Shown piece after piece: positions 1 to 64,000 of a stretch of DNA of 64,000 nt. Numbering within the stretch: position 1 is the stretch's first letter; each line of letters opens with the position of its first letter. The position numbers and the translations under genes were made by a program. The stretch comes from an uncultured Chloroflexia bacterium (lineage in GTDB: Bacteria; Chloroflexota; Dehalococcoidia; UBA2979): the NCBI GenBank assembly GCA_963728205.1, contig CAVSIV010000006.1:928001-992000 (forward strand), written 5' to 3'. Below the pieces are notes generated by a model. That model worked only from the letters and a program-made list of their open reading frames with translations, was not told the DNA's origin and made no database searches.

Positions 1-733
1 GCGCGCGCTCGCTGTCCACCACCACCCCGACGCTGGAGACCCCCGTGTGCAGCGGGATCGCCCACGCCCACCCGTCCGCGAACGACTCGACCAGGATGTT
101 GCCCGCGGCCGGCGCCGGGAGGCCCCGCGCACCGCGGTAGTAGGCGTAGACGGCGAGATTGCGGAAGAACGGGTCCCACCGGCGCAGATCGCGCGCCCGC
201 CCGATCACCGCTTGCTGCCCGCTCGCGTCGACGACGAAGTCTGCCGCGACCGTCGTCGTCCGGCCGCCACGACGGCGGCAGCGCACCCCGGTGGCGCGGT
301 CGCCCTCGAAGCAGACCTCGACGACCTGCACCCCCTCGCGCACATCGGCGCCGAGTGACCGCGCGTGCTCCAGCAGGATCTGGTCGAACTCCGGTCGGGT
401 GACCTGGTACGAGTGCGGCCAGCGCGCGTTCGTCTCGCGGAAGAACCACGACCACGGCGTCGGGTCCGAGCCCCAGACCATCGTCGCGCCGGGCTTCTCC
501 AGGAAACCGGCGCGCTGGACCGCGGCGAGCGCGCCGATCTCTTCGAGGATCGGCAGGGTCGCCGGCAGCAGCGACTCGCCCACGTGCGACCGCGGGAAGT
601 GCTCGCGCTCGAGCACCAGCACGCGCATCCCGGTGCGCGCCAGCGCGGCCGCGGCGGTGCTCCCACCCGGACCGCCGCCGATCACGATCGCGTCGACGCT
701 CGACGGCAAGGCCGGCCCGCGCGCAGGGCTCAC
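1..733 (-). CDS. Flavin-dependent halogenase-like FAD oxidoreductase (3' end runs off the window)
   Basis: Manual minus-strand translation (not in ORF track): VDAIVIGGGPGGS FAD motif, FPRSHVGESLLP, GFLEKPGATMVWG (catalytic Lys position), DASG, GWAWAIP (WxWxIP). Start GTG 733 or TTG 709. Confidence 0.8.
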   Translation of the reverse strand, partial: MSPARGPALPSSVDAIVIGGGPGGSTAAAALARTGMRVLVLEREHFPRSHVGESLLPATLPILEEIGALAAVQRAGFLEKPGATMVWGSDPTPWSWFFRETNARWPHSYQVTRPEFDQILLEHARSLGADVREGVQVVEVCFEGDRATGVRCRRRGGRTTTVAADFVVDASGQQAVIGRARDLRRWDPFFRNLAVYAYYRGARGLPAPAAGNILVESFADGWAWAIPLHTGVSSVGVVVDSERA

Positions 734-758
734 GCCGGGGCCCGGCGCGCGAGGACAC

Positions 759-2066
759 TCAGTCGCCCGCCTCCACCGGCTCGATCGCCTTGGCGTCGGC
801 CGGGTTCTTCTCGTAGGGGCCGGGGAGCCCGAGCTCCTCGCCCATCTCGCGCACCGCCGGGAGCACGTCGGAGCCGAACAGCCGCAGGCTCCGCATGGAG
901 TCCTCGTGCGTCATTGCGCCGTCGCCGTCCCAGAAGAAGATGCTCCCGGGGCGCAGCGTCTCGAGGACATGCCGGATCTTCGGGATCACGGTCTTCGGCG
1001 TGCCGGTGATGATCGTGTAGTTCTCGAGCTGCTCGTCGTATCCGGCCTGCATCGCGGGCCGGGCGGGGGCAGCCTTCCCGCCGTTCCCGCCGCTCTCGGC
1101 CGGCAGCTCGGTGTGACCGCGCGAGGCCGCGGCGATCCCGACCTGGCCGGTCGGCAGCAGGTTGTTGCGGTCGGTGAGACCGGGCAGGTTCTGCAGCACC
1201 GGCGAGGCCACGCCGCGGCTGCCCTCGAGGAAGATGTTCCCGGGGCCGTCGAGGAACTTCTTCGCGGTCGCATACGCGAGTTCTTCGGTCTCGTCGACGT
1301 GCACCTTGAACAGGTAGCCGATGTGCTCCGGGCCGGCCTCGTACCCCTCGCGCGCGGCGACCTCGCGGTAGTAGTCGAACGACTGGCGCGTCGGCTCGAG
1401 GCGTGTGGCGAGCATCACGTAGGGATACCGGTGCTTCGCCGCCCACTCCACGGTGTTCCGGGAGAGCACGCCCGGGATCATGATCAACGGGTGCGGCTGC
1501 TGGTACGGCCGCATCCACGGGTTCACGTAGCGGTACTGGTAGTGCTCGCCCTCCCACCGGAACGGGCCGGGCGTCGTCCACGCCTTGATGATGAAGTCGT
1601 GCGCCTCCTGGAAGCGCTCCCAGTTGAAGGGTGGCTGCGCGTTGTGCGCGACGCTCTCGCGGCCGGTGCCGCGCACCCATCCAGTCACGAGCCGACCCTC
1701 GGAGATCATGTCGATCGTCGCGAGCGTCTCGGCCAGCCAGAGCGGGTCATCCCAGATGGGTAGCACGTTCCCGTTGAGAACGATCTTCACCTTCTTGGTG
1801 ATGCGGGCGAGGATCGACGCCTCGACGTTGACGACGCCGCCCATGCAGAACGGCGTGCTGTGGTGCTCGTTGAGCATGATCGCGTCGAAGCCCATCTCCT
1901 CGACCACGATCTTCTCGTCGAAGTAGCGGTTGTAGAGCTCGGCGCCGAGCTTCGGGTCGTACTCACCGTTGCTGATCGAGAGGTCCTGGATGTTGCGTCC
2001 GGTCGCGCCGAAGTACCCGGAGTTCGGGTCCTGATACGGCCGCTCGGTGAAGTATCCGACGAACAT
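759..2066 (-). CDS. LLM class flavin-dependent oxidoreductase (luciferase-like monooxygenase)
   Basis: EEMGFDAIMLNEHH, LATIDMISEGRL, PYQQPHP motifs. Start MFVGYF at 2066 in a TGATG overlap with the upstream gene. Confidence 0.9.
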   Translation of the reverse strand: MFVGYFTERPYQDPNSGYFGATGRNIQDLSISNGEYDPKLGAELYNRYFDEKIVVEEMGFDAIMLNEHHSTPFCMGGVVNVEASILARITKKVKIVLNGNVLPIWDDPLWLAETLATIDMISEGRLVTGWVRGTGRESVAHNAQPPFNWERFQEAHDFIIKAWTTPGPFRWEGEHYQYRYVNPWMRPYQQPHPLIMIPGVLSRNTVEWAAKHRYPYVMLATRLEPTRQSFDYYREVAAREGYEAGPEHIGYLFKVHVDETEELAYATAKKFLDGPGNIFLEGSRGVASPVLQNLPGLTDRNNLLPTGQVGIAAASRGHTELPAESGGNGGKAAPARPAMQAGYDEQLENYTIITGTPKTVIPKIRHVLETLRPGSIFFWDGDGAMTHEDSMRSLRLFGSDVLPAVREMGEELGLPGPYEKNPADAKAIEPVEAGD

Positions 2067-2890
2067 CAGCGGCTCCTCGCCTGCACCGGCCGCGCGCTCG
2101 CGACCTGCTGCGCAGCGTGGTTGACGACCAACGCCGCGACTCGATCGGGTTCCTCGATCTCGACCGCGTGCCCGGCTCCGGGGACGACCTCGAGGTGGGC
2201 GTGCGGCAGCGCCGCCGCGTACTGCTCTCCGATCGTCCGGGGCGTCACACGATCTGCCTCGCCCCACACCGCGAGCGTCGGGGTCTCAACCTCGGTGAGC
2301 AGGTGCGGGAGCCGCGTGTTGTACATGTAGGGGCGCCACGAGATGCGCGCGGTCATGACCCGGTTGAACTGCCAGAGGGTCACGAGGCTGCGATCGACCT
2401 CCGCGCCGAGATGCCGCTCGGCGGTGGCATCGTCGCGGAACGCGGCCCGCGCGTACTCGGTGTGATCCATCAGCATCTGGTCCATGATGTCGCCCGTCTG
2501 GGGCCGAAGCCCGGCGGCGCCCACGACGACGAGGCTCGACAGGCCGCCGGGGTTCATCGTCGCCATCTCGGCGGCGATGAAGCCGCCGAGGCCGAGTCCG
2601 ACCACGGTCACGCCGCTGAGCTGCTGCTTCCGCAGGTACTGGAGCATCAGGATCGCGAGGTCGCGCGGTTCGCGCGCCCACTCGGGCAAGGTCGACTGCC
2701 CGTAGCCGGGCAGATCGGGAACCAGCACGTCGTGTTGCTCGGCGAGGGCGTCGAAGAACGGTGTCCAGCCAGTGCTGCCCGTCGAGCGATGCAGCACGAG
2801 CAGCGGCGGTCCGTCGCCGGCGCGCATCGCGTGGATCCCGAGGCCCGCCACCTCGACTTCATGGTCCTCGGGCGTGCGTGTCGTCGTCAC
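2066..2890 (-). CDS. Alpha/beta fold hydrolase-like protein
   Basis: PLLVLH, PDLPGYGQS, PTLAVWGEAD, GAGH motifs. Nucleophile elbow reads GLGLGG, with no Ser. Confidence 0.85.
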   Translation of the reverse strand: MTTTRTPEDHEVEVAGLGIHAMRAGDGPPLLVLHRSTGSTGWTPFFDALAEQHDVLVPDLPGYGQSTLPEWAREPRDLAILMLQYLRKQQLSGVTVVGLGLGGFIAAEMATMNPGGLSSLVVVGAAGLRPQTGDIMDQMLMDHTEYARAAFRDDATAERHLGAEVDRSLVTLWQFNRVMTARISWRPYMYNTRLPHLLTEVETPTLAVWGEADRVTPRTIGEQYAAALPHAHLEVVPGAGHAVEIEEPDRVAALVVNHAAQQVASARPVQARSR

Positions 2891-3025
2891 GTGCCCCCCT
2901 TCCGGAGCGGTGGCCGGGATACTAGAGCCTCCCGCCGCGCGTGACCAACACGTTCGTAGTAGCCCGGAACCACGTCAGCCGCCAGAATGCGGACGGCCCC
3001 CGGCGTCGAGGAAGAGGCGGTCGGC

Positions 3026-4726
3026 ATGACGGCGGACGGCGCACCTGCCCCGGTCAGCGAGGAGCTGCTCGTCATCCCGACGCGCGACGGCGCCGCGCTC
3101 GCGGCGTCGCTCACGCGTCCGGCCGGGCCCGGGCCGTTCCCGACGATCCTCGTCCGCACGCCCTACGACCGCACGAACCAGCGCGCGTCCGGGGAGGCTT
3201 GGGCGCGCGCGGGCTACGCGTTCGTACGGCAGGACGTGCGCGGCCGCTTCGACTCGGAGGGAGAGTTCTACCCGTTCCGCGACGACCCGGCGGACGGCGC
3301 CGACACGATCGCCTGGATCGCGCAGCAGCCGTGGAGCAGCGGCGCCGTCGGGATGAGCGGCGCGTCGCATGTCGGCACCGTGCAGTACCTCGTTGCTCCC
3401 CAGCGGCCGCCGGCACTGGCGGCCGCCATCCCGGAGTTCGCTCCGGCCAGCGTCTACCACTACTGGTGGTGGCATGGGGGCGCCTTCCGCCTGTCGTTCA
3501 ACGCCGCCTGGGCCGTGCTGCTGGCCCGAGACAACCTGCGCCACTTCCCCTCGCGACTCGCCGAGCTCGAGGCGCAGCGCGCCCAGGCGTGGGTGACGCC
3601 CGAGGAGATGCGCCGTCTCGAGATCAAGCCCTTCTTCCGGCGCTGGGCGCCCGAGACCTTCGCCCGCCTGCCGACGGTCTTCGGCAACAGCTGGTTCCAG
3701 GAGTTCATGGCGCACCCATCGTTCGACCCGTTCTGGGAGCCGTACGACCTCACGCGCCGGCACCGGGACTGCGCTGCGCCCATGCTGCACGTCGGCGGCT
3801 GGTTCGACACGTTCGCGCAGGGCACGATCGACTCGTTCAGCGGCCTGTCCGCTGCCGGACGGGCGGAGCAGCGGCTCATCGTTGGTCCGTGGCGACACGT
3901 GAACTGGGGCCAGCGCGAGACAGGTGAGCTCGACTTCGGGCCCTCCGTGCTCGAGGTCGACCCGTTCGCAACGCGGCGGGCCTGGTTCGACCGCTGGCTC
4001 CGTGGTGCCGACGGCGACGACCCGCCGGTGCTGATCTACGTGATGGGCGAGAACGCCTGGCGCCGCGAGGAGGCGTGGCCGCCGCCGACCGCGCAGGAGC
4101 AGGCCTGGTACCTGGGCGCGGACGGCTCGCTCCGCCGCGACGCGCCCGGCGACGAGCGAGGGCGCTCGTTCACCTACGACCCGCGCGATCCCGTCGTCAC
4201 GCTGGGCGGCCCGGACTGGGTGAACTACCCGTGCGGGCCCTTCGACCAGGCGCCCCTCGACGCGCGACCGGACATCCTGCGCTTCCAGTCGGCTCCGCTC
4301 GACCGCGACGTCGAGGTCACCGGCCGCGTGCGCGCCCTGCTCTGGGTCGCGTCGACGGCGGTCGACACCGACTTCACGGCCAAGCTCATCGACGTGCACC
4401 CCGACGGGCGCGCGTTCAACCTCTGCGACGGGATTCGCCGCGCGCGCTACCGCGACTCGTTCGCGACGCCGAGCCTGCTCGCGCCGGGCGAGCCCGTCGC
4501 TATCGCGATCGACCTCTGGTCGACGAGCAACCTCTTCCGTCGCGGCCACCGGATCCGACTCGACGTGTCGAGCAGCAACTTCCCGCGCTTCGACGTCAAC
4601 CCCAACACCGGCGACGGATCGCTCGGCGGCCCCGAGGCGGACCGCCCGTACGTCACCGCGACCAACACCGTCTTCTGCGATCGCGAGCGGCCGTCCCGGA
4701 TCGTGCTCCCCGTCGTCCCGCGCTGA
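3026..4726 (+). CDS. CocE/NonD family hydrolase
   Basis: RTPY, QDVRGRFDSEG, GASHVG nucleophile, GGWFD, GPWRH, C-terminal SSSNFPRFDVNPNTG. Alternative start 2987. Confidence 0.92.
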   Translation: MTADGAPAPVSEELLVIPTRDGAALAASLTRPAGPGPFPTILVRTPYDRTNQRASGEAWARAGYAFVRQDVRGRFDSEGEFYPFRDDPADGADTIAWIAQQPWSSGAVGMSGASHVGTVQYLVAPQRPPALAAAIPEFAPASVYHYWWWHGGAFRLSFNAAWAVLLARDNLRHFPSRLAELEAQRAQAWVTPEEMRRLEIKPFFRRWAPETFARLPTVFGNSWFQEFMAHPSFDPFWEPYDLTRRHRDCAAPMLHVGGWFDTFAQGTIDSFSGLSAAGRAEQRLIVGPWRHVNWGQRETGELDFGPSVLEVDPFATRRAWFDRWLRGADGDDPPVLIYVMGENAWRREEAWPPPTAQEQAWYLGADGSLRRDAPGDERGRSFTYDPRDPVVTLGGPDWVNYPCGPFDQAPLDARPDILRFQSAPLDRDVEVTGRVRALLWVASTAVDTDFTAKLIDVHPDGRAFNLCDGIRRARYRDSFATPSLLAPGEPVAIAIDLWSTSNLFRRGHRIRLDVSSSNFPRFDVNPNTGDGSLGGPEADRPYVTATNTVFCDRERPSRIVLPVVPR

Positions 4727-4792
4727 TCGCCCCCGGCGCAGCGCGAAGTGACGCAGCGCCGGGGGCGGGCGAGTCCATGCACACGGGCTCCG

Positions 4793-6040
4793 TTAACCGC
4801 GCGGCAGCCCCAGCCCGCGCGTCGCGATGATGTTCCGCTGGATCTCCGAGGACCCCGCGGCGATCGTCGCCGGCACGGAGGTCACGTAGTCCTGCGTGAA
4901 CGACGCCCGCGCCGGCGCGTGCGGGTCGCCCGGGTCCCAGAGGTTCGAGTACAGCCCGAACAGCTTCGTGCCCGTGCGCGCCAGGCGCTGCCGCGCCTCG
5001 GAGATGAACATCTTCGCCATCGACGCCTCGTAGTTCGGGATCAGCCCGCGGTTCTGCATCGAGATGATGCGGAACGAGAAGTTCGACCCCACCTCACTCT
5101 CGACGTAGCGGTCCGCGACCTCGAGGCGCAGTGCCGTCGCCTCGCCCGACTGCCCGCCGAGCCGCGCCTTCTCCGCGCCCTCCTCGGTGCCGACGTAGTC
5201 GATCAGGCGCCGAATCGTGCGTCGCGCGGCGACCGCGCCGGAGATGTTCGAGCGCTCGAAGTCGAGCAGCGTGGCGCCGACGTACCAGCCGCGGTTCACC
5301 TCGCCGACCGCGTTCTTCGCCGGCACGCGCACGTCCTCGAAGAACGTCTCGTTGAAGCCGTGCTTCCACGCCATGTTGATCAGCGGCCGCACGCTGAGCC
5401 CCGGCGTGTGAATGTCCTCGATCACGAGGAACGTGATCCCACGGTGCTTCGGCGCGTCGGGATCGGTGCGCACGAGCGCGAACAGCGCGTCTGCGTGGTG
5501 CGCGCCCGACGTCCAGATCTTCTGCCCGTTCACCACGAAGTCGTCGCCGTCGCGGACGGCGCGCGTCTGCAGCGACGCGAGGTCCGAGCCGGCTCCCGGC
5601 TCCGAGTAGCCCTGCGCGTAGACGACCTCGCCCGACAGGATCGGCGGGAGCCACTTCTGCTTCTGCTCGTCGGTGCCGTGCACGATCAGCGTCGGCCCGA
5701 GCAGGCTGACGCCTGAGCCGCCGACGCGCGGCGCGCCGGCCGACGAGATCTCCTGGTTGAAGATGAACTGCTCCATCGGCGAGAGCCCGCCGCCGCCGTA
5801 CTCGCGCGGCCACTGCGGCGCGAACCAGCCGCGCGCCGCGAGCGCATCGCCCCAGCGCTTGGCCGCGTCGCGTCGCTCCGCGTCGTCGGACTTCCGGTCG
5901 GCGGTCCAGTCGCCGCCGCCGCCCTCTTCGACGTTGTCGCCGGCGGCGATGCGCCGGTAGTAGTCCGGCAGGTCCTGCTCGAGGACGCCGCGCACCTGCG
6001 CGCGGAAGTCGGCCTGCTCCTGCGTGTCCGCCCAATCCAT
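4793..6040 (-). CDS. Acyl-CoA dehydrogenase family protein
   Basis: QGYSEPGAGSDLASL, NGQKIWTS, FNETFFEDVRVP, TIAAGSSEIQRNII. Confidence 0.95.
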   Translation of the reverse strand: MDWADTQEQADFRAQVRGVLEQDLPDYYRRIAAGDNVEEGGGGDWTADRKSDDAERRDAAKRWGDALAARGWFAPQWPREYGGGGLSPMEQFIFNQEISSAGAPRVGGSGVSLLGPTLIVHGTDEQKQKWLPPILSGEVVYAQGYSEPGAGSDLASLQTRAVRDGDDFVVNGQKIWTSGAHHADALFALVRTDPDAPKHRGITFLVIEDIHTPGLSVRPLINMAWKHGFNETFFEDVRVPAKNAVGEVNRGWYVGATLLDFERSNISGAVAARRTIRRLIDYVGTEEGAEKARLGGQSGEATALRLEVADRYVESEVGSNFSFRIISMQNRGLIPNYEASMAKMFISEARQRLARTGTKLFGLYSNLWDPGDPHAPARASFTQDYVTSVPATIAAGSSEIQRNIIATRGLGLPRG

Positions 6041-6203
6041 CGATGCACCCCCCATGACCGTGAAACCCTGCGCAGTGACATCGCGAGTGTAATCGCTCTC
6101 CGCGAGCGTGCACCCGCGGCGCCGCGTTGACGACCCGGGCGTGCGAACGGGACGGCGAACCGGGCGCGCGGGCGCCGCTCGCCGCAGGTGGGGGCTGCAG
6201 CGC

Positions 6204-7226
6204 CTATCGCACGACGAGCACGATCGTCCCGGTGGGCACGCCCGACGGGAACGCAGCGTCGAACGTCGCGTTCACGAACGCCGGCGCGCCGGGGATCAGC
6301 ACGAGCGACCGCCCCCCGACGAACGTCGTCACCGACACGCCGCCCGCCGCCGTCACGGCCGCCGCGAGCTGCGCGACCGTGCCGCCGTTCCAGATCGCGG
6401 CGGTCACGCCGACGCTCGTGATCGCGCGGTCCAACGCCCCCACGATCCCGACGCCGGGACTCGGCGCCGTCACGGTCGGCGGGTAGAGCACGGCGAGCGC
6501 GGCGATGTCGTCCGGCTGGAGCAGGTACGGTGTCTGGCAGGCGATGTCGGTCGGCGCCATGATCGCGGTCGGGTCGAGCGAGTGGCCGACGCCGATCGTG
6601 TGCAGCAGCTCGTGCGTGATCGTGTGCTGCAGGTCGCGGTAGGTCGGGCTGCCGGGGCAGGCGAAGTCGTAGGCGTCGCTCAGGAAGACGCGCGCGGAGC
6701 GCAGGTCGCTCCATCCCGGCTGCGTCGCCGACGGCACGCCGGAGTAGACCGCGCGGCCGGTCTCGGCGATCTGGCCCCAGCCGATCACGATCGCATACGA
6801 GGTGTCCTGCGTGCAGAGCTCCGCGCGCGTCGCGGGCCCGGCGTCGACGAGCGTCAGCCCCCCGCGCAGCTCCGCGTTGATCTGCTGGATGGAGGCGTCG
6901 AACGCCTGCTGCGCGATCACGGCGCTCAGCGCTGACGCGGGTCCCGAGAGATCCGTCCCGTTCAGCACGCAGGTCCCCCCGCCCCAGGACGAGTAGAGAT
7001 CGACGCGGGTGCGGTCGACCCACTTGAAGTTCTCGAGCACATAGCCCGGGAATGGCGCGCTCGCCTCGTCCGGCGACCCGACGAGCGTGCCGGCGTGCAC
7101 CGCTTCGCCGCCGCCGAGGGTCGCCGCGGAGAGGGCGAGCAGCGCGACCGCGACGGCAATCGCGCGGCCCAGCCGCGCCGCGGTCGCGCGCGCTCGGTGC
7201 TCCCGCGGCGGCGGTCGTGACCCCAT
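6204..7226 (-). CDS. Secreted matrixin-family (metzincin) metalloprotease with C-terminal accessory domain
   Basis: Signal-peptide-like N-terminus, HELLHTIGVGH (HExxHxxGxxH) and Met-turn AIMAP. Confidence 0.85.
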   Translation of the reverse strand: MGSRPPPREHRARATAARLGRAIAVAVALLALSAATLGGGEAVHAGTLVGSPDEASAPFPGYVLENFKWVDRTRVDLYSSWGGGTCVLNGTDLSGPASALSAVIAQQAFDASIQQINAELRGGLTLVDAGPATRAELCTQDTSYAIVIGWGQIAETGRAVYSGVPSATQPGWSDLRSARVFLSDAYDFACPGSPTYRDLQHTITHELLHTIGVGHSLDPTAIMAPTDIACQTPYLLQPDDIAALAVLYPPTVTAPSPGVGIVGALDRAITSVGVTAAIWNGGTVAQLAAAVTAAGGVSVTTFVGGRSLVLIPGAPAFVNATFDAAFPSGVPTGTIVLVVR

Positions 7227-7609
7227 TGCCCCCCACCCTTCGCCCGCGGCGCGGGTCCGTCCCGCGCGTCATCGTGCGCCGCTAAGCCACGGCGCCGCCT
7301 GGCTGCCGATGGTCACGGGCCCAGCGCCGAGCACCCGACCCGTCTGGCGAGGAGTCGCCCTGATCCGGCCGCGGAGGCGCAGGGTAGCCCCCGCTCGCCG
7401 CTCGCGGGCGATGCCCCTGCCGGAGCCGGCTGATCACTGGAAGATCGCGCGGCTCGTGCTCGCGAGCATCCCGCTCACGACGCTGGTCCCTGTGTCCGGC
7501 CTTCCAAGCCCGATCGGCGCCGACGTCACCCCTGCTCACGCCTGGCGGGGCGGAGTGCAGCGGTTGACCCGTGCGAAACCGTGAAGACACGGACGGATTC
7601 GATCGGCAC

Positions 7610-7654
7610 GGGCATGCCCCGGGCCGCTCGGCCGTAAGAGCCCGGGGCATGCCC
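7610..7654. repeat. Perfect 15-bp inverted repeat (hairpin) in intergenic region
   Basis: GGGCATGCCCCGGGC-loop-GCCCGGGGCATGCCC. Confidence 0.75.
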
Positions 7655-7839
7655 ACCAGAGGGGAGCAGGCCCACGAGCGCCGACCATCGCGTGCGGAGC
7701 CCCCGGGGGACTTGCGGCGGGGCGCATAGTGTGGCTGTCGCCCGCGTCGCTGCGGCGCGCGGCGAGCGTCAGGGCCGGCGCGAGAGGCGGTCCGCGCGCG
7801 ACGGTGGTGGTCGCGATGCGGGGCCGGAGGAGGCACACG

Positions 7840-8886
7840 GTGGTCGGGACGCCACAGCCGCCCGCCGATCGGATCGCCGCGGCACGCGACGCGGTCGGCG
7901 AGCACGCGGGCGATGACTACGTGATCGCGCCCACGCAGCACGCCGCCGCGCTGAGCGGGGCCGCGCCGCAGCTGGCCGACGTGCTGCGCGGGTCCGGCCC
8001 GGAAACGGACGCCGCCGAGTACGAGCGGCTCGACGCGGACGCAATCGGCGCACAGCACGACTTCAAGCGGACGGCCGCCCGCGCCAACGGCGCGATTCTG
8101 CTGACGACGTGGCTGGGCGCTGCGGTGCTCGCCGCGAGCACGCTCGACGGCCTCCTCGGCTCGGAGGTGAGCCGAGTCGTCGCGGTGGCATGCGGTGCCG
8201 CCGGCGTGGTTGCGGGCGCACTCGGCGCGATGTGGCTGCAGCGCCTCAAGCGAGGCGAGTTGTTCAATCGCTGGATGCGCGCGCGCGCCCGCGCCGAGGC
8301 GCAGCGGGTGCGGTACTTCGAGCGAGTCGTCTCGGCCCCCGACCCCGGCGGCGGGTCGCCGCCGCTTCCGCTGCTCCAGCTCGAGTACGTGCGTCGCTAC
8401 CTGCTCGACGTCGAGCTCGCCTTCTACCGTCGTCGCGGCGCAGACCACCGGCGCGGAGCCGACCGCTCGCTCCGGCTGGAGGGCATCGCGCTCGTGCTCG
8501 CGACCGTCGGCACGGGCATCGGCGCGTTGCTCGTCGCCGCCGCGGGCGCCGAGCTCGCCGCCGCCAGCGCCCTGGGGATCGCCGGCGCGGCGCTCGCCGG
8601 CTTCGCGCAGAGCCGCGAGGCAGTGACGCAGGACGCGCGCAACGCCGAGCGCTACGAACGCACGCGGGAGGCACTGGTCGCGGTCCGCGAGCGGCTCGAC
8701 GCCGTCCGCGCCGCCGCCGCCGTCGGCGACGCCGACCCGGTACGGCACTTCTTCGAGAGCGTGGTCGAGCAGGTCTCGGTCGAGCACCGCCAGTGGCTCG
8801 ATGCTGCCGAGCAGGCGCGCGGCGCGATCGGCCGGCTCGAGGAGGCGCTCGAGCGCAGCCGCGCCGCGACCGCGCCAAACTCATAG
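7840..8886 (+). CDS. DUF4231/SLATT-like tandem 2x2-TM membrane protein
   Basis: Two hydrophobic hairpins, each followed by a helical motif (RWMRARARAEAQR; VEQVSVEHRQW). GGAGG RBS before GTG 7840. Confidence 0.65.
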   Translation: MVGTPQPPADRIAAARDAVGEHAGDDYVIAPTQHAAALSGAAPQLADVLRGSGPETDAAEYERLDADAIGAQHDFKRTAARANGAILLTTWLGAAVLAASTLDGLLGSEVSRVVAVACGAAGVVAGALGAMWLQRLKRGELFNRWMRARARAEAQRVRYFERVVSAPDPGGGSPPLPLLQLEYVRRYLLDVELAFYRRRGADHRRGADRSLRLEGIALVLATVGTGIGALLVAAAGAELAAASALGIAGAALAGFAQSREAVTQDARNAERYERTREALVAVRERLDAVRAAAAVGDADPVRHFFESVVEQVSVEHRQWLDAAEQARGAIGRLEEALERSRAATAPNS

Positions 8887-8926
8887 CAGCATCCGTCACG
8901 CCCGGGCCGGGCGAGGAGATCCAACC

Positions 8927-10132
8927 GTGTCCTTCCCCCGCCGGGTGCGCGGCAGCGGGTCCGCATCCACGGCACCGTTCCGCATCGTCGCGCGCGCCCC
9001 CGGGCCGTCGTGGCCGCGTCGCGCGGGGCGGACGGTCGTCTTCGTGCTCGGCGTGCTGATCTTCCTGGCGGGGCTGCTCCTCGCGGTCCCGACACTGCTC
9101 CTGCTGATCGTGCTCCCGCTTGCGACGTTCGCAGGCGACGGGACGTCGCCGGGCGACTGGCTCTGGCTCGCCGGCCTCGGTCCGGGTGCGATCCTGCTGC
9201 TGTTCCTCGGGCTGCGGCTCGTGCGCGCCCGCCGGTACCTCGTCGTCTTCCTGCGCCGGTTCGGCTTCAACGACGCGTCGGCGGCGCTGACCTTCGCGGT
9301 GGGCGGCGCGCTGGGCCGGCGCTGGCGGCTGGTGACGCTCGACGACTCGCGGATCGAAGCGGTGGGCGTGGGCCGCGGCACGCGCCTCACGTGGGGCGCC
9401 GGGCAATGGCTGTCGCTGCTCGCGCTGGCGATCGTCGTCGCGCTCGTGCTGCGCTGGTGGTTCGGCGGCGGGCCGGAAGGCATCGTCGGCGGCATCTGGG
9501 ACGGCCTGTACACGGGCGCCGAGGAGAACGGCTCGAACCCGCTCGAGGCGGCGTTCGTCGCCTTCATCGGCACGCTGGTCGTCGGCCTCGTCGTGCTGTC
9601 GCTGATCGTGGGGCTGCTCGCGGCCGCGATCTCCGCGCTCGGCGTCGCGTCGCTCGCGTCGTGGCGGGCGAACCGAGCCGTGCACCGGGCCGAACGCGCG
9701 AAGGCGCTCAACGTCGACGACGCGTCCGCGGTGGCCGGCGCGGTGGACCGCGTGCTCGCGCGCTCGCGCGGCATCCAGGCCCCGCGGCTCGTGGTGCTCC
9801 GCGTCGCCGACGCCTGCTGGCGCGACGTCGTGCGCGCACTCGCCGAGGAAGCGGACGTCGCGATCGTCGACGTCTCGGACCCCACGGAGCACCTCGCGTG
9901 GGAGGTTGCGACGCTGCAGTCGCCGGGCGTGCGCGCGCGGCCGCTGATGATCGGCCGGCGCGATCGCGTCGAGGCGCTGGCGGCGGTCGAGGCGGCCGGC
10001 GGCGGCGCGGCGGCGCGTCTGCGGGAGCAGCTGCGGGGCGAGACGGTGCTGGTCTACGACGACATCCTCGAACGGGGGGCGCTGCGCCGGTTCGCGCGGG
10101 CGCTGGCCGGTGCGCTGGAGCGGACGCCGTAG
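8927..10132 (+). CDS. Membrane protein with putative TIR/NDT-like alpha/beta domain
   Basis: About 4 TM segments. VVFLRRF and WRDVVRALAEEADVAIVDVSDPTEHLAWEV motifs. GAGGAG RBS before GTG 8927. Domain call is inference. Confidence 0.55.
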   Translation: MSFPRRVRGSGSASTAPFRIVARAPGPSWPRRAGRTVVFVLGVLIFLAGLLLAVPTLLLLIVLPLATFAGDGTSPGDWLWLAGLGPGAILLLFLGLRLVRARRYLVVFLRRFGFNDASAALTFAVGGALGRRWRLVTLDDSRIEAVGVGRGTRLTWGAGQWLSLLALAIVVALVLRWWFGGGPEGIVGGIWDGLYTGAEENGSNPLEAAFVAFIGTLVVGLVVLSLIVGLLAAAISALGVASLASWRANRAVHRAERAKALNVDDASAVAGAVDRVLARSRGIQAPRLVVLRVADACWRDVVRALAEEADVAIVDVSDPTEHLAWEVATLQSPGVRARPLMIGRRDRVEALAAVEAAGGGAAARLREQLRGETVLVYDDILERGALRRFARALAGALERTP

Positions 10133-10349
10133 CGCGTGCCGCGCGAGCCCGTTCGACGGCCGCAGTACTCGGACTCCCTGCTCGGCGCGGCGCGGGCGCG
10201 CGACCAGCGTCGCCGGGCGCGAATGTCGTGACTCGCCCGCGCACCTCGGCCTCACGGCGCGGCAGGCCGGGTCGGCAACAGTCCCCGTCGGACCGGAGCG
10301 TCGCAACGGCGGGGGCGCGATTCCCCGCACCTGCATATGATCCGCCGCA

Positions 10350-11114
10350 GTGACGCGAAACCGACAGACGGCCGACGGCACGTTCTCAGGATGTCCGAGC
10401 TGGACCAGACGCAGGGACCCGCCGCGCCTCGCCAGCCGCTTCGTGCACTGCTGGCTGCTGAATCTCGACCTTGATGCCGCGCCGCTGCACGAGTCGTACG
10501 CGTTGCTGTCCTCGGACGAACAGCGTCGAGCGGAGTCGTTCCTGGTTCCACGTGACCTGGAGCGCTACATCGCGGGACGAGGATGGCTACGCCGCATGAT
10601 GGCCCGATACCTCGGGTGCTCAGCCAGCGACGTCGCGCTGCGGGTCGGTCCGCATGGCAAGCCGGAGCTCGCGGCGCCGGGACAGAGCCTCCAGTTCAAC
10701 GTGGCCCACTCGGGACCGCTACTCCTGGCGGCATTTGGCCGCGGCCCCGGCCTCGGAGTGGACATCGAACGCATGCCCGAAGCCTGGCCCCTGGAGGGAC
10801 TCGATGCCGGGGTGCTGTCCCCCGCCGAGATGCAGGTGCTCGCGCAGGCATCCCCCCGGGATCGACAGGATCAGTTCCTCGCGTACTGGGTCCGCAAGGA
10901 GGCTGTGCTGAAGGCGGAGGGCTCCGGGATGATGGTGTATCCGCCGAGCGCCGTATCCGTGGTGCCGGCAGGCGCGTCGCCATCGATCACGGTCCGCTGC
11001 GGCGATGCCCTGTACACGGTGGTCGACATCTCGATCGATGAGGAGTACCGGGGAGCGCTCGCGATTGCGTCTCCGGGGCGGGCACCGTGGGTGCGTTGCT
11101 ACCGGTTCGGCTAA
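10350..11114 (+). CDS. Sfp-type 4'-phosphopantetheinyl transferase
   Basis: GPHGKP, FNVAHSG, LGVDIE, WVRKEAVLKAEG. Convergent with the NRPS. Confidence 0.93.
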   Translation: MTRNRQTADGTFSGCPSWTRRRDPPRLASRFVHCWLLNLDLDAAPLHESYALLSSDEQRRAESFLVPRDLERYIAGRGWLRRMMARYLGCSASDVALRVGPHGKPELAAPGQSLQFNVAHSGPLLLAAFGRGPGLGVDIERMPEAWPLEGLDAGVLSPAEMQVLAQASPRDRQDQFLAYWVRKEAVLKAEGSGMMVYPPSAVSVVPAGASPSITVRCGDALYTVVDISIDEEYRGALAIASPGRAPWVRCYRFG

Positions 11115-14100
11115 ACGCGCCGCGCCGCAGCGCCCGGCAGCGGGCCGGAGCGGCCCTCCAGCACCTCGTCGATGCAGCGTCGAAGCTCCGCGGCGAGCAT
11201 GCGCACGTTCGGCTCGGTGAGCATGTTCGCGTGCGACGCAGGGATGCGCCTGACATCGAGCCCGTCCGTCGCGAAGTCCTGCCATCGCATGCGGGGATCG
11301 CCGTCCAACCCACCATCGCCGTAGTCTTCGTCGCCCCAGAAGAGCGTGACCCGACCCCGGAACGGGCCCGGGCGGTAGGTCGCGACGGCCTGCAAGGAGA
11401 GGCTGCCGGCCGCGGCCGGCCGCGCCCTCGGCGACTGTGGCCGCAGTCGTGACCGCCAGTACCGAACACGCTTTGCGACGTAGTCGACCTTGCCCGTGAA
11501 GCTGCGCCTCCTCAGGGCGACGACGTGTCGTCGCAGCGTCGGTCTGAATCCGCGCAGCGCCGCCGGGCAATTCGTGTCGAGGAGCGCCACGAGGCCGAGT
11601 TGCCTCCCAGTGGCTTGGAGCACGCGAGCGACCTCGAAGGCGACTACGCCGCCCGTCGAGTGACCCACGACGAAACAGGGGCCGGCGGGCTGGAACCTAC
11701 AGATTTCCTCGGCTGCCTCGCGGGCCATCTCCGGGATGCCGGCGTCCCGCGCATCGCCCGGTCGCGGCGCTCGGTGAAGGAGCAGGTAGGACGGCTGATC
11801 CGGACCGAGGTGCCGTGCCAGGTGGCGGTAATTCAGGCCGTACCGGTCGGCGGAGTGCATGAAGTAGATCGGCGGCCGCTCTCCGAATGGCTGCATCGCG
11901 ACGAGCCTCTGCTCCCGGCTGACGACGCCGGCCTCGATGACGCCGGCCAGCCGCTCGATCGTTCCGGCTTCGAACAGGGCGCTGATCGGAAGGCGCACGC
12001 CGAACGCCTGCTCGATCTCCCAGAACAGCCGCGCGGCCAGGAGCGAGTGCCCTCCCAGCGCAAAGAAGTCCGCGGTGACGCTGACGGAGTCGATCGAAAG
12101 CACCCTCTGCCAGATCTCGGCGAGACGCCGCTCGGCATCGGTCCGCGGCCCCACGCACTCCGTGCCGTCCGGGCGGGTCGTGTTCGACGCCGGCAGTGCC
12201 CCCCGGTCGACCTTGCCGTTCGGGCTCAGGGGCAGCGATGCGAGCCAGACGATACGCGCGGGGATCATGTACGCGGGAAGCCGTTGCGCGAGAAACCGCC
12301 GCAGCGTTTCCGTGGAGGGCCTCCGGTCGCCCCGCTCCGAGACGTACGCCACCAGCGAGCGGTTCCCGAGGCCATCCGCCTCGGCAACCACCGCGCAATC
12401 GCCGACGCCATCGCACTCCGCGAGCGTGGCCTCAATCTCGCCGGGCTCGACCCTGAATCCGCGCACTTTGACCTGATTATCGCGGCGGCCGACGAACTCG
12501 AGACTGCCGTCGGGAAGGAAGCGGACGATGTCGCCGGTACGGTACAGCACGCCGCCGCTCTCACCGGCGAATGGGTTCCGCACGAACCGCTCGGCGCTCA
12601 ACTCCGGGCGCGCCAGGTATCCGAGCGCAACGCCTTCACCGCCGATGTAGAGCTCCCCGCGAACGCCCGGCGGAACCGGCTGCATCCGAACGTCGAGCAC
12701 GTACACGGTGGTGCGCGAGATGGGCCGCCCGATGGGGATGGTGTGTGCGCCCGCCGGGACTTCCGTCACCTCATGCGAGGTGGCGAAGGTAGTGGTCTCC
12801 GTCGGGCCGTAGACGTGCAGCAACCTGGCGGGAGGACCTGCCCTCAGGACCTCGCGAACCGACCGCACGTCGGCGGACTCGCCGCCGAACAGCACAACCC
12901 GGAGCGTGCGAAAGGCATCGGGACGTGCGCTCGCAACCAGGTTGAACAGTGCCGTCGTCAGGAACATCACGGTCACGCCGTGTCTCACGACGTGCTCCGC
13001 AAGTGCGCTCGCGGACAGGATCGTGTCCTGAGACGGGATCACGACCATGGCTCCGTTCAGGAGCGCGCCCCAGATCTCGAATGTCGCTGCGTCGAACGAA
13101 GGATTGGAGACATGCGCAACTCGATCGGACTCGACGACCTGGCAGAAGTCGGCGTGGACGACGAGTCGTAGCACGCCACGTTGCGGAACCAGCACGCCTT
13201 TCGGCTTCCCGGTCGAACCAGACGTGTACATCACGTACGCGGGGTCGTCCGGGCTTCCCGCGGTCCCGGGGTTCGAAGCGGGTTGAGCGTCGATCGCCGC
13301 GTCGGCGTCGAGCCGCACGCAGGTTGCGGGTCGAGACGGCAACGACGCGCGGTGTGCGCTCGTGGTCAGCACGACCGACGGCGCTGCTTCATCGACGATG
13401 AACGCGAGGCGCTCGGCGGGATAGCCGGGGTCGAGCGGAACATATGCAGCTCCGAGCTTGATGACGGCCACGAGTGCAACGAGCATGTCGATGGACCGGT
13501 CCATGCACACCCCGACGGTGGACTGTCTCGAAACGCCCAGCGACCGGAGGTAGTGCGCGACCTGGTTCGCGCGCGCGTTCAGGGCGCCATATGTGAGCTC
13601 GCGCGCGCCATCCGACACCGCGATCCTCGCGGGGCCGGCGCTCACCTGCTGCTCGAAGCGCTGCGCCAGCGTCCCGGCGAGGGACGGCGCGGAGTCCGCG
13701 CCGCTCCAGTCGTCCAGGATCTGGCGCCGCTCGCTCGTGGAGAGGATCGGTGCATCCGCGACGGGCAGATCTGGGCCGGCGGCAACCGCGGCGAGCAGTG
13801 CAGCGTAGTGGGCCATCAGGCGCCGGATCGTCTCGGGATCGTACAGGTCCGCGTTGTACTCGAACTCGACGCGCGTGAGCGGGAACCCTTCGGCGGGCCG
13901 CGTAGCATCGCCGCCTGCTCGCCGCGGGGTGACGATGACGTTGATGTCGAACTTCGCGGAGTAGTTGTCCGGGTAGTCAAGCGCCACCTCGAGACCGTGC
14001 AGGTCGAGCCGCGGCAAGTGCGCGTCGTGGGAGCTGAACGCGACGTTGAATAGCGGATTGCGACTGAGGTCGCGATCGGGGTGAAGCTCGGCAACGAGCC

Positions 14101-16939
14101 TCTCGAACGGCAGATCCTGGTGCTCCGCTGCGTCGAGCACAGTTGCTCGGGCGCGGCGCAGCAGTTCTCGGAAGGTGGGGTTGCCGGCGCTGCTCGTACG
14201 GAGAACGACCGTGTTCACGAGCGGCCCGATCAGGCCCTGGACCTGCGGCCCCGTACGGTTCCCGAAGCCCGAGCCCAGCACGATGTCTTCGATCCCGCTG
14301 TATCGAGTCATGATCGCCACGAAGCCCGCGAGGAGCGCGGTGAACAGCGTGGCGTCCTCTTCGCGCGCGAGCGCGTGGAGCCTCGCCTCGAGCTCGACCG
14401 GCAGCTCGAGGATGAGTCGGGCGCCGGCGAACCCCTGGGTGGGCGGCCGCGGCCGGTCCGTCGGCACTTCCAGTACCGGAGGCTGTCCCGACAGCCGGTC
14501 CTTCCAGTGCTCGATCTCCTGCTCGAGGACGGCACCGCGCAAGCGATCGCGTTGCCAGGCGGCGAAGTCGACGAACTGCAGTTCGGGCTCCGGGAGCGGG
14601 GAAGGCTCACCACGGCATGACGCGTTGTACAGCGCCCGCAGCTCACCGAGTTCGACCGCCAGGGACCATCCGTCGTGGACGAGATGATGCTCGACTTGGA
14701 CGAGGATGTGATCGTCGGCGTGGAGCCGCAGCAGCTTCCAGCGAATCAGCGGCAGCTCCCATGGATTGAAGATCTGCTGGCATTCCTCGCGGACCAGCCG
14801 ATCAGCCTCGCTCTCCCGGTACGCCGACGGAACGTCGTCGATCGTCTCGACCGGGAGCGAAACGCGATCGGGGGCGTGCACGACCTGGACAGGGCGCCCG
14901 TCGGTCGCCGGGAACGTCGTCCGGTAGATCTCATGGCGCCGCACGAGCTCACCGAGCGCGTCCTCGAGCGCGTGCACGTTGAGCTTCCCGCGAAGCCTCA
15001 GCGTGAACTGGAAGTTGTACGCGAGGCTCCAGGGGCTCAGCTGGTGCAGATGCCAGATCGTCTCCTGGACGAAGGACGTCGGCAGCGCCTCATTCCGTGG
15101 GGCGCGTGGAATCGCGTGGTTCCGCACGCGCGGACCATCCGCCGCGCGTGCGTCGATCTCGCGCGCCAGCCTCGCGATCGTCGGCCGATCGAACACCGTG
15201 CGGACGGAGAGGTCCACGCCGAAGCGCTCCCGTACCTCACTGGCGAGTTGCGCGGCGAGCAGAGAGTGTCCGCCCAGGTCGAAGAAGCTCACATGGATGC
15301 CGGGATCGCGCACGTTGAGCAGGCGACACCAGAGGCGCGAGAGCGCGACCTCAGTCGGCGTTCCCGGTCGCAGATCGTCGGCCGGCGCCCGCCCCTGGGC
15401 CATCCCCGGAGGGGGCAGCGCGGCGAAGTCCACCTTTCCGCCTCCAGTACGGGGGAGCATCGGGACCGGGATGAGTTGCGAAGGCACGAGGTACGACGGA
15501 TGGGATGCTCGAAGGTCCCTCGTCACTGCCTCAGCATCGAAGGACGCGGGGTCCGCGACTACGTAGGCAACGAGGCTGCGATAGCCGGCGTCGGTTTCGA
15601 GCGATGTGACCGCCGCCCCCGCAAGGGATGGGTGACGCACGAGCGCTGCCTCAACCTCGCCGAGCTCGACGCGGAAACCCCGGATCTTCACCTGCCTGTC
15701 GAGACGCCCGAGAAACTCGAGCGCCCCGTCCGGACGCGTCCGCACGAGGTCCCCGGTGCGGTAGAGGCGAGGGCTGGCCCCCGCGGAGCCAAAGGGGTTC
15801 GCGATGAACCGCTGCGCCGTCAGCTCCGGTTGCCCGAGGTAGCCGAGCGCGAGCGTCGGCCCTCCCACCAGCAGCTCGCCCGGTCGCTCGTCGGCCACTG
15901 CGTTGCCGAACTCGTCCACAATGTGGACCACCACTCCCGGCAGCGGGAAGCCAATCGGAACCGGGGCCGCCAAGGGCTCCGGCCGGCACGACCAGCTGGT
16001 AACGTCGACGCAGGTCTCCGTCGGGCCGTAGCAGTTGATGAGCGCGGCCGAACTCGACTCGAAGAAGGCGGAGACGACATCCGAGGCAAGCGTGTCCCCG
16101 CCGCACACCACTCGCCTGAGGCTCGTGATTGCCCTCCAGGACGGGTCGGCGATCATGGAACGCAGCATCGCCGGCACCGTGTCCAGGACCGTCACTGCCC
16201 TCGCGGCGATCAGACTGTTCAGATAGGCCGCGTCCCGTTCCCCACCCGGCTCGGCGATGACGACGCGCGCACCGACCGTGAGTGGTCCGAAGACCTCGGC
16301 GATCGACGCGTCAAAGCTCGTCGAGTACTTGTGCAGCACACGGTCGTTGTCATCCAGGGGGTGTCGCTGTTGCGCCATGCGCAGATGCGCCACCACGGAG
16401 GACTGCGGAACCATCACACCCTTGGGCGCGCCCGTTGAGCCCGACGTGTAGATCACGTATGCCAGCGAATCGGGACGCGTGGGGGATCCGGGCGGCTCGT
16501 CCGTCTCGGCGGCGATCTGATCGCCGTGCTCGTCCAGGACGACGAGAGTCGTTGAGCGCGGCACGTCCGGACGCGCGGAGCCGGTCAGAACGAACGGGGC
16601 CGCCGTTTCGCGGACGATATGTGCGAGCCGGTCGGCGGGCTCGGATGGGTCGCAGGGCACGTACGCGCCCCCGGCCTTGAGGATCCCGAGGAGAGATACC
16701 ACCGACCCGATCGATCGTTCGACGGCGTGGACGATGCACGTGTCCGGCGCGACGCCCAGTCTCTGCAGATAGCGAGCCAGGCGATTCGCCCGAGTGTCGA
16801 GCTCGCGGTACGAAAGAGTGATGCCGGCCGACTCAACGGCGACGGCCTCGGGGGTGCGGGCTGCCTGCTCCGCCACCAGCTGATGAAGCGTCGGCATCTG
16901 GGCGACCCCGGCGTCGATGTGGGACGCGAACTCCCACAT
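11111..16939 (-). CDS. Two-module NRPS A-T-C-A-T-TE
   Basis: Two A domains (YTSGSTGxPKG, YGPTE, YRTGD), two T domains (FFxLGGHSLL), C domain EHHLVHDGWS, TE GHSTGG. Start 16939 or 16897. Confidence 0.95.
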   Translation of the reverse strand: MWEFASHIDAGVAQMPTLHQLVAEQAARTPEAVAVESAGITLSYRELDTRANRLARYLQRLGVAPDTCIVHAVERSIGSVVSLLGILKAGGAYVPCDPSEPADRLAHIVRETAAPFVLTGSARPDVPRSTTLVVLDEHGDQIAAETDEPPGSPTRPDSLAYVIYTSGSTGAPKGVMVPQSSVVAHLRMAQQRHPLDDNDRVLHKYSTSFDASIAEVFGPLTVGARVVIAEPGGERDAAYLNSLIAARAVTVLDTVPAMLRSMIADPSWRAITSLRRVVCGGDTLASDVVSAFFESSSAALINCYGPTETCVDVTSWSCRPEPLAAPVPIGFPLPGVVVHIVDEFGNAVADERPGELLVGGPTLALGYLGQPELTAQRFIANPFGSAGASPRLYRTGDLVRTRPDGALEFLGRLDRQVKIRGFRVELGEVEAALVRHPSLAGAAVTSLETDAGYRSLVAYVVADPASFDAEAVTRDLRASHPSYLVPSQLIPVPMLPRTGGGKVDFAALPPPGMAQGRAPADDLRPGTPTEVALSRLWCRLLNVRDPGIHVSFFDLGGHSLLAAQLASEVRERFGVDLSVRTVFDRPTIARLAREIDARAADGPRVRNHAIPRAPRNEALPTSFVQETIWHLHQLSPWSLAYNFQFTLRLRGKLNVHALEDALGELVRRHEIYRTTFPATDGRPVQVVHAPDRVSLPVETIDDVPSAYRESEADRLVREECQQIFNPWELPLIRWKLLRLHADDHILVQVEHHLVHDGWSLAVELGELRALYNASCRGEPSPLPEPELQFVDFAAWQRDRLRGAVLEQEIEHWKDRLSGQPPVLEVPTDRPRPPTQGFAGARLILELPVELEARLHALAREEDATLFTALLAGFVAIMTRYSGIEDIVLGSGFGNRTGPQVQGLIGPLVNTVVLRTSSAGNPTFRELLRRARATVLDAAEHQDLPFERLVAELHPDRDLSRNPLFNVAFSSHDAHLPRLDLHGLEVALDYPDNYSAKFDINVIVTPRRAGGDATRPAEGFPLTRVEFEYNADLYDPETIRRLMAHYAALLAAVAAGPDLPVADAPILSTSERRQILDDWSGADSAPSLAGTLAQRFEQQVSAGPARIAVSDGARELTYGALNARANQVAHYLRSLGVSRQSTVGVCMDRSIDMLVALVAVIKLGAAYVPLDPGYPAERLAFIVDEAAPSVVLTTSAHRASLPSRPATCVRLDADAAIDAQPASNPGTAGSPDDPAYVMYTSGSTGKPKGVLVPQRGVLRLVVHADFCQVVESDRVAHVSNPSFDAATFEIWGALLNGAMVVIPSQDTILSASALAEHVVRHGVTVMFLTTALFNLVASARPDAFRTLRVVLFGGESADVRSVREVLRAGPPARLLHVYGPTETTTFATSHEVTEVPAGAHTIPIGRPISRTTVYVLDVRMQPVPPGVRGELYIGGEGVALGYLARPELSAERFVRNPFAGESGGVLYRTGDIVRFLPDGSLEFVGRRDNQVKVRGFRVEPGEIEATLAECDGVGDCAVVAEADGLGNRSLVAYVSERGDRRPSTETLRRFLAQRLPAYMIPARIVWLASLPLSPNGKVDRGALPASNTTRPDGTECVGPRTDAERRLAEIWQRVLSIDSVSVTADFFALGGHSLLAARLFWEIEQAFGVRLPISALFEAGTIERLAGVIEAGVVSREQRLVAMQPFGERPPIYFMHSADRYGLNYRHLARHLGPDQPSYLLLHRAPRPGDARDAGIPEMAREAAEEICRFQPAGPCFVVGHSTGGVVAFEVARVLQATGRQLGLVALLDTNCPAALRGFRPTLRRHVVALRRRSFTGKVDYVAKRVRYWRSRLRPQSPRARPAAAGSLSLQAVATYRPGPFRGRVTLFWGDEDYGDGGLDGDPRMRWQDFATDGLDVRRIPASHANMLTEPNVRMLAAELRRCIDEVLEGRSGPLPGAAARRV

Positions 16940-17303
16940 GCTTGCGAACTCCCACCGCGGCAGACCGGTCCGGTGGCCTGCGGCGTGGCGTCGAGGATGC
17001 ACGCTGCTGCCACGGCGCACGCCGGCGGACGCCGCTCACCTTCATCGCGGTTCGCCTGGCGACCCTCGGGCGGGCGACCCAGCGCGATGTCTGCGCCACG
17101 AACCCGGTCACGACATCTTGCGCATCGCAACCGGCCACGGATGCCTGATCGGCTGTGCCGCCGCTGCGGCTCGCGGTCGGCATCGTGGCGCGAACCTAGG
17201 TCCGTCGCGGTTAATCGACGGTTACGGGGTAGGCGTCCCTACAGCGCCGGGACCCATCACGCCGTGCGACCTGCCTGCGTCGGTGCGGCCAGGCGGCGCG
17301 CAG

Positions 17304-17351
17304 TCTCCCTGCACCCTCGGGCCCCCAGGCGACCCCGAGGGTGCAGGGAGA
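17304..17351. repeat. Perfect 18-bp inverted repeat; possible terminator or island boundary
   Basis: TCTCCCTGCACCCTCGGG-12 nt-CCCGAGGGTGCAGGGAGA. Confidence 0.75.
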
Positions 17352-17440
17352 GCGCACTCGCTCGCGAAGACTCATTTCGTCCGACCGAAGAGCCTCGCGG
17401 CAGCGGCCGCACGTTCGTCAAGCCGCGGCCGCGGCGCGCC

Positions 17441-17797
17441 CTACCCGCGAATGAGCTTGAGCAGCGTCCGGGACGCGATCGTGGCGGCCGCGGACGCGAA
17501 GCTGATGCCGGCGAGCGTGATCGCCGTCTGGTCGTACACCGGGTGCACGCGCACGCCGTCCGGCGAGACCTCGACGACCGCCACGCCGCGCGCCTTGCCG
17601 CCCGCGCCGCCCCCGCCGCCGGAGCCGGCGCCCTCGTCGTCGCCGCCGCCGCCCCAGCCGAGGCCGACCCCGTAGGCGACCTCGGCCACGGGGATCACGG
17701 TGCGGTCGCCACTGGAGACCGGCTGGCCGAAGCAGTGCCCGGCACTGGTCCGCTCCGGGACCTGGGCGAGCTCTTTCATGGCCTCGGCGGCGTCCAT
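17441..17797 (-). CDS. GerW/YtfJ-like family protein
   Basis: FGQPVSSGDRTVIPVAEVAYGVGLGWGGG...GGGGGAGG...VAVVEV pattern. Confidence 0.8.
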   Translation of the reverse strand: MDAAEAMKELAQVPERTSAGHCFGQPVSSGDRTVIPVAEVAYGVGLGWGGGGDDEGAGSGGGGGAGGKARGVAVVEVSPDGVRVHPVYDQTAITLAGISFASAAATIASRTLLKLIRG

Positions 17798-17850
17798 CCG
17801 GGGTCTCCGTTCCTGCGAGCGAGCGTCCGCGAGCGGCGGCTCGCCGTCGT

Positions 17851-18198
17851 TCATGCGGACTCCAGCGTAGCGCGCCGCGACGACCGCCGCCGACCGAGCC
17901 ACCACCCGACCGCGAGCGACGCGCCCCAGAGCGCGAGCGTCCGCCGCACGGCCCGCGTCCGCGGATCCGGCACGCGCGGGATCGCGACCTCGTACCGCCG
18001 CCCCGCCTCCGTCACCTCGACGGCCACCGGCCGCACCCGGCCCAGCGTCAGCGCGAAGCCGGTGCCGCGCCCCGCGCCGACGCGCAGGCGACGGTGCTCG
18101 ACGCGCCCGCGCAGCGCGCGGTCACCGAACTGGCCGAGGTCGACGTGCTCGACCTCGGTCGTCAGCAGCGCACCCAGGCCACCGGGCATCGCGGGCAT
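17851..18198 (-). CDS. Hypothetical protein with C-terminal TM segment
   Basis: Fills the gap in a co-oriented operon. RPVAVEV motif and hydrophobic tail. Confidence 0.6.
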   Translation of the reverse strand: MPAMPGGLGALLTTEVEHVDLGQFGDRALRGRVEHRRLRVGAGRGTGFALTLGRVRPVAVEVTEAGRRYEVAIPRVPDPRTRAVRRTLALWGASLAVGWWLGRRRSSRRATLESA

Positions 18199-18235
18199 CA
18201 GCGGGCGGCCGCGGGGGCCGGCGCCGCCGCGCGCA

Positions 18236-18952
18236 CTAGAGGTCCTTCTGGCGGAAGACCCATACCGACGCGAACACCGCGGCGGCGGTCAGCGCGGGGA
18301 ACACGAGCATCACGCGGAAGACGTCCCAGCCCGAGACGTCGCCGCGGAACGTTGCCGGCAGCGCCTCGATCACGGCGGTGGTGCTCATCCACGTCAGCCC
18401 CAGGAACTGGAGCACGACGCCCGACAGCACGACCACGAGCAGCACGGCCAGCACGGCCATCAGCACGTTGGTCATCACGGTCGACATCGAGAGCCCGAAG
18501 GCCGCGAGGAAGGTGAGCAGCGCGCCCACCATGAGGATGCCGGCCAGCACGCCGCCGAACGACGTATCGGACGCGGCGTACCGCACGACGAGGTAGGCGA
18601 ACGGGATGATCACCACGAAGTAGACGGCGACGGTGAACCCGACGCGCGCAACGATCTTCGCGGAGATGTACTCGGTGCGCGTCACCGACCGCGACATGAT
18701 CGAGTCGGCGATGATGCCCGACTCGCCGTTGATCGCGCTGCTGGAGAGCACCGCCACGGCGAGCGCCGACAGCGGCGCGAGGACGGCCGCGATGTACGCG
18801 CCCATCGTCTCCGACGCGAGCTCGTTCTGGCTCGCTGCGACGGCGACCAGGAACAGCGCGGGACCAACGAGCAGCGGGATCCAGACGCGAGCGACCCAGG
18901 AGCGGGTCAGCTGCGTGAGGTCATACCGCAGGATGGCCAGGAATGCTTGCAT
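18236..18952 (-). CDS. ABC-2 type transporter permease
   Basis: About 6 TM helices, SRSVTRTEYISAK loop. Downstream of the ABC ATPase. Confidence 0.85.
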   Translation of the reverse strand: MQAFLAILRYDLTQLTRSWVARVWIPLLVGPALFLVAVAASQNELASETMGAYIAAVLAPLSALAVAVLSSSAINGESGIIADSIMSRSVTRTEYISAKIVARVGFTVAVYFVVIIPFAYLVVRYAASDTSFGGVLAGILMVGALLTFLAAFGLSMSTVMTNVLMAVLAVLLVVVLSGVVLQFLGLTWMSTTAVIEALPATFRGDVSGWDVFRVMLVFPALTAAAVFASVWVFRQKDL

Positions 18953-19988
18953 CCGTCGTCTCCGATTCGATGGTGCCGTTTGAGCCGCCGCGCTTGGCGA
19001 TGTCCTGCGTCGCGGCCCATGCGGCGGCGCGCAGGAAGCCGCGCGTGCGGTCCTCCTCCAGGCGCCGCAGGAAGGCCTCCTCGATCTCGTCCGCGCCGGT
19101 GTTGATGTGGAGGAGCTCCACGCCGGTGCGGTCGACAAGCTGGAGGACGCGCTCGATGTACTCGGGGAGCGGCTCGGTGCCGAGGAACGTGATGCGGAAC
19201 TCGGAGCCGAGGCGCTCGTAGCGCACGGAGCCGAGCTCGTCGAGCGTCGGGATCTGCTGCTCGAACGCCGCGGTGTTGCCTTCGATCTCCACCGCGATCG
19301 TGCCCTGGCGCGCCAGCCGCCGCATCTCCGCCATCGGCCCCGAGTAGATCTGGCGGCCGCTGGAGATGATGCCGACGTCGGTGCAGACGCGCTCGACGTC
19401 GCCCAGGATGTGCGTCGCGATGATGATCGTGCGGTCCCGGCCGGAGAGCTCGCGGATCAGCTCGATGGTCTGCTTGCGGCCCGCCGGGTCGAGACCCGAC
19501 GTCGGCTCGTCGAGGATCAGCAGCTCCGGGTCGTTCATCAGCGCCGCGGCGATGCCGAGGCGCGTGAGCATGCCGGTGGAGTAGCTGCCGATGCGCTGCG
19601 AGGCGGCGTTCGTGAGGTCGACCGCCTGCAGCAGCCGCGCCAGCTGGATCTTCGCGCGGTCCCCCGGCAGCCCGAGGACGGCGCCGACGAACTGCAGGTA
19701 CGAGATCGCCGTCATGTGCTTGGGGAAGTTCGGGTTGGTCGGCAGGAAGCCGATGCGGCGCCGGATGTCGGCGCGCTCGGCCGTCATCGGCTCGCCCAGC
19801 ACCGAGACCGTGCCCGCGGTCGGCCGCTGCAGGCCGAGCAGGATGCGGAAGGTGGTGGACTTGCCGGCGCCGTTCGGACCGACGAGCCCGAACACCGAGC
19901 CCTTCTCGACGCGCAGGTTCAGCGCGTTGAGGGCGATGTAGCGGTTCTCGTAGATCTTCGTGAGGTCCGACGTGAGTACGACGTGCAT
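18921..19988 (-). CDS. ABC transporter ATP-binding protein
   Basis: GPNGAGKST, YSTGM signature, LILDEPTSGLDP, H-loop. Confidence 0.95.
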   Translation of the reverse strand: MHVVLTSDLTKIYENRYIALNALNLRVEKGSVFGLVGPNGAGKSTTFRILLGLQRPTAGTVSVLGEPMTAERADIRRRIGFLPTNPNFPKHMTAISYLQFVGAVLGLPGDRAKIQLARLLQAVDLTNAASQRIGSYSTGMLTRLGIAAALMNDPELLILDEPTSGLDPAGRKQTIELIRELSGRDRTIIIATHILGDVERVCTDVGIISSGRQIYSGPMAEMRRLARQGTIAVEIEGNTAAFEQQIPTLDELGSVRYERLGSEFRITFLGTEPLPEYIERVLQLVDRTGVELLHINTGADEIEEAFLRRLEEDRTRGFLRAAAWAATQDIAKRGGSNGTIESETTDASIPGHPAV

Positions 19989-20231
19989 CGTGGGCACCTC
20001 CTGGGGGTCGCCCGCTTCCATGCGCGACGGCCGGCCCGGCGTCCCGCCCGGATCGACTAGCGGTGAGCGGGCATCATATCCGGCGCCCCCAAGACACGAA
20101 AGGCGGGGTTCCCCCGATTCCGGTGCGCGCCGCCGTGCCGCCGCCGGCGAACGGCCCGCGTCAGCGCGCTGAGCGGTCGCGCATGGCGGAGTGCCTCGTC
20201 GCCGGCGCCGGCGACGCCGCCCCGCACCCGC

Positions 20232-20657
20232 CTACGGCAACACCACGACCGCGTGCCCGGGACACGTCGCCTCGCCCGCCTGGTTGAACACATTCACGTC
20301 CAGGTAGACCCGACGCTCGCCCTCCTCCTCGCGCTTGTCGGTGACCGTCCCGCGCACCGTCAGCACGTCGTGCTTCTGGTTGATCGCGCGGTACTGGCAG
20401 CCCACCTCGCGGATCTCGGCCTCGTCGCCAATCCAGTCCTGCAGCGCGTTCACGATGTACGCGTAGCGCAGGTTCCCCATGCCGAACGCCCCTTGCTCGT
20501 TGAGCGCGGCGCGGCCGGCCTCGTCGTCCATGTGGATGTAAACGAACTCGTCGTTCACCGCGGCGTAGCGGTTCCAGTTCATGAAGTCGGTCTCGCGCGA
20601 CCACTCGGGCAGCGCGTCGCCGACGGTGACGGCGTCGAAGGTGACGTTCGTGGACAT
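20232..20657 (-). CDS. MaoC-family dehydratase (catalytic-type subunit)
   Basis: YAAVNDEFVYIHMD hydratase motif; hot-dog fold pattern. Confidence 0.85.
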   Translation of the reverse strand: MSTNVTFDAVTVGDALPEWSRETDFMNWNRYAAVNDEFVYIHMDDEAGRAALNEQGAFGMGNLRYAYIVNALQDWIGDEAEIREVGCQYRAINQKHDVLTVRGTVTDKREEEGERRVYLDVNVFNQAGEATCPGHAVVVLP

Positions 20658-20698
20658 CGGTGACCTCCTGAGGCGCGACGCTGCGCGCCACTGCGCGA

Positions 20699-21196
20699 CT
20701 AGTAGCGGATGCCGGTCTGCACGCGGCGCTTCGCGAGCTCGCCGCGCTGGTTGCGCCACTCCGTCTCGTTGCGCGAGAAGAGCGTCAGGCCGAGCCGCGT
20801 CTCGCGCTCGTCCCAGTCCATCAACCGGCTGCGCGCGGTGACCACGTCGCCGGGCCGCATCGGCGCGCCGTAGGTGTCGACCTGCCCGCCGTTCATCCCG
20901 CGCGTGCCCGGACCGCCGCCCCGCGGCGTCGCGCGCTCCGGCCGGATCTCACGCTCGACCGGCCACGCGAACGGGTTGAAATCGCGCGGCGCGATGATGC
21001 CGCCCCAGCGTGTCGACGCCGCGTACTCGGCGTCCCAGTAGATCCGCGACGGTCGCTCCGGCCAGTACACCGCGATCGCCCACTTGCGGATGTCCGACTC
21101 GCTGATGGGCGGCGCCACGCGCTCCGGTCCCCACACGCCCTTCTGCTGCAGCATGTCGTCGGTGACGAGCGTCTGCGGTTGTGACTCCGTCGTCAC
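20699..21196 (-). CDS. MaoC dehydratase N-terminal/FAS1-like domain protein
   Basis: DIRKWAIAV...IYWD...WGGIIAP...MNGG...PGDVV. Confidence 0.85.
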   Translation of the reverse strand: MTTESQPQTLVTDDMLQQKGVWGPERVAPPISESDIRKWAIAVYWPERPSRIYWDAEYAASTRWGGIIAPRDFNPFAWPVEREIRPERATPRGGGPGTRGMNGGQVDTYGAPMRPGDVVTARSRLMDWDERETRLGLTLFSRNETEWRNQRGELAKRRVQTGIRY

Positions 21197-21335
21197 GGCT
21201 GTCCCCCTCCACACGAACGTGATGACGCGCAGATGGTACGGCGCGGGGGGAAGCGCCTGCGCCGTCGATGGCAGGCGCCCGCACAGGCGCCCGCTACGAC
21301 TCGTGCCCGTAACGTGCGACACCTATAGTGCGGCC

Positions 21336-22010
21336 ATGCAGCGAGTGCTGATGCTCTCGGACGACGTGGCGAACGCGGCGGCCGCCGCCTCCGCGCTGCG
21401 CCAGGACGGCCGCGACGTCCGCGTGGAGACCAGCCCCGAGCGCTTCCTCCTCGCCGCGCGCGAATGGCGCCCCGCCGTCGCCCTCGTCGACCTCGAGATC
21501 GGCCTCACGCCCGGCGGCCTCGCCGCGCTGCTCCGCGACCCCGTGCTGTCCGAGGACGTCGGCATCGTCGCGATCGCGCTCCAGCCGCGCCTCGAGCTCG
21601 TCGGTCCCGGCGTGCAGATCGACGACTTCATCATGCCGCCGCTCGACGAGTCCGAGCTGCGCACGCGCGTCGCGCGGGTGCTGTGGCGCCGCACCGGCAC
21701 GGACGACGGCCACGTCCTCCGCGAGGGTGCGCTGACGATCGACCTCGAGCGCTACAAGGTGACAATCGACGGCGACGCCGTGGACCTCACCTACAAGGAG
21801 TACGAGCTGCTCCGCTTCCTCGCGACGAACCCCGGGAAGCCGTTCACGCGCGAAGCGCTGCTGAACCGCGTGTGGGGCTACGACTACTACGGGGGCTCGC
21901 GCACGGTCGACGTTCACATCCGTCGCATCCGCGCCAAGATCGAGCGGCAGCAGCAGTACGTCGAGACCGTGCGCAACGTCGGCTACCGCTTCATCGAGCG
22001 CACGCGCTAG
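21336..22010 (+). CDS. OmpR-family response regulator, GlnR-like
   Basis: DLTYKEYELLRFLA...VWGYDYYGGSRTVDVHIRRIRAK closely resembles the actinobacterial GlnR wHTH. Atypical receiver; near glnA genes. Confidence 0.8.
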   Translation: MQRVLMLSDDVANAAAAASALRQDGRDVRVETSPERFLLAAREWRPAVALVDLEIGLTPGGLAALLRDPVLSEDVGIVAIALQPRLELVGPGVQIDDFIMPPLDESELRTRVARVLWRRTGTDDGHVLREGALTIDLERYKVTIDGDAVDLTYKEYELLRFLATNPGKPFTREALLNRVWGYDYYGGSRTVDVHIRRIRAKIERQQQYVETVRNVGYRFIERTR

Positions 22011-22016
22011 TCGCCG

Positions 22017-23108
22017 CTATCGTCCCGTCGCGAGCTGCTGCCAGGCGCTCAGCGCCGGTCGCGCCGTCCCATCCTGCGTGCTCAGTCCCATGGCAGCGCC
22101 CGGCGCCGCCGCCGACGCATCGTCGTACGCCGACGGCCACATCACGAAGCGCGGGGTGACGCCATGGAGCAGCGCCGGGAGGCGTTGAACGAACGCGGCC
22201 TGTTGCTCGGGCGTAGCGCCCGCGGTCACGCCGCCACCCGCCGCGGCGGGCCAGCCGATCGAGGCAAACGCGACCGGTCGCCCCGCAACATGATCGAGCG
22301 CGTCCGCGTAGTAGGTCGCGGGGATGTCGCCCGGCGACGCATAGTCGAGCGCCGGGTCGCTCGTGAACGCAACGAGGTCGAGCAACGGCGCGACCTGCTC
22401 GAGCAGCACCCAGTGCGACGGTCGCTGATCGCCCGCGACCGTACGGCCGCCGCGCAACGCCTCGTACTGGAACGTCGCGTAGACGACCGTCTGCGGCGAC
22501 ACCCGGTGGATCGCGGCGACGATGGAAGGAACCGATTCGACGAACCCGTCGTACGCCTCGTGGTCCTCGGCCCAGAGCAGGTTCACGTCATCGCCGATGC
22601 CGAGGTACGGCGGCTGCGTCGCCTTCGCGAGCGCGACGAGCGCCTGCAAGTACGAACCGACCGCGCCGGGCAGGCGGAAGTCGAGCGACGGCCTGTAGCC
22701 CGCGCCCGCGCCCTGGTCGAATCCGATCGAGAGCAGGGCGTGGAACCCGTGCTGCTGCGCGGTCTGGAGCTGCTGCGCGGCCGCGTCGGGGATCCCGGCG
22801 GGCGGCTGGTATGTGAAGGGGGCGCCGAGCCAGCCGCCGAGCGCCGGCACCGCCGCGTACAGCGTCTGCCAGTCCGCGCTCGTCGGCGCCGCGGCGTGCG
22901 GCGGCACCGGCGCGGCGATGCCATACTCCGCCGGCGCCGGCGCCGGCGCCAGGGTGGCGCTGGCGGTCGGCGCAACGAGGGTAGCGGGCTGGCCGCTGGC
23001 GGTTGCCGTCGCCACGCCACCGCCGGTCCCGCCGCTCGAACACGCGGCCGCCGCGGCCGCGAGGAGCAGGAGCACGAGCGGCGCGGGGATCGCGCGACGA
23101 GGCGTCAT
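22017..23108 (-). CDS. Lipoprotein with glycoside-hydrolase-like TIM barrel
   Basis: Lipobox LAAAAAAC, Ala/Pro/Thr linker, YLGIGDDVN, PVAFASIGW, TPEQQAAF motifs. Confidence 0.65.
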   Translation of the reverse strand: MTPRRAIPAPLVLLLLAAAAAACSSGGTGGGVATATASGQPATLVAPTASATLAPAPAPAEYGIAAPVPPHAAAPTSADWQTLYAAVPALGGWLGAPFTYQPPAGIPDAAAQQLQTAQQHGFHALLSIGFDQGAGAGYRPSLDFRLPGAVGSYLQALVALAKATQPPYLGIGDDVNLLWAEDHEAYDGFVESVPSIVAAIHRVSPQTVVYATFQYEALRGGRTVAGDQRPSHWVLLEQVAPLLDLVAFTSDPALDYASPGDIPATYYADALDHVAGRPVAFASIGWPAAAGGGVTAGATPEQQAAFVQRLPALLHGVTPRFVMWPSAYDDASAAAPGAAMGLSTQDGTARPALSAWQQLATGR

Positions 23109-23167
23109 CCCTTCTACGGTAGCCCCCCGGCGCACCCTCCCCCGGCCGCGCGCCCGCGGCCCTCGCG

Positions 23168-23488
23168 CTACGCCGCCTCGTCGCCGGCGAACCGGTAGCC
23201 GACGCGCGGCACCGTGTCGATGTAGGTCGCCGCGCGGTCGCCGAGCTTGGAGCGCAGCCGCGACAGCACGACCGCGAGCCGCCGGCGGCTGCGCACCGTG
23301 GCCTGCCCCCAGAGCGCCTCGGCCAGCCGGTCGTAGGTCGCGATGCGGCCGTCGAGCGCGGCGATGTGCCACAGCGCGTTGAACTCCAGGTACGTGAGAC
23401 GCACCTCGCTGCCGGACAGCGTCACGCGGTATCGCTCGCGGTCGATGCGGAGAGCACCCGCCTCGATCACATCGCCCACTCGTGTCAC
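23168..23488 (-). CDS. Stand-alone OmpR-type winged-helix DNA-binding domain protein
   Basis: LRIDRERYRV...LTYLEFNAL...LSRLRSKL...IDTVPRVGYRF. No receiver domain; start uncertain. Confidence 0.8.
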   Translation of the reverse strand: MTRVGDVIEAGALRIDRERYRVTLSGSEVRLTYLEFNALWHIAALDGRIATYDRLAEALWGQATVRSRRRLAVVLSRLRSKLGDRAATYIDTVPRVGYRFAGDEAA

Positions 23489-23580
23489 TCGTGGCGACTC
23501 CCGTCCTGCGCGCCGGGCCGGCGGCCCGAGTGACCGACCCCGCCGCTGCGTTCGGCGCGGGATCAACCTATCGGGGCCGC

Positions 23581-23640
23581 GTTTCACCGCGAGGTCGCCC
23601 CTGTAACGACTCGATGTCGCGCGCATTTCGTTTCGGTTTC
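23581..23640 (-). promoter_or_regulatory. Array of GlnR-like half-sites with 11-bp periodicity
   Basis: Minus strand reads GAAAC-n6-GAAAT-n6-GACAT-n6-GTTAC-n6-GACCT-n6-GAAAC, between the wHTH gene and the glnA-like gene. Confidence 0.55.
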
Positions 23641-23742
23641 CCCGCGGCGCGGCGGTCACCGCGCTTGCAGCGGCCTGTGCACCGCGTCACGATGTCGCGG
23701 CACCAGCGTCCCCGCGGGCGCCGGGCACGGAGAGGGGATCAC

Positions 23743-25152
23743 GTGGCGACACTGCAGGAGGTGCGACAGCTGGCAGAGTCGCGCGGCGCGCGCCGGCTCG
23801 ACCTCCGCGCGAGCGACTTCACCGGACGCTGGCTGCGCGTCTCGGTGCCGCTGGACCGCCTCGGCCCCGAGCTCGTCGATCACGGCGTGGGGTGCGACCG
23901 CGGTGCGCTCGAGGGCAGCGACGCGCGGGGCCCCGAGCTCATGCTCGTGCCCGATCTCGATACCGCCGCCGTCGACCCCGTCGCCGCGCAACCCACGCTC
24001 AGCCTCGTCTGCCGCATCGTCGACCCGGTCACGCACGGCCGTTACGCGCGCGACCCGCGGCACGTTGCCGAGCGCGCCGAGGAGCACCTGCGCGCGTCGG
24101 GCGTCGCCGACCGCGCCGTCTTCGCCGCGCCCCTGCAGTTCTTCCTCTTCGACGACGTCCGTTACCAGCAGGCCGCGCACACCGGCTTCTACTTCGTCGA
24201 CTCCGCCGAGGGCGCGTGGAACTCCGGACGCGACGAGGCGCCGAACCTCGCGACGACGACCCCGGAGGGTCGTGGCTATCAGCAGGGCCCGCCGTTCGAC
24301 ACGCTCGCGGAGGTGCGCTGGGCCGTCGTGGAAGCGCTCGGCGCGATCGGCGCGCAGGTGATGTCGGCGCGCCACGAGGCCGCCGCCGCGGGGCAGTCCG
24401 AGGTCGCGCTCGGCCACGGCCCGCTCGTGCGCAAGGGCGACGAGACGCAGTGGGCGCGCCACATCGTCCGCAACGTGGCGCGGGCGAACGGGCGCGTGGC
24501 GACGTTCATGCCGAAGCCGCTGCACGGCCAGGCGGGCTCCGGCATGCCCGCGCACCAGTCGCTGTGGCGTGGCGATACGCCGACGTTCTTCGACAGCAAC
24601 GGCTACGCGGGCCTCTCGCAGCTCGCGCGGTACTACATCGGCGGGCTGCTCCAGCACGCGCCGGCGCTGCTCGCGTTCTGCGCGCCGACGACGAACTCCT
24701 ACCGCCGCCTGATGGCCGAGGAGTCGCCGGTGCACCTCACCTACTCGGTGCGCAGTCCCTCGGCGATCGTGCGCGTGCCCTCGCTGCCGCCGACTCCGGC
24801 CGGGACGCGCGTCGAGTTCCGGCCGCCCGACGGCACGGCGAACCCCTACCTCGCGTTCGCGGCCATGCTGATGGCCGGGCTCGACGGCATCCAGTCACGC
24901 ATCGAGCCGGGCGACCCGCTCGACAAGCATGTCGACGAGCTGTCGGCGACGGAGCTGGCGCGCGTGCAGACGCTGCCGACGTCGCTCGACGCCGCGCTCG
25001 ACGCGCTCGCCGCGGACCAGGCGTTCCTGCGCAAGGGCGACGTCTTCTCGCCGGAAGTGATTGATGGCTGGATCGCGCTGAAGCGCGACGAGGCCGCGGC
25101 GGTGCGCGCGCGGCCGACGCCGTACGAGTACGAGCTCTACTTCACGGGGTAG
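23743..25152 (+). CDS. Type I glutamine synthetase-like protein with degenerate active site
   Basis: GSI-beta-like scaffold ([40 protein letters not shown]), but several catalytic residues are substituted. Confidence 0.85.
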
Positions 25153-25622
25153 CGCCGGGGACCGCCGGCCCGGAGCCCCAGCCGTCCGCCGTCCGCCCGT
25201 CCGCCCGTCCCACGAGCGCGCCGATTTCGCCTGCCGCGGGGCGGCCCTATTCTGGGCGCAGCGCAGTGGGGCCTGGAAGGCAGCGGCGGGACACCCGCCG
25301 CTCTGACCGCGCGGAACCGGCACCAATCCCGGCATCCGACCTCGAGCCTCACTCGTCACGCGGCGACCCGGCACCCGCCGCGTGCTCGAAGGTTCGAAGG
25401 GAGGACCACGTTGCCGGGCAAGCCGGTTCGACCCGCGCCGACGGCGCGGCTGGCCGCACGCACCCTCGCGCCCGCACCTCCGAGCCGCCCCGCGTGGGCG
25501 ACCGCCGCGGCGCGACCACCAAATCTTCGCCACCGCTCGCCTGGGACGCGCCCGGCATAACCGGCCGCGCCCGCCTACCCGTCGGAGACGGCCGGCTTCT
25601 GCGCCGGCAGGGGAGTGGTGAG

Positions 25623-27696
25623 ATGTCCACCTACGCACTGGTCGTAGCCTGCGGCCTGCTCGGGCTCGGCTTCGGCACCGTGACCGGCGCCAGCGTGCTG
25701 GCCGCCAGCCCCGGCTCGCCGCGCATGATCGAGATCGCGCGCGCGATCCAGGAGGGCGCCGGCGCCTACCTCAACCGCCAGTACCGCACGATCGCGATGG
25801 TCGGCGTGCTCGTCGCCGCGCTGCTCGCCTGGCAGCTGGGCTGGCACGTCGCGATCGGGTTCCTGCTCGGCGCGACCCTCTCGGGTCTCGCCGGCTACAT
25901 CGGCATGAACGTGTCCGTGCGCGCGAACGTCCGCACCGCGGACGCGGCGTCGCGGGGGCTCGCCCCGGCGCTGCGGCTCTCCTTCCGCGCGGGCGCGGTC
26001 ACCGGGCTGCTCGTGGTGAGCGTCGGCCTGCTCGGGCTCATCGGCTACTACCTCGCGCTGCGGGCCTCCTTCCAGGACATCACCCCGGTGATGGAGGGGC
26101 TCGTCGGGCTGAGCTTCGGCGGCTCGCTGATCTCGATCTTCGCGCGCCTGGGCGGCGGCATCTTCACCAAGGGCGCCGACGTCGGCGCCGACCTCGTCGG
26201 CAAGATCGAGGCCGGCATCCCCGAGGACGACCCCCGCAACCCCGCCGTGATCGCGAAACGTCGGCGACAACGTCGGCGACTGCGCCGGCATGGCCGCGGA
26301 CCTCTTCGAGACGTACACCGTCAGCCTCGTCGCGACGATGCTGCTCGCCGCGCTGCAGTTCGCGCAGCCGCTGCGCGACCGCATGCTCACGCTACCGCTC
26401 CTGCTTGCGGGGCTGTGCATCGTCGCGTCGATCGCCGGGGTCTTCTTCGTGCGGCTCGGGCGCTCGCAGTCGATCATGCGCGCGCTCTACGCCGGCCTGA
26501 TCGCGACCGTGGCGATCTCGGCCGTCGCGGCGGCGTGGGCAATCCACTGGGCCGTCGGGTTCCGCGCGTCGATCGCCATCGCCGGCGCGACGTACCACGG
26601 CTGGAACCTCTACGTGTGCTGCCTCGTCGGCTTCGCCACGACCGGGCTGCTCGTCGTGATCACCGAGTACTACACCGCGACCGCTTACCGCCCGGTGCGC
26701 TCGGTCGCCGCGGCGTCGATCAGCGGGCACGCGACCAACGTGATCCACGGCCTCGCCGTCTCGCTCGAGGCGACCGCGCTGCCCGTGATCGTGATCTGCG
26801 CCGCGATCGTGACGGCCGACATCAACGGTGGGCTCTTCGGCGTATCACTCGCGGCGACGACCATGCTCGCGCTCGCGGGCATGATCATCGCCCTCGACGC
26901 CTACGGCCCGGTCACGGACAACGCCGGCGGCATCGCCGAGATGGCGGGGCTGCCGTCCGCGGTCCGCGAGGTGACCGACGCGCTCGACGCGGTCGGCAAC
27001 ACGACGAAGGCGGTGACGAAGGGATATGCGATCGGCTCCGCGGCACTCGCCGCGCTCGTGCTGTTCTCGGCGTACACCGAGGACCTGCGCCGCTACTTCC
27101 CGCGCGTCGACGTCGGGTTCGCGCTGCAGGACCCCTACGTCGTGGTCGGGCTGTTCATCGGCGGCCTGCTGCCGTACGTCTTCGCGTCGCTCGGGATGGT
27201 GTCGGTTGGGCGTGCGGCCGGGAAGGTGGTGTCCGAGGTGCGCCGCCAGTTCCGCGACATCCCCGGGATCATGGACGGCAGCGCGCGTCCCGAGTACGGA
27301 GCCGCGGTGGACCTCCTGACGCGCGCGGCGATCCGCGAGATGGTGCTGCCGTCGCTTCTGCCGGTCGCTGCGCCGGTATTGCTCTACTTCGTCGTCTGGC
27401 TCGTGCAGGGGCAGGCCACGGCGTTCACCACGCTCGGGGCCATGCTGCTGGGGACCATCGTGACCGGGCTCTTCCTCGCGCTGTCGATGACCTCCGGCGG
27501 GGCCGCGTGGGACAACGCGAAGAAGTACATCGAGAGCGGCGCGTTCGGGGGCAAGGGCTCAGAGGCACACCTCGCGGCGATCACCGGCGACACCGTCGGC
27601 GATCCCTACAAGGACACCGCCGGGCCGGCGGTGAACCCGATGATCAAGATCGTGAACATCGTCGCGCTGCTGCTGCTCGCCATGCTGGCGCACTGA
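25623..27696 (+). CDS. hppA: Membrane H+-translocating pyrophosphatase, K+-independent type (frameshift near 26256)
   Basis: [35 protein letters not shown], then NVGDNVGD in another frame. [31 protein letters not shown]. Confidence 0.92.
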
Positions 27697-27749
27697 GCCG
27701 CCGGCCGCTGCCTCGGACCCGAAGGCCGCGCGCCCGCGCCGAGCGCGCG

Positions 27750-29081
27750 CTACAGGCCGAGGTAGCGGTCGATCTCGTACTGGCTGACCTGCGATCGGTA
27801 CTGCATCCACTCGAGCCGCTTGTTCGCGACGAGCGTCGCCCACACGTGCTCGCCCATCGTCTCGCGCATCAGCGTCGACGCCTCGAACTGCGCCGTCGCC
27901 TCCGCGAGCGACACCGGCAGCGCGACCACCCCGCGCGCCGCGAGCTCCCCGGCTGGCATCTCCGACACGCTGCGTTCGAGCGGCTCGGGGAGTGGATAGG
28001 CGCCGTCGATGCCCGCCATGCCGGCCGCGAGGACACCGGCGAACGCGAGGTACGGGTTGCACGCCGAGTCCGGCACCCGGTACTCGATGCGCGTCGACTC
28101 CACCTCGAGGTCCGTGCGCCGGTCCGGCACGCGCACGAGGTCGGCGCGGTTGCGGGTCGACCACGTCGCATGCGTCGGCGCCTCGTAGCCCGGCACGAGC
28201 CGCTTGTACGAGTTCACCCACTGGTTGGTGACGAGCATCAGCTCAGGCGCGTGCCGCAGCAGCCCCGCCATGTAGTGCTTCGCCGCACCCGAGATGTGCA
28301 GCCACTCTCCGGCCTCGTAGAAGGCGTTGCTCTCGCCGCGGAACAGCGACTGCTGCAGGTGCATCGCCGAGCCGTTCTGGTCGGCGAGCGGCTTTGGCAT
28401 GAACGTCGCGTGGACGCCGTGGCGGATCGCCACCTCCTTCACGACGAGCCGGAACGTCATGACCGCGTCGGCCATGGTCAGCGCGTCCGCGTAGCCGAGG
28501 TCGATCTCCTGCTGGCTCGGCGCCGCCTCGTGGTGGCTCTCCGCGACGCCGATGCCGAGGTCCTCGAGCGTGAGCACGGTCTCGCGACGAATGTCGGACG
28601 CGCCGTCCGCCGCGGTCATGTCGAAGTAGCCGCCGCCGTCGAGCGGCTCGGTCCCCTTCGCGTCTTTGAAGTAGAAGTACTCGACCTCGGGGGAGACGTA
28701 GAAGGTGTAGCCGGACTCCGCCGCGCGGGCCAGCGTGCGCTTCAGCACCTGGCGCGGGTCGCCCTCGAACGGCTCCCCGTTCGGCGACCAGATGTCGCAG
28801 AACATGCGGGCCTCGGCCTGCCCCCGCGGGCGCCAGGGCAGCAGCTGGAACGTCGCGGGGTCCGGCATCGCGATCATGTCGGCCTCGTCGTGGCGGGCGA
28901 AGCCCTCGATGGCCGAGCCGTCGAAGACGATGCCGTCGTCGAGCGCGTGATCGAGCTCCCCGGTCGTGATGGCGACCGACTTGAGTTGCCCGAGGATGTC
29001 CGTGAACCACAGCCGGATGAACTTCACGTCGTGGTCGCGGCACGCCTGCAGGACGTGCTGGCGAGAGTCGAGATCGTTCAT
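27750..29081 (-). CDS. glnA: Glutamine synthetase type I (alpha-like), catalytic motifs intact
   Basis: [67 protein letters not shown]. Confidence 0.88.
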
Positions 29082-29104
29082 GGCACGAGAGTAGCGTGAT
29101 CGGT

Positions 29105-29120
29105 GTTTCAGCCGCATGTC
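29105..29120 (-). promoter_or_regulatory. GlnR-like box upstream of glnA
   Basis: Minus strand GACAT-n6-GAAAC, about 24 bp before the ATG. Confidence 0.45.
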
Positions 29121-29362
29121 GTGATCTCGCCCGGCCGGCGCGCCGCCGCGCCACCGGATGCGGCGGTCGTGGCCATCGCGGAGCGGTCGCGCGCTCGCCG
29201 GGCCACGCGCCTCGCGTCAGGCGGCACGGGCGCAGGCGGTCGGACCGCACCGCTTCCCGGCTTGCTGCCGGTAGCGCCAGCGAATGCGTTATAGTGCCGC
29301 CCGCACGCGAGCGGCACCGGCGTCCCGCCGGCCGTAGCAGAGCACGACGAGGAGGGTGCAGC

Positions 29363-29839
29363 TTGGTCACGGAACTCCCTGACCTGACCGACGAAATGAA
29401 GGCCGCCATCGGCCGCCCCGGCCCGGCGACGACCTACGAGGTGACGACGCTCGGCATCCGCACGTTCGGACGGGCCGTCGGCTACAAGAACCCCATCTAC
29501 TTCGACGAGGCGGCCGCGAAGGCCAAGGGCCACCGCGGGCTCGTCGCACCGCCGGGCTACCTCGGCATGCCGGTCTTCGACCCGAACCGCCAGGAGGCCG
29601 CGCGTCGCCCGGACTTCCAGACGCCGTTCAAGCGGAACCTCAACGGCGGCACCGAGGTCGAGCCCATCGAGCACGTCTACGCCGGCGACGTCCTCGACGC
29701 CGTGACGACCCTCACGAACCTCGAGCTCACTCGCGGGCGCCTGGGCCAGATGCTCGTCCGCACGTCCGAGACCGTGTACACGCGCAAGTCCGACGGCAAG
29801 GTCGTCGCGAAGACGCGCGGCACCGGCCTCTCCTACTAG
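29363..29839 (+). CDS. MaoC dehydratase N-terminal/FAS1-like domain protein
   Basis: GIRTFGRAVG..NPIYFD..AA...G..GLVAPP...LNGG. GGAGG RBS before TTG. Confidence 0.88.
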   Translation: MVTELPDLTDEMKAAIGRPGPATTYEVTTLGIRTFGRAVGYKNPIYFDEAAAKAKGHRGLVAPPGYLGMPVFDPNRQEAARRPDFQTPFKRNLNGGTEVEPIEHVYAGDVLDAVTTLTNLELTRGRLGQMLVRTSETVYTRKSDGKVVAKTRGTGLSY

Positions 29840-29858
29840 CGGCGCGGAGGAAGACACC

Positions 29859-30287
29859 ATGGCACAGGTCTACTGGGACGACGTCACCGAGGGCCAGGAG
29901 ATCCCGGCCCTCGACGAGGAGTTCAGCTCGCAGCGGCTCGTGGTCTGGGCCGCCGCGTCAGGCGACTTCTACCAGATCCACTACGACGACAACTTCGCGA
30001 AGGGCAACAACCTCCCCGACATCATCGTCCACGGGGCGCTGAAGGGGATGCTCGTCGGCCGCGTCATCGACGAGTGGGTCGGCGACGAGGGCCGCATCGT
30101 GAAGTGGGGCGTCTCGTACCGCGGGATGGACCCGGCGCGCCAGAACATCAAGGTCTGGGGCAAGGTCACGAAGAAGTACGAGCAGAACGGCGAAGGCATG
30201 GTCGACCTCGAGGTCGGCTGCCAGCAGCCCAACGGCACGCAGACGACGCCGGGGACGGCGACGGTGGTGCTGCCGAAGAAGAAGTAG
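29859..30287 (+). CDS. MaoC-family dehydratase
   Basis: WAAASGDFYQIHYD...IIVHG motif. Confidence 0.9.
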   Translation: MAQVYWDDVTEGQEIPALDEEFSSQRLVVWAAASGDFYQIHYDDNFAKGNNLPDIIVHGALKGMLVGRVIDEWVGDEGRIVKWGVSYRGMDPARQNIKVWGKVTKKYEQNGEGMVDLEVGCQQPNGTQTTPGTATVVLPKKK

Positions 30288-30325
30288 CCTCGCCGGCGCG
30301 ACGCGCGCCACCGCGGAAGTACCCC

Positions 30326-30660
30326 GAAGCCCGGCCGTCGTGCCGGGCTTCGCGCTGCCCGCGCGCTTCGCCCGGGCGATGCGTCAGGCTGAGAGCCACC
30401 CCCAGTTCAGCGCGAACAGCGCGAGCGCCACGATGAGGCTCACCTCGGCTCGGCGTACCCAGCGCGCGTCGCCGCCCACGATCCAGGTTCCGCACGCGAC
30501 AGCCGCGACGAACAGCGCCGCACTCGCCAGCAGGACGACGAAGATCCGCACGGGACACCTCGCCACGACGGTAGTCCGCCCGGCGGCCGCGCTGCAGGGA
30601 CCTTCGTCGCCCATCGCACCGTTCGAGGACAAGAGGAAGCCCGGCACGAAGGCCGGGCTC
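30326..30660. repeat. Pair of near-identical ~25-bp palindromes in opposite orientation (REP-like)
   Basis: 30326-30351 GAAGCCCGGCCGTCGTGCCGGGCTTC. 30636-30660 GAAGCCCGGCACGAAGGCCGGGCTC is close to the reverse complement of the first. Confidence 0.7.
30384..30551 (-). CDS. Possible small 2-TM membrane protein
   Basis: Hydrophobic ORF VRIFVVLLASAALFVAAVACG...VSLIVALALFALNWGWLSA. Start uncertain. Confidence 0.4.
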   Translation of the reverse strand: MRIFVVLLASAALFVAAVACGTWIVGGDARWVRRAEVSLIVALALFALNWGWLSA

Positions 30661-30683
30661 CAGCGTTGCGCGACGCGATGCCG

Positions 30684-32153
30684 CTAGCCGAAGAGCACCC
30701 GCGTCGCGCGGTCGGCCATCGTGTACAGCGGCGCCGCATACACGCCGACGAAGATGACCCCGGCGAACAGCGCGCCCGTCGTGAGGTAGCCGGTCGGCGA
30801 GAGCCGCCAGCGCGCCGGGTCGCCGTTCGGCTGGTACAGGTACATCTGCTTGATCACGCCAAGGTAATAGTAGAGCGACAGGGTGCTCGCGATCACGGCC
30901 GTCGTCGACAGCCAGAGGAAGCCCTGCTGCGCCGTCGACGTGAAGAGGAAGAACTTGGTGAGGAAGCCGGCGAGCAGCGGCATCCCGGCGAGGGAGAAGA
31001 GCCCGGTCGTGATTACCAGCGCGAGCCACGGGTTCGTCTGCGCAAGGCCGCGGAAGCCGCTGATCTCCTCGGTGCCGGTGCGGTTGTAGAAGGCGATCAC
31101 CGCCATGAAGACGGCGAGGTTCGTGATCAGGTACCCGCCGAGGTGCAGCAGCAGCGCCGACGCCGAGCCCTGCGACACGGTCGTGATCGCCATCAGCATG
31201 AAACCGACCTGGCCGATCGACGAGTAGGCCAGCAGTCGCTTGATGTTGTGCTGCTGCATCGCGACGAGGTTGCCGAGCGCCATGGTCATCACGGCGATCA
31301 CGGCGATCATCCACTGCCAGTCGTGCAGCGCCGGCAGCAGCGGCCCGGAGAACCACCGCAGGAACAGCGCGAGCACCGCGGCCTTCGAGGTCGCCGAGAT
31401 GTACGCCGTCACGGGGAGCGGCGCTCCCTCGTAGGCGTCGGGCGTGTACATGTGGAACGGCACGGCCGACGCCTTGAAGCCGAGGCCCGAGATGATCAGC
31501 ACGAGCCCGAGCAGCAGCGGCATCGTCACGTCGTGCGCCGGCTTTGCTGCCAGCGCCGTCGCGATCTCCGCGTACTGCGTCGACCCCGCAACGCCGTAGA
31601 GCAGACTCAATCCGTAGAGGAGCATCGCCGACGCGACGCCGCCCAGCAGCGCGTACTTCAACGCCGCCTCGCCGGAGCGGCGGTCGTTCCGCGCGAGCGA
31701 GACCATCACATAGACGGAGAACGACAGCACCTCGATCGCGATGTACGCCGTCAGCAGGTCGCGGGCCGCGGCCATGTAGATGGCGCCGATCGTCGACAGC
31801 AGCAGCAGCGCGTAGAACTCGCCGATGTGCCCGATGTGCCGCTCCACGTATTCGTGCGAGCCGAGGATCACGACGATCGCCACCGCGATGAACATGACGC
31901 GGAAGAAGGTCGTGTAGTTGTCGACGGTGATCAGGCGCTCGAAGTCGCGGTTCGCGTCGATCCAGAGCAGGCTCACGACGCCCGCGGCGACGAGCCCGAG
32001 CACCGCGAGCCACGGGAGCACGCGGCGGCCGATGCGGAGCTCGTCGCGAAACGCGTCTGCCGCCACGACGATGGCGGCGGTGAGCGCGAGAATGATCTCC
32101 GGCAGGAGCAGCTCGTACTGGAAGTTCAGCGAGTTGCCCAGGGCGTCCGTCAC
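30684..32153 (-). CDS. nuoN: NADH-quinone oxidoreductase subunit N
   Basis: EAALKY, FKASAVPFHMYTPDAYEGAP, KRLLAYSSI. Confidence 0.95.
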   Translation of the reverse strand: MTDALGNSLNFQYELLLPEIILALTAAIVVAADAFRDELRIGRRVLPWLAVLGLVAAGVVSLLWIDANRDFERLITVDNYTTFFRVMFIAVAIVVILGSHEYVERHIGHIGEFYALLLLSTIGAIYMAAARDLLTAYIAIEVLSFSVYVMVSLARNDRRSGEAALKYALLGGVASAMLLYGLSLLYGVAGSTQYAEIATALAAKPAHDVTMPLLLGLVLIISGLGFKASAVPFHMYTPDAYEGAPLPVTAYISATSKAAVLALFLRWFSGPLLPALHDWQWMIAVIAVMTMALGNLVAMQQHNIKRLLAYSSIGQVGFMLMAITTVSQGSASALLLHLGGYLITNLAVFMAVIAFYNRTGTEEISGFRGLAQTNPWLALVITTGLFSLAGMPLLAGFLTKFFLFTSTAQQGFLWLSTTAVIASTLSLYYYLGVIKQMYLYQPNGDPARWRLSPTGYLTTGALFAGVIFVGVYAAPLYTMADRATRVLFG

Positions 32154-32202
32154 CGCGCGTCTCCTCTGATCTGTGCCGTCATCGCGCCTCGCTCGCCTGC
32201 AC

Positions 32203-33693
32203 CTACAGGTGGATGCCGGGGATCGACTGGATGATGGTCGGCGAGATGCGATCGATCCACAGCGCCGGCCACAGGCCGAGCAGCAGGATGGTGCCGGCGA
32301 GCACGGTGGCCCCGGCGCGCTCCGTCCACGTGATCTCGGACAGCCCGCTCCAGTTCGGGTTCAACTCCCCGAAGAACGCGGTCGAGAACATGCGCAGCAG
32401 GTAGGTCGCCGTGATGGCAGCCGTCATCACCGCCAGTCCGCCGACCACCGGGTACGCGCGGAACGCTCCGATGAAGATGTGGAGCTCGGCAACGAACCCA
32501 GACAGTCCGGGCAACCCGAGCGACGCCAGTCCCGCGAGCACGAAGAAGATCGCCCAGATCGGCATTTGCCGCGCCATGCCCGAGAAGTGCGGGATCTCGC
32601 GGTCATGCGACTGGTCGTACATGCCACCGATCAGCAGGAAGAAGAGGGCCGTCATCACCCCGTGCGCGAACATCTGCAGCACGGCGCCGTTCCACCCGAT
32701 CACGTTCAGCGTGCCGAGTCCCAGGAACACGTATCCCATGTGCGAGACGGACGAGAAGCCGGTCATCAGCTTGAGGTCCGTCTGCCGCAGCGCCGAGATC
32801 GCACCGTAGAGCGCCGCCGTCACGCCGACGAAGATCAGGCCGGGCGCCCAGAACGCCGCACCCTGCGGCATCATCTGGAACCCCAGCCGGATGATGCCGA
32901 AGGCGCCGAGCTTCATCAGTACGCCTGCATGCAGCATCGACACCGCGGTCGGGGCCGCCGCGTGGCCGTCCGGCGACCACGAGTGGAACGGGAACATGCC
33001 GCCCAGCGTGCCGCACCCCACGGCGATGAACGGGAAGAAGATCTTCTGGAACGTGGGATCGAAGTGCGCGCCGAAGTAGCGCGTCATGTCGAACGTCCCG
33101 GCGCCGAGCTGCGTGAACATCGCGAAGATCGCCGTGAAGATGAGGATGGAGCCGGCGACCAGCATCATCATCAGCTTCATCGCGCCGTACTCCTTGCGGG
33201 TGGACCCCCACACCGCGATCAGGAGGTACATCGGCAGCAGCGCCGTCTCGTAGAGGAAGAACCAGAAGAAGAGGTCGAGCATCACGAAGGTGCCGTACAC
33301 GCCGGCGACCAGGATGTAGAGGAGGATGAAGAAGTCTTTCATCCGGTCCTGGATCTTCCAGGACACCCACGTCCCCGCGAGGATCACGATGCCGGTGAGC
33401 AGCACCATGATCGCCGAGATGCCGTCCACGCCGACCTTCAGCTGCATGCCCTTCGGGCCGAGCAGGCCGACGTTCTCCATCCACGTGAAGGCCAGCACGC
33501 CCTGGAACTGCTCGCCGTGGAACGAGTACTTCGCGAAGACGTAGACCGAGAGCGCGAACATGGCGAGGCTCGCGAGCGCCGTGATCCCGATGATCGCGGC
33601 GCGCTCGCGCGACGGCGTGACCATCAGCAGCAGCCCCGTCGCCAGCGGGATGAGGAAGAGCGCTATCAGGACGTAGCCGTCGGACTGGGTCAT
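32203..33693 (-). CDS. nuoM: NADH-quinone oxidoreductase subunit M
   Basis: VDGIS, FPFHSWSPDGHAAAPT, LMKLGAFG, GLPGLSGFVAE. Confidence 0.95.
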   Translation of the reverse strand: MTQSDGYVLIALFLIPLATGLLLMVTPSRERAAIIGITALASLAMFALSVYVFAKYSFHGEQFQGVLAFTWMENVGLLGPKGMQLKVGVDGISAIMVLLTGIVILAGTWVSWKIQDRMKDFFILLYILVAGVYGTFVMLDLFFWFFLYETALLPMYLLIAVWGSTRKEYGAMKLMMMLVAGSILIFTAIFAMFTQLGAGTFDMTRYFGAHFDPTFQKIFFPFIAVGCGTLGGMFPFHSWSPDGHAAAPTAVSMLHAGVLMKLGAFGIIRLGFQMMPQGAAFWAPGLIFVGVTAALYGAISALRQTDLKLMTGFSSVSHMGYVFLGLGTLNVIGWNGAVLQMFAHGVMTALFFLLIGGMYDQSHDREIPHFSGMARQMPIWAIFFVLAGLASLGLPGLSGFVAELHIFIGAFRAYPVVGGLAVMTAAITATYLLRMFSTAFFGELNPNWSGLSEITWTERAGATVLAGTILLLGLWPALWIDRISPTIIQSIPGIHL

Positions 33694-33714
33694 CGCTCCC
33701 TCTCGTCGCTCTCG

Positions 33715-35622
33715 TTACACCCGGCTGAAGGCAAGCAGGACCAGCGCGGTCATGCCCACCCCCATCGCAAGCGCGTAGTTCGGGATGCGTCCCGTCTGTA
33801 GGAACTTCAACCGGTAGCCGAAGTACCCGAGCGTCTGCGCACCGCCGTCGACGCCGGTCTCGTTCACCACGTGCTTGTCGAACCACGCCACCACCGCGGC
33901 CAGGCCGAGCACGACGCGGTTGATCAGCGACTGGTACAGGTCGTCCATGTAGTACCGCCGCACCAGCAGCTGGTACAGCTCCGGCGCCCACTGCCGCGCC
34001 CGCACTGCCCGCTCGCCGGTGCCCCACCAGTACGCGAAGGCAATGCCGATCGACGCGAGCGCCACCGTCGTCGCCGCACCCGCGAGCACCCAGTCGAGAT
34101 GGAACGCCTCGGGCGCCTCGAGGAACACCAGCTGTCCGATACCGCCGGCGAAGCCCAGCGCCCGCCCCACCTGGTCGATGGCGAAGAAGCCGGCCACCGT
34201 CGACAGCGTCGCGAGCAGGATCAGCGGCCCCGTCATCACCGGCGGCGACTCGTGCGCGTGCTCGTACGCGTGCTGGTTCTTCGGCTGGCCCCAGAACGTG
34301 AGCAGGATCAGGCGCGTCGTGTAGAGCGCCGTCAGCGCCGCGGCGAACGCCAGCAGGATGTACACCACCAGCGGACCGCCGTGCAGCGTGGCGTTGAGAA
34401 TCTCGTCCTTCGACCAGAACCCCGCGAAGATCGGCACCCCGGACAGCGCCAGTCCCGCGATGACGAAGGTCGTGGTCGTGATCGGCAGCTTCTTCCGCAG
34501 CCCGCCGAGCTGGTCCACGGTCTGGTGCTCCGTCGCGTGGATCACCGAACCTGAGCCGAGGAACAGCAGCGACTTGAAGAACGCGTGCGCGAGGAGGTGG
34601 AACATCGCTGCCCCTACCGCCCCGACGCCCAGCGCGACGAACATGAATCCCAGCTGCGACACGGTCGAATACGCCAGCACGCGCTTGATGTCGGCCTCGA
34701 CGACCGCCATCGACGCCGCGAGCAGCGCGGTAATGAGACCGATGTACATGACGACGTCGCGCGCGACCAGCGCGTGCGCGTAGGCCGGCGAGAAGCGCGC
34801 GACCAGGTACACGCCGGCGACCACCATCGTCGCGGCATGGATCAGGGCGCTGACCGGCGTCGGGCCTTCCATCGCGTCGGGCAGCCACACGTGCAGCGGG
34901 AACTGCGCCGACTTGCCGGCAGCGCCGGCGAACAGGAACAACAACGACACCGTGAGATACGTCTGCCCGACCGCGCCGCTCTCGACGGCGTGGAGGATCT
35001 GCTGGATGTCGAACGTCCCCGTCGCGCGCCACAGCAGGATGATGCCGATCAGGAGGCCGACGTCGCCGATGCGGGTCGTAATGAACGCCTTCTTCGCGGC
35101 CTCGGCCGCGGATTGGCGCTCCCAGTAGAAGCCGATCAGCAGGTAGGACGCGATGCCCACGCCCTCCCACGCGAGGTAGAGCTGAATGAGGTTGCCGGCG
35201 ATCACCAGGGTGAGCATCGCCGCCGTGAAGAAGGCCAGCATCGAGAAGTACCAGCCGTACCGCGGCTCACCGTGCATGTAGCCGACGGAGTAGATCATCA
35301 CCATCAGCGCCACGATCGAGACGACGGAGATCATGACCATCGTGATCGCGTCGACGTAGGTGCTGAACTGGATCGTGAAGAAGTTCGTGCCGATCGTGAT
35401 CCAGTCGAACGAGAAGACGTTGTTCCCGTTCGGGCTGAAGTGGCCGCCCGCGAACGAGCGCTGGAAGTCGATCAGCACGATCGCCGCGATGACGACGACC
35501 GCGAGCATGCCGAGGATCGCCAGCCAGTCACCCCGCCGCGGGATCATGCGGTTGAAGAGCGCGACCACGACGAAGACGGCGGCCAGGATCGCCGGGAGCA
35601 ACCAGACCTGCTCCATGCCCAT
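33715..35622 (-). CDS. nuoL: NADH-quinone oxidoreductase subunit L
   Basis: GKSAQFPLHVWLPDAMEGPTPVSALIHAATMV, HAFFKSLLFL. Confidence 0.96.
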   Translation of the reverse strand: MGMEQVWLLPAILAAVFVVVALFNRMIPRRGDWLAILGMLAVVVIAAIVLIDFQRSFAGGHFSPNGNNVFSFDWITIGTNFFTIQFSTYVDAITMVMISVVSIVALMVMIYSVGYMHGEPRYGWYFSMLAFFTAAMLTLVIAGNLIQLYLAWEGVGIASYLLIGFYWERQSAAEAAKKAFITTRIGDVGLLIGIILLWRATGTFDIQQILHAVESGAVGQTYLTVSLLFLFAGAAGKSAQFPLHVWLPDAMEGPTPVSALIHAATMVVAGVYLVARFSPAYAHALVARDVVMYIGLITALLAASMAVVEADIKRVLAYSTVSQLGFMFVALGVGAVGAAMFHLLAHAFFKSLLFLGSGSVIHATEHQTVDQLGGLRKKLPITTTTFVIAGLALSGVPIFAGFWSKDEILNATLHGGPLVVYILLAFAAALTALYTTRLILLTFWGQPKNQHAYEHAHESPPVMTGPLILLATLSTVAGFFAIDQVGRALGFAGGIGQLVFLEAPEAFHLDWVLAGAATTVALASIGIAFAYWWGTGERAVRARQWAPELYQLLVRRYYMDDLYQSLINRVVLGLAAVVAWFDKHVVNETGVDGGAQTLGYFGYRLKFLQTGRIPNYALAMGVGMTALVLLAFSRV

Positions 35623-35762
35623 GTGGCCGCTCCCCTTCGCCTTCCGCCCGACGACCCGCCGCGCGGTCGCCCCGTTCGCACCGGTGCGGCCGGCAATGCC
35701 GGCCGCGTATCCCGCCTGCTAGCTCACACGCGCCGCGGCGTGAACGCCGCGCGCCGGTCGAC

Positions 35763-36071
35763 TTACCACTTGAGCTCGTCGACCTCGTCGACGTTCACGG
35801 TCCGCCGCTCGCGGAAGATCCGCAGCACGATGCCGAGCGCCAGGCCGACCTCTGCCGCGGCAACGGTGATCACGAACAGCGCGAAGATCGCGCCGCTGAA
35901 CCCCTTCGGGTCGAGATACGTCGCGAACGTGACGAAGTTGATGGAGGCGCCGGCGAGCATCAACTCGACGGCGATGAGGATGAGGATGGCGCTGCGGCGC
36001 GCGAGCACGCCGTAGAAGCCGATCGCGAACAGCACCGCGGAGAGCAGCAGGAAGTCCTGCATCGGGATCAT
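35763..36071 (-). CDS. nuoK: NADH-quinone oxidoreductase subunit K
   Basis: AVELML, VAAAEVGLAL. Confidence 0.95.
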   Translation of the reverse strand: MIPMQDFLLLSAVLFAIGFYGVLARRSAILILIAVELMLAGASINFVTFATYLDPKGFSGAIFALFVITVAAAEVGLALGIVLRIFRERRTVNVDEVDELKW

Positions 36072-36694
36072 CAGCGCGCCCCTTCGCCCTGCGCCGGCTG
36101 GCCCGTCGGCACCATCTCGTCCTCGTCGCGCGCGCGCCGCGCGTTGACGAAGGCGCCGGTCAGCGCGATGTCGAGCAGCACGGCCACGAGGATGATCGGC
36201 ACGAGGAAGTCCCGGAAGAGACGCGTCCCGAAGGCCTGGAACGCGACGATGTTCGCGACGTGGCTGCCCCACGTTGCGTCGAGCACGCCGGCGACGAAGA
36301 CGCCCCCGATGAGCAGCGCGATCCCGAACGCGAACGGCTTCTGCGAGCCGTCGGTGACGACCGGGTCGTCCTGGGCGTTGGTGAGCATGAGACCGAAGAG
36401 GAGCAGGATCACGACCCCGCCGCCGTAGACGAGCACCTGCACCAGCGCGATGAACTCGTTCGCGAGGAGCAGATAGATGCCGGCCACGCCGAGCAGCGTG
36501 GCGACGAGCGCGAGCGCCGCGTGCACGAGGTTGCGCATCGAGACGGCCGCGACGGCGCCGAGCACCACGACGGCCGCGTCCATCCAGAACACGAGCTCGG
36601 CAGCGGAGATGCGGCTCGCCAGGAGCAGCACCACCAGCACCGCAACGATCGGCAGGCCGACCAGCGCGGCAATCACCGTGCCCTGGACGATCAC
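36071..36694 (-). CDS. nuoJ: NADH-quinone oxidoreductase subunit J
   Basis: RNLVHAAL, AEFIALVQVLVYGGG-type motif. Possible extra N-terminal TM; start approximate. Confidence 0.9.
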   Translation of the reverse strand: MIVQGTVIAALVGLPIVAVLVVLLLASRISAAELVFWMDAAVVVLGAVAAVSMRNLVHAALALVATLLGVAGIYLLLANEFIALVQVLVYGGGVVILLLFGLMLTNAQDDPVVTDGSQKPFAFGIALLIGGVFVAGVLDATWGSHVANIVAFQAFGTRLFRDFLVPIILVAVLLDIALTGAFVNARRARDEDEMVPTGQPAQGEGAR

Positions 36695-36849
36695 GCGGTC
36701 GAACTGCGACGGGAGCGGAAGTCGGTCGAGCAAGCGGTCCCTCTGTCCCCCCGGTGACCGGTTCCCCCGCGGGAGCCCGGCTCGTCCTCGTCCGGCGCTA
36801 GTCTGACCGGCTGCGCGCAGTGCGCAACCCCCGGCCACCCTCTCGCGCG

Positions 36850-37320
36850 CTAGTCCGCGACCCATTCCTTGATGTCGCCCGCGCGACTCTGCGATAGCAG
36901 CTGCTGCAGGTCGAACACGAGATCCGTGCGGTCGTACACCGAGAGCTCGTGCCCCTGCCACGTGTTGTTCATCGCAATCGCGTCGAAATTGCACACCTCG
37001 ACGCAGACGTTGCAGCGCATGCAGCGCGCGTAATCGATCCAGAACTTGTCGATGATCTTGCGGCGGCTCGAGGTCCCGCCCATCGACTTGTGGTTGGGGT
37101 TGTCCTTCATCAGGACGGTCATGCACTCCACCGGGCAGGCGCGCTCGCAGGCGTGGCAGCCCGTGCAGAACGGCTCGTCGATGCCGTGGTCCCAGAGCAG
37201 CAACGGGAACGCGCGGTCGCGTTCCGGCAGTGCGCGGTGTCGCTCCGGGTATTCACGGGTGACCGGTCGACGCGCAAACGTCGACAGGGTCGTGAGCATG
37301 CTCTTCGCGATCCCTCTCAC
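36850..37320 (-). CDS. nuoI: NADH-quinone oxidoreductase subunit I
   Basis: Two 4Fe-4S motifs, CTGCHACERACP and CMRCNVCVEVC. Confidence 0.93.
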   Translation of the reverse strand: MRGIAKSMLTTLSTFARRPVTREYPERHRALPERDRAFPLLLWDHGIDEPFCTGCHACERACPVECMTVLMKDNPNHKSMGGTSSRRKIIDKFWIDYARCMRCNVCVEVCNFDAIAMNNTWQGHELSVYDRTDLVFDLQQLLSQSRAGDIKEWVAD

Positions 37321-38438
37321 GGGGCAGCCTCGCTTCCTGCCAGCACCGCCGCCGGGCGGGAGCGCGGGCGGCGCACGGACAGGTCGGTCACACGGAACAG
37401 CACAGCGAGCCCGATCAGCCCGGTGATGAGCAGCAGGATGTCCGGCCACCCGTACACGAGCACCGCGCCGTTCACGAGGACCTGCGCCAGCATCAGCGGC
37501 AGCAGCACCTTCCACGAGAACGCCATCAACTGGTCGATGCGCAGGCGCGGCACCGACGCGCGGACCCAGAAGACCAGGAAGATCAGGCCGCCCGTCTTCG
37601 CGCTGATCAGGATCAGCTGCCACCACCGGCCGACGCGCTCGCCCAGCGGCCACGCATAGCCACCGAGAAACACCGACGCGCCGATCAGGCACAGGATGAA
37701 CAGGGCCGCGTACTCGGCGAGGAAGAACATCGACCACCGGATGCCCGAGTACTCGATGAACGGTCCGCCCACGACCTCCGACTCGCCGACCGGGATGTCG
37801 AAGGGCGGACGGTTCAACTCCGCGAGCGCCGCGATGATGAAAATCAGGAACGCCATCGGCTCCCAGACCACGAACGGCACGCGGCCCTGCGCCAGCACGA
37901 TGGTGTTGAGGTTCAGCGAGTTCGCGACCATCGCCACGGCCAGCAGCGACAGCACGAGCGGCAGCTCGTACGAGATGCCCTGGGCGGCGGCGCGCATGCC
38001 GCCGATCATCGCGTAGCGGTTGTCGGAGCCCCAGCCCGCCATCACCCAGCCCACGATGTTCACGGATGACACCGCGAGGAAGTAGAGCAGCCCGAGGTCA
38101 AGCAGCCGGATGTGCCAGCCGACCATGTACGGCAGGACGATGAAGCCGAGGAAGATCGGCACGAACACCGCGAACGGCGCCAGCTCGAACGACCAGGGGT
38201 CGGCGGAGTCCGGTCGCAGGTCTTCCTTGCCGACGAGCTTCAGCGCGTCGGCCAGCGACTGCAGCATGCCGAGCGGGCCTGTGCGCGTCGGACCGAGTCG
38301 CATCTGGAAGCGCGCGAGGATCTTGCGCTCGAGGTAGATCAGCGCCATCACCGTCACGGTCATGAACCCGACGGTGAGCGCCACGCGGATGAGGCCGTCC
38401 CACCACGCGTTGCTGAGCCCGAAGATGCCGCTCGTCAT
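37317..38438 (-). CDS. nuoH: NADH-quinone oxidoreductase subunit H
   Basis: ERKILARFQMRLGP, AELNRPPFDIP, RLRIDQLM. Confidence 0.95.
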   Translation of the reverse strand: MTSGIFGLSNAWWDGLIRVALTVGFMTVTVMALIYLERKILARFQMRLGPTRTGPLGMLQSLADALKLVGKEDLRPDSADPWSFELAPFAVFVPIFLGFIVLPYMVGWHIRLLDLGLLYFLAVSSVNIVGWVMAGWGSDNRYAMIGGMRAAAQGISYELPLVLSLLAVAMVANSLNLNTIVLAQGRVPFVVWEPMAFLIFIIAALAELNRPPFDIPVGESEVVGGPFIEYSGIRWSMFFLAEYAALFILCLIGASVFLGGYAWPLGERVGRWWQLILISAKTGGLIFLVFWVRASVPRLRIDQLMAFSWKVLLPLMLAQVLVNGAVLVYGWPDILLLITGLIGLAVLFRVTDLSVRRPRSRPAAVLAGSEAAP

Positions 38439-39565
38439 CGGTCGCACTCCCCGAGCACGATGTCCAGGGAGCCGAGGATGATGACCGCGTCGGCCACGTA
38501 TTGGCCCACCGTCATGTCCCGCAGCGCCTGCAGGTTGGAGAGGCACGCCGACCGGATCTTCAGCCGGTACGGCCGGTTGCCACCCTTGCTCACCAGGTAG
38601 ATGCCGTACTCGCCCCGCGGCGCCTCGGTGCGGATGTACACCTCGCCCGGCGGCGTGCGCAGCATGCGCGGCATCTTCTCGGGCTGAATCAGCCCGGGCT
38701 CCAGCCGCTCGAGGCACTGCTCGACGATGCGGATCGACTGCCGTATCTCCTCGACGCGGATGATGAAGCGGTCGTACACGTCGCCGTTCGACCCGACCGG
38801 GACCTCGAAGTCGACCTGGTCGTAGTAGAGGTACGGCTCGGTCTTGCGCACGTCGAGCGGGATCCCCGAGGCGCGCAGCGCCGGTCCGCTCATGCCGAAG
38901 TCGATCGCGTCCTCGACCGCTATCGTGCCGATGCCCTTCGTGCGGGCGATGAACACCTCGTTCTCGGTGAGCAGGCCGTCGATGTCCTTGACGCCCTGCT
39001 TCACCTGCGCGAGCACCTCGCGCACGCGGGCCACGAAGTTGTCCGTGACCTCCCAGGCCAGGCCGCCCGGCCGGAAGTACGCGTACATCATGCGGTCGCC
39101 GGCGATCTCCTCGAAGAGGTCCTGCACGGTCTCGCGCTGGATGAACGAATAGGTGAACGCGGTGCCGAACACGCCGACGTCCGTGCCGAAGGCGCCGGTG
39201 AACATGAAGTGGCTCGAGATGCGGTTCAGCTCGCACAGGATCATGCGGATCCACTGCGCGCGCTCCGGGACCTCGATCTCCATGAGCTTCTCGACGGCCA
39301 TCACGTAGGACAGCTCGGCGTTGAAGTTCGCCAGGTATTCGGTGCGGTCCATGAACCCGAGGCCCTGCCGGAAGTCCATCGTCTCGCAGAGCTTCTCGGC
39401 GCCGCGATGCAGGTAGCCGATGTACGGCACGACCTCGCGCACCACCTCGCTGTCGACGGTCAGCACCATGCGGAACACGCCGTGGGTCGACGGGTGTTGG
39501 GGCCCCATGTTGATCATGAGGTCCTGGGTCTCGAACTCCTGCTCGTGGATCTGCGGTGCGACCAC
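38435..39565 (-). CDS. nuoD: NADH-quinone oxidoreductase subunit D
   Basis: NMGPQHPSTHGVFR, GYLHRGAEK, EAPRGE, DIVLGECDR. Confidence 0.96.
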   Translation of the reverse strand: MVAPQIHEQEFETQDLMINMGPQHPSTHGVFRMVLTVDSEVVREVVPYIGYLHRGAEKLCETMDFRQGLGFMDRTEYLANFNAELSYVMAVEKLMEIEVPERAQWIRMILCELNRISSHFMFTGAFGTDVGVFGTAFTYSFIQRETVQDLFEEIAGDRMMYAYFRPGGLAWEVTDNFVARVREVLAQVKQGVKDIDGLLTENEVFIARTKGIGTIAVEDAIDFGMSGPALRASGIPLDVRKTEPYLYYDQVDFEVPVGSNGDVYDRFIIRVEEIRQSIRIVEQCLERLEPGLIQPEKMPRMLRTPPGEVYIRTEAPRGEYGIYLVSKGGNRPYRLKIRSACLSNLQALRDMTVGQYVADAVIILGSLDIVLGECDR

Positions 39566-40098
39566 TATTCCCCCGCCTCGGTGTAGCCCATGCCCTCGCC
39601 CTGCAGGACCTCGATCTCCGCGAGCGGATGGTCCTTGCGCAGCGGGAACGTGTCGGTCATGTCCTCCGGCATGAGGAGATTGCGCGGGTCCGGGTGCCCC
39701 TCGAAGCGCACGCCGAACATCTCCATCACCTCGCGCTCGAGCCAGTTCGCGGCGCGCCAGACCACGGTCGCCGTGTCCACCGTGAGGTCGTCGTTCGGCA
39801 GCGTCGTCTTCACCGTGAGGTTGTGGTTCGTCGTCGTCGAGTACAGGTGGTACACGACGTCGATGCCATCTTCCTCGTTGTCGACGGCGGTCAGGCAACG
39901 CAGGTAGTCGAAGCGGAGGCCGTCGGCGCCCTTCAGTCGACGCAGCGCGGCGACGACCTCGTCGCGCGGCACGTGCGCGATTAGGTCGAGCGCGCCGCGC
40001 TCGGGCGTCACGTCGACGCCGGCCAGCGCGGCGTCGACCGCGGGCCAGATCGTGTCGTCGAGCGAGGGGGCGGCTGGCTGCGAGTCTTCAGTCGTCAC
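39565..40098 (-). CDS. nuoC: NADH-quinone oxidoreductase subunit C
   Basis: [25 protein letters not shown]. Confidence 0.93.
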
Positions 40099-40736
40099 GC
40101 GCGGCCCGTGGCCTTCCGCTCCTCCATGATCATGCCCTGGAGAGCGAGGAAGGCATCGATCAGCGCTTCCGGCCGCGGCGGGCACCCGGGTACGTAGACG
40201 TCCACCGGGATCACTTTGTCGACGCCCTGCAACACGCGGTCGTACCGCGTGTACGGGCCGCCGTTCGTCGCACACGCCCCCATCGAGATCACCCACTTGG
40301 GGTTGGGCATCTGCTCGTAGAGGAGCTTCACCGCCGGCGCCATCTTCTTGGTGACGGTGCCGGCCACGATCATCACGTCGGACTGCCGCGGCGACGGCCA
40401 CGGCACGATGCCGAAGCGGTCGAGGTCGTAGTGCGACATATAGGTCGCGATCATCTCGATGGCGCAACAGGCGAGCCCGAAGGTCATCGGCCAGAGCGAC
40501 GACTTGCGCGCCGCGGCCAGCACGAGGTCGGCCGGCACCTGCATCACGCCCGGCAGGATCTGCTTGTAGAGCGCCTGGCCGGGGTGCACCTCGACCGGTG
40601 TGAGGCGCGGCGCTTCCGCCGGGTGCTCGCCCGGGATCTCGGGGACGGCCGGCTCGGCGGGCGCCGGCGGCGCGACCGGGGCGGGCGTCGTGACGGGCGC
40701 GGGTTCGGTGGTGACGTCGGTGGGCGTTATCGCCAT
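40095..40736 (-). CDS. nuoB: NADH-quinone oxidoreductase subunit B
   Basis: [29 protein letters not shown]. Confidence 0.96.
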
Positions 40737-41107
40737 TGCAGGGCCCCCTTCTTCCAGGCGTATCCGAGGCCCGCGGCGAGAATCAGGATGAACACGACCA
40801 TCGCCCAGTACGCCATCGCGCCGATCCCCACGAAGGACAGCGCCCACGGGAAGATGAAGACGGCTTCGACGTCGAAGATGATGAAGAGGATCGCGTACAG
40901 GTAGAACCGCATCCCGATGTTCGTGCTGGCACGCCGAATCGGCAGCATGCCGCACTCGTAGGTCGTGCCCTTCTCGCGCTCCTTCGAGAACGGAGCGAGC
41001 AGCCGCGACCCGACCAGGGCCGAGATGACGAGCACGAATCCAATACAGGTAGCGATCAGGACCGGCAGGTAGTTGCTGTAGAGCTGGCTGATCTGCTGAG
41101 GTTCCAC
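40727..41107 (-). CDS. nuoA: NADH-quinone oxidoreductase subunit A
   Basis: [27 protein letters not shown]. Confidence 0.95.
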
Positions 41108-41300
41108 CAGTCTCCTGCTCTCACCGCGGTGCGGTTTGGCAAGTGATCCGAGGCACGATCAGGCGTCGCGCGGGACGCGCACCGGGCAGTTCGGCCTGAC
41201 CGTAGCAACGGTCCATTTCAGTGTCAACGAACGGCGAATCGGCCTGAACAGTACCGCGCCGCGCGCCTACGCGAACCTGAGTGCGCGCGCGGCGCCGGCG

Positions 41301-43979
41301 TTACCCCAGCTCCACGAGGCTCGCGCGCAGCCCGTCGAGCCGCCCCCGCGCCGTCGCGAGCCGCTCCTCCTCCTTCGCCACGACCGCGGCCGGCGCCTTC
41401 GCGCGGAACTGCTCGTTCCCGAGCTTCCGCTGCTGGCGCTCCACCTCGCCCTCGGCCTCGGCGATCTGCTTCCGCAGCCGCTCGCGCTCGACGTCGAGGT
41501 CGAACAGCCCGGCCATCGGCAGCACGACGCTGCCGACATCGAGCACGCTCGTCACGACCCCCTCGCTCGGCGTCTCGTCCGCCGACGCCACCACGTGCAG
41601 CGGACGTGCGCGCGCCAGCTGCTCGATCGCCGTCGCGAGCGCGGCCGCCGTGCCCGCGGCTTCGCCGCCCACCACGTACGCCTCCACCCATCGTCCCGCG
41701 TCGACGCGCTTCTCGGCGCGCACGTTGCGGATCGCGCGCACGAAGTCCTGCACCGCCGCCAGCTGGCGCTCCGCCTCCTCGTCCCGCACGCCTGCGCCGG
41801 GCCGCGGGTAGCGCGCCACGATCAGCGCGGTCGCACCCTCCGGATCCGGGTGCACCACCGTGAGCCGCTGCCAGATCTCCTCGGTGACGAAGGGGAGGAA
41901 CGGGTGCAGCAGCCGCAGGATCTGGTCGAGCACGTGCGCCAGCACGGGCAGCGGCGTGCGGTCCCCGGCGCGCACGCGCACCTTCGCCAGCTCGATGTAC
42001 CAGTCCGCGAACTCGTCCCAGAAGAAGTCGCGCGCCTGGCGCAGCGCCTCGGCCAGCTCGAACTTGCCGAGCAGCGCGTCGACGTCGCCGACCACACGCT
42101 CCAGCCGCGAGAGGATCCACCGGTCCTCGATCGCGCCTGTCTTGGCCGGTAACGACAGGTCATCGCCGTCCTCGACCATCATGATCGCGAACCGCGAGGC
42201 GTTCCACAGCTTGTTCGCCAGGTTGCGGCCCGCCTCGAGCCGGTCGTCGGTGAGACGCTGGTCGTTGCCCGGCGACGTCCCGGAGACGAGCGCGTAGCGC
42301 AGCGCGTCGGTGCCGAAGCGCTCCACGAGCGACAGCGGGTCGACGACGTTGCCCTTCGACTTCGACATCTTCTGGCCGTCGGGGGCGCGCACCAGGCCGT
42401 GCAGGTAGACGTGCTCGAACGGCACGACGCCGTTCATGTTGTAGAGCGACAGCATGATCATCCGGGCCACCCAGAAGAAGATGATGTCGTAGCCGGTCTC
42501 CATCACCTGCGTCGGGTAGTAACGGCGCAGCCACGCCGTCTCGTCCGGCCACCCCAGCGTCGAGTGCGGCCACAGCCCCGACGAGAACCACGTGTCGAGC
42601 GTGTCCTCGTCCTGCCGCAGCCCCTCGGCGCCGCAGTGCGCGCACGCCGTCGGGTCTTCGATCGCGACCGTGATCTCGTCGCAGGCGTCGCAGTACCAGA
42701 CCGGGATGCGGTGTCCCCACCAGATCTGGCGGCTGATGCACCAGTCGCGGATGTGCTCCATCCACTGCATGTACGTGCGCTCGAAGCGCTGCGGCACGAA
42801 CTGGATGCGGCCGTCGCGCACGGCCTCGATCGCCGGCCGCGCCAGCGCGTCGGTCTTCACCCACCACTGCAGCGAGATGATCGGCTCGACGATCGTGCCC
42901 GACCGCTGGCAGTGGCCGACCGAGTGCGTGTACGGCTCGACGCGCTCCAGGAGGCCGCGTGCCTCGAGGTCCGCGACGATCTTCGTGCGCGCCTCGAAGC
43001 GCGGCAGACCGCCGTACGGCTCCGCGGCGTCGTTCAGCGTCCCGTCGAGGTTCATGATGCTGATGATCGGCAGCCCGTGACGCTCGCCGATCTCGAAGTC
43101 GGTGGGGTCGTGGCCGGGCGTCACCTTCAGCGCCCCCGAGCCCGCCGCGATGTCGACCGCCGCGTCCGGGATGATCGGGATGGACCGACCGTTCGTGGGC
43201 ACGGCCACGCGCTTGCCGATCATGCCCGCGTAGCGCGGATCCTCCGGGTTCACGGCCACGGCCGTGTCGGCGGGGATCGTCTCCGGGCGCGTCGTCGCGA
43301 TCACGATGTGCTCGGCCGTCTCGTCACCGGCGTCGTCGAGCACCGGGTAGCGCACGTGCCAGAACGAGCCGGGCTCGTCGTCGTACTCGACCTCGAGGTC
43401 GCTGAGCGCCGTGCGGCAGTCGATGCACCAGTTGATCAGCCGCTCCCCGCGGTAGATCAGGCCGTCGTCGTAGAGGTGCTTGAAGGTCGTGCGCACGGAC
43501 CGTTCGCGGTGCGCGTCCATCGTGAACGCCTCGGCGCTCCAGTCCGCCGACGCGCCGAGCCGGCGGTGCTGCTGCGCGATGCGCGAACGCGACCGCCCGA
43601 CGAACTGCCATACGCGCTCGAGGAACGCGTCGCGGCCGATCTCGTGGCGCGTCAGCCCCTCGCGCGCGAGGTCGCGCTCGACGAGCGCGTTCACCGCGAT
43701 CGCGGCGTGGTCGACGCCCGGCAGCCACAGCGTGTCGTCGCCGCGCATGCGGTGCCAGCGCGTCAGCGCGTCCTCGATCGACACCGTGAGCCCGTGTCCG
43801 AGGTGCAGTTCACCGGTGAGGTTCGGCGGCGGCATGATGATGGTGAACGTCGGCCCGGAGCCGCTCGGCTTGAAGAAGCCGCTCTGCTCCCACCACTCGT
43901 AGAGGTGCTCCTCGACGTCGCGCGGCGTGTACGCCGTCGTCATCTCGCGCGGATCGATGTCGGCTTCGGGGGCGGTCAT
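41301..43979 (-). CDS. valS: Valine--tRNA ligase
   Basis: PPPNLTGELHLGH, DWCISRQIWWGHRIP, KMSKS, C-terminal coiled coil. Start 44000, 43979 or 43943. Confidence 0.97.
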   Translation of the reverse strand: MTAPEADIDPREMTTAYTPRDVEEHLYEWWEQSGFFKPSGSGPTFTIIMPPPNLTGELHLGHGLTVSIEDALTRWHRMRGDDTLWLPGVDHAAIAVNALVERDLAREGLTRHEIGRDAFLERVWQFVGRSRSRIAQQHRRLGASADWSAEAFTMDAHRERSVRTTFKHLYDDGLIYRGERLINWCIDCRTALSDLEVEYDDEPGSFWHVRYPVLDDAGDETAEHIVIATTRPETIPADTAVAVNPEDPRYAGMIGKRVAVPTNGRSIPIIPDAAVDIAAGSGALKVTPGHDPTDFEIGERHGLPIISIMNLDGTLNDAAEPYGGLPRFEARTKIVADLEARGLLERVEPYTHSVGHCQRSGTIVEPIISLQWWVKTDALARPAIEAVRDGRIQFVPQRFERTYMQWMEHIRDWCISRQIWWGHRIPVWYCDACDEITVAIEDPTACAHCGAEGLRQDEDTLDTWFSSGLWPHSTLGWPDETAWLRRYYPTQVMETGYDIIFFWVARMIMLSLYNMNGVVPFEHVYLHGLVRAPDGQKMSKSKGNVVDPLSLVERFGTDALRYALVSGTSPGNDQRLTDDRLEAGRNLANKLWNASRFAIMMVEDGDDLSLPAKTGAIEDRWILSRLERVVGDVDALLGKFELAEALRQARDFFWDEFADWYIELAKVRVRAGDRTPLPVLAHVLDQILRLLHPFLPFVTEEIWQRLTVVHPDPEGATALIVARYPRPGAGVRDEEAERQLAAVQDFVRAIRNVRAEKRVDAGRWVEAYVVGGEAAGTAAALATAIEQLARARPLHVVASADETPSEGVVTSVLDVGSVVLPMAGLFDLDVERERLRKQIAEAEGEVERQQRKLGNEQFRAKAPAAVVAKEEERLATARGRLDGLRASLVELG

Positions 43980-44055
43980 CGGCGGCCTCGTGTCGTGCAT
44001 GTCGCATGGTGGCGCGCGGCGGCGGAGCGGTGTCGTGCCCCGCCGACGCGGGACA

Positions 44056-44082
44056 CGAAAACGCCCCGCTGAGCGGGGCGTT
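44056..44082 (-). terminator. Intrinsic terminator in the valS leader
   Basis: Minus strand AACGCCCCGC-TCA-GCGGGGCGTT-TTCG (hairpin plus short U tract). Confidence 0.75.
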
Positions 44083-44132
44083 CGCGGCAGCGTTGAGTCG
44101 TCGTCCCGCGGGGGGGCGCGTCCTCGCTGCCG

Positions 44133-44165
44133 CTACCGTACTACGACGCGTGCGCTGATTCGCAT
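44133..44165 (-). CDS. Putative valS attenuation leader peptide MRISARVVVR
   Basis: ATG CGA ATC AGC GCA CGC GTC GTA GTA CGG TAG: three consecutive Val codons, upstream of a terminator and valS. Confidence 0.7.
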   Translation of the reverse strand: MRISARVVVR

Positions 44166-44224
44166 CAGACGGCGATCGTAGACGGGGCGATCCGGCGGGT
44201 CAACGCGACGCCTCGGTGCGTCGT

Positions 44225-44704
44225 CTAGAACGGCAGCATGCGACGCAGGCGGCCGGGCCGGCTCGCGCGCGTCGCGCGCTCGCGCGCGCGCTTCGCGCCG
44301 CGCTCGATCTCGCGCCGGCTCGGCATCACGTGCTCGACGCGGTCGCGCAGCGCGTCGACGTCGACGCCCTCCAGCGACGAGGCTGCCTCGGCCGCCGCCG
44401 CCAGCTGCCGGCGCATCGCCTCGGCCGCGCGCTCGCGCCGCGACGGGCGCCGTCGCGACCGCGCGAAGAGCCAGCCGGCGATGCCGAGCGCGAGCAGCGC
44501 GGCGCCGCCGACGATCCACTTCATCGACGATCCGCGGCTGCCGGCGTCCTCCGCATCCCAGGTGTACGCGGAGGTTGGCTGCCCGTACGGCGGCTGGGCG
44601 CCCGGCTCACGCTCGTGCATCGCCAGGGCCTCGTCCGCCTGCGGCCCCTCGCCGGCCGCGTCCTCGTTCGGGACCGTGGGGCGGGATATGAACTGGTCGA
44701 CCAT
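44225..44704 (-). CDS. Hypothetical single-TM protein
   Basis: GGGAGG RBS, MVDQF start, one TM (WIVGGAALLALGIAGWLF) and a basic tail. Confidence 0.6.
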   Translation of the reverse strand: MVDQFISRPTVPNEDAAGEGPQADEALAMHEREPGAQPPYGQPTSAYTWDAEDAGSRGSSMKWIVGGAALLALGIAGWLFARSRRRPSRRERAAEAMRRQLAAAAEAASSLEGVDVDALRDRVEHVMPSRREIERGAKRARERATRASRPGRLRRMLPF

Positions 44705-44865
44705 CGGGACCTCCCTTCGGCGAAACCGACTTCCAACGTACCACCCGCGCGTTCGCCCTCCGCGCGGAGTCGGTTCACCGCAGGCCGGGCAGGCCGTAGG
44801 CTCCGGCCTGCTCCGCACGGGCGGTCGCCCGGGCCGGACGGCAGCGCGAGCGAGGGGGAACGCAC

Positions 44866-45393
44866 ATGCTGACCAGGGGACTCGGCTACCCGGCGGTCAT
44901 CGTCCGCAACATGGAGGAGTCCCTCGACTTCTACCGCAAGCTCGGGCTGCAGTTCCTCTACCTCGAACCCAACCGCGACGACCCGGAATCGGTGCAGGCG
45001 CTCCTCGGCGCCGGCAACGGCACGTTCCTCCTGCTCATCGGCCCGGTCGATCCGAACCTCAAGCTCGCCGACGCGTCGCTCGGCGTCGGCTCGATGCAGT
45101 ACCTCACGTTCCAGGTGGACGGCGGCGCGATGGACCGCATGTTCGACGAGATGTCGCGCGCCGGTCTGCATGGCTCCGAGCAGATCGAGCGCGGCTACGA
45201 GCGGCTCGTGTTCATGGAGGATCCGAACGGCACGCTGATCCTGCTCACGGCCTGGGTGACCGAACCGCCGGCGGGCATGGACCGCGCGCGCATCCTCGCG
45301 CGCGCCGCCGCGTTCCGCGACGCCGACGGCACGCCGTTCGTCGAGGACTCCCACGTACGGCGCGCGATCGCGGAGCTGCAGGCGACGAGCTGA
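44866..45393 (+). CDS. VOC/glyoxalase family protein
   Basis: VRNMEESLDFYRKLG and FMEDPNG motifs. Confidence 0.85.
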   Translation: MLTRGLGYPAVIVRNMEESLDFYRKLGLQFLYLEPNRDDPESVQALLGAGNGTFLLLIGPVDPNLKLADASLGVGSMQYLTFQVDGGAMDRMFDEMSRAGLHGSEQIERGYERLVFMEDPNGTLILLTAWVTEPPAGMDRARILARAAAFRDADGTPFVEDSHVRRAIAELQATS

Positions 45394-45406
45394 GGAGCGC
45401 GCCCGG

Positions 45407-45766
45407 TCAGAAAGCGAACTTCACGGCCTGGCCGGCATCGAGCATCACCTGCGCGAAGTCCCGGCCATCGGGCAGGGTGATCGACCCGTCGAACCGGCCG
45501 CCGTACTTGTCCCATCCGTGACTCACTACCCGCACCCGCGCGCCGACCGGCAGCAGGTTCTGCGCGAACGCGAGCGACGCTCTGCCTGCCTTCGTGCGCA
45601 GCTCCGGCGCGTTGATGCCGAACACGCGGCATGCCAGGCGTGGGCGGTTATCGAGGTCGTGGCTCGAGATCAGGTGATCGAACCCGAGGTCGATCGACAG
45701 GTAGACGGTGTCGCCGTCGTGCACGAGATCGACACGCGCGGGGAATGGACCGAAGGTTTGCGGCAT
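45407..45766 (-). CDS. Thermonuclease (SNase-like) family protein
   Basis: VHDGDT, IDLGF, RVFGINAPE, DKYGGR motifs. Confidence 0.85.
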   Translation of the reverse strand: MPQTFGPFPARVDLVHDGDTVYLSIDLGFDHLISSHDLDNRPRLACRVFGINAPELRTKAGRASLAFAQNLLPVGARVRVVSHGWDKYGGRFDGSITLPDGRDFAQVMLDAGQAVKFAF

Positions 45767-45906
45767 CGAGGGTTCGCCGTTTCGCTGCGCTCCGGCCCTC
45801 GCCCTGTTCGCGCGGCATTATGCCACGCGCCCGCTCGGGGCCCCCTCGTGCCCGCGGCGGGCGCGCTCCTCGGATCGGACCTCACGCCCGGGCGGCGCGC
45901 GGCGGC

Positions 45907-47091
45907 CTAGCCCCCGATGCTCGCGCAGGCGTCGGTGCTCATCGCCACCGAATTCCCCACCACTGCCCAGTGGCCGTCGCGCGAGAAGAAGCCGGGCGCG
46001 GGCAGCACCGTCGTGTACTGCAGCGTCGACGGGTCGAGGACCGCGCGCGCCGCGCCGAGGTTGCCGCCGAGCGCGAGGCCCGGCACGCCCGCCGGCGACG
46101 GCGCCAGCGCCGTGGTGAGCGCGTCGAGCGTGCCGGCGGCGGGATCGTAGAGCAGCACGCGCGCCGCCGCGTCGGCGCACGCCGCGCGGTCGCCGATCGC
46201 GATGCGGCCGTCGTCGAGCGCGACCACGGGCGGCATGGCGCGCGGCGGCGCGTGCACGGTTGCCACGAAGATGGCGGCCGTCGCACCCGCGTCGATCCGG
46301 TAGACGTTGGCCGTCCCGCTCGAGTTGCGCAGCACCGCGAGCACCGACGGCCGGCCGTCGATCGCGAACACGAGCGACGCGTCGAACGCCAGTGCGGGAC
46401 TGCCTTCGTCGGGCACGAGCTGCCACGTGTAGAGCAGCGGGGCCTTCTTGCTGGCCGCGCCGCGCGCGAGCACGAAACCCGCGGGGTAGTGGGTGCGCAT
46501 CGCGTCGGTCGCGGGCTCGTCCGCCGCGGCCTTGCCCGTGGCGAGGCTGACGTCGTGCTGCGCGAGCTTGCCGGCGGCGAGTGTCGCCAGCCGCAGCGTG
46601 CCGCCGGGGCCGAAGCTCGCGGCCGCGGCGTCGCCGTACGACGTGCGACGCATCGTCGCGAGGTCGAGCACCCACACCTGGGAGTTCGCGACCTTGTTCG
46701 TCCCGGCGTCCGGGCCAACCTGCCACGTGAGGTGGGTGCCGTCGCTGCTGAACGGCATGCCAAAGCCGATCGCGCCGTCGCCGAGGTTCGTGGCCTTTCC
46801 GGTGCGCAGGTCGTAGAGCATCACCGAGTGGCCGTCCCACGCCGGGAACGTCGACGCCGGCGGCGCGGCCAGCGCGCGCGTGGTCGCGACGGTCGTGTCG
46901 GCGGGTTGGATCGAGAGGCCGGTCACGTCCTCCACCGGGCCGCTGTAGGCAGGCGCGTCCTGCGCGAGCGCGTACGGGGTCGGCGTTCCCGGGCCCGCAA
47001 GCGTGGCCGTGGCGGATGGTCGGCCGGAGCCGCATGCGGCAAGCAGGACCACGAGGGCAGCGGCCGGTGCCGCGAGGATGATTCGTCGCAT
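45907..47091 (-). CDS. Hypothetical lipoprotein, possible beta-propeller
   Basis: Lipobox LAAC. Repeated LYDL/VLDL/LLYD strands and FSSDG/FSRDG motifs. Confidence 0.65.
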   Translation of the reverse strand: MRRIILAAPAAALVVLLAACGSGRPSATATLAGPGTPTPYALAQDAPAYSGPVEDVTGLSIQPADTTVATTRALAAPPASTFPAWDGHSVMLYDLRTGKATNLGDGAIGFGMPFSSDGTHLTWQVGPDAGTNKVANSQVWVLDLATMRRTSYGDAAAASFGPGGTLRLATLAAGKLAQHDVSLATGKAAADEPATDAMRTHYPAGFVLARGAASKKAPLLYTWQLVPDEGSPALAFDASLVFAIDGRPSVLAVLRNSSGTANVYRIDAGATAAIFVATVHAPPRAMPPVVALDDGRIAIGDRAACADAAARVLLYDPAAGTLDALTTALAPSPAGVPGLALGGNLGAARAVLDPSTLQYTTVLPAPGFFSRDGHWAVVGNSVAMSTDACASIGG

Positions 47092-47277
47092 CGCAGGTTC
47101 CGTTCGGGCGCGCGCACGTGCGCCGGCTCGTGGGACGCGAGTGATCATCGACGCGCCGGACGCGCGCCTTCAGGGCGTCGGCGAATCGGCAGCTGCGCAC
47201 GGGGCGTACGAACCGGAAAGCGGACCGATCGCCGCCCATCTGCCGTCGCCCGCTAGTCTGGGCGAGGAGGCGCGCAC

Positions 47278-47799
47278 ATGCCCGACGCGAGGCTCCGCGT
47301 CGTCCGCGGCGACATCACGCGACAGCACGTCGACGCGATCGTCAACGCCGCGAATCGGTCGCTGCTGGGCGGGGGCGGCGTGGACGGTGCGATCCACCGA
47401 GCGGCCGGTCCCGAGCTGCTGGCGGAGTGCCGCCGGGTCGGCGGCTGCCCCACGGGCGAGGTGCGCGTGACCGCGGGCTACCGCCTGCCTGCCCGCTGGG
47501 TGATCCACGCCGTAGGCCCGGTGTGGTCGGGCGGCCGCGCCGGCGAGGACGCGCTGCTCGCCTCGTGCTACCGCAAGGCGCTGGAGGCGGCGGCGGCGGT
47601 CGGCGCACGCAGCGTCGCGTTCCCGTCGATCAGCACGGGCATCTACGGCTTCCCGCTCGACCGCGCCGCGCCGATCGCGGTGCGCGAGGTGCGCGCGTTC
47701 ATGGAGGGCGACCCCGGCGACGCGATCGACCGCGTGGTGTTCGTCTGCTTCGACGCGCGTACCGAAGAGGCGTACCGCGCCCTCGTCACCCCCGAGTAA
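47278..47799 (+). CDS. Macro-domain O-acetyl-ADP-ribose deacetylase (YmdB-like)
   Basis: [38 protein letters not shown]. Confidence 0.95.
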
Positions 47800-48051
47800 G
47801 TCGCCAGTGGCGGCAGACCACCCCGCAGTCGTCCGCGCGCCGCCAGACGCAGCGTCCGACCCTGCCGCTGCCCGAGCGCCCACACCGTCGTCCAGCCGCC
47901 TCTGCCCGAGCGCGCGCCGACGGATCGCGTGCCCGGCGCCACCCGATACGCGAGGAGGAGAACAGAGCGCGGCGAAACACAGCCGCGCGCTCGACCGGCC
48001 GTGGACAGACGGGACTCGCAGCGGCCCGCGTCGAGCCCGCGACACCCCGCG

Positions 48052-49227
48052 CTACCCGCGCGGCAAGCCGAGTCCGCGCTGCGCGATGATGTTGCGCTGG
48101 ATTTCCGACGTGCCGGCCGCGATCGTGCTGCTCACCGCGTTCATGTAGGCACGCGCGAACGCGCCGCCGAGCTTCGCGTGCGGCGACCCCGGCACCACCT
48201 GGCCGTCGAGGCCGAGCAGGTGCATCCCCGTACCCGCGATGCGCTGCGACAGCTCGGAGCCGTACAGCTTCGAGACGCTCGCCTCGTGGTTCGGGATCAC
48301 GCCCTGCGACTGCAGGTACGGGATGCGATACGCGACGTTGAAGCCCACTTGAAGTTCGATCCAGCGGTCGGCCAGCTCGAAGCGCGCGCTCGGGTTGCGC
48401 TCGAGCAGCGACGCGTCGCCCTTCGCCGCACCCACCAGCCGCTCGATGTTCCGCTTGCCGGCGGCGTACGCACCCACCCCCGAGCGCTCGAAGTCGAGCG
48501 CCGTCGCGACCTGGTACCAGCCGCGGTTCTCCGTGCCGACGAGGTTCTCCGCCGGGATGCGGACGTCCTCGAAGTAGACCTCGTTGAAGTTGTGCTCGCC
48601 GGCGAGGTTGGGCAGCGGGCGCACGCTGATGCCCGGCGCGTCCATCGGCACGACGAAGGTCGAGATCCCGCGGTGCTTCGGCGCGTTGGGGTCGGTGCGG
48701 GCGGCGAGCCAGCCCATGTTCGCGGTGTGCCCGCCGGAGGTCCAGATCTTCTGGCCGTTGATCACGTACTCGTCGCCGTCGCGCACGGCGCGCGTCTGCA
48801 GCGCCGCGAGGTCCGACCCGGCGCCCGGCTCGGAGTAAAGCGTGCACCAGATGTCGTCGCCGTTGGTGATGCGCGGGAGGTACTGCTCCTTCTGCTCGTC
48901 GTTGCCGTAGAGCATGATCGCCGGGCCGACCCACGCCACGCCCATCCCGCCGCCGCCCGGCATCGCCGAGTAGCTCGTCTCCTCGTTGTAGATGAGCTGC
49001 TGCATGTGGCCCGCGTCGAGCCCGCCGAACTCCTTCGGCCACGCCATCGCCAGCCACTGGCGGTCGGCGAGTGCCTTCGTCACGCGACGCGCCATCTCCG
49101 AGCGCTCATCGGTCTCGACGTCGCCCACGAACGAGCGGTCGGCCCAGTCGGCCGGCAGCTGCGCGTCCAGGAACCGGCGCACCTCGGCGCGGAATCGCTC
49201 TTCATCGGCGTTGAACTGGAAGTCCAT
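48052..49227 (-). CDS. Acyl-CoA dehydrogenase family protein
   Basis: YSEPGAGSDLAAL, NGQKIWTS, TIAAGTSEIQRNII. Paralog of 4793-6040. Confidence 0.95.
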   Translation of the reverse strand: MDFQFNADEERFRAEVRRFLDAQLPADWADRSFVGDVETDERSEMARRVTKALADRQWLAMAWPKEFGGLDAGHMQQLIYNEETSYSAMPGGGGMGVAWVGPAIMLYGNDEQKEQYLPRITNGDDIWCTLYSEPGAGSDLAALQTRAVRDGDEYVINGQKIWTSGGHTANMGWLAARTDPNAPKHRGISTFVVPMDAPGISVRPLPNLAGEHNFNEVYFEDVRIPAENLVGTENRGWYQVATALDFERSGVGAYAAGKRNIERLVGAAKGDASLLERNPSARFELADRWIELQVGFNVAYRIPYLQSQGVIPNHEASVSKLYGSELSQRIAGTGMHLLGLDGQVVPGSPHAKLGGAFARAYMNAVSSTIAAGTSEIQRNIIAQRGLGLPRG

Positions 49228-49403
49228 CGCGGGCTCCTCGGGCTGCACACGGGAAAGACGTCGGCCGGGCACGCGGACCCGGCGAGACGGGCGAACCGGG
49301 GCGAATCTGATGGTCGCGCGAGGAGTGCCGCGTGGCCCCGCGCCCCCTGGTGGGGTGGATGGTACCATCCGGGCCGGTGAACAGAACTGCGCGGGGGCCC
49401 CAG

Positions 49404-50348
<945 letters not shown>

Positions 50349-50548
50349 CGAGCCCCGGCGAACGGCTCCGCGTCGGCGGGATGAGCAACCGCACCACCGA
50401 GCCGCGCCACCTCCCCCGCTCCCCACCCTCCGCGCGCACCCCACCCTCCGCGCGCTGACCCCCGCGAGCGGGTAGCCGCCGCCTCTCCGCTCGTTACACT
50501 GGTGCGACGGGGTTTTCCCCCCACCCACCCCCGTGAAACGGACATCAC

Positions 50549-53150
<2,602 letters not shown>

Positions 53151-53240
53151 CGACGTGCTGACGCGCTCCGCGTCCGGGCGAGCCGCCGGCAGGCTCCGGC
53201 GGCTCTCTCCATGCCCCGAGCGCCCGGCCGGGGCCCGCCG

Positions 53241-53784
53241 ATGATGAACTTCAACCTGCCGCCCGAGATTCTGGCTCGTCACGGGCGTGCCCGGCGCCGG
53301 CAAGAGCACCGTCGCGCGCGCCCTCGCAGCGCGCTTCGAGCGCGCCGCGCACGTCGAGGGCGAGGCGCTCTGGCGCCAGATCGTCAGCGGCGCCGCGTGG
53401 CCCGAGCGCGAGCTCGGGGGCGACTCCGAGCGCCAGTACGAGCTCTCGATTCGCAACCAGTGCCTGCTCGCGCGGTCCTACGCCGAGGCAGGGTTCCTGC
53501 CGGTGATGGACTTCGTCGTCGTCACGCGCTTCCACCTCGACGCTTACCGGCATTACCTGGCCGGCGGCGCGCTCCGCCTCGCCGTGCTCGCCCCGCGCGC
53601 CGAGGTCGTGACCGCGCGCGACGCGGCCCGCGCGAAGCCCGTCGGCGACCGCTTCGCGCACCTCGACGCGACCCTCCGCGCAGAGCTCGCGGGCCTGGGA
53701 GCCTGGGTCGACTCCAGCGACCTCGACGTGGCGGCAACGGTCGACGCGATCCTCGAACGGCGCAAGCAGGCGCTGCTGAAGTAG
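53241..53784 (+). CDS. P-loop kinase/AAA-family protein (frameshift near 53270)
   Basis: MMNFNLPPEI joins WLVTGVPGAGKST if one T is removed. Nucleotide-kinase-like fold. Confidence 0.75.
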
Positions 53785-53806
53785 TCCCCCGGTACAATGT
53801 CCATCT

Positions 53807-54589
53807 ATGCCTCCAGTGACCGCCGAACCCCGCGTGCAGTCGCGACGCCTGCGCATCCCGCGCGAAGGTCCGCTCGACCCGGAGCAAGCGGTCGCCGCAT
53901 TGCGCCGCGCGATCGAGCAGGGCGAGGACTGGTACCTCGCGTTGCTCACCGTGATCGGCCGCTGGAGCGCACCGACCGAGGAGGTCGACCGCGTTCCCTA
54001 CCGCTACCTGATCGCCGGCGAGGCATTTGACTGGCTGCTGCTCGCCCAGCGCCTGCTGTCGGAGGTCACGGACCTGGTCTCGCTGCGCGAGGTCGAGCGC
54101 CTGCTCGTCTTCGGCATCGCGCCGGACGGCGGCGATGAGGAAACGTTCGAGCAGGCGATCGGCGCGGCGAAGTACCGCGCGCACCTCAACTTCCAGTACG
54201 GCGTCGTCGTCGAGGAGCTGCTGCTCCTCACGGTCGAGCAGGAGCTGCAGAAGGCGGGCCGGCTCGTCGGGGCCGGGCAGCCGCAGCCGGACGTGCTCGC
54301 GTACGAGCATGTCTACGGGAAGACGCTCGAGGAGCTACAGGTTCTCTACTTCAGCGAGACGGACTGCACGCTCGGCGAGACCGTGAGCCAGCAGGAGCTG
54401 CAGGCATTCACGTACTGGTGCTCGAAGTACCGTGTCCGCGCCGGCGAGCCGGCGCGCGTGGCCTCGGACACGCGCAAGGCGGTCGCGCTGATGTCGCGGC
54501 TGGAGCGCGGACGCGCGCGGCTCGGCGGCCTCACGCCGGAGCGGCGCGTCGACCTGCGCGTGCGCCGCACCCGGCGCCGGCGCCGCTAG
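53807..54589 (+). CDS. Hypothetical protein
   Basis: Globular ORF with typical codon usage (YRYLIAGEAFDWLLLA). No family recognised. Confidence 0.75.
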   Translation: MPPVTAEPRVQSRRLRIPREGPLDPEQAVAALRRAIEQGEDWYLALLTVIGRWSAPTEEVDRVPYRYLIAGEAFDWLLLAQRLLSEVTDLVSLREVERLLVFGIAPDGGDEETFEQAIGAAKYRAHLNFQYGVVVEELLLLTVEQELQKAGRLVGAGQPQPDVLAYEHVYGKTLEELQVLYFSETDCTLGETVSQQELQAFTYWCSKYRVRAGEPARVASDTRKAVALMSRLERGRARLGGLTPERRVDLRVRRTRRRRR

Positions 54590-54691
54590 CCGCTCCCGCC
54601 GGTCGTCGCGCCGCGCGGATGCCCCTCCCGCCCTCATACGCTACGATCGGCTGGCCTCGCGGCCGCCTCCGGGCCGGTGCGCGACCGGCGA

Positions 54692-54766
54692 GCCGGTGTA
54701 GCTCAGTGGTAGAGCAGCTGTTTCGTAAACAGCAGGTCGAGGGTTCGAGTCCCCCCGCCGGCTCCA
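54692..54766 (+). tRNA. tRNA-Thr(CGT)
   Basis: Acceptor GCCGGTG/CGCCGGC, D-arm AGCTCAGTGGTAGAGC, anticodon loop TTCGTAA, GGTTCGAGTCC T-arm, encoded CCA. Confidence 0.96.
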
Positions 54767-54840
54767 GCATCACCTCGCTCCGCCATCACCCCCTCGCGCC
54801 GCCGACCGGGTCGGCCCCGCCCTGCTGAACGGGAATCTCG

Positions 54841-55594
54841 ATGAGCAAGCTCCGCCGCCGCATCCGCAACCTCGGCCGGACCGCGAACGCGGGCATCGGC
54901 TTCGCCGCGATGCGCCACGCCGAACCGGTGCGCCAGCTGCTTGTCGTCGCCGATGTCGCGTCGGCGGACGCCGCGGCCGCGGTGGAGGCCGGCGCCGACG
55001 TGCTGCTCGCCGGGCCCGACCGCCTCGCCAACGCGGTGGCGGCGGCGGGCGACCGACCCGTCGGCGTCCGACTCGACGCCGCGGGCGTCGAGGCCGTCCG
55101 CGCGGCCGAGGAGGCCGGCGCAGACTTCTTCATCTTCGACGACGCCCAGACGCCAGCCGCTGCCCTGCTCTCCGGCGGCGACGACCGCCGTGCCGAGATC
55201 GGTCGCGTGCTCCGGCTCGAGTCCGGCGCGAACGACGAGCGGCTGCGTACGCTCGCCGCCCTCGGGCTCGACGCGCTGCTCGTGCCCGACGCCCGCCCCG
55301 GCATGTCGGTCCGCGATCAGCTCGCCCTGCGGCGCGTCGCCAATCTCCGCCGGCGCCGTGCTGATGGCCGTCGTCGACGCCGCTCCCACCGCCGAGACGC
55401 TCGAGGTCTGGCGCGACGCCGGTACCCGGCTCGTCGTCGTGCCCGGCGACGCCGCTACCGTCCGGAGCGCAGCAGATGCCGTCGCGGCGGTACCTGCGCC
55501 CCGCCGCGCGCGCGACACGGACCGCTCGACCCCGCTGGTGCCGGTGCTCGGCGGTCACCAGCACGACCCCGACGAGGTCGAGGAGCCCTTCTAG
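54841..55594 (+). CDS. Hypothetical TIM-barrel-like protein (frameshift near 55347)
   Basis: Coding frame switches at AATCTCCGCC. Alternating beta/alpha pattern; function not recognised. Confidence 0.6.
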
Positions 55595-55654
55595 CCGACG
55601 GCGGGCGGATCCGCCATTTGGCGAGTGCACGTCCCATTGCCCGCGACACCAACC

Positions 55655-55731
55655 CTTACGTAAGATGCACATGACGAGCGTGCGCCAGGTGTCGCGTTTC
55701 GTTGACTGCCCGCTTCGGGCGTCTCTAGGAT
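55655..55731 (+). promoter_or_regulatory. Palindrome CTTACGTAAG and sigma70-like promoter of the MerR gene
   Basis: CTTACGTAAG at 55655-55664; TTGACT-18 bp-TAGGAT at 55702-55731. Confidence 0.55.
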
Positions 55732-55741
55732 TCGAACTGAG

Positions 55742-56221
55742 ATGACCGAAACGACGCCGGAGAAGGGTGCCCGCTATCAGATCGGCGAAGTCGCCGAGAA
55801 GACGGGCGTTACCCAGCGCACCCTTCGCTTCTACGAAGAAAAGGGCCTGCTCAAGCCCCCCGAGCGCATGGACGGCGGCTTCCGGCTCTACTCCGACAGC
55901 GACGTCAAGCGCATCGAATTCATCAAGCGCCTGCAGGATCTGCTCGGGTTCACGCTCTCCGAGATCAAGGAGATGGTCGAGGCCGAGGAGCTGCGGCAGC
56001 AGATCGTCGACACCTTCCGGCCGGACCGTGAGCTCCCCGCGCGCAAGCAGCGCACGGAGCAGATCATCAACGCGATCGAGCAGCAGCTCTCGGTGGTGGA
56101 CCGCAAGGTCGAGCAGCTTACCGAGATGCAGCAGGAGCTGCGCGAGCGCCTCACGAACCTCAACCGCCGTCGCCAGCAGATCGAGGAAGCGATGGAGCAG
56201 GGCATCGCGCTCGAAAGCTAG
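55742..56221 (+). CDS. MerR family transcriptional regulator
   Basis: YQIGEVAEKTGVTQRTLRFYEEKGLL...GFRLY...LGFTLSEIK. Confidence 0.95.
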   Translation: MTETTPEKGARYQIGEVAEKTGVTQRTLRFYEEKGLLKPPERMDGGFRLYSDSDVKRIEFIKRLQDLLGFTLSEIKEMVEAEELRQQIVDTFRPDRELPARKQRTEQIINAIEQQLSVVDRKVEQLTEMQQELRERLTNLNRRRQQIEEAMEQGIALES

Positions 56222-56250
56222 CGCGCCCGCGTCCCACGCGTTTCCGCCGC

Positions 56251-56712
56251 TTAGGTGCCCCCGGCAATCTCGCGCACGAGCTTGAGCGCGCCCTGCGGGT
56301 GGGCGTTCATGTCGCGCTGATCGTCCACGACGCCGCGCAGCATGCCGTCCGCGTCGAACACGAACGTCGCGCGCATTGCCGTCGGCGCCCCCTCGCGCCC
56401 CACGCCGAACGCCGCGATCGTCGCGTAGGTCGGCCAGTCGGACAGCACCGGGAACGTCAGCGCGTTCTGCTCGGCGAACGCGCCGAGCGATGCGAACGTG
56501 TCCGCGCTGATGCCCGCCACGCGGGCCCCGAGAGACTCCAGCTGGTCGCTGACCTCCTGGAATCCCCGCATCTCGGTGGTTCAGCCGCCGGTGAAGGCCA
56601 TCGGGAAGAAGGCGAGGACGGCAGGCGCGCCGGCGAACGCGTCCTGGGTGACCTCCTCGCGCTTCGCGTTGCGGAGCGTGAATGCGGGCATGCGCTCGCC
56701 GGCCTGCAACAT
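56251..56712 (-). CDS. Peroxiredoxin (AhpC/TSA, AhpE/Bcp-like), selenocysteine-containing
   Basis: LAFFPMAFTGG-TGA-TTEMRGF: the in-frame UGA (56581-56583) is exactly at the peroxidatic Cys position, and the frame continues (GISAD, FPVLSD, RATFVFD). Confidence 0.88.
56531..56567 (-). promoter_or_regulatory. Putative bacterial SECIS hairpin
   Basis: mRNA GAUUCCAG..GGUC-AGC-GACC..CUGGAGUC, starting about 16 nt after the UGA. Confidence 0.65.
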
Positions 56713-56737
56713 CGCGTACCTCCCTGTGCGGCCTGAC

Positions 56738-56986
56738 TCAGTGACCGCCGGCGTGCGGCTGGTCGGGCTTCTGGAAGTCCCAGTCGAGGTGGCGTTCGCG
56801 GCGGTAGAGGTATCCGACCGTCGCGACGACAAACAGCCCGACGACGGCCAGGCCGGTCACGAGCATCACGACGTGCCAGTCGGTGGCCGAGGGAAGCGCC
56901 CGGTCCTGCGCCTCCTGCGCGGCGGCGATGACCGGCACGGCCGCCGCGACGAGCCCCACCAGCAGCCCACGCACCAGCTTGCTCAT
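56738..56986 (-). CDS. Small membrane protein
   Basis: Signal-like N-terminus and one TM segment; GGAGG RBS. Confidence 0.65.
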   Translation of the reverse strand: MSKLVRGLLVGLVAAAVPVIAAAQEAQDRALPSATDWHVVMLVTGLAVVGLFVVATVGYLYRRERHLDWDFQKPDQPHAGGH

Positions 56987-57183
56987 CGCCAACCCTCCGC
57001 TCGACGCGCTTCCGCGCGCGCAGTCTACCCCGGGAGTGTCGTACGCGGGACCGCCGCCAGCCGAGCCCGCAAACCTGTGGGCGTGCCGTCAGCGGCGACG
57101 ACCGCGCGTCTCAGGTGTCCTCCTGCCGCCAGCGAGCGCGGACGGACGCACCCGCGGGTTGGCACACGTCATAAGATCCATCC

Positions 57184-59388
57184 ATGCGCCGACCCGTGTT
57201 CGCCGTCGTCGCTGTTTGCGCTTTCGCCGCTGTGCTCATCGCCTTCTCTCCGCCCCTGTCGCACCCGACCGAGGCGCCGCCGCCGGTTGTCGCCGGGGCG
57301 CCGGTCAGAACCACGTCGACCACCACGGCGGTCTCGTCCGGGACGGCACCGCCAGCGGCCACGGCCACCCCGCCTCTCCCGACCGCAGTCGTACGCGCCG
57401 CGCCGGAATTGCTCACCACCGCACTGCACGCCACCATCACCGCTGCGAGCCACGCGCTCGACGCGGCGTCGCGGGACGACCGGGTCCTGTACGCGGCGGG
57501 GCTTCGCGCTCGCGACGCCGGGTCGTACGCGTACGCGGTCGACGCCTGGCGCACCGTGGTCGGGCGCGGCGGGCCGCTCGCGCCCGTTGCCAGCCTGCGG
57601 ATGGCCCAGGCACTCGTCTCGGCCGGGCGCCGCGAAGAGGCGGCCACCGCGTTCGCAGCCACGGTCGCGCGCGCCGACCTCCCGGCCGCGCTCGTGACCG
57701 CCGCCCGCTCCGACGCCGCGGACAACGCCGCCGCGCTCAACGACACGCCGGCGGCGCTCGAGCTGCTGCACGCGATCCGCGACGACGAGGACGCAAGCAC
57801 CTACGACCGCGCGGCCGCGGCCTGGCAGGCCGCGCAACTCCGACGCGACGCCGCCGACCCCGCATGGACCGACGACGCCGCAGCAGCGATCGTGCTGCAG
57901 CCGGCGTCGAGCGCCGCGCAGCGCGCGCTCGACGCGCTGGACTCGCTGCGGACGCTCGTCGCCAGCACCGGCGGCTCCGCCGCCGTTCCGCCACTGACCG
58001 CCGCCTACGTCCGCTACCGCGCCTATGCGAACGACGACGCCACGACGCGCTATCGCGCCGTCGTCGACGAGCCGTCCAGCGACCACGACGCCGCCATCGC
58101 CTGGTTCTACCTCGGGGCGCTCGCCGAGCGCTCCGACTCCCCGGAGACCGCGCTCGCTGACTACGCGAAGTCGGTTTCCGCCGACCCGGCCGGCTCGCTC
58201 GCCGACGACGCCCGCTACTGGCGCGCGCGCATCTACGACGAACGAGGCGACGTCGGCGCTGCCGTCGCCGAGTACGACCGCCTGGTGAGCGACTTTCCGG
58301 AGTCGGCCTTCGCGCCGGACGCGCGGATGGGAGCAGCGCTGCTGCTCGCGCTCCACGGGAACGCCGCCGACGCGCTCTCGCGGCTTGACGCGATCGCCCA
58401 CGTCGCGGGCGCCGACGCGGCGGCCGCCGCTCGCTGGTCGGAGGTCTTCCGCGCCGAGTACGAGCTTCCAGCGAACCCGTCGGTCGACCCGAAGGCGATC
58501 GACCCCACAGCGCTCCCGTCGCTCATCGACGCGCACTCGGCCGAGCCGCTCCCGCCGGCCGCACTCACGGAGGAGCCCATCCTCCCGCGCAACGACGCAG
58601 CCGTGGACCCGTGGATGCGCGCGACGTTCGGGCCGCCGCCCGCGGACCCCGCCGCTGTGCTCAGCGATCCCGACTACGTGCTGGGGCGGCTACTCGTCGG
58701 CGTCGGCGAGACGAGCGTCGGTCGGGCGCTCCTGCGCGGGGTTGTCGCCGGCCATCGCGACAACGCCTACGCGCTGCTCACGCTCGCGCGCACGGCGCGG
58801 GACCTCGACCTCCCTGACATCGAGCTGAATGCCGCCACACGACTTCTGTCGTCGCTCTCGACCAATCAGAGACTCTCGACGCCAAGATCGGTGCTCGCGC
58901 TCGCATATCCGGCTCCGTATCTCGCTGATGCAACGACGTCCGCGCGAACGGCGCATCTGCCCACGTTGCTGCTGCTCGCGCTCGTGCGCCAGGAGTCGGC
59001 GTTCGATCCGTCTGCCGGCTCGATCGCCGGAGCGGTCGGCCTGACGCAGGTCACGCCCGGCACGGGCGAGCAGATCGCGAAGGCGCTGGGGGCGACATGG
59101 ACCCCCGCGATGCTCCTGGACCCGTCGACGTCGCTCGAGTTCGGCGCGTACTACCTGGCCGCGCAGCTCGATGCATTCGACGGCAACGTGTTCGCGGCGC
59201 TCGCGGCGTACAACGGCGGCCCCGGCAATGCGGCCCGCTGGGAGGCCTCAGCCCCGTTCTCCGGCGCGGACGGCTATCTGCTCGCCGTCGACTACAGTGA
59301 GACCGACGCGTACTTGAACCGCGTTCTGGAAAACTACGCGTGGTACCGCTACATCTACGCCGGGACCAACGCACCATCGCTGCGCTAG
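57184..59388 (+). CDS. Lytic transglycosylase (SLT domain) with TPR-like repeats
   Basis: LVRQESAF, GAVGLTQV, ALAAYNGGPG, ET..Y motifs; N-terminal anchor. Confidence 0.9.
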   Translation: MRRPVFAVVAVCAFAAVLIAFSPPLSHPTEAPPPVVAGAPVRTTSTTTAVSSGTAPPAATATPPLPTAVVRAAPELLTTALHATITAASHALDAASRDDRVLYAAGLRARDAGSYAYAVDAWRTVVGRGGPLAPVASLRMAQALVSAGRREEAATAFAATVARADLPAALVTAARSDAADNAAALNDTPAALELLHAIRDDEDASTYDRAAAAWQAAQLRRDAADPAWTDDAAAAIVLQPASSAAQRALDALDSLRTLVASTGGSAAVPPLTAAYVRYRAYANDDATTRYRAVVDEPSSDHDAAIAWFYLGALAERSDSPETALADYAKSVSADPAGSLADDARYWRARIYDERGDVGAAVAEYDRLVSDFPESAFAPDARMGAALLLALHGNAADALSRLDAIAHVAGADAAAAARWSEVFRAEYELPANPSVDPKAIDPTALPSLIDAHSAEPLPPAALTEEPILPRNDAAVDPWMRATFGPPPADPAAVLSDPDYVLGRLLVGVGETSVGRALLRGVVAGHRDNAYALLTLARTARDLDLPDIELNAATRLLSSLSTNQRLSTPRSVLALAYPAPYLADATTSARTAHLPTLLLLALVRQESAFDPSAGSIAGAVGLTQVTPGTGEQIAKALGATWTPAMLLDPSTSLEFGAYYLAAQLDAFDGNVFAALAAYNGGPGNAARWEASAPFSGADGYLLAVDYSETDAYLNRVLENYAWYRYIYAGTNAPSLR

Positions 59389-59431
59389 CGCGAACGCGCT
59401 TCGGCCGGGCGACCGCGCAGAGGACGGGCGC

Positions 59432-60554
59432 GTGACGCGTCGATCCCGCATCTGGAGCGCGGTGACCGTTGCGGCCTTCGCGGTGGGGTCGCTCATCACC
59501 CTCACGTCACGCGAGAGCGCTCCCACGTCAGCATCCGGATGCTGCGCGACCGGGACATATGGCACGAGCGGCCAAGCGTTCGCGGCGGCGCAGCATCCGG
59601 CGTCGGCGGCCGTTACGTCGAACGCGGGGCCGGTCCCGTCGCTCCGGATCGCGCCGCCGGCAATCAGTGCTGCGTCGGCCGTCGTGATGGACGTCGGGAC
59701 GGGTGCCATCCTCTACACGCTTCACCCCGATCGACCGATGCCGCCGGCAAGCCTGACGAAGATCGCGACCGCACTGGTCGCAATCGACAGTGGCCGCCTG
59801 AACGACTGGGTGACCGTGCGGCCGGACATCGACTCGCTCGCGTCGGACAGCAGCCTGATGGGGCTGCAGCCGGGTGACCGGTTCCGGCTGTCGGATCTGC
59901 TCTACGGGTTAATGTTGCCGTCGGGGAACGACGCGGCGGTCGCGATTGCGGACGCCGTCGCCGGCTCGCAGACCGGCTTCGTGGCGCGGATGAACGCACT
60001 CGCTCGGCGCCTGGGGCTCCGGGAGACGGTGTTCGCGGACAGCCATGGTCTGGGGGCCGAGGGGATCGCCGGCCGATACGGGAGCGGCGCGCGCAGCGCG
60101 TGGGCGCATCGCATGCGCGATCCGGACGGCATCGCGGGCGTGGCGCCGTCGCCCCCGCACGTCTCGTCGGCGCGCGACATCGCGCTGCTCGCGCGGGCGG
60201 CGCTGGCGCGACCGGAGATTGCGATGATCGCCGACACCCGCACCTGGGTGGCGCACGGCTCGCGCGACATCGAGATGTGGAACACGAACTCGCTGCTCTG
60301 GGACTACCCGGGCGCGAACGGTCTCAAGACCGGCTACACCGAGGAGGCCGGGCGCACGCTGGCGGCGACGGTGACGCGAGGGGGACACCGAGCTGATCGT
60401 CGTGCTGCTCGACGCGCCGCACCGCGATAGCGACGCGACGGCGCTGCTGAACTGGGCGTTCGGCACGTTCTGCTGGACGGGGACCTGCGCACCTGCGAAG
60501 GTGGAACGGGCACCCGCGGGCGGCCCAAGCGCCGCGGTGATGTCGTCTCCCTGA
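59432..60554 (+). CDS. D-alanyl-D-alanine carboxypeptidase (peptidase S11; frameshift near 60390)
   Basis: PASLTK (SxxK), PSGNDAA (SxN), GLKTGYT (KTG). C-terminus LIVVLLDA...ALLNWAF lies in the shifted frame. Confidence 0.88.
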
Positions 60555-60581
60555 GTGCACCCGGCCCAGCCCCGGTGTTGA

Positions 60582-60610
60582 TTGCTCGGACCGCAGTGCG
60601 TCTCTATACT
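60582..60610 (+). promoter_or_regulatory. Sigma70-like promoter for the rpmH operon
   Basis: TTGCTC-17 bp-TATACT. Confidence 0.6.
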
Positions 60611-60641
60611 CAGACGCCCAATCACGATCGGAGAGCGTGTC

Positions 60642-60779
60642 GTGCCGAAGCGGACGTGGCAACCCAAGCGGATTCCTCGCAAGCGCACGCACGGATTTCG
60701 CGCTCGCATGTCGACGAAGGGCGGGCGTGACGTGCTCGCTCGGCGCCGCGCGCGCGGGCGGAAGCGTCTCTCCGTCTAG
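60642..60779 (+). CDS. rpmH: 50S ribosomal protein L34
   Basis: KRTWQP...[29 protein letters not shown]. Confidence 0.97.
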
Positions 60780-60791
60780 TTCCCACCCACG

Positions 60792-61160
60792 GTGACGCCC
60801 CCGGGGCGCGACGAGACGGGGCGCCGGGCGGAACGGCTCAGGCGCAGCCAGGACTTCAGGACGGTCATGCGGTACGGTCGGCGTGCGCGCCACCGTCTGC
60901 TACACGTTGCCGTTCACTGCAATCACCTCCCGCAGAGCCGGTTCGGCTTCGCGGTGGGCAAGCGGGTCGGGAAGGCCGTCGCGAGGAACCGGGTGAAGCG
61001 GCGGCTGAGAGCAATCATGCGAGAGCTTCCCGTGCGCGCCGGCTTCGACGTCGTATCCATCGCGCAGGAATCGGCCGCATCCGCAAGCTACGACGAGCTG
61101 CGGAGCGCTGCAGTCGAATGTCTGCGGCGCACGAAGACCCTTGAGCGCGAGAACACATGA
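60792..61160 (+). CDS. rnpA: Ribonuclease P protein component
   Basis: [32 protein letters not shown]. Confidence 0.95.
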
Positions 61161-61411
61161 GACGTTTCGTCCTGTTCCTCCTGCGCGCATACCAGGCCGG
61201 CGTCTCGCCGACCCTCGGCGCGCGCTGTCGGTACGAACCCAGCTGCTCCCGGTACGCGTACGGGGCGATCGAGCGCTTCGGCGTGATTCGGGGTAGCTGG
61301 ATGGGCATCCGACGCCTCGTGCGTTGTCGGCCGGGGGTTGCTGGCGGCTACGACCCCGTTCCGCCAGTCGCAAGCGCCGTCCCCGACCAAGGCACGCGCC
61401 ATGCCGCATAG
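61157..61411 (+). CDS. yidD: Membrane protein insertion efficiency factor
   Basis: [21 protein letters not shown]. Confidence 0.95.
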
Positions 61412-62555
61412 CCCGGTGTTTCACGTGAAACACGTCGCGGACGCGCCTGCCGGCGCCCGGCACCGCGCGCGATGGGCCTTCGTCCTCGGGCTGCTCGGCC
61501 TGCTCGCGGTGCTGACGACCGCCTGTGAGCGCGTCGCCGCCCCCGAAGGGTGGGCCGCGCCACTGAACCAGGGGTCCGAGTACTACGCCCAGCTCGACAA
61601 GGGTGTGCTCTGGCAGTTCCAGATCGACGGGACGAACGTGAAGCGCGGCTGGCGCTACCCGGCCGCCGACGCGAAGTCCAAGTTCGACGCGATCTACGCC
61701 ACGCCGATCCTCCAGGACGGCGTGATTTACGTGGCAGCGCATAAGGGCCAGGTCGTCGCCCTCGACGTGACCTCAGGTCAGCCGCTGCCGGCCTGGGGCG
61801 GCGCCCCCGTTGACCTGAAGCAGGACATCGTCGCGACCCCGGTTCTCGCCGGGAAGCGGCTCATCCTCGCCACCGAGAACGGCGACCTGTACTCCATCAA
61901 CACCGCGAATGGCCAGGCGACGCGCCTGCTCAAGGGCGACGGTCGCATCTGGTCCGGGCTCGCGCGCAACGGGAGCACCGTCTTCCTCGGGAACCTGGAC
62001 GACCGCCGCGTGCGCGCCGTCAACATCGACTCGGGCGACATCGAGTGGGCGCAGTCGATCGCGGGCGCATCCATCGCGAACCTGGTGCTCGACGACCGTC
62101 TCCTGCTCGTCGGCTCGCTTGACCGCTCGCTGCACGCGCTCGACGTCAACGCCAACGGTACCCAGGCATGGAGTTTCACCGGCGACGGCTGGTTCGCCGC
62201 CCAGTCCACCTTTGACAGCGGCGCGATCTATGCCGCGACGCTCAAGGGCTCGGTATACGCGCTCGACCCATCGAACGGCTCTCAGCGCTGGTCGCTTCAC
62301 CGCGACGGCGAGTCCTTCCGCTCCCGCCCGGTCGTGATCGGACATACTCTCGTGATCACGAGCCGCGATGGCACGATCTTCGGCATCAACACCGCCGACG
62401 GCAGCGAACTCTGGCATCACGCGCTGCTCAACCAGCACGTCGACGCGGACCCGCTGGTCGTCGGCTCCGACGTCATCATCATCACCACGAGCGGCCAGCT
62501 CGATCGCGTCAATGCCGCCACCGGCGACACCCAGACCCTTGGCGCCGCGAGCTAG
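61401..62555 (+). CDS. PQQ-binding-like beta-propeller lipoprotein (BamB-like)
   Basis: Lipobox LTTAC; repeated ALD..G...W propeller motifs. Confidence 0.85.
61417..61432. promoter_or_regulatory. parS: parS centromere site
   Basis: Perfect palindrome TGTTTCACGTGAAACA. Confidence 0.9.
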
Positions 62556-62576
62556 CGCAAAGAACGGCCCCCGCTG

Positions 62577-63566
62577 ATGCCCATCGGCCTCGTCTACCGC
62601 ACCGTCCTCGAGACACCGCTCATCAACGTGATGGTCGCGCTCAGCGCGATCTCGTTCGGATCCTTCGGACTCGCCATCCTGATCTTCACCGTGTTCTCGC
62701 GCGCGGTGCTCTTCCCCCTCACCGTTCGCTCGCTGCACTCGATGCGCCACATGCAGGAGATCCAGCCGCGCCTGCAGGAGGTGCAGAAAAAGTACTCGGA
62801 TCCGCGACGGCGCTCCGAGGAGACGATGAAGCTCTACAAGGAGGCGGGGATCAACCCGATCGGCTGCCTCGGGCCGCAGCTGATCCAGTTCCCGGTCTTC
62901 ATCGCCCTCTACCAGGTCATCCGGCTCACCGTCGCGACGACCCCGGAGAGCGTGCTGAACCTGTCGCACCGCCTCTACGACTACCCGTTCATTCAAAACG
63001 CCATCCCGCTGAGCACGAAGTTCCTGGTGCTCGACCTGCGTGCCAACGGAGGGATCTTCCTCACCGCCATCGTCTTCGCCGCCATGTGGCTGCAGCAGCG
63101 CATCTCCGTCGGTCGCACCCCCTCGACGGCGGCGCAGAGCAACGCTCAGCAGCAGCAGCAGATGCAGACGATGATGCAGTGGATGATGCCGGCGCTGTTC
63201 TCCTGGTTCGTGCTGGTCGCGCCGGCCGGACTGGGCCTCTACTGGGCCGCCAGCACCATCATCGGCATCGTCCTGCAGTGGATCTTCGTGGGCCCGGGTG
63301 ATTTCACCTGGGGCTCGCTCATCCCCGCGGTCGCGCGCGAGCGCCTCGGCATGGGCCCGCACACGCCACGACGTCCACGTCCGGCGCCCCAGATTGCGAA
63401 TGGGCGCGATTCCAACCAGCAGTCCGAGGGGGATTCCGAAGCGAGGGATCACGATGAGGGTAGCGGAGACCAGCGGGAAGACGGTCGACGAAGCGGTAAC
63501 GCGCGCGCTCGGCCAACTCGGCCTGCGTCGCGATCAGGTCGACGTCGACGTCATCCGCGAGGGTAG
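62577..63566 (+). CDS. yidC: YidC/Oxa1 membrane protein insertase
   Basis: GLAILIFTV..R, MKLYKEAGINPIGCL, QFPVFIALY, GLGLYW. Confidence 0.95.
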   Translation: MPIGLVYRTVLETPLINVMVALSAISFGSFGLAILIFTVFSRAVLFPLTVRSLHSMRHMQEIQPRLQEVQKKYSDPRRRSEETMKLYKEAGINPIGCLGPQLIQFPVFIALYQVIRLTVATTPESVLNLSHRLYDYPFIQNAIPLSTKFLVLDLRANGGIFLTAIVFAAMWLQQRISVGRTPSTAAQSNAQQQQQMQTMMQWMMPALFSWFVLVAPAGLGLYWAASTIIGIVLQWIFVGPGDFTWGSLIPAVARERLGMGPHTPRRPRPAPQIANGRDSNQQSEGDSEARDHDEGSGDQREDGRRSGNARARPTRPASRSGRRRRHPRG

Positions 63567-64000
63567 CAAGGGTTTCCTCGGTATCGGCGCCGAGGAAGCG
63601 ATCGTTCGCGTCACCGCGAAGGACTCGGTGGTCACCACCGCGACGCAGCCTCGCCGGCCGCCGCGTCCGCCGCGCGCCGACGACGGCGGCGAACGTGCGG
63701 CCGAGGCGACCGGCCAGCGCCGCCGCGGTCGGCGTGGCGGACGCGGGCGGCGCCGTGGCGGGGAAGGCGAGGATGGGGGCGGGGCGGCGCCGCCCTCGGG
63801 CGGCGGGCGCGGTGGCCAGGGGCGGCGGGACGACCGGGCGCCGAGCGCGCCGCGGGCCCGCGGCGTCACCGTCGCACCGGGCGACGAGGTCACCATCCCC
63901 GGCGTCCCGGACGAACTGCCGTCCGCGCCAAACCCCGAACCCGCCGACCAGCTCGACCTGGCCGGGAGCACACTGCGCGACATCCTGACGCTGCTCGGCC
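63454..64000 (+). CDS. jag: Jag/EloR RNA-binding protein (partial)
   Basis: Manual translation MRVAETSGKTVDEAV..AL..LG....VDVDVI.EGSKGFLGIG (Jag_N). Overlaps the yidC 3' end and runs off the window. Confidence 0.88.
   Translation, partial: MRVAETSGKTVDEAVTRALGQLGLRRDQVDVDVIREGSKGFLGIGAEEAIVRVTAKDSVVTTATQPRRPPRPPRADDGGERAAEATGQRRRGRRGGRGRRRGGEGEDGGGAAPPSGGGRGGQGRRDDRAPSAPRARGVTVAPGDEVTIPGVPDELPSAPNPEPADQLDLAGSTLRDILTLLG

Follow-up and report, generated by a model that had tools for sequence, protein, structure and literature searches.

We identified a two-gene locus in a soil Chloroflexota genome in which a bimodular nonribosomal peptide synthetase (NRPS) with the domain order A-T-C-A-T-TE carries a condensation (C) domain bearing the signature of ureido-bond-forming (Curea) domains and sits beside its own Sfp-type phosphopantetheinyl transferase (PPTase). 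We consider it reasonably probable that the locus is a self-sufficient, probably acquired cassette that makes a ureido dipeptide or the corresponding hydantoin.

Organisation of the two-gene locus

The NRPS lies in an open frame at 11111..17020 (-) of the window, by which we mean the whole 64,000-nucleotide stretch of DNA analysed. Its database form (P0036, 1942 amino acids) starts at the ATG at 16939, the coordinate at which the preliminary description had ended the locus, and an alternative start is the ATG at 16897. Pfam finds two AMP-binding stretches, two AMP-binding_C and two PP-binding domains, one Condensation domain (residues 645-1102 of P0001, E 2.6e-90) and one Thioesterase domain (residues 1717-1935 of P0001, E 1.2e-17). 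Domain order and limits were set with custom-built HMMs and give A-T-C-A-T-TE, which agrees with the single gene of that layout described earlier. The features are as follows.

10350..11114 (+): Sfp-type 4'-phosphopantetheinyl transferase (Pfam, motifs)
11111..16939 (-): bimodular NRPS gene, A-T-Curea-A-T-TE (Pfam, custom HMMs, P0036)
15275..16921 (-): loading adenylation domain A1, code DAAAVGCVDK (custom HMM limits)
15155..15352 (-): carrier domain T1, LGGHSL, Ser559 of P0036 (Pfam, HMM, motif)
13703..15106 (-): Curea-type condensation domain (Pfam, HMM, trees)
14669..14692 (-): octet EHHLVHDG (E750, H752 and H755 of P0036), followed by W and S (motif)
12056..13729 (-): adenylation domain A2, code DAFALGVTFK (custom HMM limits)
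11933..12133 (-): carrier domain T2, LGGHSL, Ser1632 of P0036 (Pfam, HMM, motif)
11141..11884 (-): type I thioesterase domain, GHSTG, Ser1761 of P0036 (Pfam, HMM, motif)

The 1942-codon frame runs without interruption and every core motif of the A, T, C and TE domains is intact, with the LGGHSL serine present in both carrier domains. The PPTase gene is convergent with the NRPS gene and the two frames share 4 nt. Its product has the two-domain fold of Sfp-type enzymes, with both Pfam families above their cut-offs as expected from the earlier assignment (ACPS 45.7 bits, cut-off 25; AASDHPPT_N 37.8 bits, cut-off 27), and contains GVDIE and WVRKEAVLK, which we take to be the metal-binding and W/KEA motifs. 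Translation probably starts downstream of 10350, since the Pfam matches do not set in before residue 49. With 121 bits, under the 370-bit cut-off of the NCBIfam HetI model, the enzyme is not a HetI equivalog.

Signature and phylogeny of the condensation domain

The sequence EHHLVHDGWS occupies residues 750-759 of P0036 and the octet EHHLVHDG therefore falls at 14669-14692 of the window, exactly where an EHHxxHDG octet had been noted in the only C domain. This domain is the sole Condensation-family match in the 4.1-Mb genome, which is 89% complete. Yu & van der Donk (2024, PMC11212132) describe EHHXXHDG, in place of the general xHHxxxDG, as characteristic of C domains that form ureido bonds (Curea), a signature that the preliminary description had also cited. 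Here the motif occupies residues 750-757, and the octet given in that paper for SnaA is identical. SnaA mutants E744A and H749A are described in that paper as nearly without activity and the motif as absent from non-ureido C domains in MIBiG, with the authors' own caution that its 'sufficient and necessary' status comes from limited examples. Curea domains are also said there usually to sit right after a loading A-T didomain, which is the position of the C domain here, in the first elongation module.

The octet is more than a chance occurrence. Among 297 ordinary C domains drawn from the closest database matches none begins the motif with E and none has H as its sixth residue, and the reversed DNA motif pattern gave no match in control scans of 5 and of 401 genomes. 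The C domain also agrees with Curea domains at four of five Curea-enriched alignment positions, the fifth being D as against N in 15 of 17.

In the trees, for which reference Curea domains were assigned indirectly from record titles, architecture and literature (the experimentally characterised SnaA, SylC and PacN being left out), the domain groups with those of ureido-peptide pathways and not with amide-forming LCL domains. In a tree of 301 C domains the 10 that bear the motif group together to the exclusion of all others (SH-like 0.992), as do 17 of the 18 in a tree of 315 (SH-like 0.994), where a ppp-like Curea domain falls outside. When 94 Curea domains were set against 20 random ordinary ones the former made up one clade (SH-like 1.0). 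An IQ-TREE analysis of 36 Curea and 40 ordinary domains, 25 of the latter being the closest to our C domain, again placed all Curea domains in one clade with a moderate SH-aLRT of 78.5, and within it our domain belongs to a 29-member subclade (SH-aLRT 99.5) that also contains two Nostoc anabaenopeptin-like domains and a Pseudomonas fuscovaginae ppp-like domain. The phylogeny that had been called for thus comes out on the side of the ureido-type assignment.

It could instead be that this is an ordinary LCL domain which carries the E and the H by happenstance, with a linear dipeptide or diketopiperazine as product, as in small A-T-C-A-T-TE/R synthetases. The Curea domains are a shallow branch inside LCL and the median identity of our domain to them (44.6%, best 48.9%) is barely higher than to ordinary LCL domains (43.0%, maximum 48.5%); matches among PDB sequences are ordinary C domains, and the few characterised examples behind the motif rule and the moderate support for the full clade point the same way. 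Against this stand the lack of either motif residue in all 297 ordinary domains, the strongly supported subclade shared with apt-like and ppp-like domains, and the report that mutating either residue nearly ends ureido formation by SnaA (PMC11212132), and we regard the ordinary-domain explanation as unlikely.

Predicted product and its release

With a Curea-type domain at its centre the cassette can be given a simple working scheme. The PPTase would convert both carrier domains to their holo form, A1 would load a first amino acid, perhaps basic or polar, onto T1 and A2 a Val/Ile/Leu-like hydrophobic one onto T2. The C domain would then join the amino acids head to head by placing a bicarbonate/CO2-derived carbonyl between their alpha-amino groups, an N-to-N coupling that we infer from its signature and model on SylC and SnaA. 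This would leave the carboxylate of residue 1 free and residue 2 as a thioester on T2. The fused TE may release the product by hydrolysis to give a free N,N'-carbonyl-linked dipeptide (Xaa1-CO-Xaa2), or a ureido nitrogen may attack the thioester to give a hydantoin, and we consider the hydantoin as plausible as the open diacid. We predict that the enzyme most likely makes either a free ureido dipeptide, Xaa-CO-Xaa, or the corresponding hydantoin, in both cases with a hydrophobic second residue.

The substrates in this scheme come from the adenylation codes, which were read at positions presumed to follow the Stachelhaus scheme and whose extraction was checked on Thr-like and Lys-like controls. 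An acidic residue at the base of the A1 pocket hints at the basic or polar substrate and the A2 code suggests the hydrophobic one. Such codes are weak predictors, and substrate prediction tools are reported to have failed on SnaA (PMC11212132).

Alternatively the ureido dipeptidyl unit is an intermediate that is transferred to a further acceptor or modified by the products of genes outside the cassette, for example by TE transfer to an amine or polyamine, by PEARL-like extension at the free carboxylate or by the neighbouring acyl-CoA dehydrogenase. For the sna pathway, extension of the ureido unit on both sides has been described, with an acyl-CoA dehydrogenase-like enzyme acting on it (PMC11212132), one relative (L031) is a Curea bimodule fused to a Lant_dehydr_N domain, and the genome is incomplete. 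An acyl-CoA dehydrogenase gene does lie at 4793-6055 of the window, but its adjacency is likely chance because each relative contains dozens of matches to this large family of paralogues, and the upstream ABC transporter is kept in relatives that have no NRPS. No second NRPS, PKS or MbtH match was found in the genome at its 89% completeness, and no PKS among the neighbouring genes; the same holds for Lant_dehydr_N and any PEARL-like gene, an absence that carries little weight because the Lant_dehydr_N family control was also silent. With that caveat the locus stands alone as first proposed, and the fused TE speaks for direct release. We regard an intermediate role as distinctly unlikely and retain the free ureido dipeptide or hydantoin as the preferred reading.

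Origin, recurrence and comparison with known systems

The SecA protein of the host points to Dehalococcoidia, and the earlier remark that the lineage is unusual for an NRPS is broadly right. Among 400 sampled genomes of the class 24 have any C-family match, for the most part weak and in stand-alone proteins, and the Curea motif is missing from all 29 loci inspected. The C-domain query found nothing in three congeners and one weak match in 37 other relatives. The stretch from about 10064 to 17440 of the window has no DNA match among the matches listed for five relatives, with flanks that match at 78-85%. The NRPS has a GC3 of 0.84 and the PPTase one of 0.80, both lower than in neighbouring genes (0.89-0.95). 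The two-gene cassette was probably acquired horizontally because it is absent from relatives, has the lower GC3 and encodes a C domain in a class where these are rare.

A recent arrival could also be a silent or decaying passenger that yields no product in this host; the cassette is a singleton in its lineage and the two genes are convergent and not one operon, but the unbroken frame and the intact A, T, C, TE and PPTase motifs make this very unlikely. An origin of the locus by chimeric assembly or by contamination during binning is hardly credible, for although the genome is a draft with an estimated contamination of 5.6% and its local gene order differs from that of congeners, the locus lies inside a 1.87-Mb contig amid core genes (ValRS, SecA, nuo and glutamine synthetase), both flanks retain their 78-85% identity to congeners, and two soil metagenome runs, which may be the source sample itself, contain short mismatch-free contigs on the NRPS and its flanks.

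The architecture recurs elsewhere. A metagenome motif scan gave 54 evaluable Curea loci, 13 of which have a TE directly after module 2; four of these (L168, L196, L247, L261) are full, Pfam-confirmed A-T-C-A-T-TE frames and nine are partial. A PPTase homologue adjoins five of the 13, and 11 of the 13 fit the A2 code DA[FL]xLGxTFK, as does our NRPS, whose exact code DAFALGVTFK is also found in L254. Identity to these TE-type relatives is only 36-43%. In a single actinobacterial order, 401 genomes gave 13 motif matches, and one of these is a near-variant (A-T-Cu-A-T-C-TE). The initial interpretation therefore stands as regards signature, phylogeny and a self-contained locus, but its view of a TE straight after the ureido module as exceptional does not. 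The literature searched yielded no publication on the A-T-Curea-A-T-TE architecture and no product for it. In this one scan roughly one evaluable Curea locus in four ends in a TE, and an entire class of products may therefore have gone unnoticed.

We tentatively suggest, with rather less assurance than for the single locus, that TE-terminated Curea bimodules, often with a PPTase, are widespread mobile two-gene cassettes of soil bacteria for free ureido dipeptides or 3,5-disubstituted hydantoins. If so, their products would share a conserved hydrophobic residue 2 and amount to a new family of secreted small molecules, perhaps inhibitors of metallopeptidases or carboxypeptidases or else signals, and the cassette described here would be the first of its kind from a genome of the class Dehalococcoidia. 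To our knowledge urea-linked dipeptides occur in natural products only within larger molecules (anabaenopeptins, antipain-type inhibitors, syringolin and pacidamycins), and if the prediction holds just two genes would suffice to make one. The cassette would then be about the smallest available system for the study of CO2/bicarbonate capture and reversal of chain polarity by a C domain, and it is an easy target for heterologous expression. A more modest point concerns the host, in whose class NRPS genes are rare and which seems to have gained a cassette that comes with its own PPTase.

The metagenomic A-T-Curea-A-T-TE genes have domain order and motif in common with our NRPS, although its C domain branches apart from theirs; its nearest neighbours in the tree are L230, L171 and L178, whose endings differ or are unseen. 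A similarly minimal two-module plan with its own PPTase (AusB) is found in the aureusimine synthetase AusA (A-T-C-A-T-R), which ends in a reductase and makes pyrazinones whereas our NRPS ends in a TE, and we know of no report of a Curea motif in AusA. The NCBIfam AusA model (NF047350) is among the best full-length matches but reaches 1047 bits against an equivalog cut-off of 2500.

The AptA/ApnA starter (PMC8402340; apt-like L099 of Nostoc sp. CCCryo 231-06) has the order A-T-Curea-A-T and the motif EHHxVHDG and shares the 29-member subclade. Unlike our NRPS, AptA continues with an epimerisation domain and four further modules to a cyclic hexapeptide, and it has Lys at position 2 (DTEAIGSVVK being the L099 code) as opposed to the hydrophobic residue predicted here; with a TE directly after T2 and a single C-family domain in the genome, the present gene is not an anabaenopeptin-type synthetase. 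PppA of the pseudovibriamides and the related ChmA of the chitinimides likewise open with an A-T loading unit followed by a ureido-forming C domain, EHHFVHDG in the P. fuscovaginae ppp-like domain. They are heptamodular as against bimodular, residue 2 is Thr/Dhb (code DFWSVGMVHK), and no other Curea domain in our trees is as divergent as the ppp-like one. SylC of syringolin A is described as joining two amino acids by a ureido bond derived from bicarbonate/CO2 (PMC11212132), and the hydantoanabaenopeptin paper states that both residues are handled by one and the same adenylation and condensation unit; unlike our cassette, this unit is part of a larger NRPS-PKS product.

The closest parallel in the published octet is SnaA of the threopeptin pathway of Stackebrandtia nassauensis, an A-T-C-A-T protein reported to make ureido di-arginine in vitro (PMC11212132), in which EHHLVHDG is followed by W and S exactly as here. 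Both proteins are bimodular with the Curea domain straight after the loading didomain, and both T domains of SnaA are described as required. A sna-type cluster combines the Curea bimodule with a KS-AT-T PKS, an MbtH-like protein, a stand-alone TE and a PEARL-like ligase; our locus has a single C domain with no MbtH and no neighbouring PKS, the lack of Lant_dehydr_N being weak evidence. As described, SnaA requires its MbtH-like partner and works with a PEARL-like ligase, neither of which was found in this genome, and it has no TE and passes its ureido unit to the PKS SnaB, whereas our NRPS carries a fused TE.

The NRPS gene, its PPTase and their neighbours

The locus consists of one NRPS gene and a convergent PPTase gene, and the features relevant to its interpretation are as follows:

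11111..17020, minus strand: NRPS, an uninterrupted open frame; its database form (P0036) starts from the ATG at 16939 and has 1942 residues
10350..11114, plus strand: Sfp-type PPTase, convergent with the NRPS and overlapping its end by 4 nt
14669-14692, minus strand: EHHLVHDG of the sole C domain (which reads EHHLVHDGWS), from the NRPS translation

The octet EHHLVHDG lies, to the base, where the preliminary description had placed it. The Pfam content of the NRPS comprises two AMP-binding, two AMP-binding_C and two PP-binding domains with one Condensation (E 2.6e-90) and one Thioesterase domain (E 1.2e-17), and HMMs built for this analysis give the order A-T-C-A-T-TE. The core motifs are intact, with A3, A7, A8 and A10 each found twice, LGGHSL twice and GHSTG in the TE. 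Both Sfp-type Pfam domains of the PPTase score above their cut-offs and the motifs GVDIE and WVRKEAVLK are present. The window lies on a 1.87-Mb contig of a draft genome (4.13 Mb, 72.5% GC, 6 contigs, 5.6% estimated contamination), and the NRPS C domain is the only Condensation-family match in this 89% complete assembly. No MbtH-like gene was found in the same draft, nor was a Lant_dehydr_N (PEARL-type) gene, an absence that is weak because the control for that family gave no match anywhere.

One flank of the locus carries an acyl-CoA dehydrogenase, a Peptidase_M10-like protein and two membrane proteins without clear family, and the other a YtfJ-like protein, an ABC transporter and MaoC-type dehydratases. 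Core genes lie farther out in the window, including those for ValRS, SecA, PRPP synthetase, nuoL/M/N-like subunits and glutamine synthetases. The Peptidase_M10-like gene (6204-7226), parts of which match relatives without the NRPS, was considered as a target or partner and rejected for lack of evidence, and the upstream ABC transporter was rejected as cluster-specific, being conserved in relatives. Both membrane-protein genes (7585-10132, plus strand) are flanked by the M10-like peptidase on one side and the PPTase on the other. Of the two, that at 7585-8886 (plus strand) gives a weak, sub-threshold SLATT_1 match and has no DNA match in five relatives, and therefore may represent another inserted element; that at 8627/8801-10132 (plus strand) matches no Pfam family and has 72% DNA matches elsewhere in two congeners.

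Several further observations concern the wider window. The acyl-CoA dehydrogenases (4793-6055 and 48052-49425) belong to a very large paralogue family in the lineage, with 4793-6055 alone giving dozens of 65-85% DNA matches in each of the relatives G001-G004 and G024. A luciferase-like monooxygenase is located at 759-2285. An H+-pyrophosphatase ORF (26251-27696, plus strand) covers only profile positions 201-645, with an overlapping frame upstream (25622-26500) in another phase, and the gene looks to be split by a frameshift, real or an assembly error. Across 30384-38000, where the minus strand carries the nuoL/M/N-like membrane-subunit genes, AT skew is strongly positive (0.17-0.20) and GC is lower, an ordinary compositional effect of hydrophobic proteins.

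Host lineage and origin of the locus

The best named relatives of the SecA encoded in the window (70-81% identity) are MAGs labelled Dehalococcoidia or Chloroflexi/Chloroflexota. The lineage had been described as one not known for NRPSs and this broadly holds, the class carrying them rarely: a Condensation-family match (E <= 1e-10) was present in 24 of 400 further genomes of the class, most of these being stand-alone proteins of about 470 aa and four being strong. EHHxxHDG was absent from all 29 condensation-type loci inspected in the class. When relatives were searched with the protein sequence of the C domain, the sole match, at 29% identity, came from one of the 21 same-family genomes, the three same-genus and the 16 same-class genomes giving none. 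Within the family, G004 was the only relative in which an NRPS-like trace was found; it has a 560-aa stand-alone condensation-like ORF (C58, 107508-108839; FHHLVLDGRS) and, on C112, an adenylation-like gene with 66-69% DNA identity to the A2 domain of the NRPS.

DNA comparison with five relatives gave matches to the flanks at 72-85% and none to ~7100-8970 or ~10064-17440, the only exceptions among the matches listed being a 39-nt stretch and two weak hits of adenylation type confined to one genome. Gene order was compared over the following segments:

2963-4726 and 17454-22010 of the window: compared with contigs C147 and C8 of congener G001 and contigs C66 and C147 of congener G003

The S15-peptidase gene (2963-4726) adjoins the MaoC genes (20232-21322) in all three congeners, and the ABC block adjoins the regulator (21084-22010) in two of the three. 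Congener gene order therefore differs, indicating that the region has been rearranged here as well as expanded by the island. The NRPS and the PPTase have GC3 values of 0.84 and 0.80, respectively, in comparison with 0.89-0.95 for their neighbours. The simplest reading is that the NRPS-PPTase cassette was probably acquired horizontally. Relatives reach at most about 49% identity in the C domain and 43% across the full protein, too little to point to a donor. Among sequencing runs no RNA run is listed as carrying the locus, and two soil DNA runs, which may be the source sample, yielded only short contigs, none of them bridging the island junctions.

The ureido signature and C-domain phylogeny

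The preliminary description took the gene for a candidate stand-alone synthetase of ureido dipeptides on account of its C-domain signature. The study of Yu and van der Donk (PMC11212132) defines EHHXXHDG as the mark of ureido-generating C domains (Curea) and reports that none of the MIBiG C domains of other function carries it, the authors noting that the rule rests on 'current examples'. The study also describes SnaA of Stackebrandtia nassauensis, an A-T-C-A-T enzyme that in vitro yields a ureido di-arginine. SnaA has the same octet (E744-HH-LV-H749-DG) as the window's C domain, and its substitutions E744A and H749A brought product down to the detection limit. Ordinary C domains were excised from the database proteins that resemble the NRPS most, and all 297 of them lack both the motif E and the motif H (0/297 each). 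The motif's DNA pattern read backwards gave no match in control scans. Five alignment columns separate Curea from ordinary C domains and the window's domain has four of them, while its median identity is 44.6% to Curea and 43.0% to ordinary domains; the signal separating the two groups is, as judged from these alignments, shallow. A PDB sequence search with the C domain returned ordinary C domains, with 8z0q, titled 'Special condensation domain in NRPS', also listed.

Curea references for phylogenetic trees came from three sources, with no experimentally characterised Curea sequence among them. The first was a protein search with the C-domain region, used only as a supply of comparison domains, which gave 10 motif-bearing domains among 119 other similar proteins; its results were mostly multi-module NRPSs because bit scores sum over domains. 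The second was a set of named genomes (Nostoc sp. CCCryo 231-06, Pseudomonas fuscovaginae SE-1, Jidongwangia harbinensis and three MAGs) and the third a scan of JGI metagenome contigs. Two A-T-Cu-A-T-E genes (Cu, Curea) stand in tandem in the Nostoc genome; by their A-domain codes, residue 1 would be basic or aromatic and residue 2 would be Lys, an arrangement described for aptA1/aptA2 in a review of anabaenopeptins (PMC8402340). In P. fuscovaginae SE-1 the motif occurs once, within an A-T-Cu-A-T-...-A-T gene that carries a Thr-like code in its second A domain; the pppA layout in the pseudovibriamide preprint matches this gene and the species is named there as a cluster carrier.

In a FastTree of 301 domains the 10 motif-bearing domains formed an exclusive clade (0.992). 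With 315 domains 17 of the 18 motif-bearing ones did so (0.994), the P. fuscovaginae domain falling outside on a long branch, and in a tree of 94 Curea and 20 random ordinary domains all Curea formed one clade (1.0). An IQ-TREE run (LG+G4, SH-aLRT) on 36 Curea and 40 ordinary domains, including the 25 ordinary domains closest to the window's, again placed all 36 Curea in one clade (78.5), and the window's domain in a 29-member subclade (99.5) with the Nostoc and P. fuscovaginae domains and every domain from TE-terminated genes. Given these exclusive clades the window's C domain does not cluster with ordinary, amide-forming (LCL) domains. In tblastn searches of plasmids, all matches to the C domain or to a 120-aa core of it were below 49% identity, and none was in a named ureido cluster; a Nostoc punctiforme plasmid match was considered as an apt cluster and rejected, the locus being a PKS-NRPS.

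Predicted product and related layouts

In the mechanism we propose, the PPTase would prime T1 and T2, A1 (code DAAAVGCVDK) would load residue 1 and A2 (DAFALGVTFK) a Val/Ile/Leu-like residue. These codes were read at the Stachelhaus positions, which were located by hand, and the acidic residue at the base of the A1 pocket is reminiscent of codes for basic or amide side chains. Controls were as expected, the A2 of P. fuscovaginae reading Thr-like and that of Nostoc Lys-like. For SnaA, code-based prediction failed (PMC11212132). The Curea domain would join both alpha-amines via a carbonyl derived from CO2 or bicarbonate, leaving residue 2 as the T2 thioester and residue 1 with a free carboxylate, a chain reversal by ureido coupling that is described in the same paper. 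As there is no further module the TE must release the product, and may do so by hydrolysis to Xaa1-CO-Xaa2 or by attack of the distal ureido nitrogen on the thioester to give a hydantoin. Hydantoin ureido peptides are known, namely the hydantoanabaenopeptins and the imidazolidinyl-dione pseudovibriamides (pseudovibriamide preprint). Ureido chemistry with direct release, as diacid or hydantoin, is in our judgement somewhat the likelier outcome.

At least 117 stretches of the JGI metagenome contigs match the DNA pattern of the motif; among those listed, 101 have the motif in frame within an ORF of 200 aa or longer, and the other 16 were dropped. With our own HMMs 54 of these 101 listed ORFs could be traced beyond module 2, the other 47 being cut off or too short; 29 of the 54 end after T2, 12 continue with another C domain and 13 are of the form A-T-TE. 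The ureido chemistry predicted in the preliminary description largely stands, while the supposed rarity of a TE directly after the ureido module does not, given these 13 of 54 listed loci. Four of the 13 listed TE-type ORFs are complete (1940-2131 aa), with two A, one C, two T and one TE domain by Pfam. Among the matches listed, a homologue of the window's PPTase was present in the short flanks of five of the 13 TE-type loci and also of three non-TE loci, and 11 of the 13 genes share the A2 code DA[FL]xLGxTFK with the window's NRPS. The listed TE-type genes fall into at least six groups of the C-domain tree, with the window's NRPS apart from all, and therefore the A-T-Cu-A-T-TE layout arose, or was reshuffled, several times.

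Eight TE-terminated metagenomic genes (L186, L190, L191, L196, L236, L246, L247 and L261) group in the C-domain tree; several, with ORFs of 2049-2131 aa, match the TE HMM twice, which points to an inserted segment within the TE or to two TEs in tandem. A protein search with the T2-TE region of the window's NRPS found best relatives of 30-40% identity, and the TE was rejected as the marker of a Curea-TE family because only one of these 119 relatives bears the motif and that protein has no TE. We found no paper on a TE-terminated Curea bimodule in the literature searched, which lay mostly outside subscription journals.

As far as its sequence allows, the locus belongs to the minimal Curea-TE synthetases, an uncharacterised class that recurs elsewhere, as a divergent and probably acquired representative, and it is not a system new in kind. 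It makes a good, cheap target for experiments and points to a neglected product class.

Other layouts were found among related genomes. A scan of genome contigs for related loci gave 80 listed matches, mostly to a generic second pattern, with the motif in five. In the order of Jidongwangia 12 of 401 genomes carry the motif (13 matches), most being A-T-Cu-A-T genes followed by a second NRPS gene. One (L149, 7288-14388, in genome G811) is a stand-alone A-T-Cu-A-T-C-TE gene in which a second, partnerless C-like domain separates T2 from TE; the 19 kb inspected contain no further NRPS gene. A dissociated match (L148, in genome G736) has T-Cu in a protein of 610 aa (EHHFLHDGWS) and its A-T and A proteins encoded separately next to it, a layout reminiscent of the free-standing ureido machinery reported for pacidamycins. 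In a Micromonosporaceae MAG (L031, 1439-8896) a single ORF combines A-T-Cu-A-T with a Lant_dehydr_N (PEARL-like) domain, a fused version of the SnaA and SnaE pairing.
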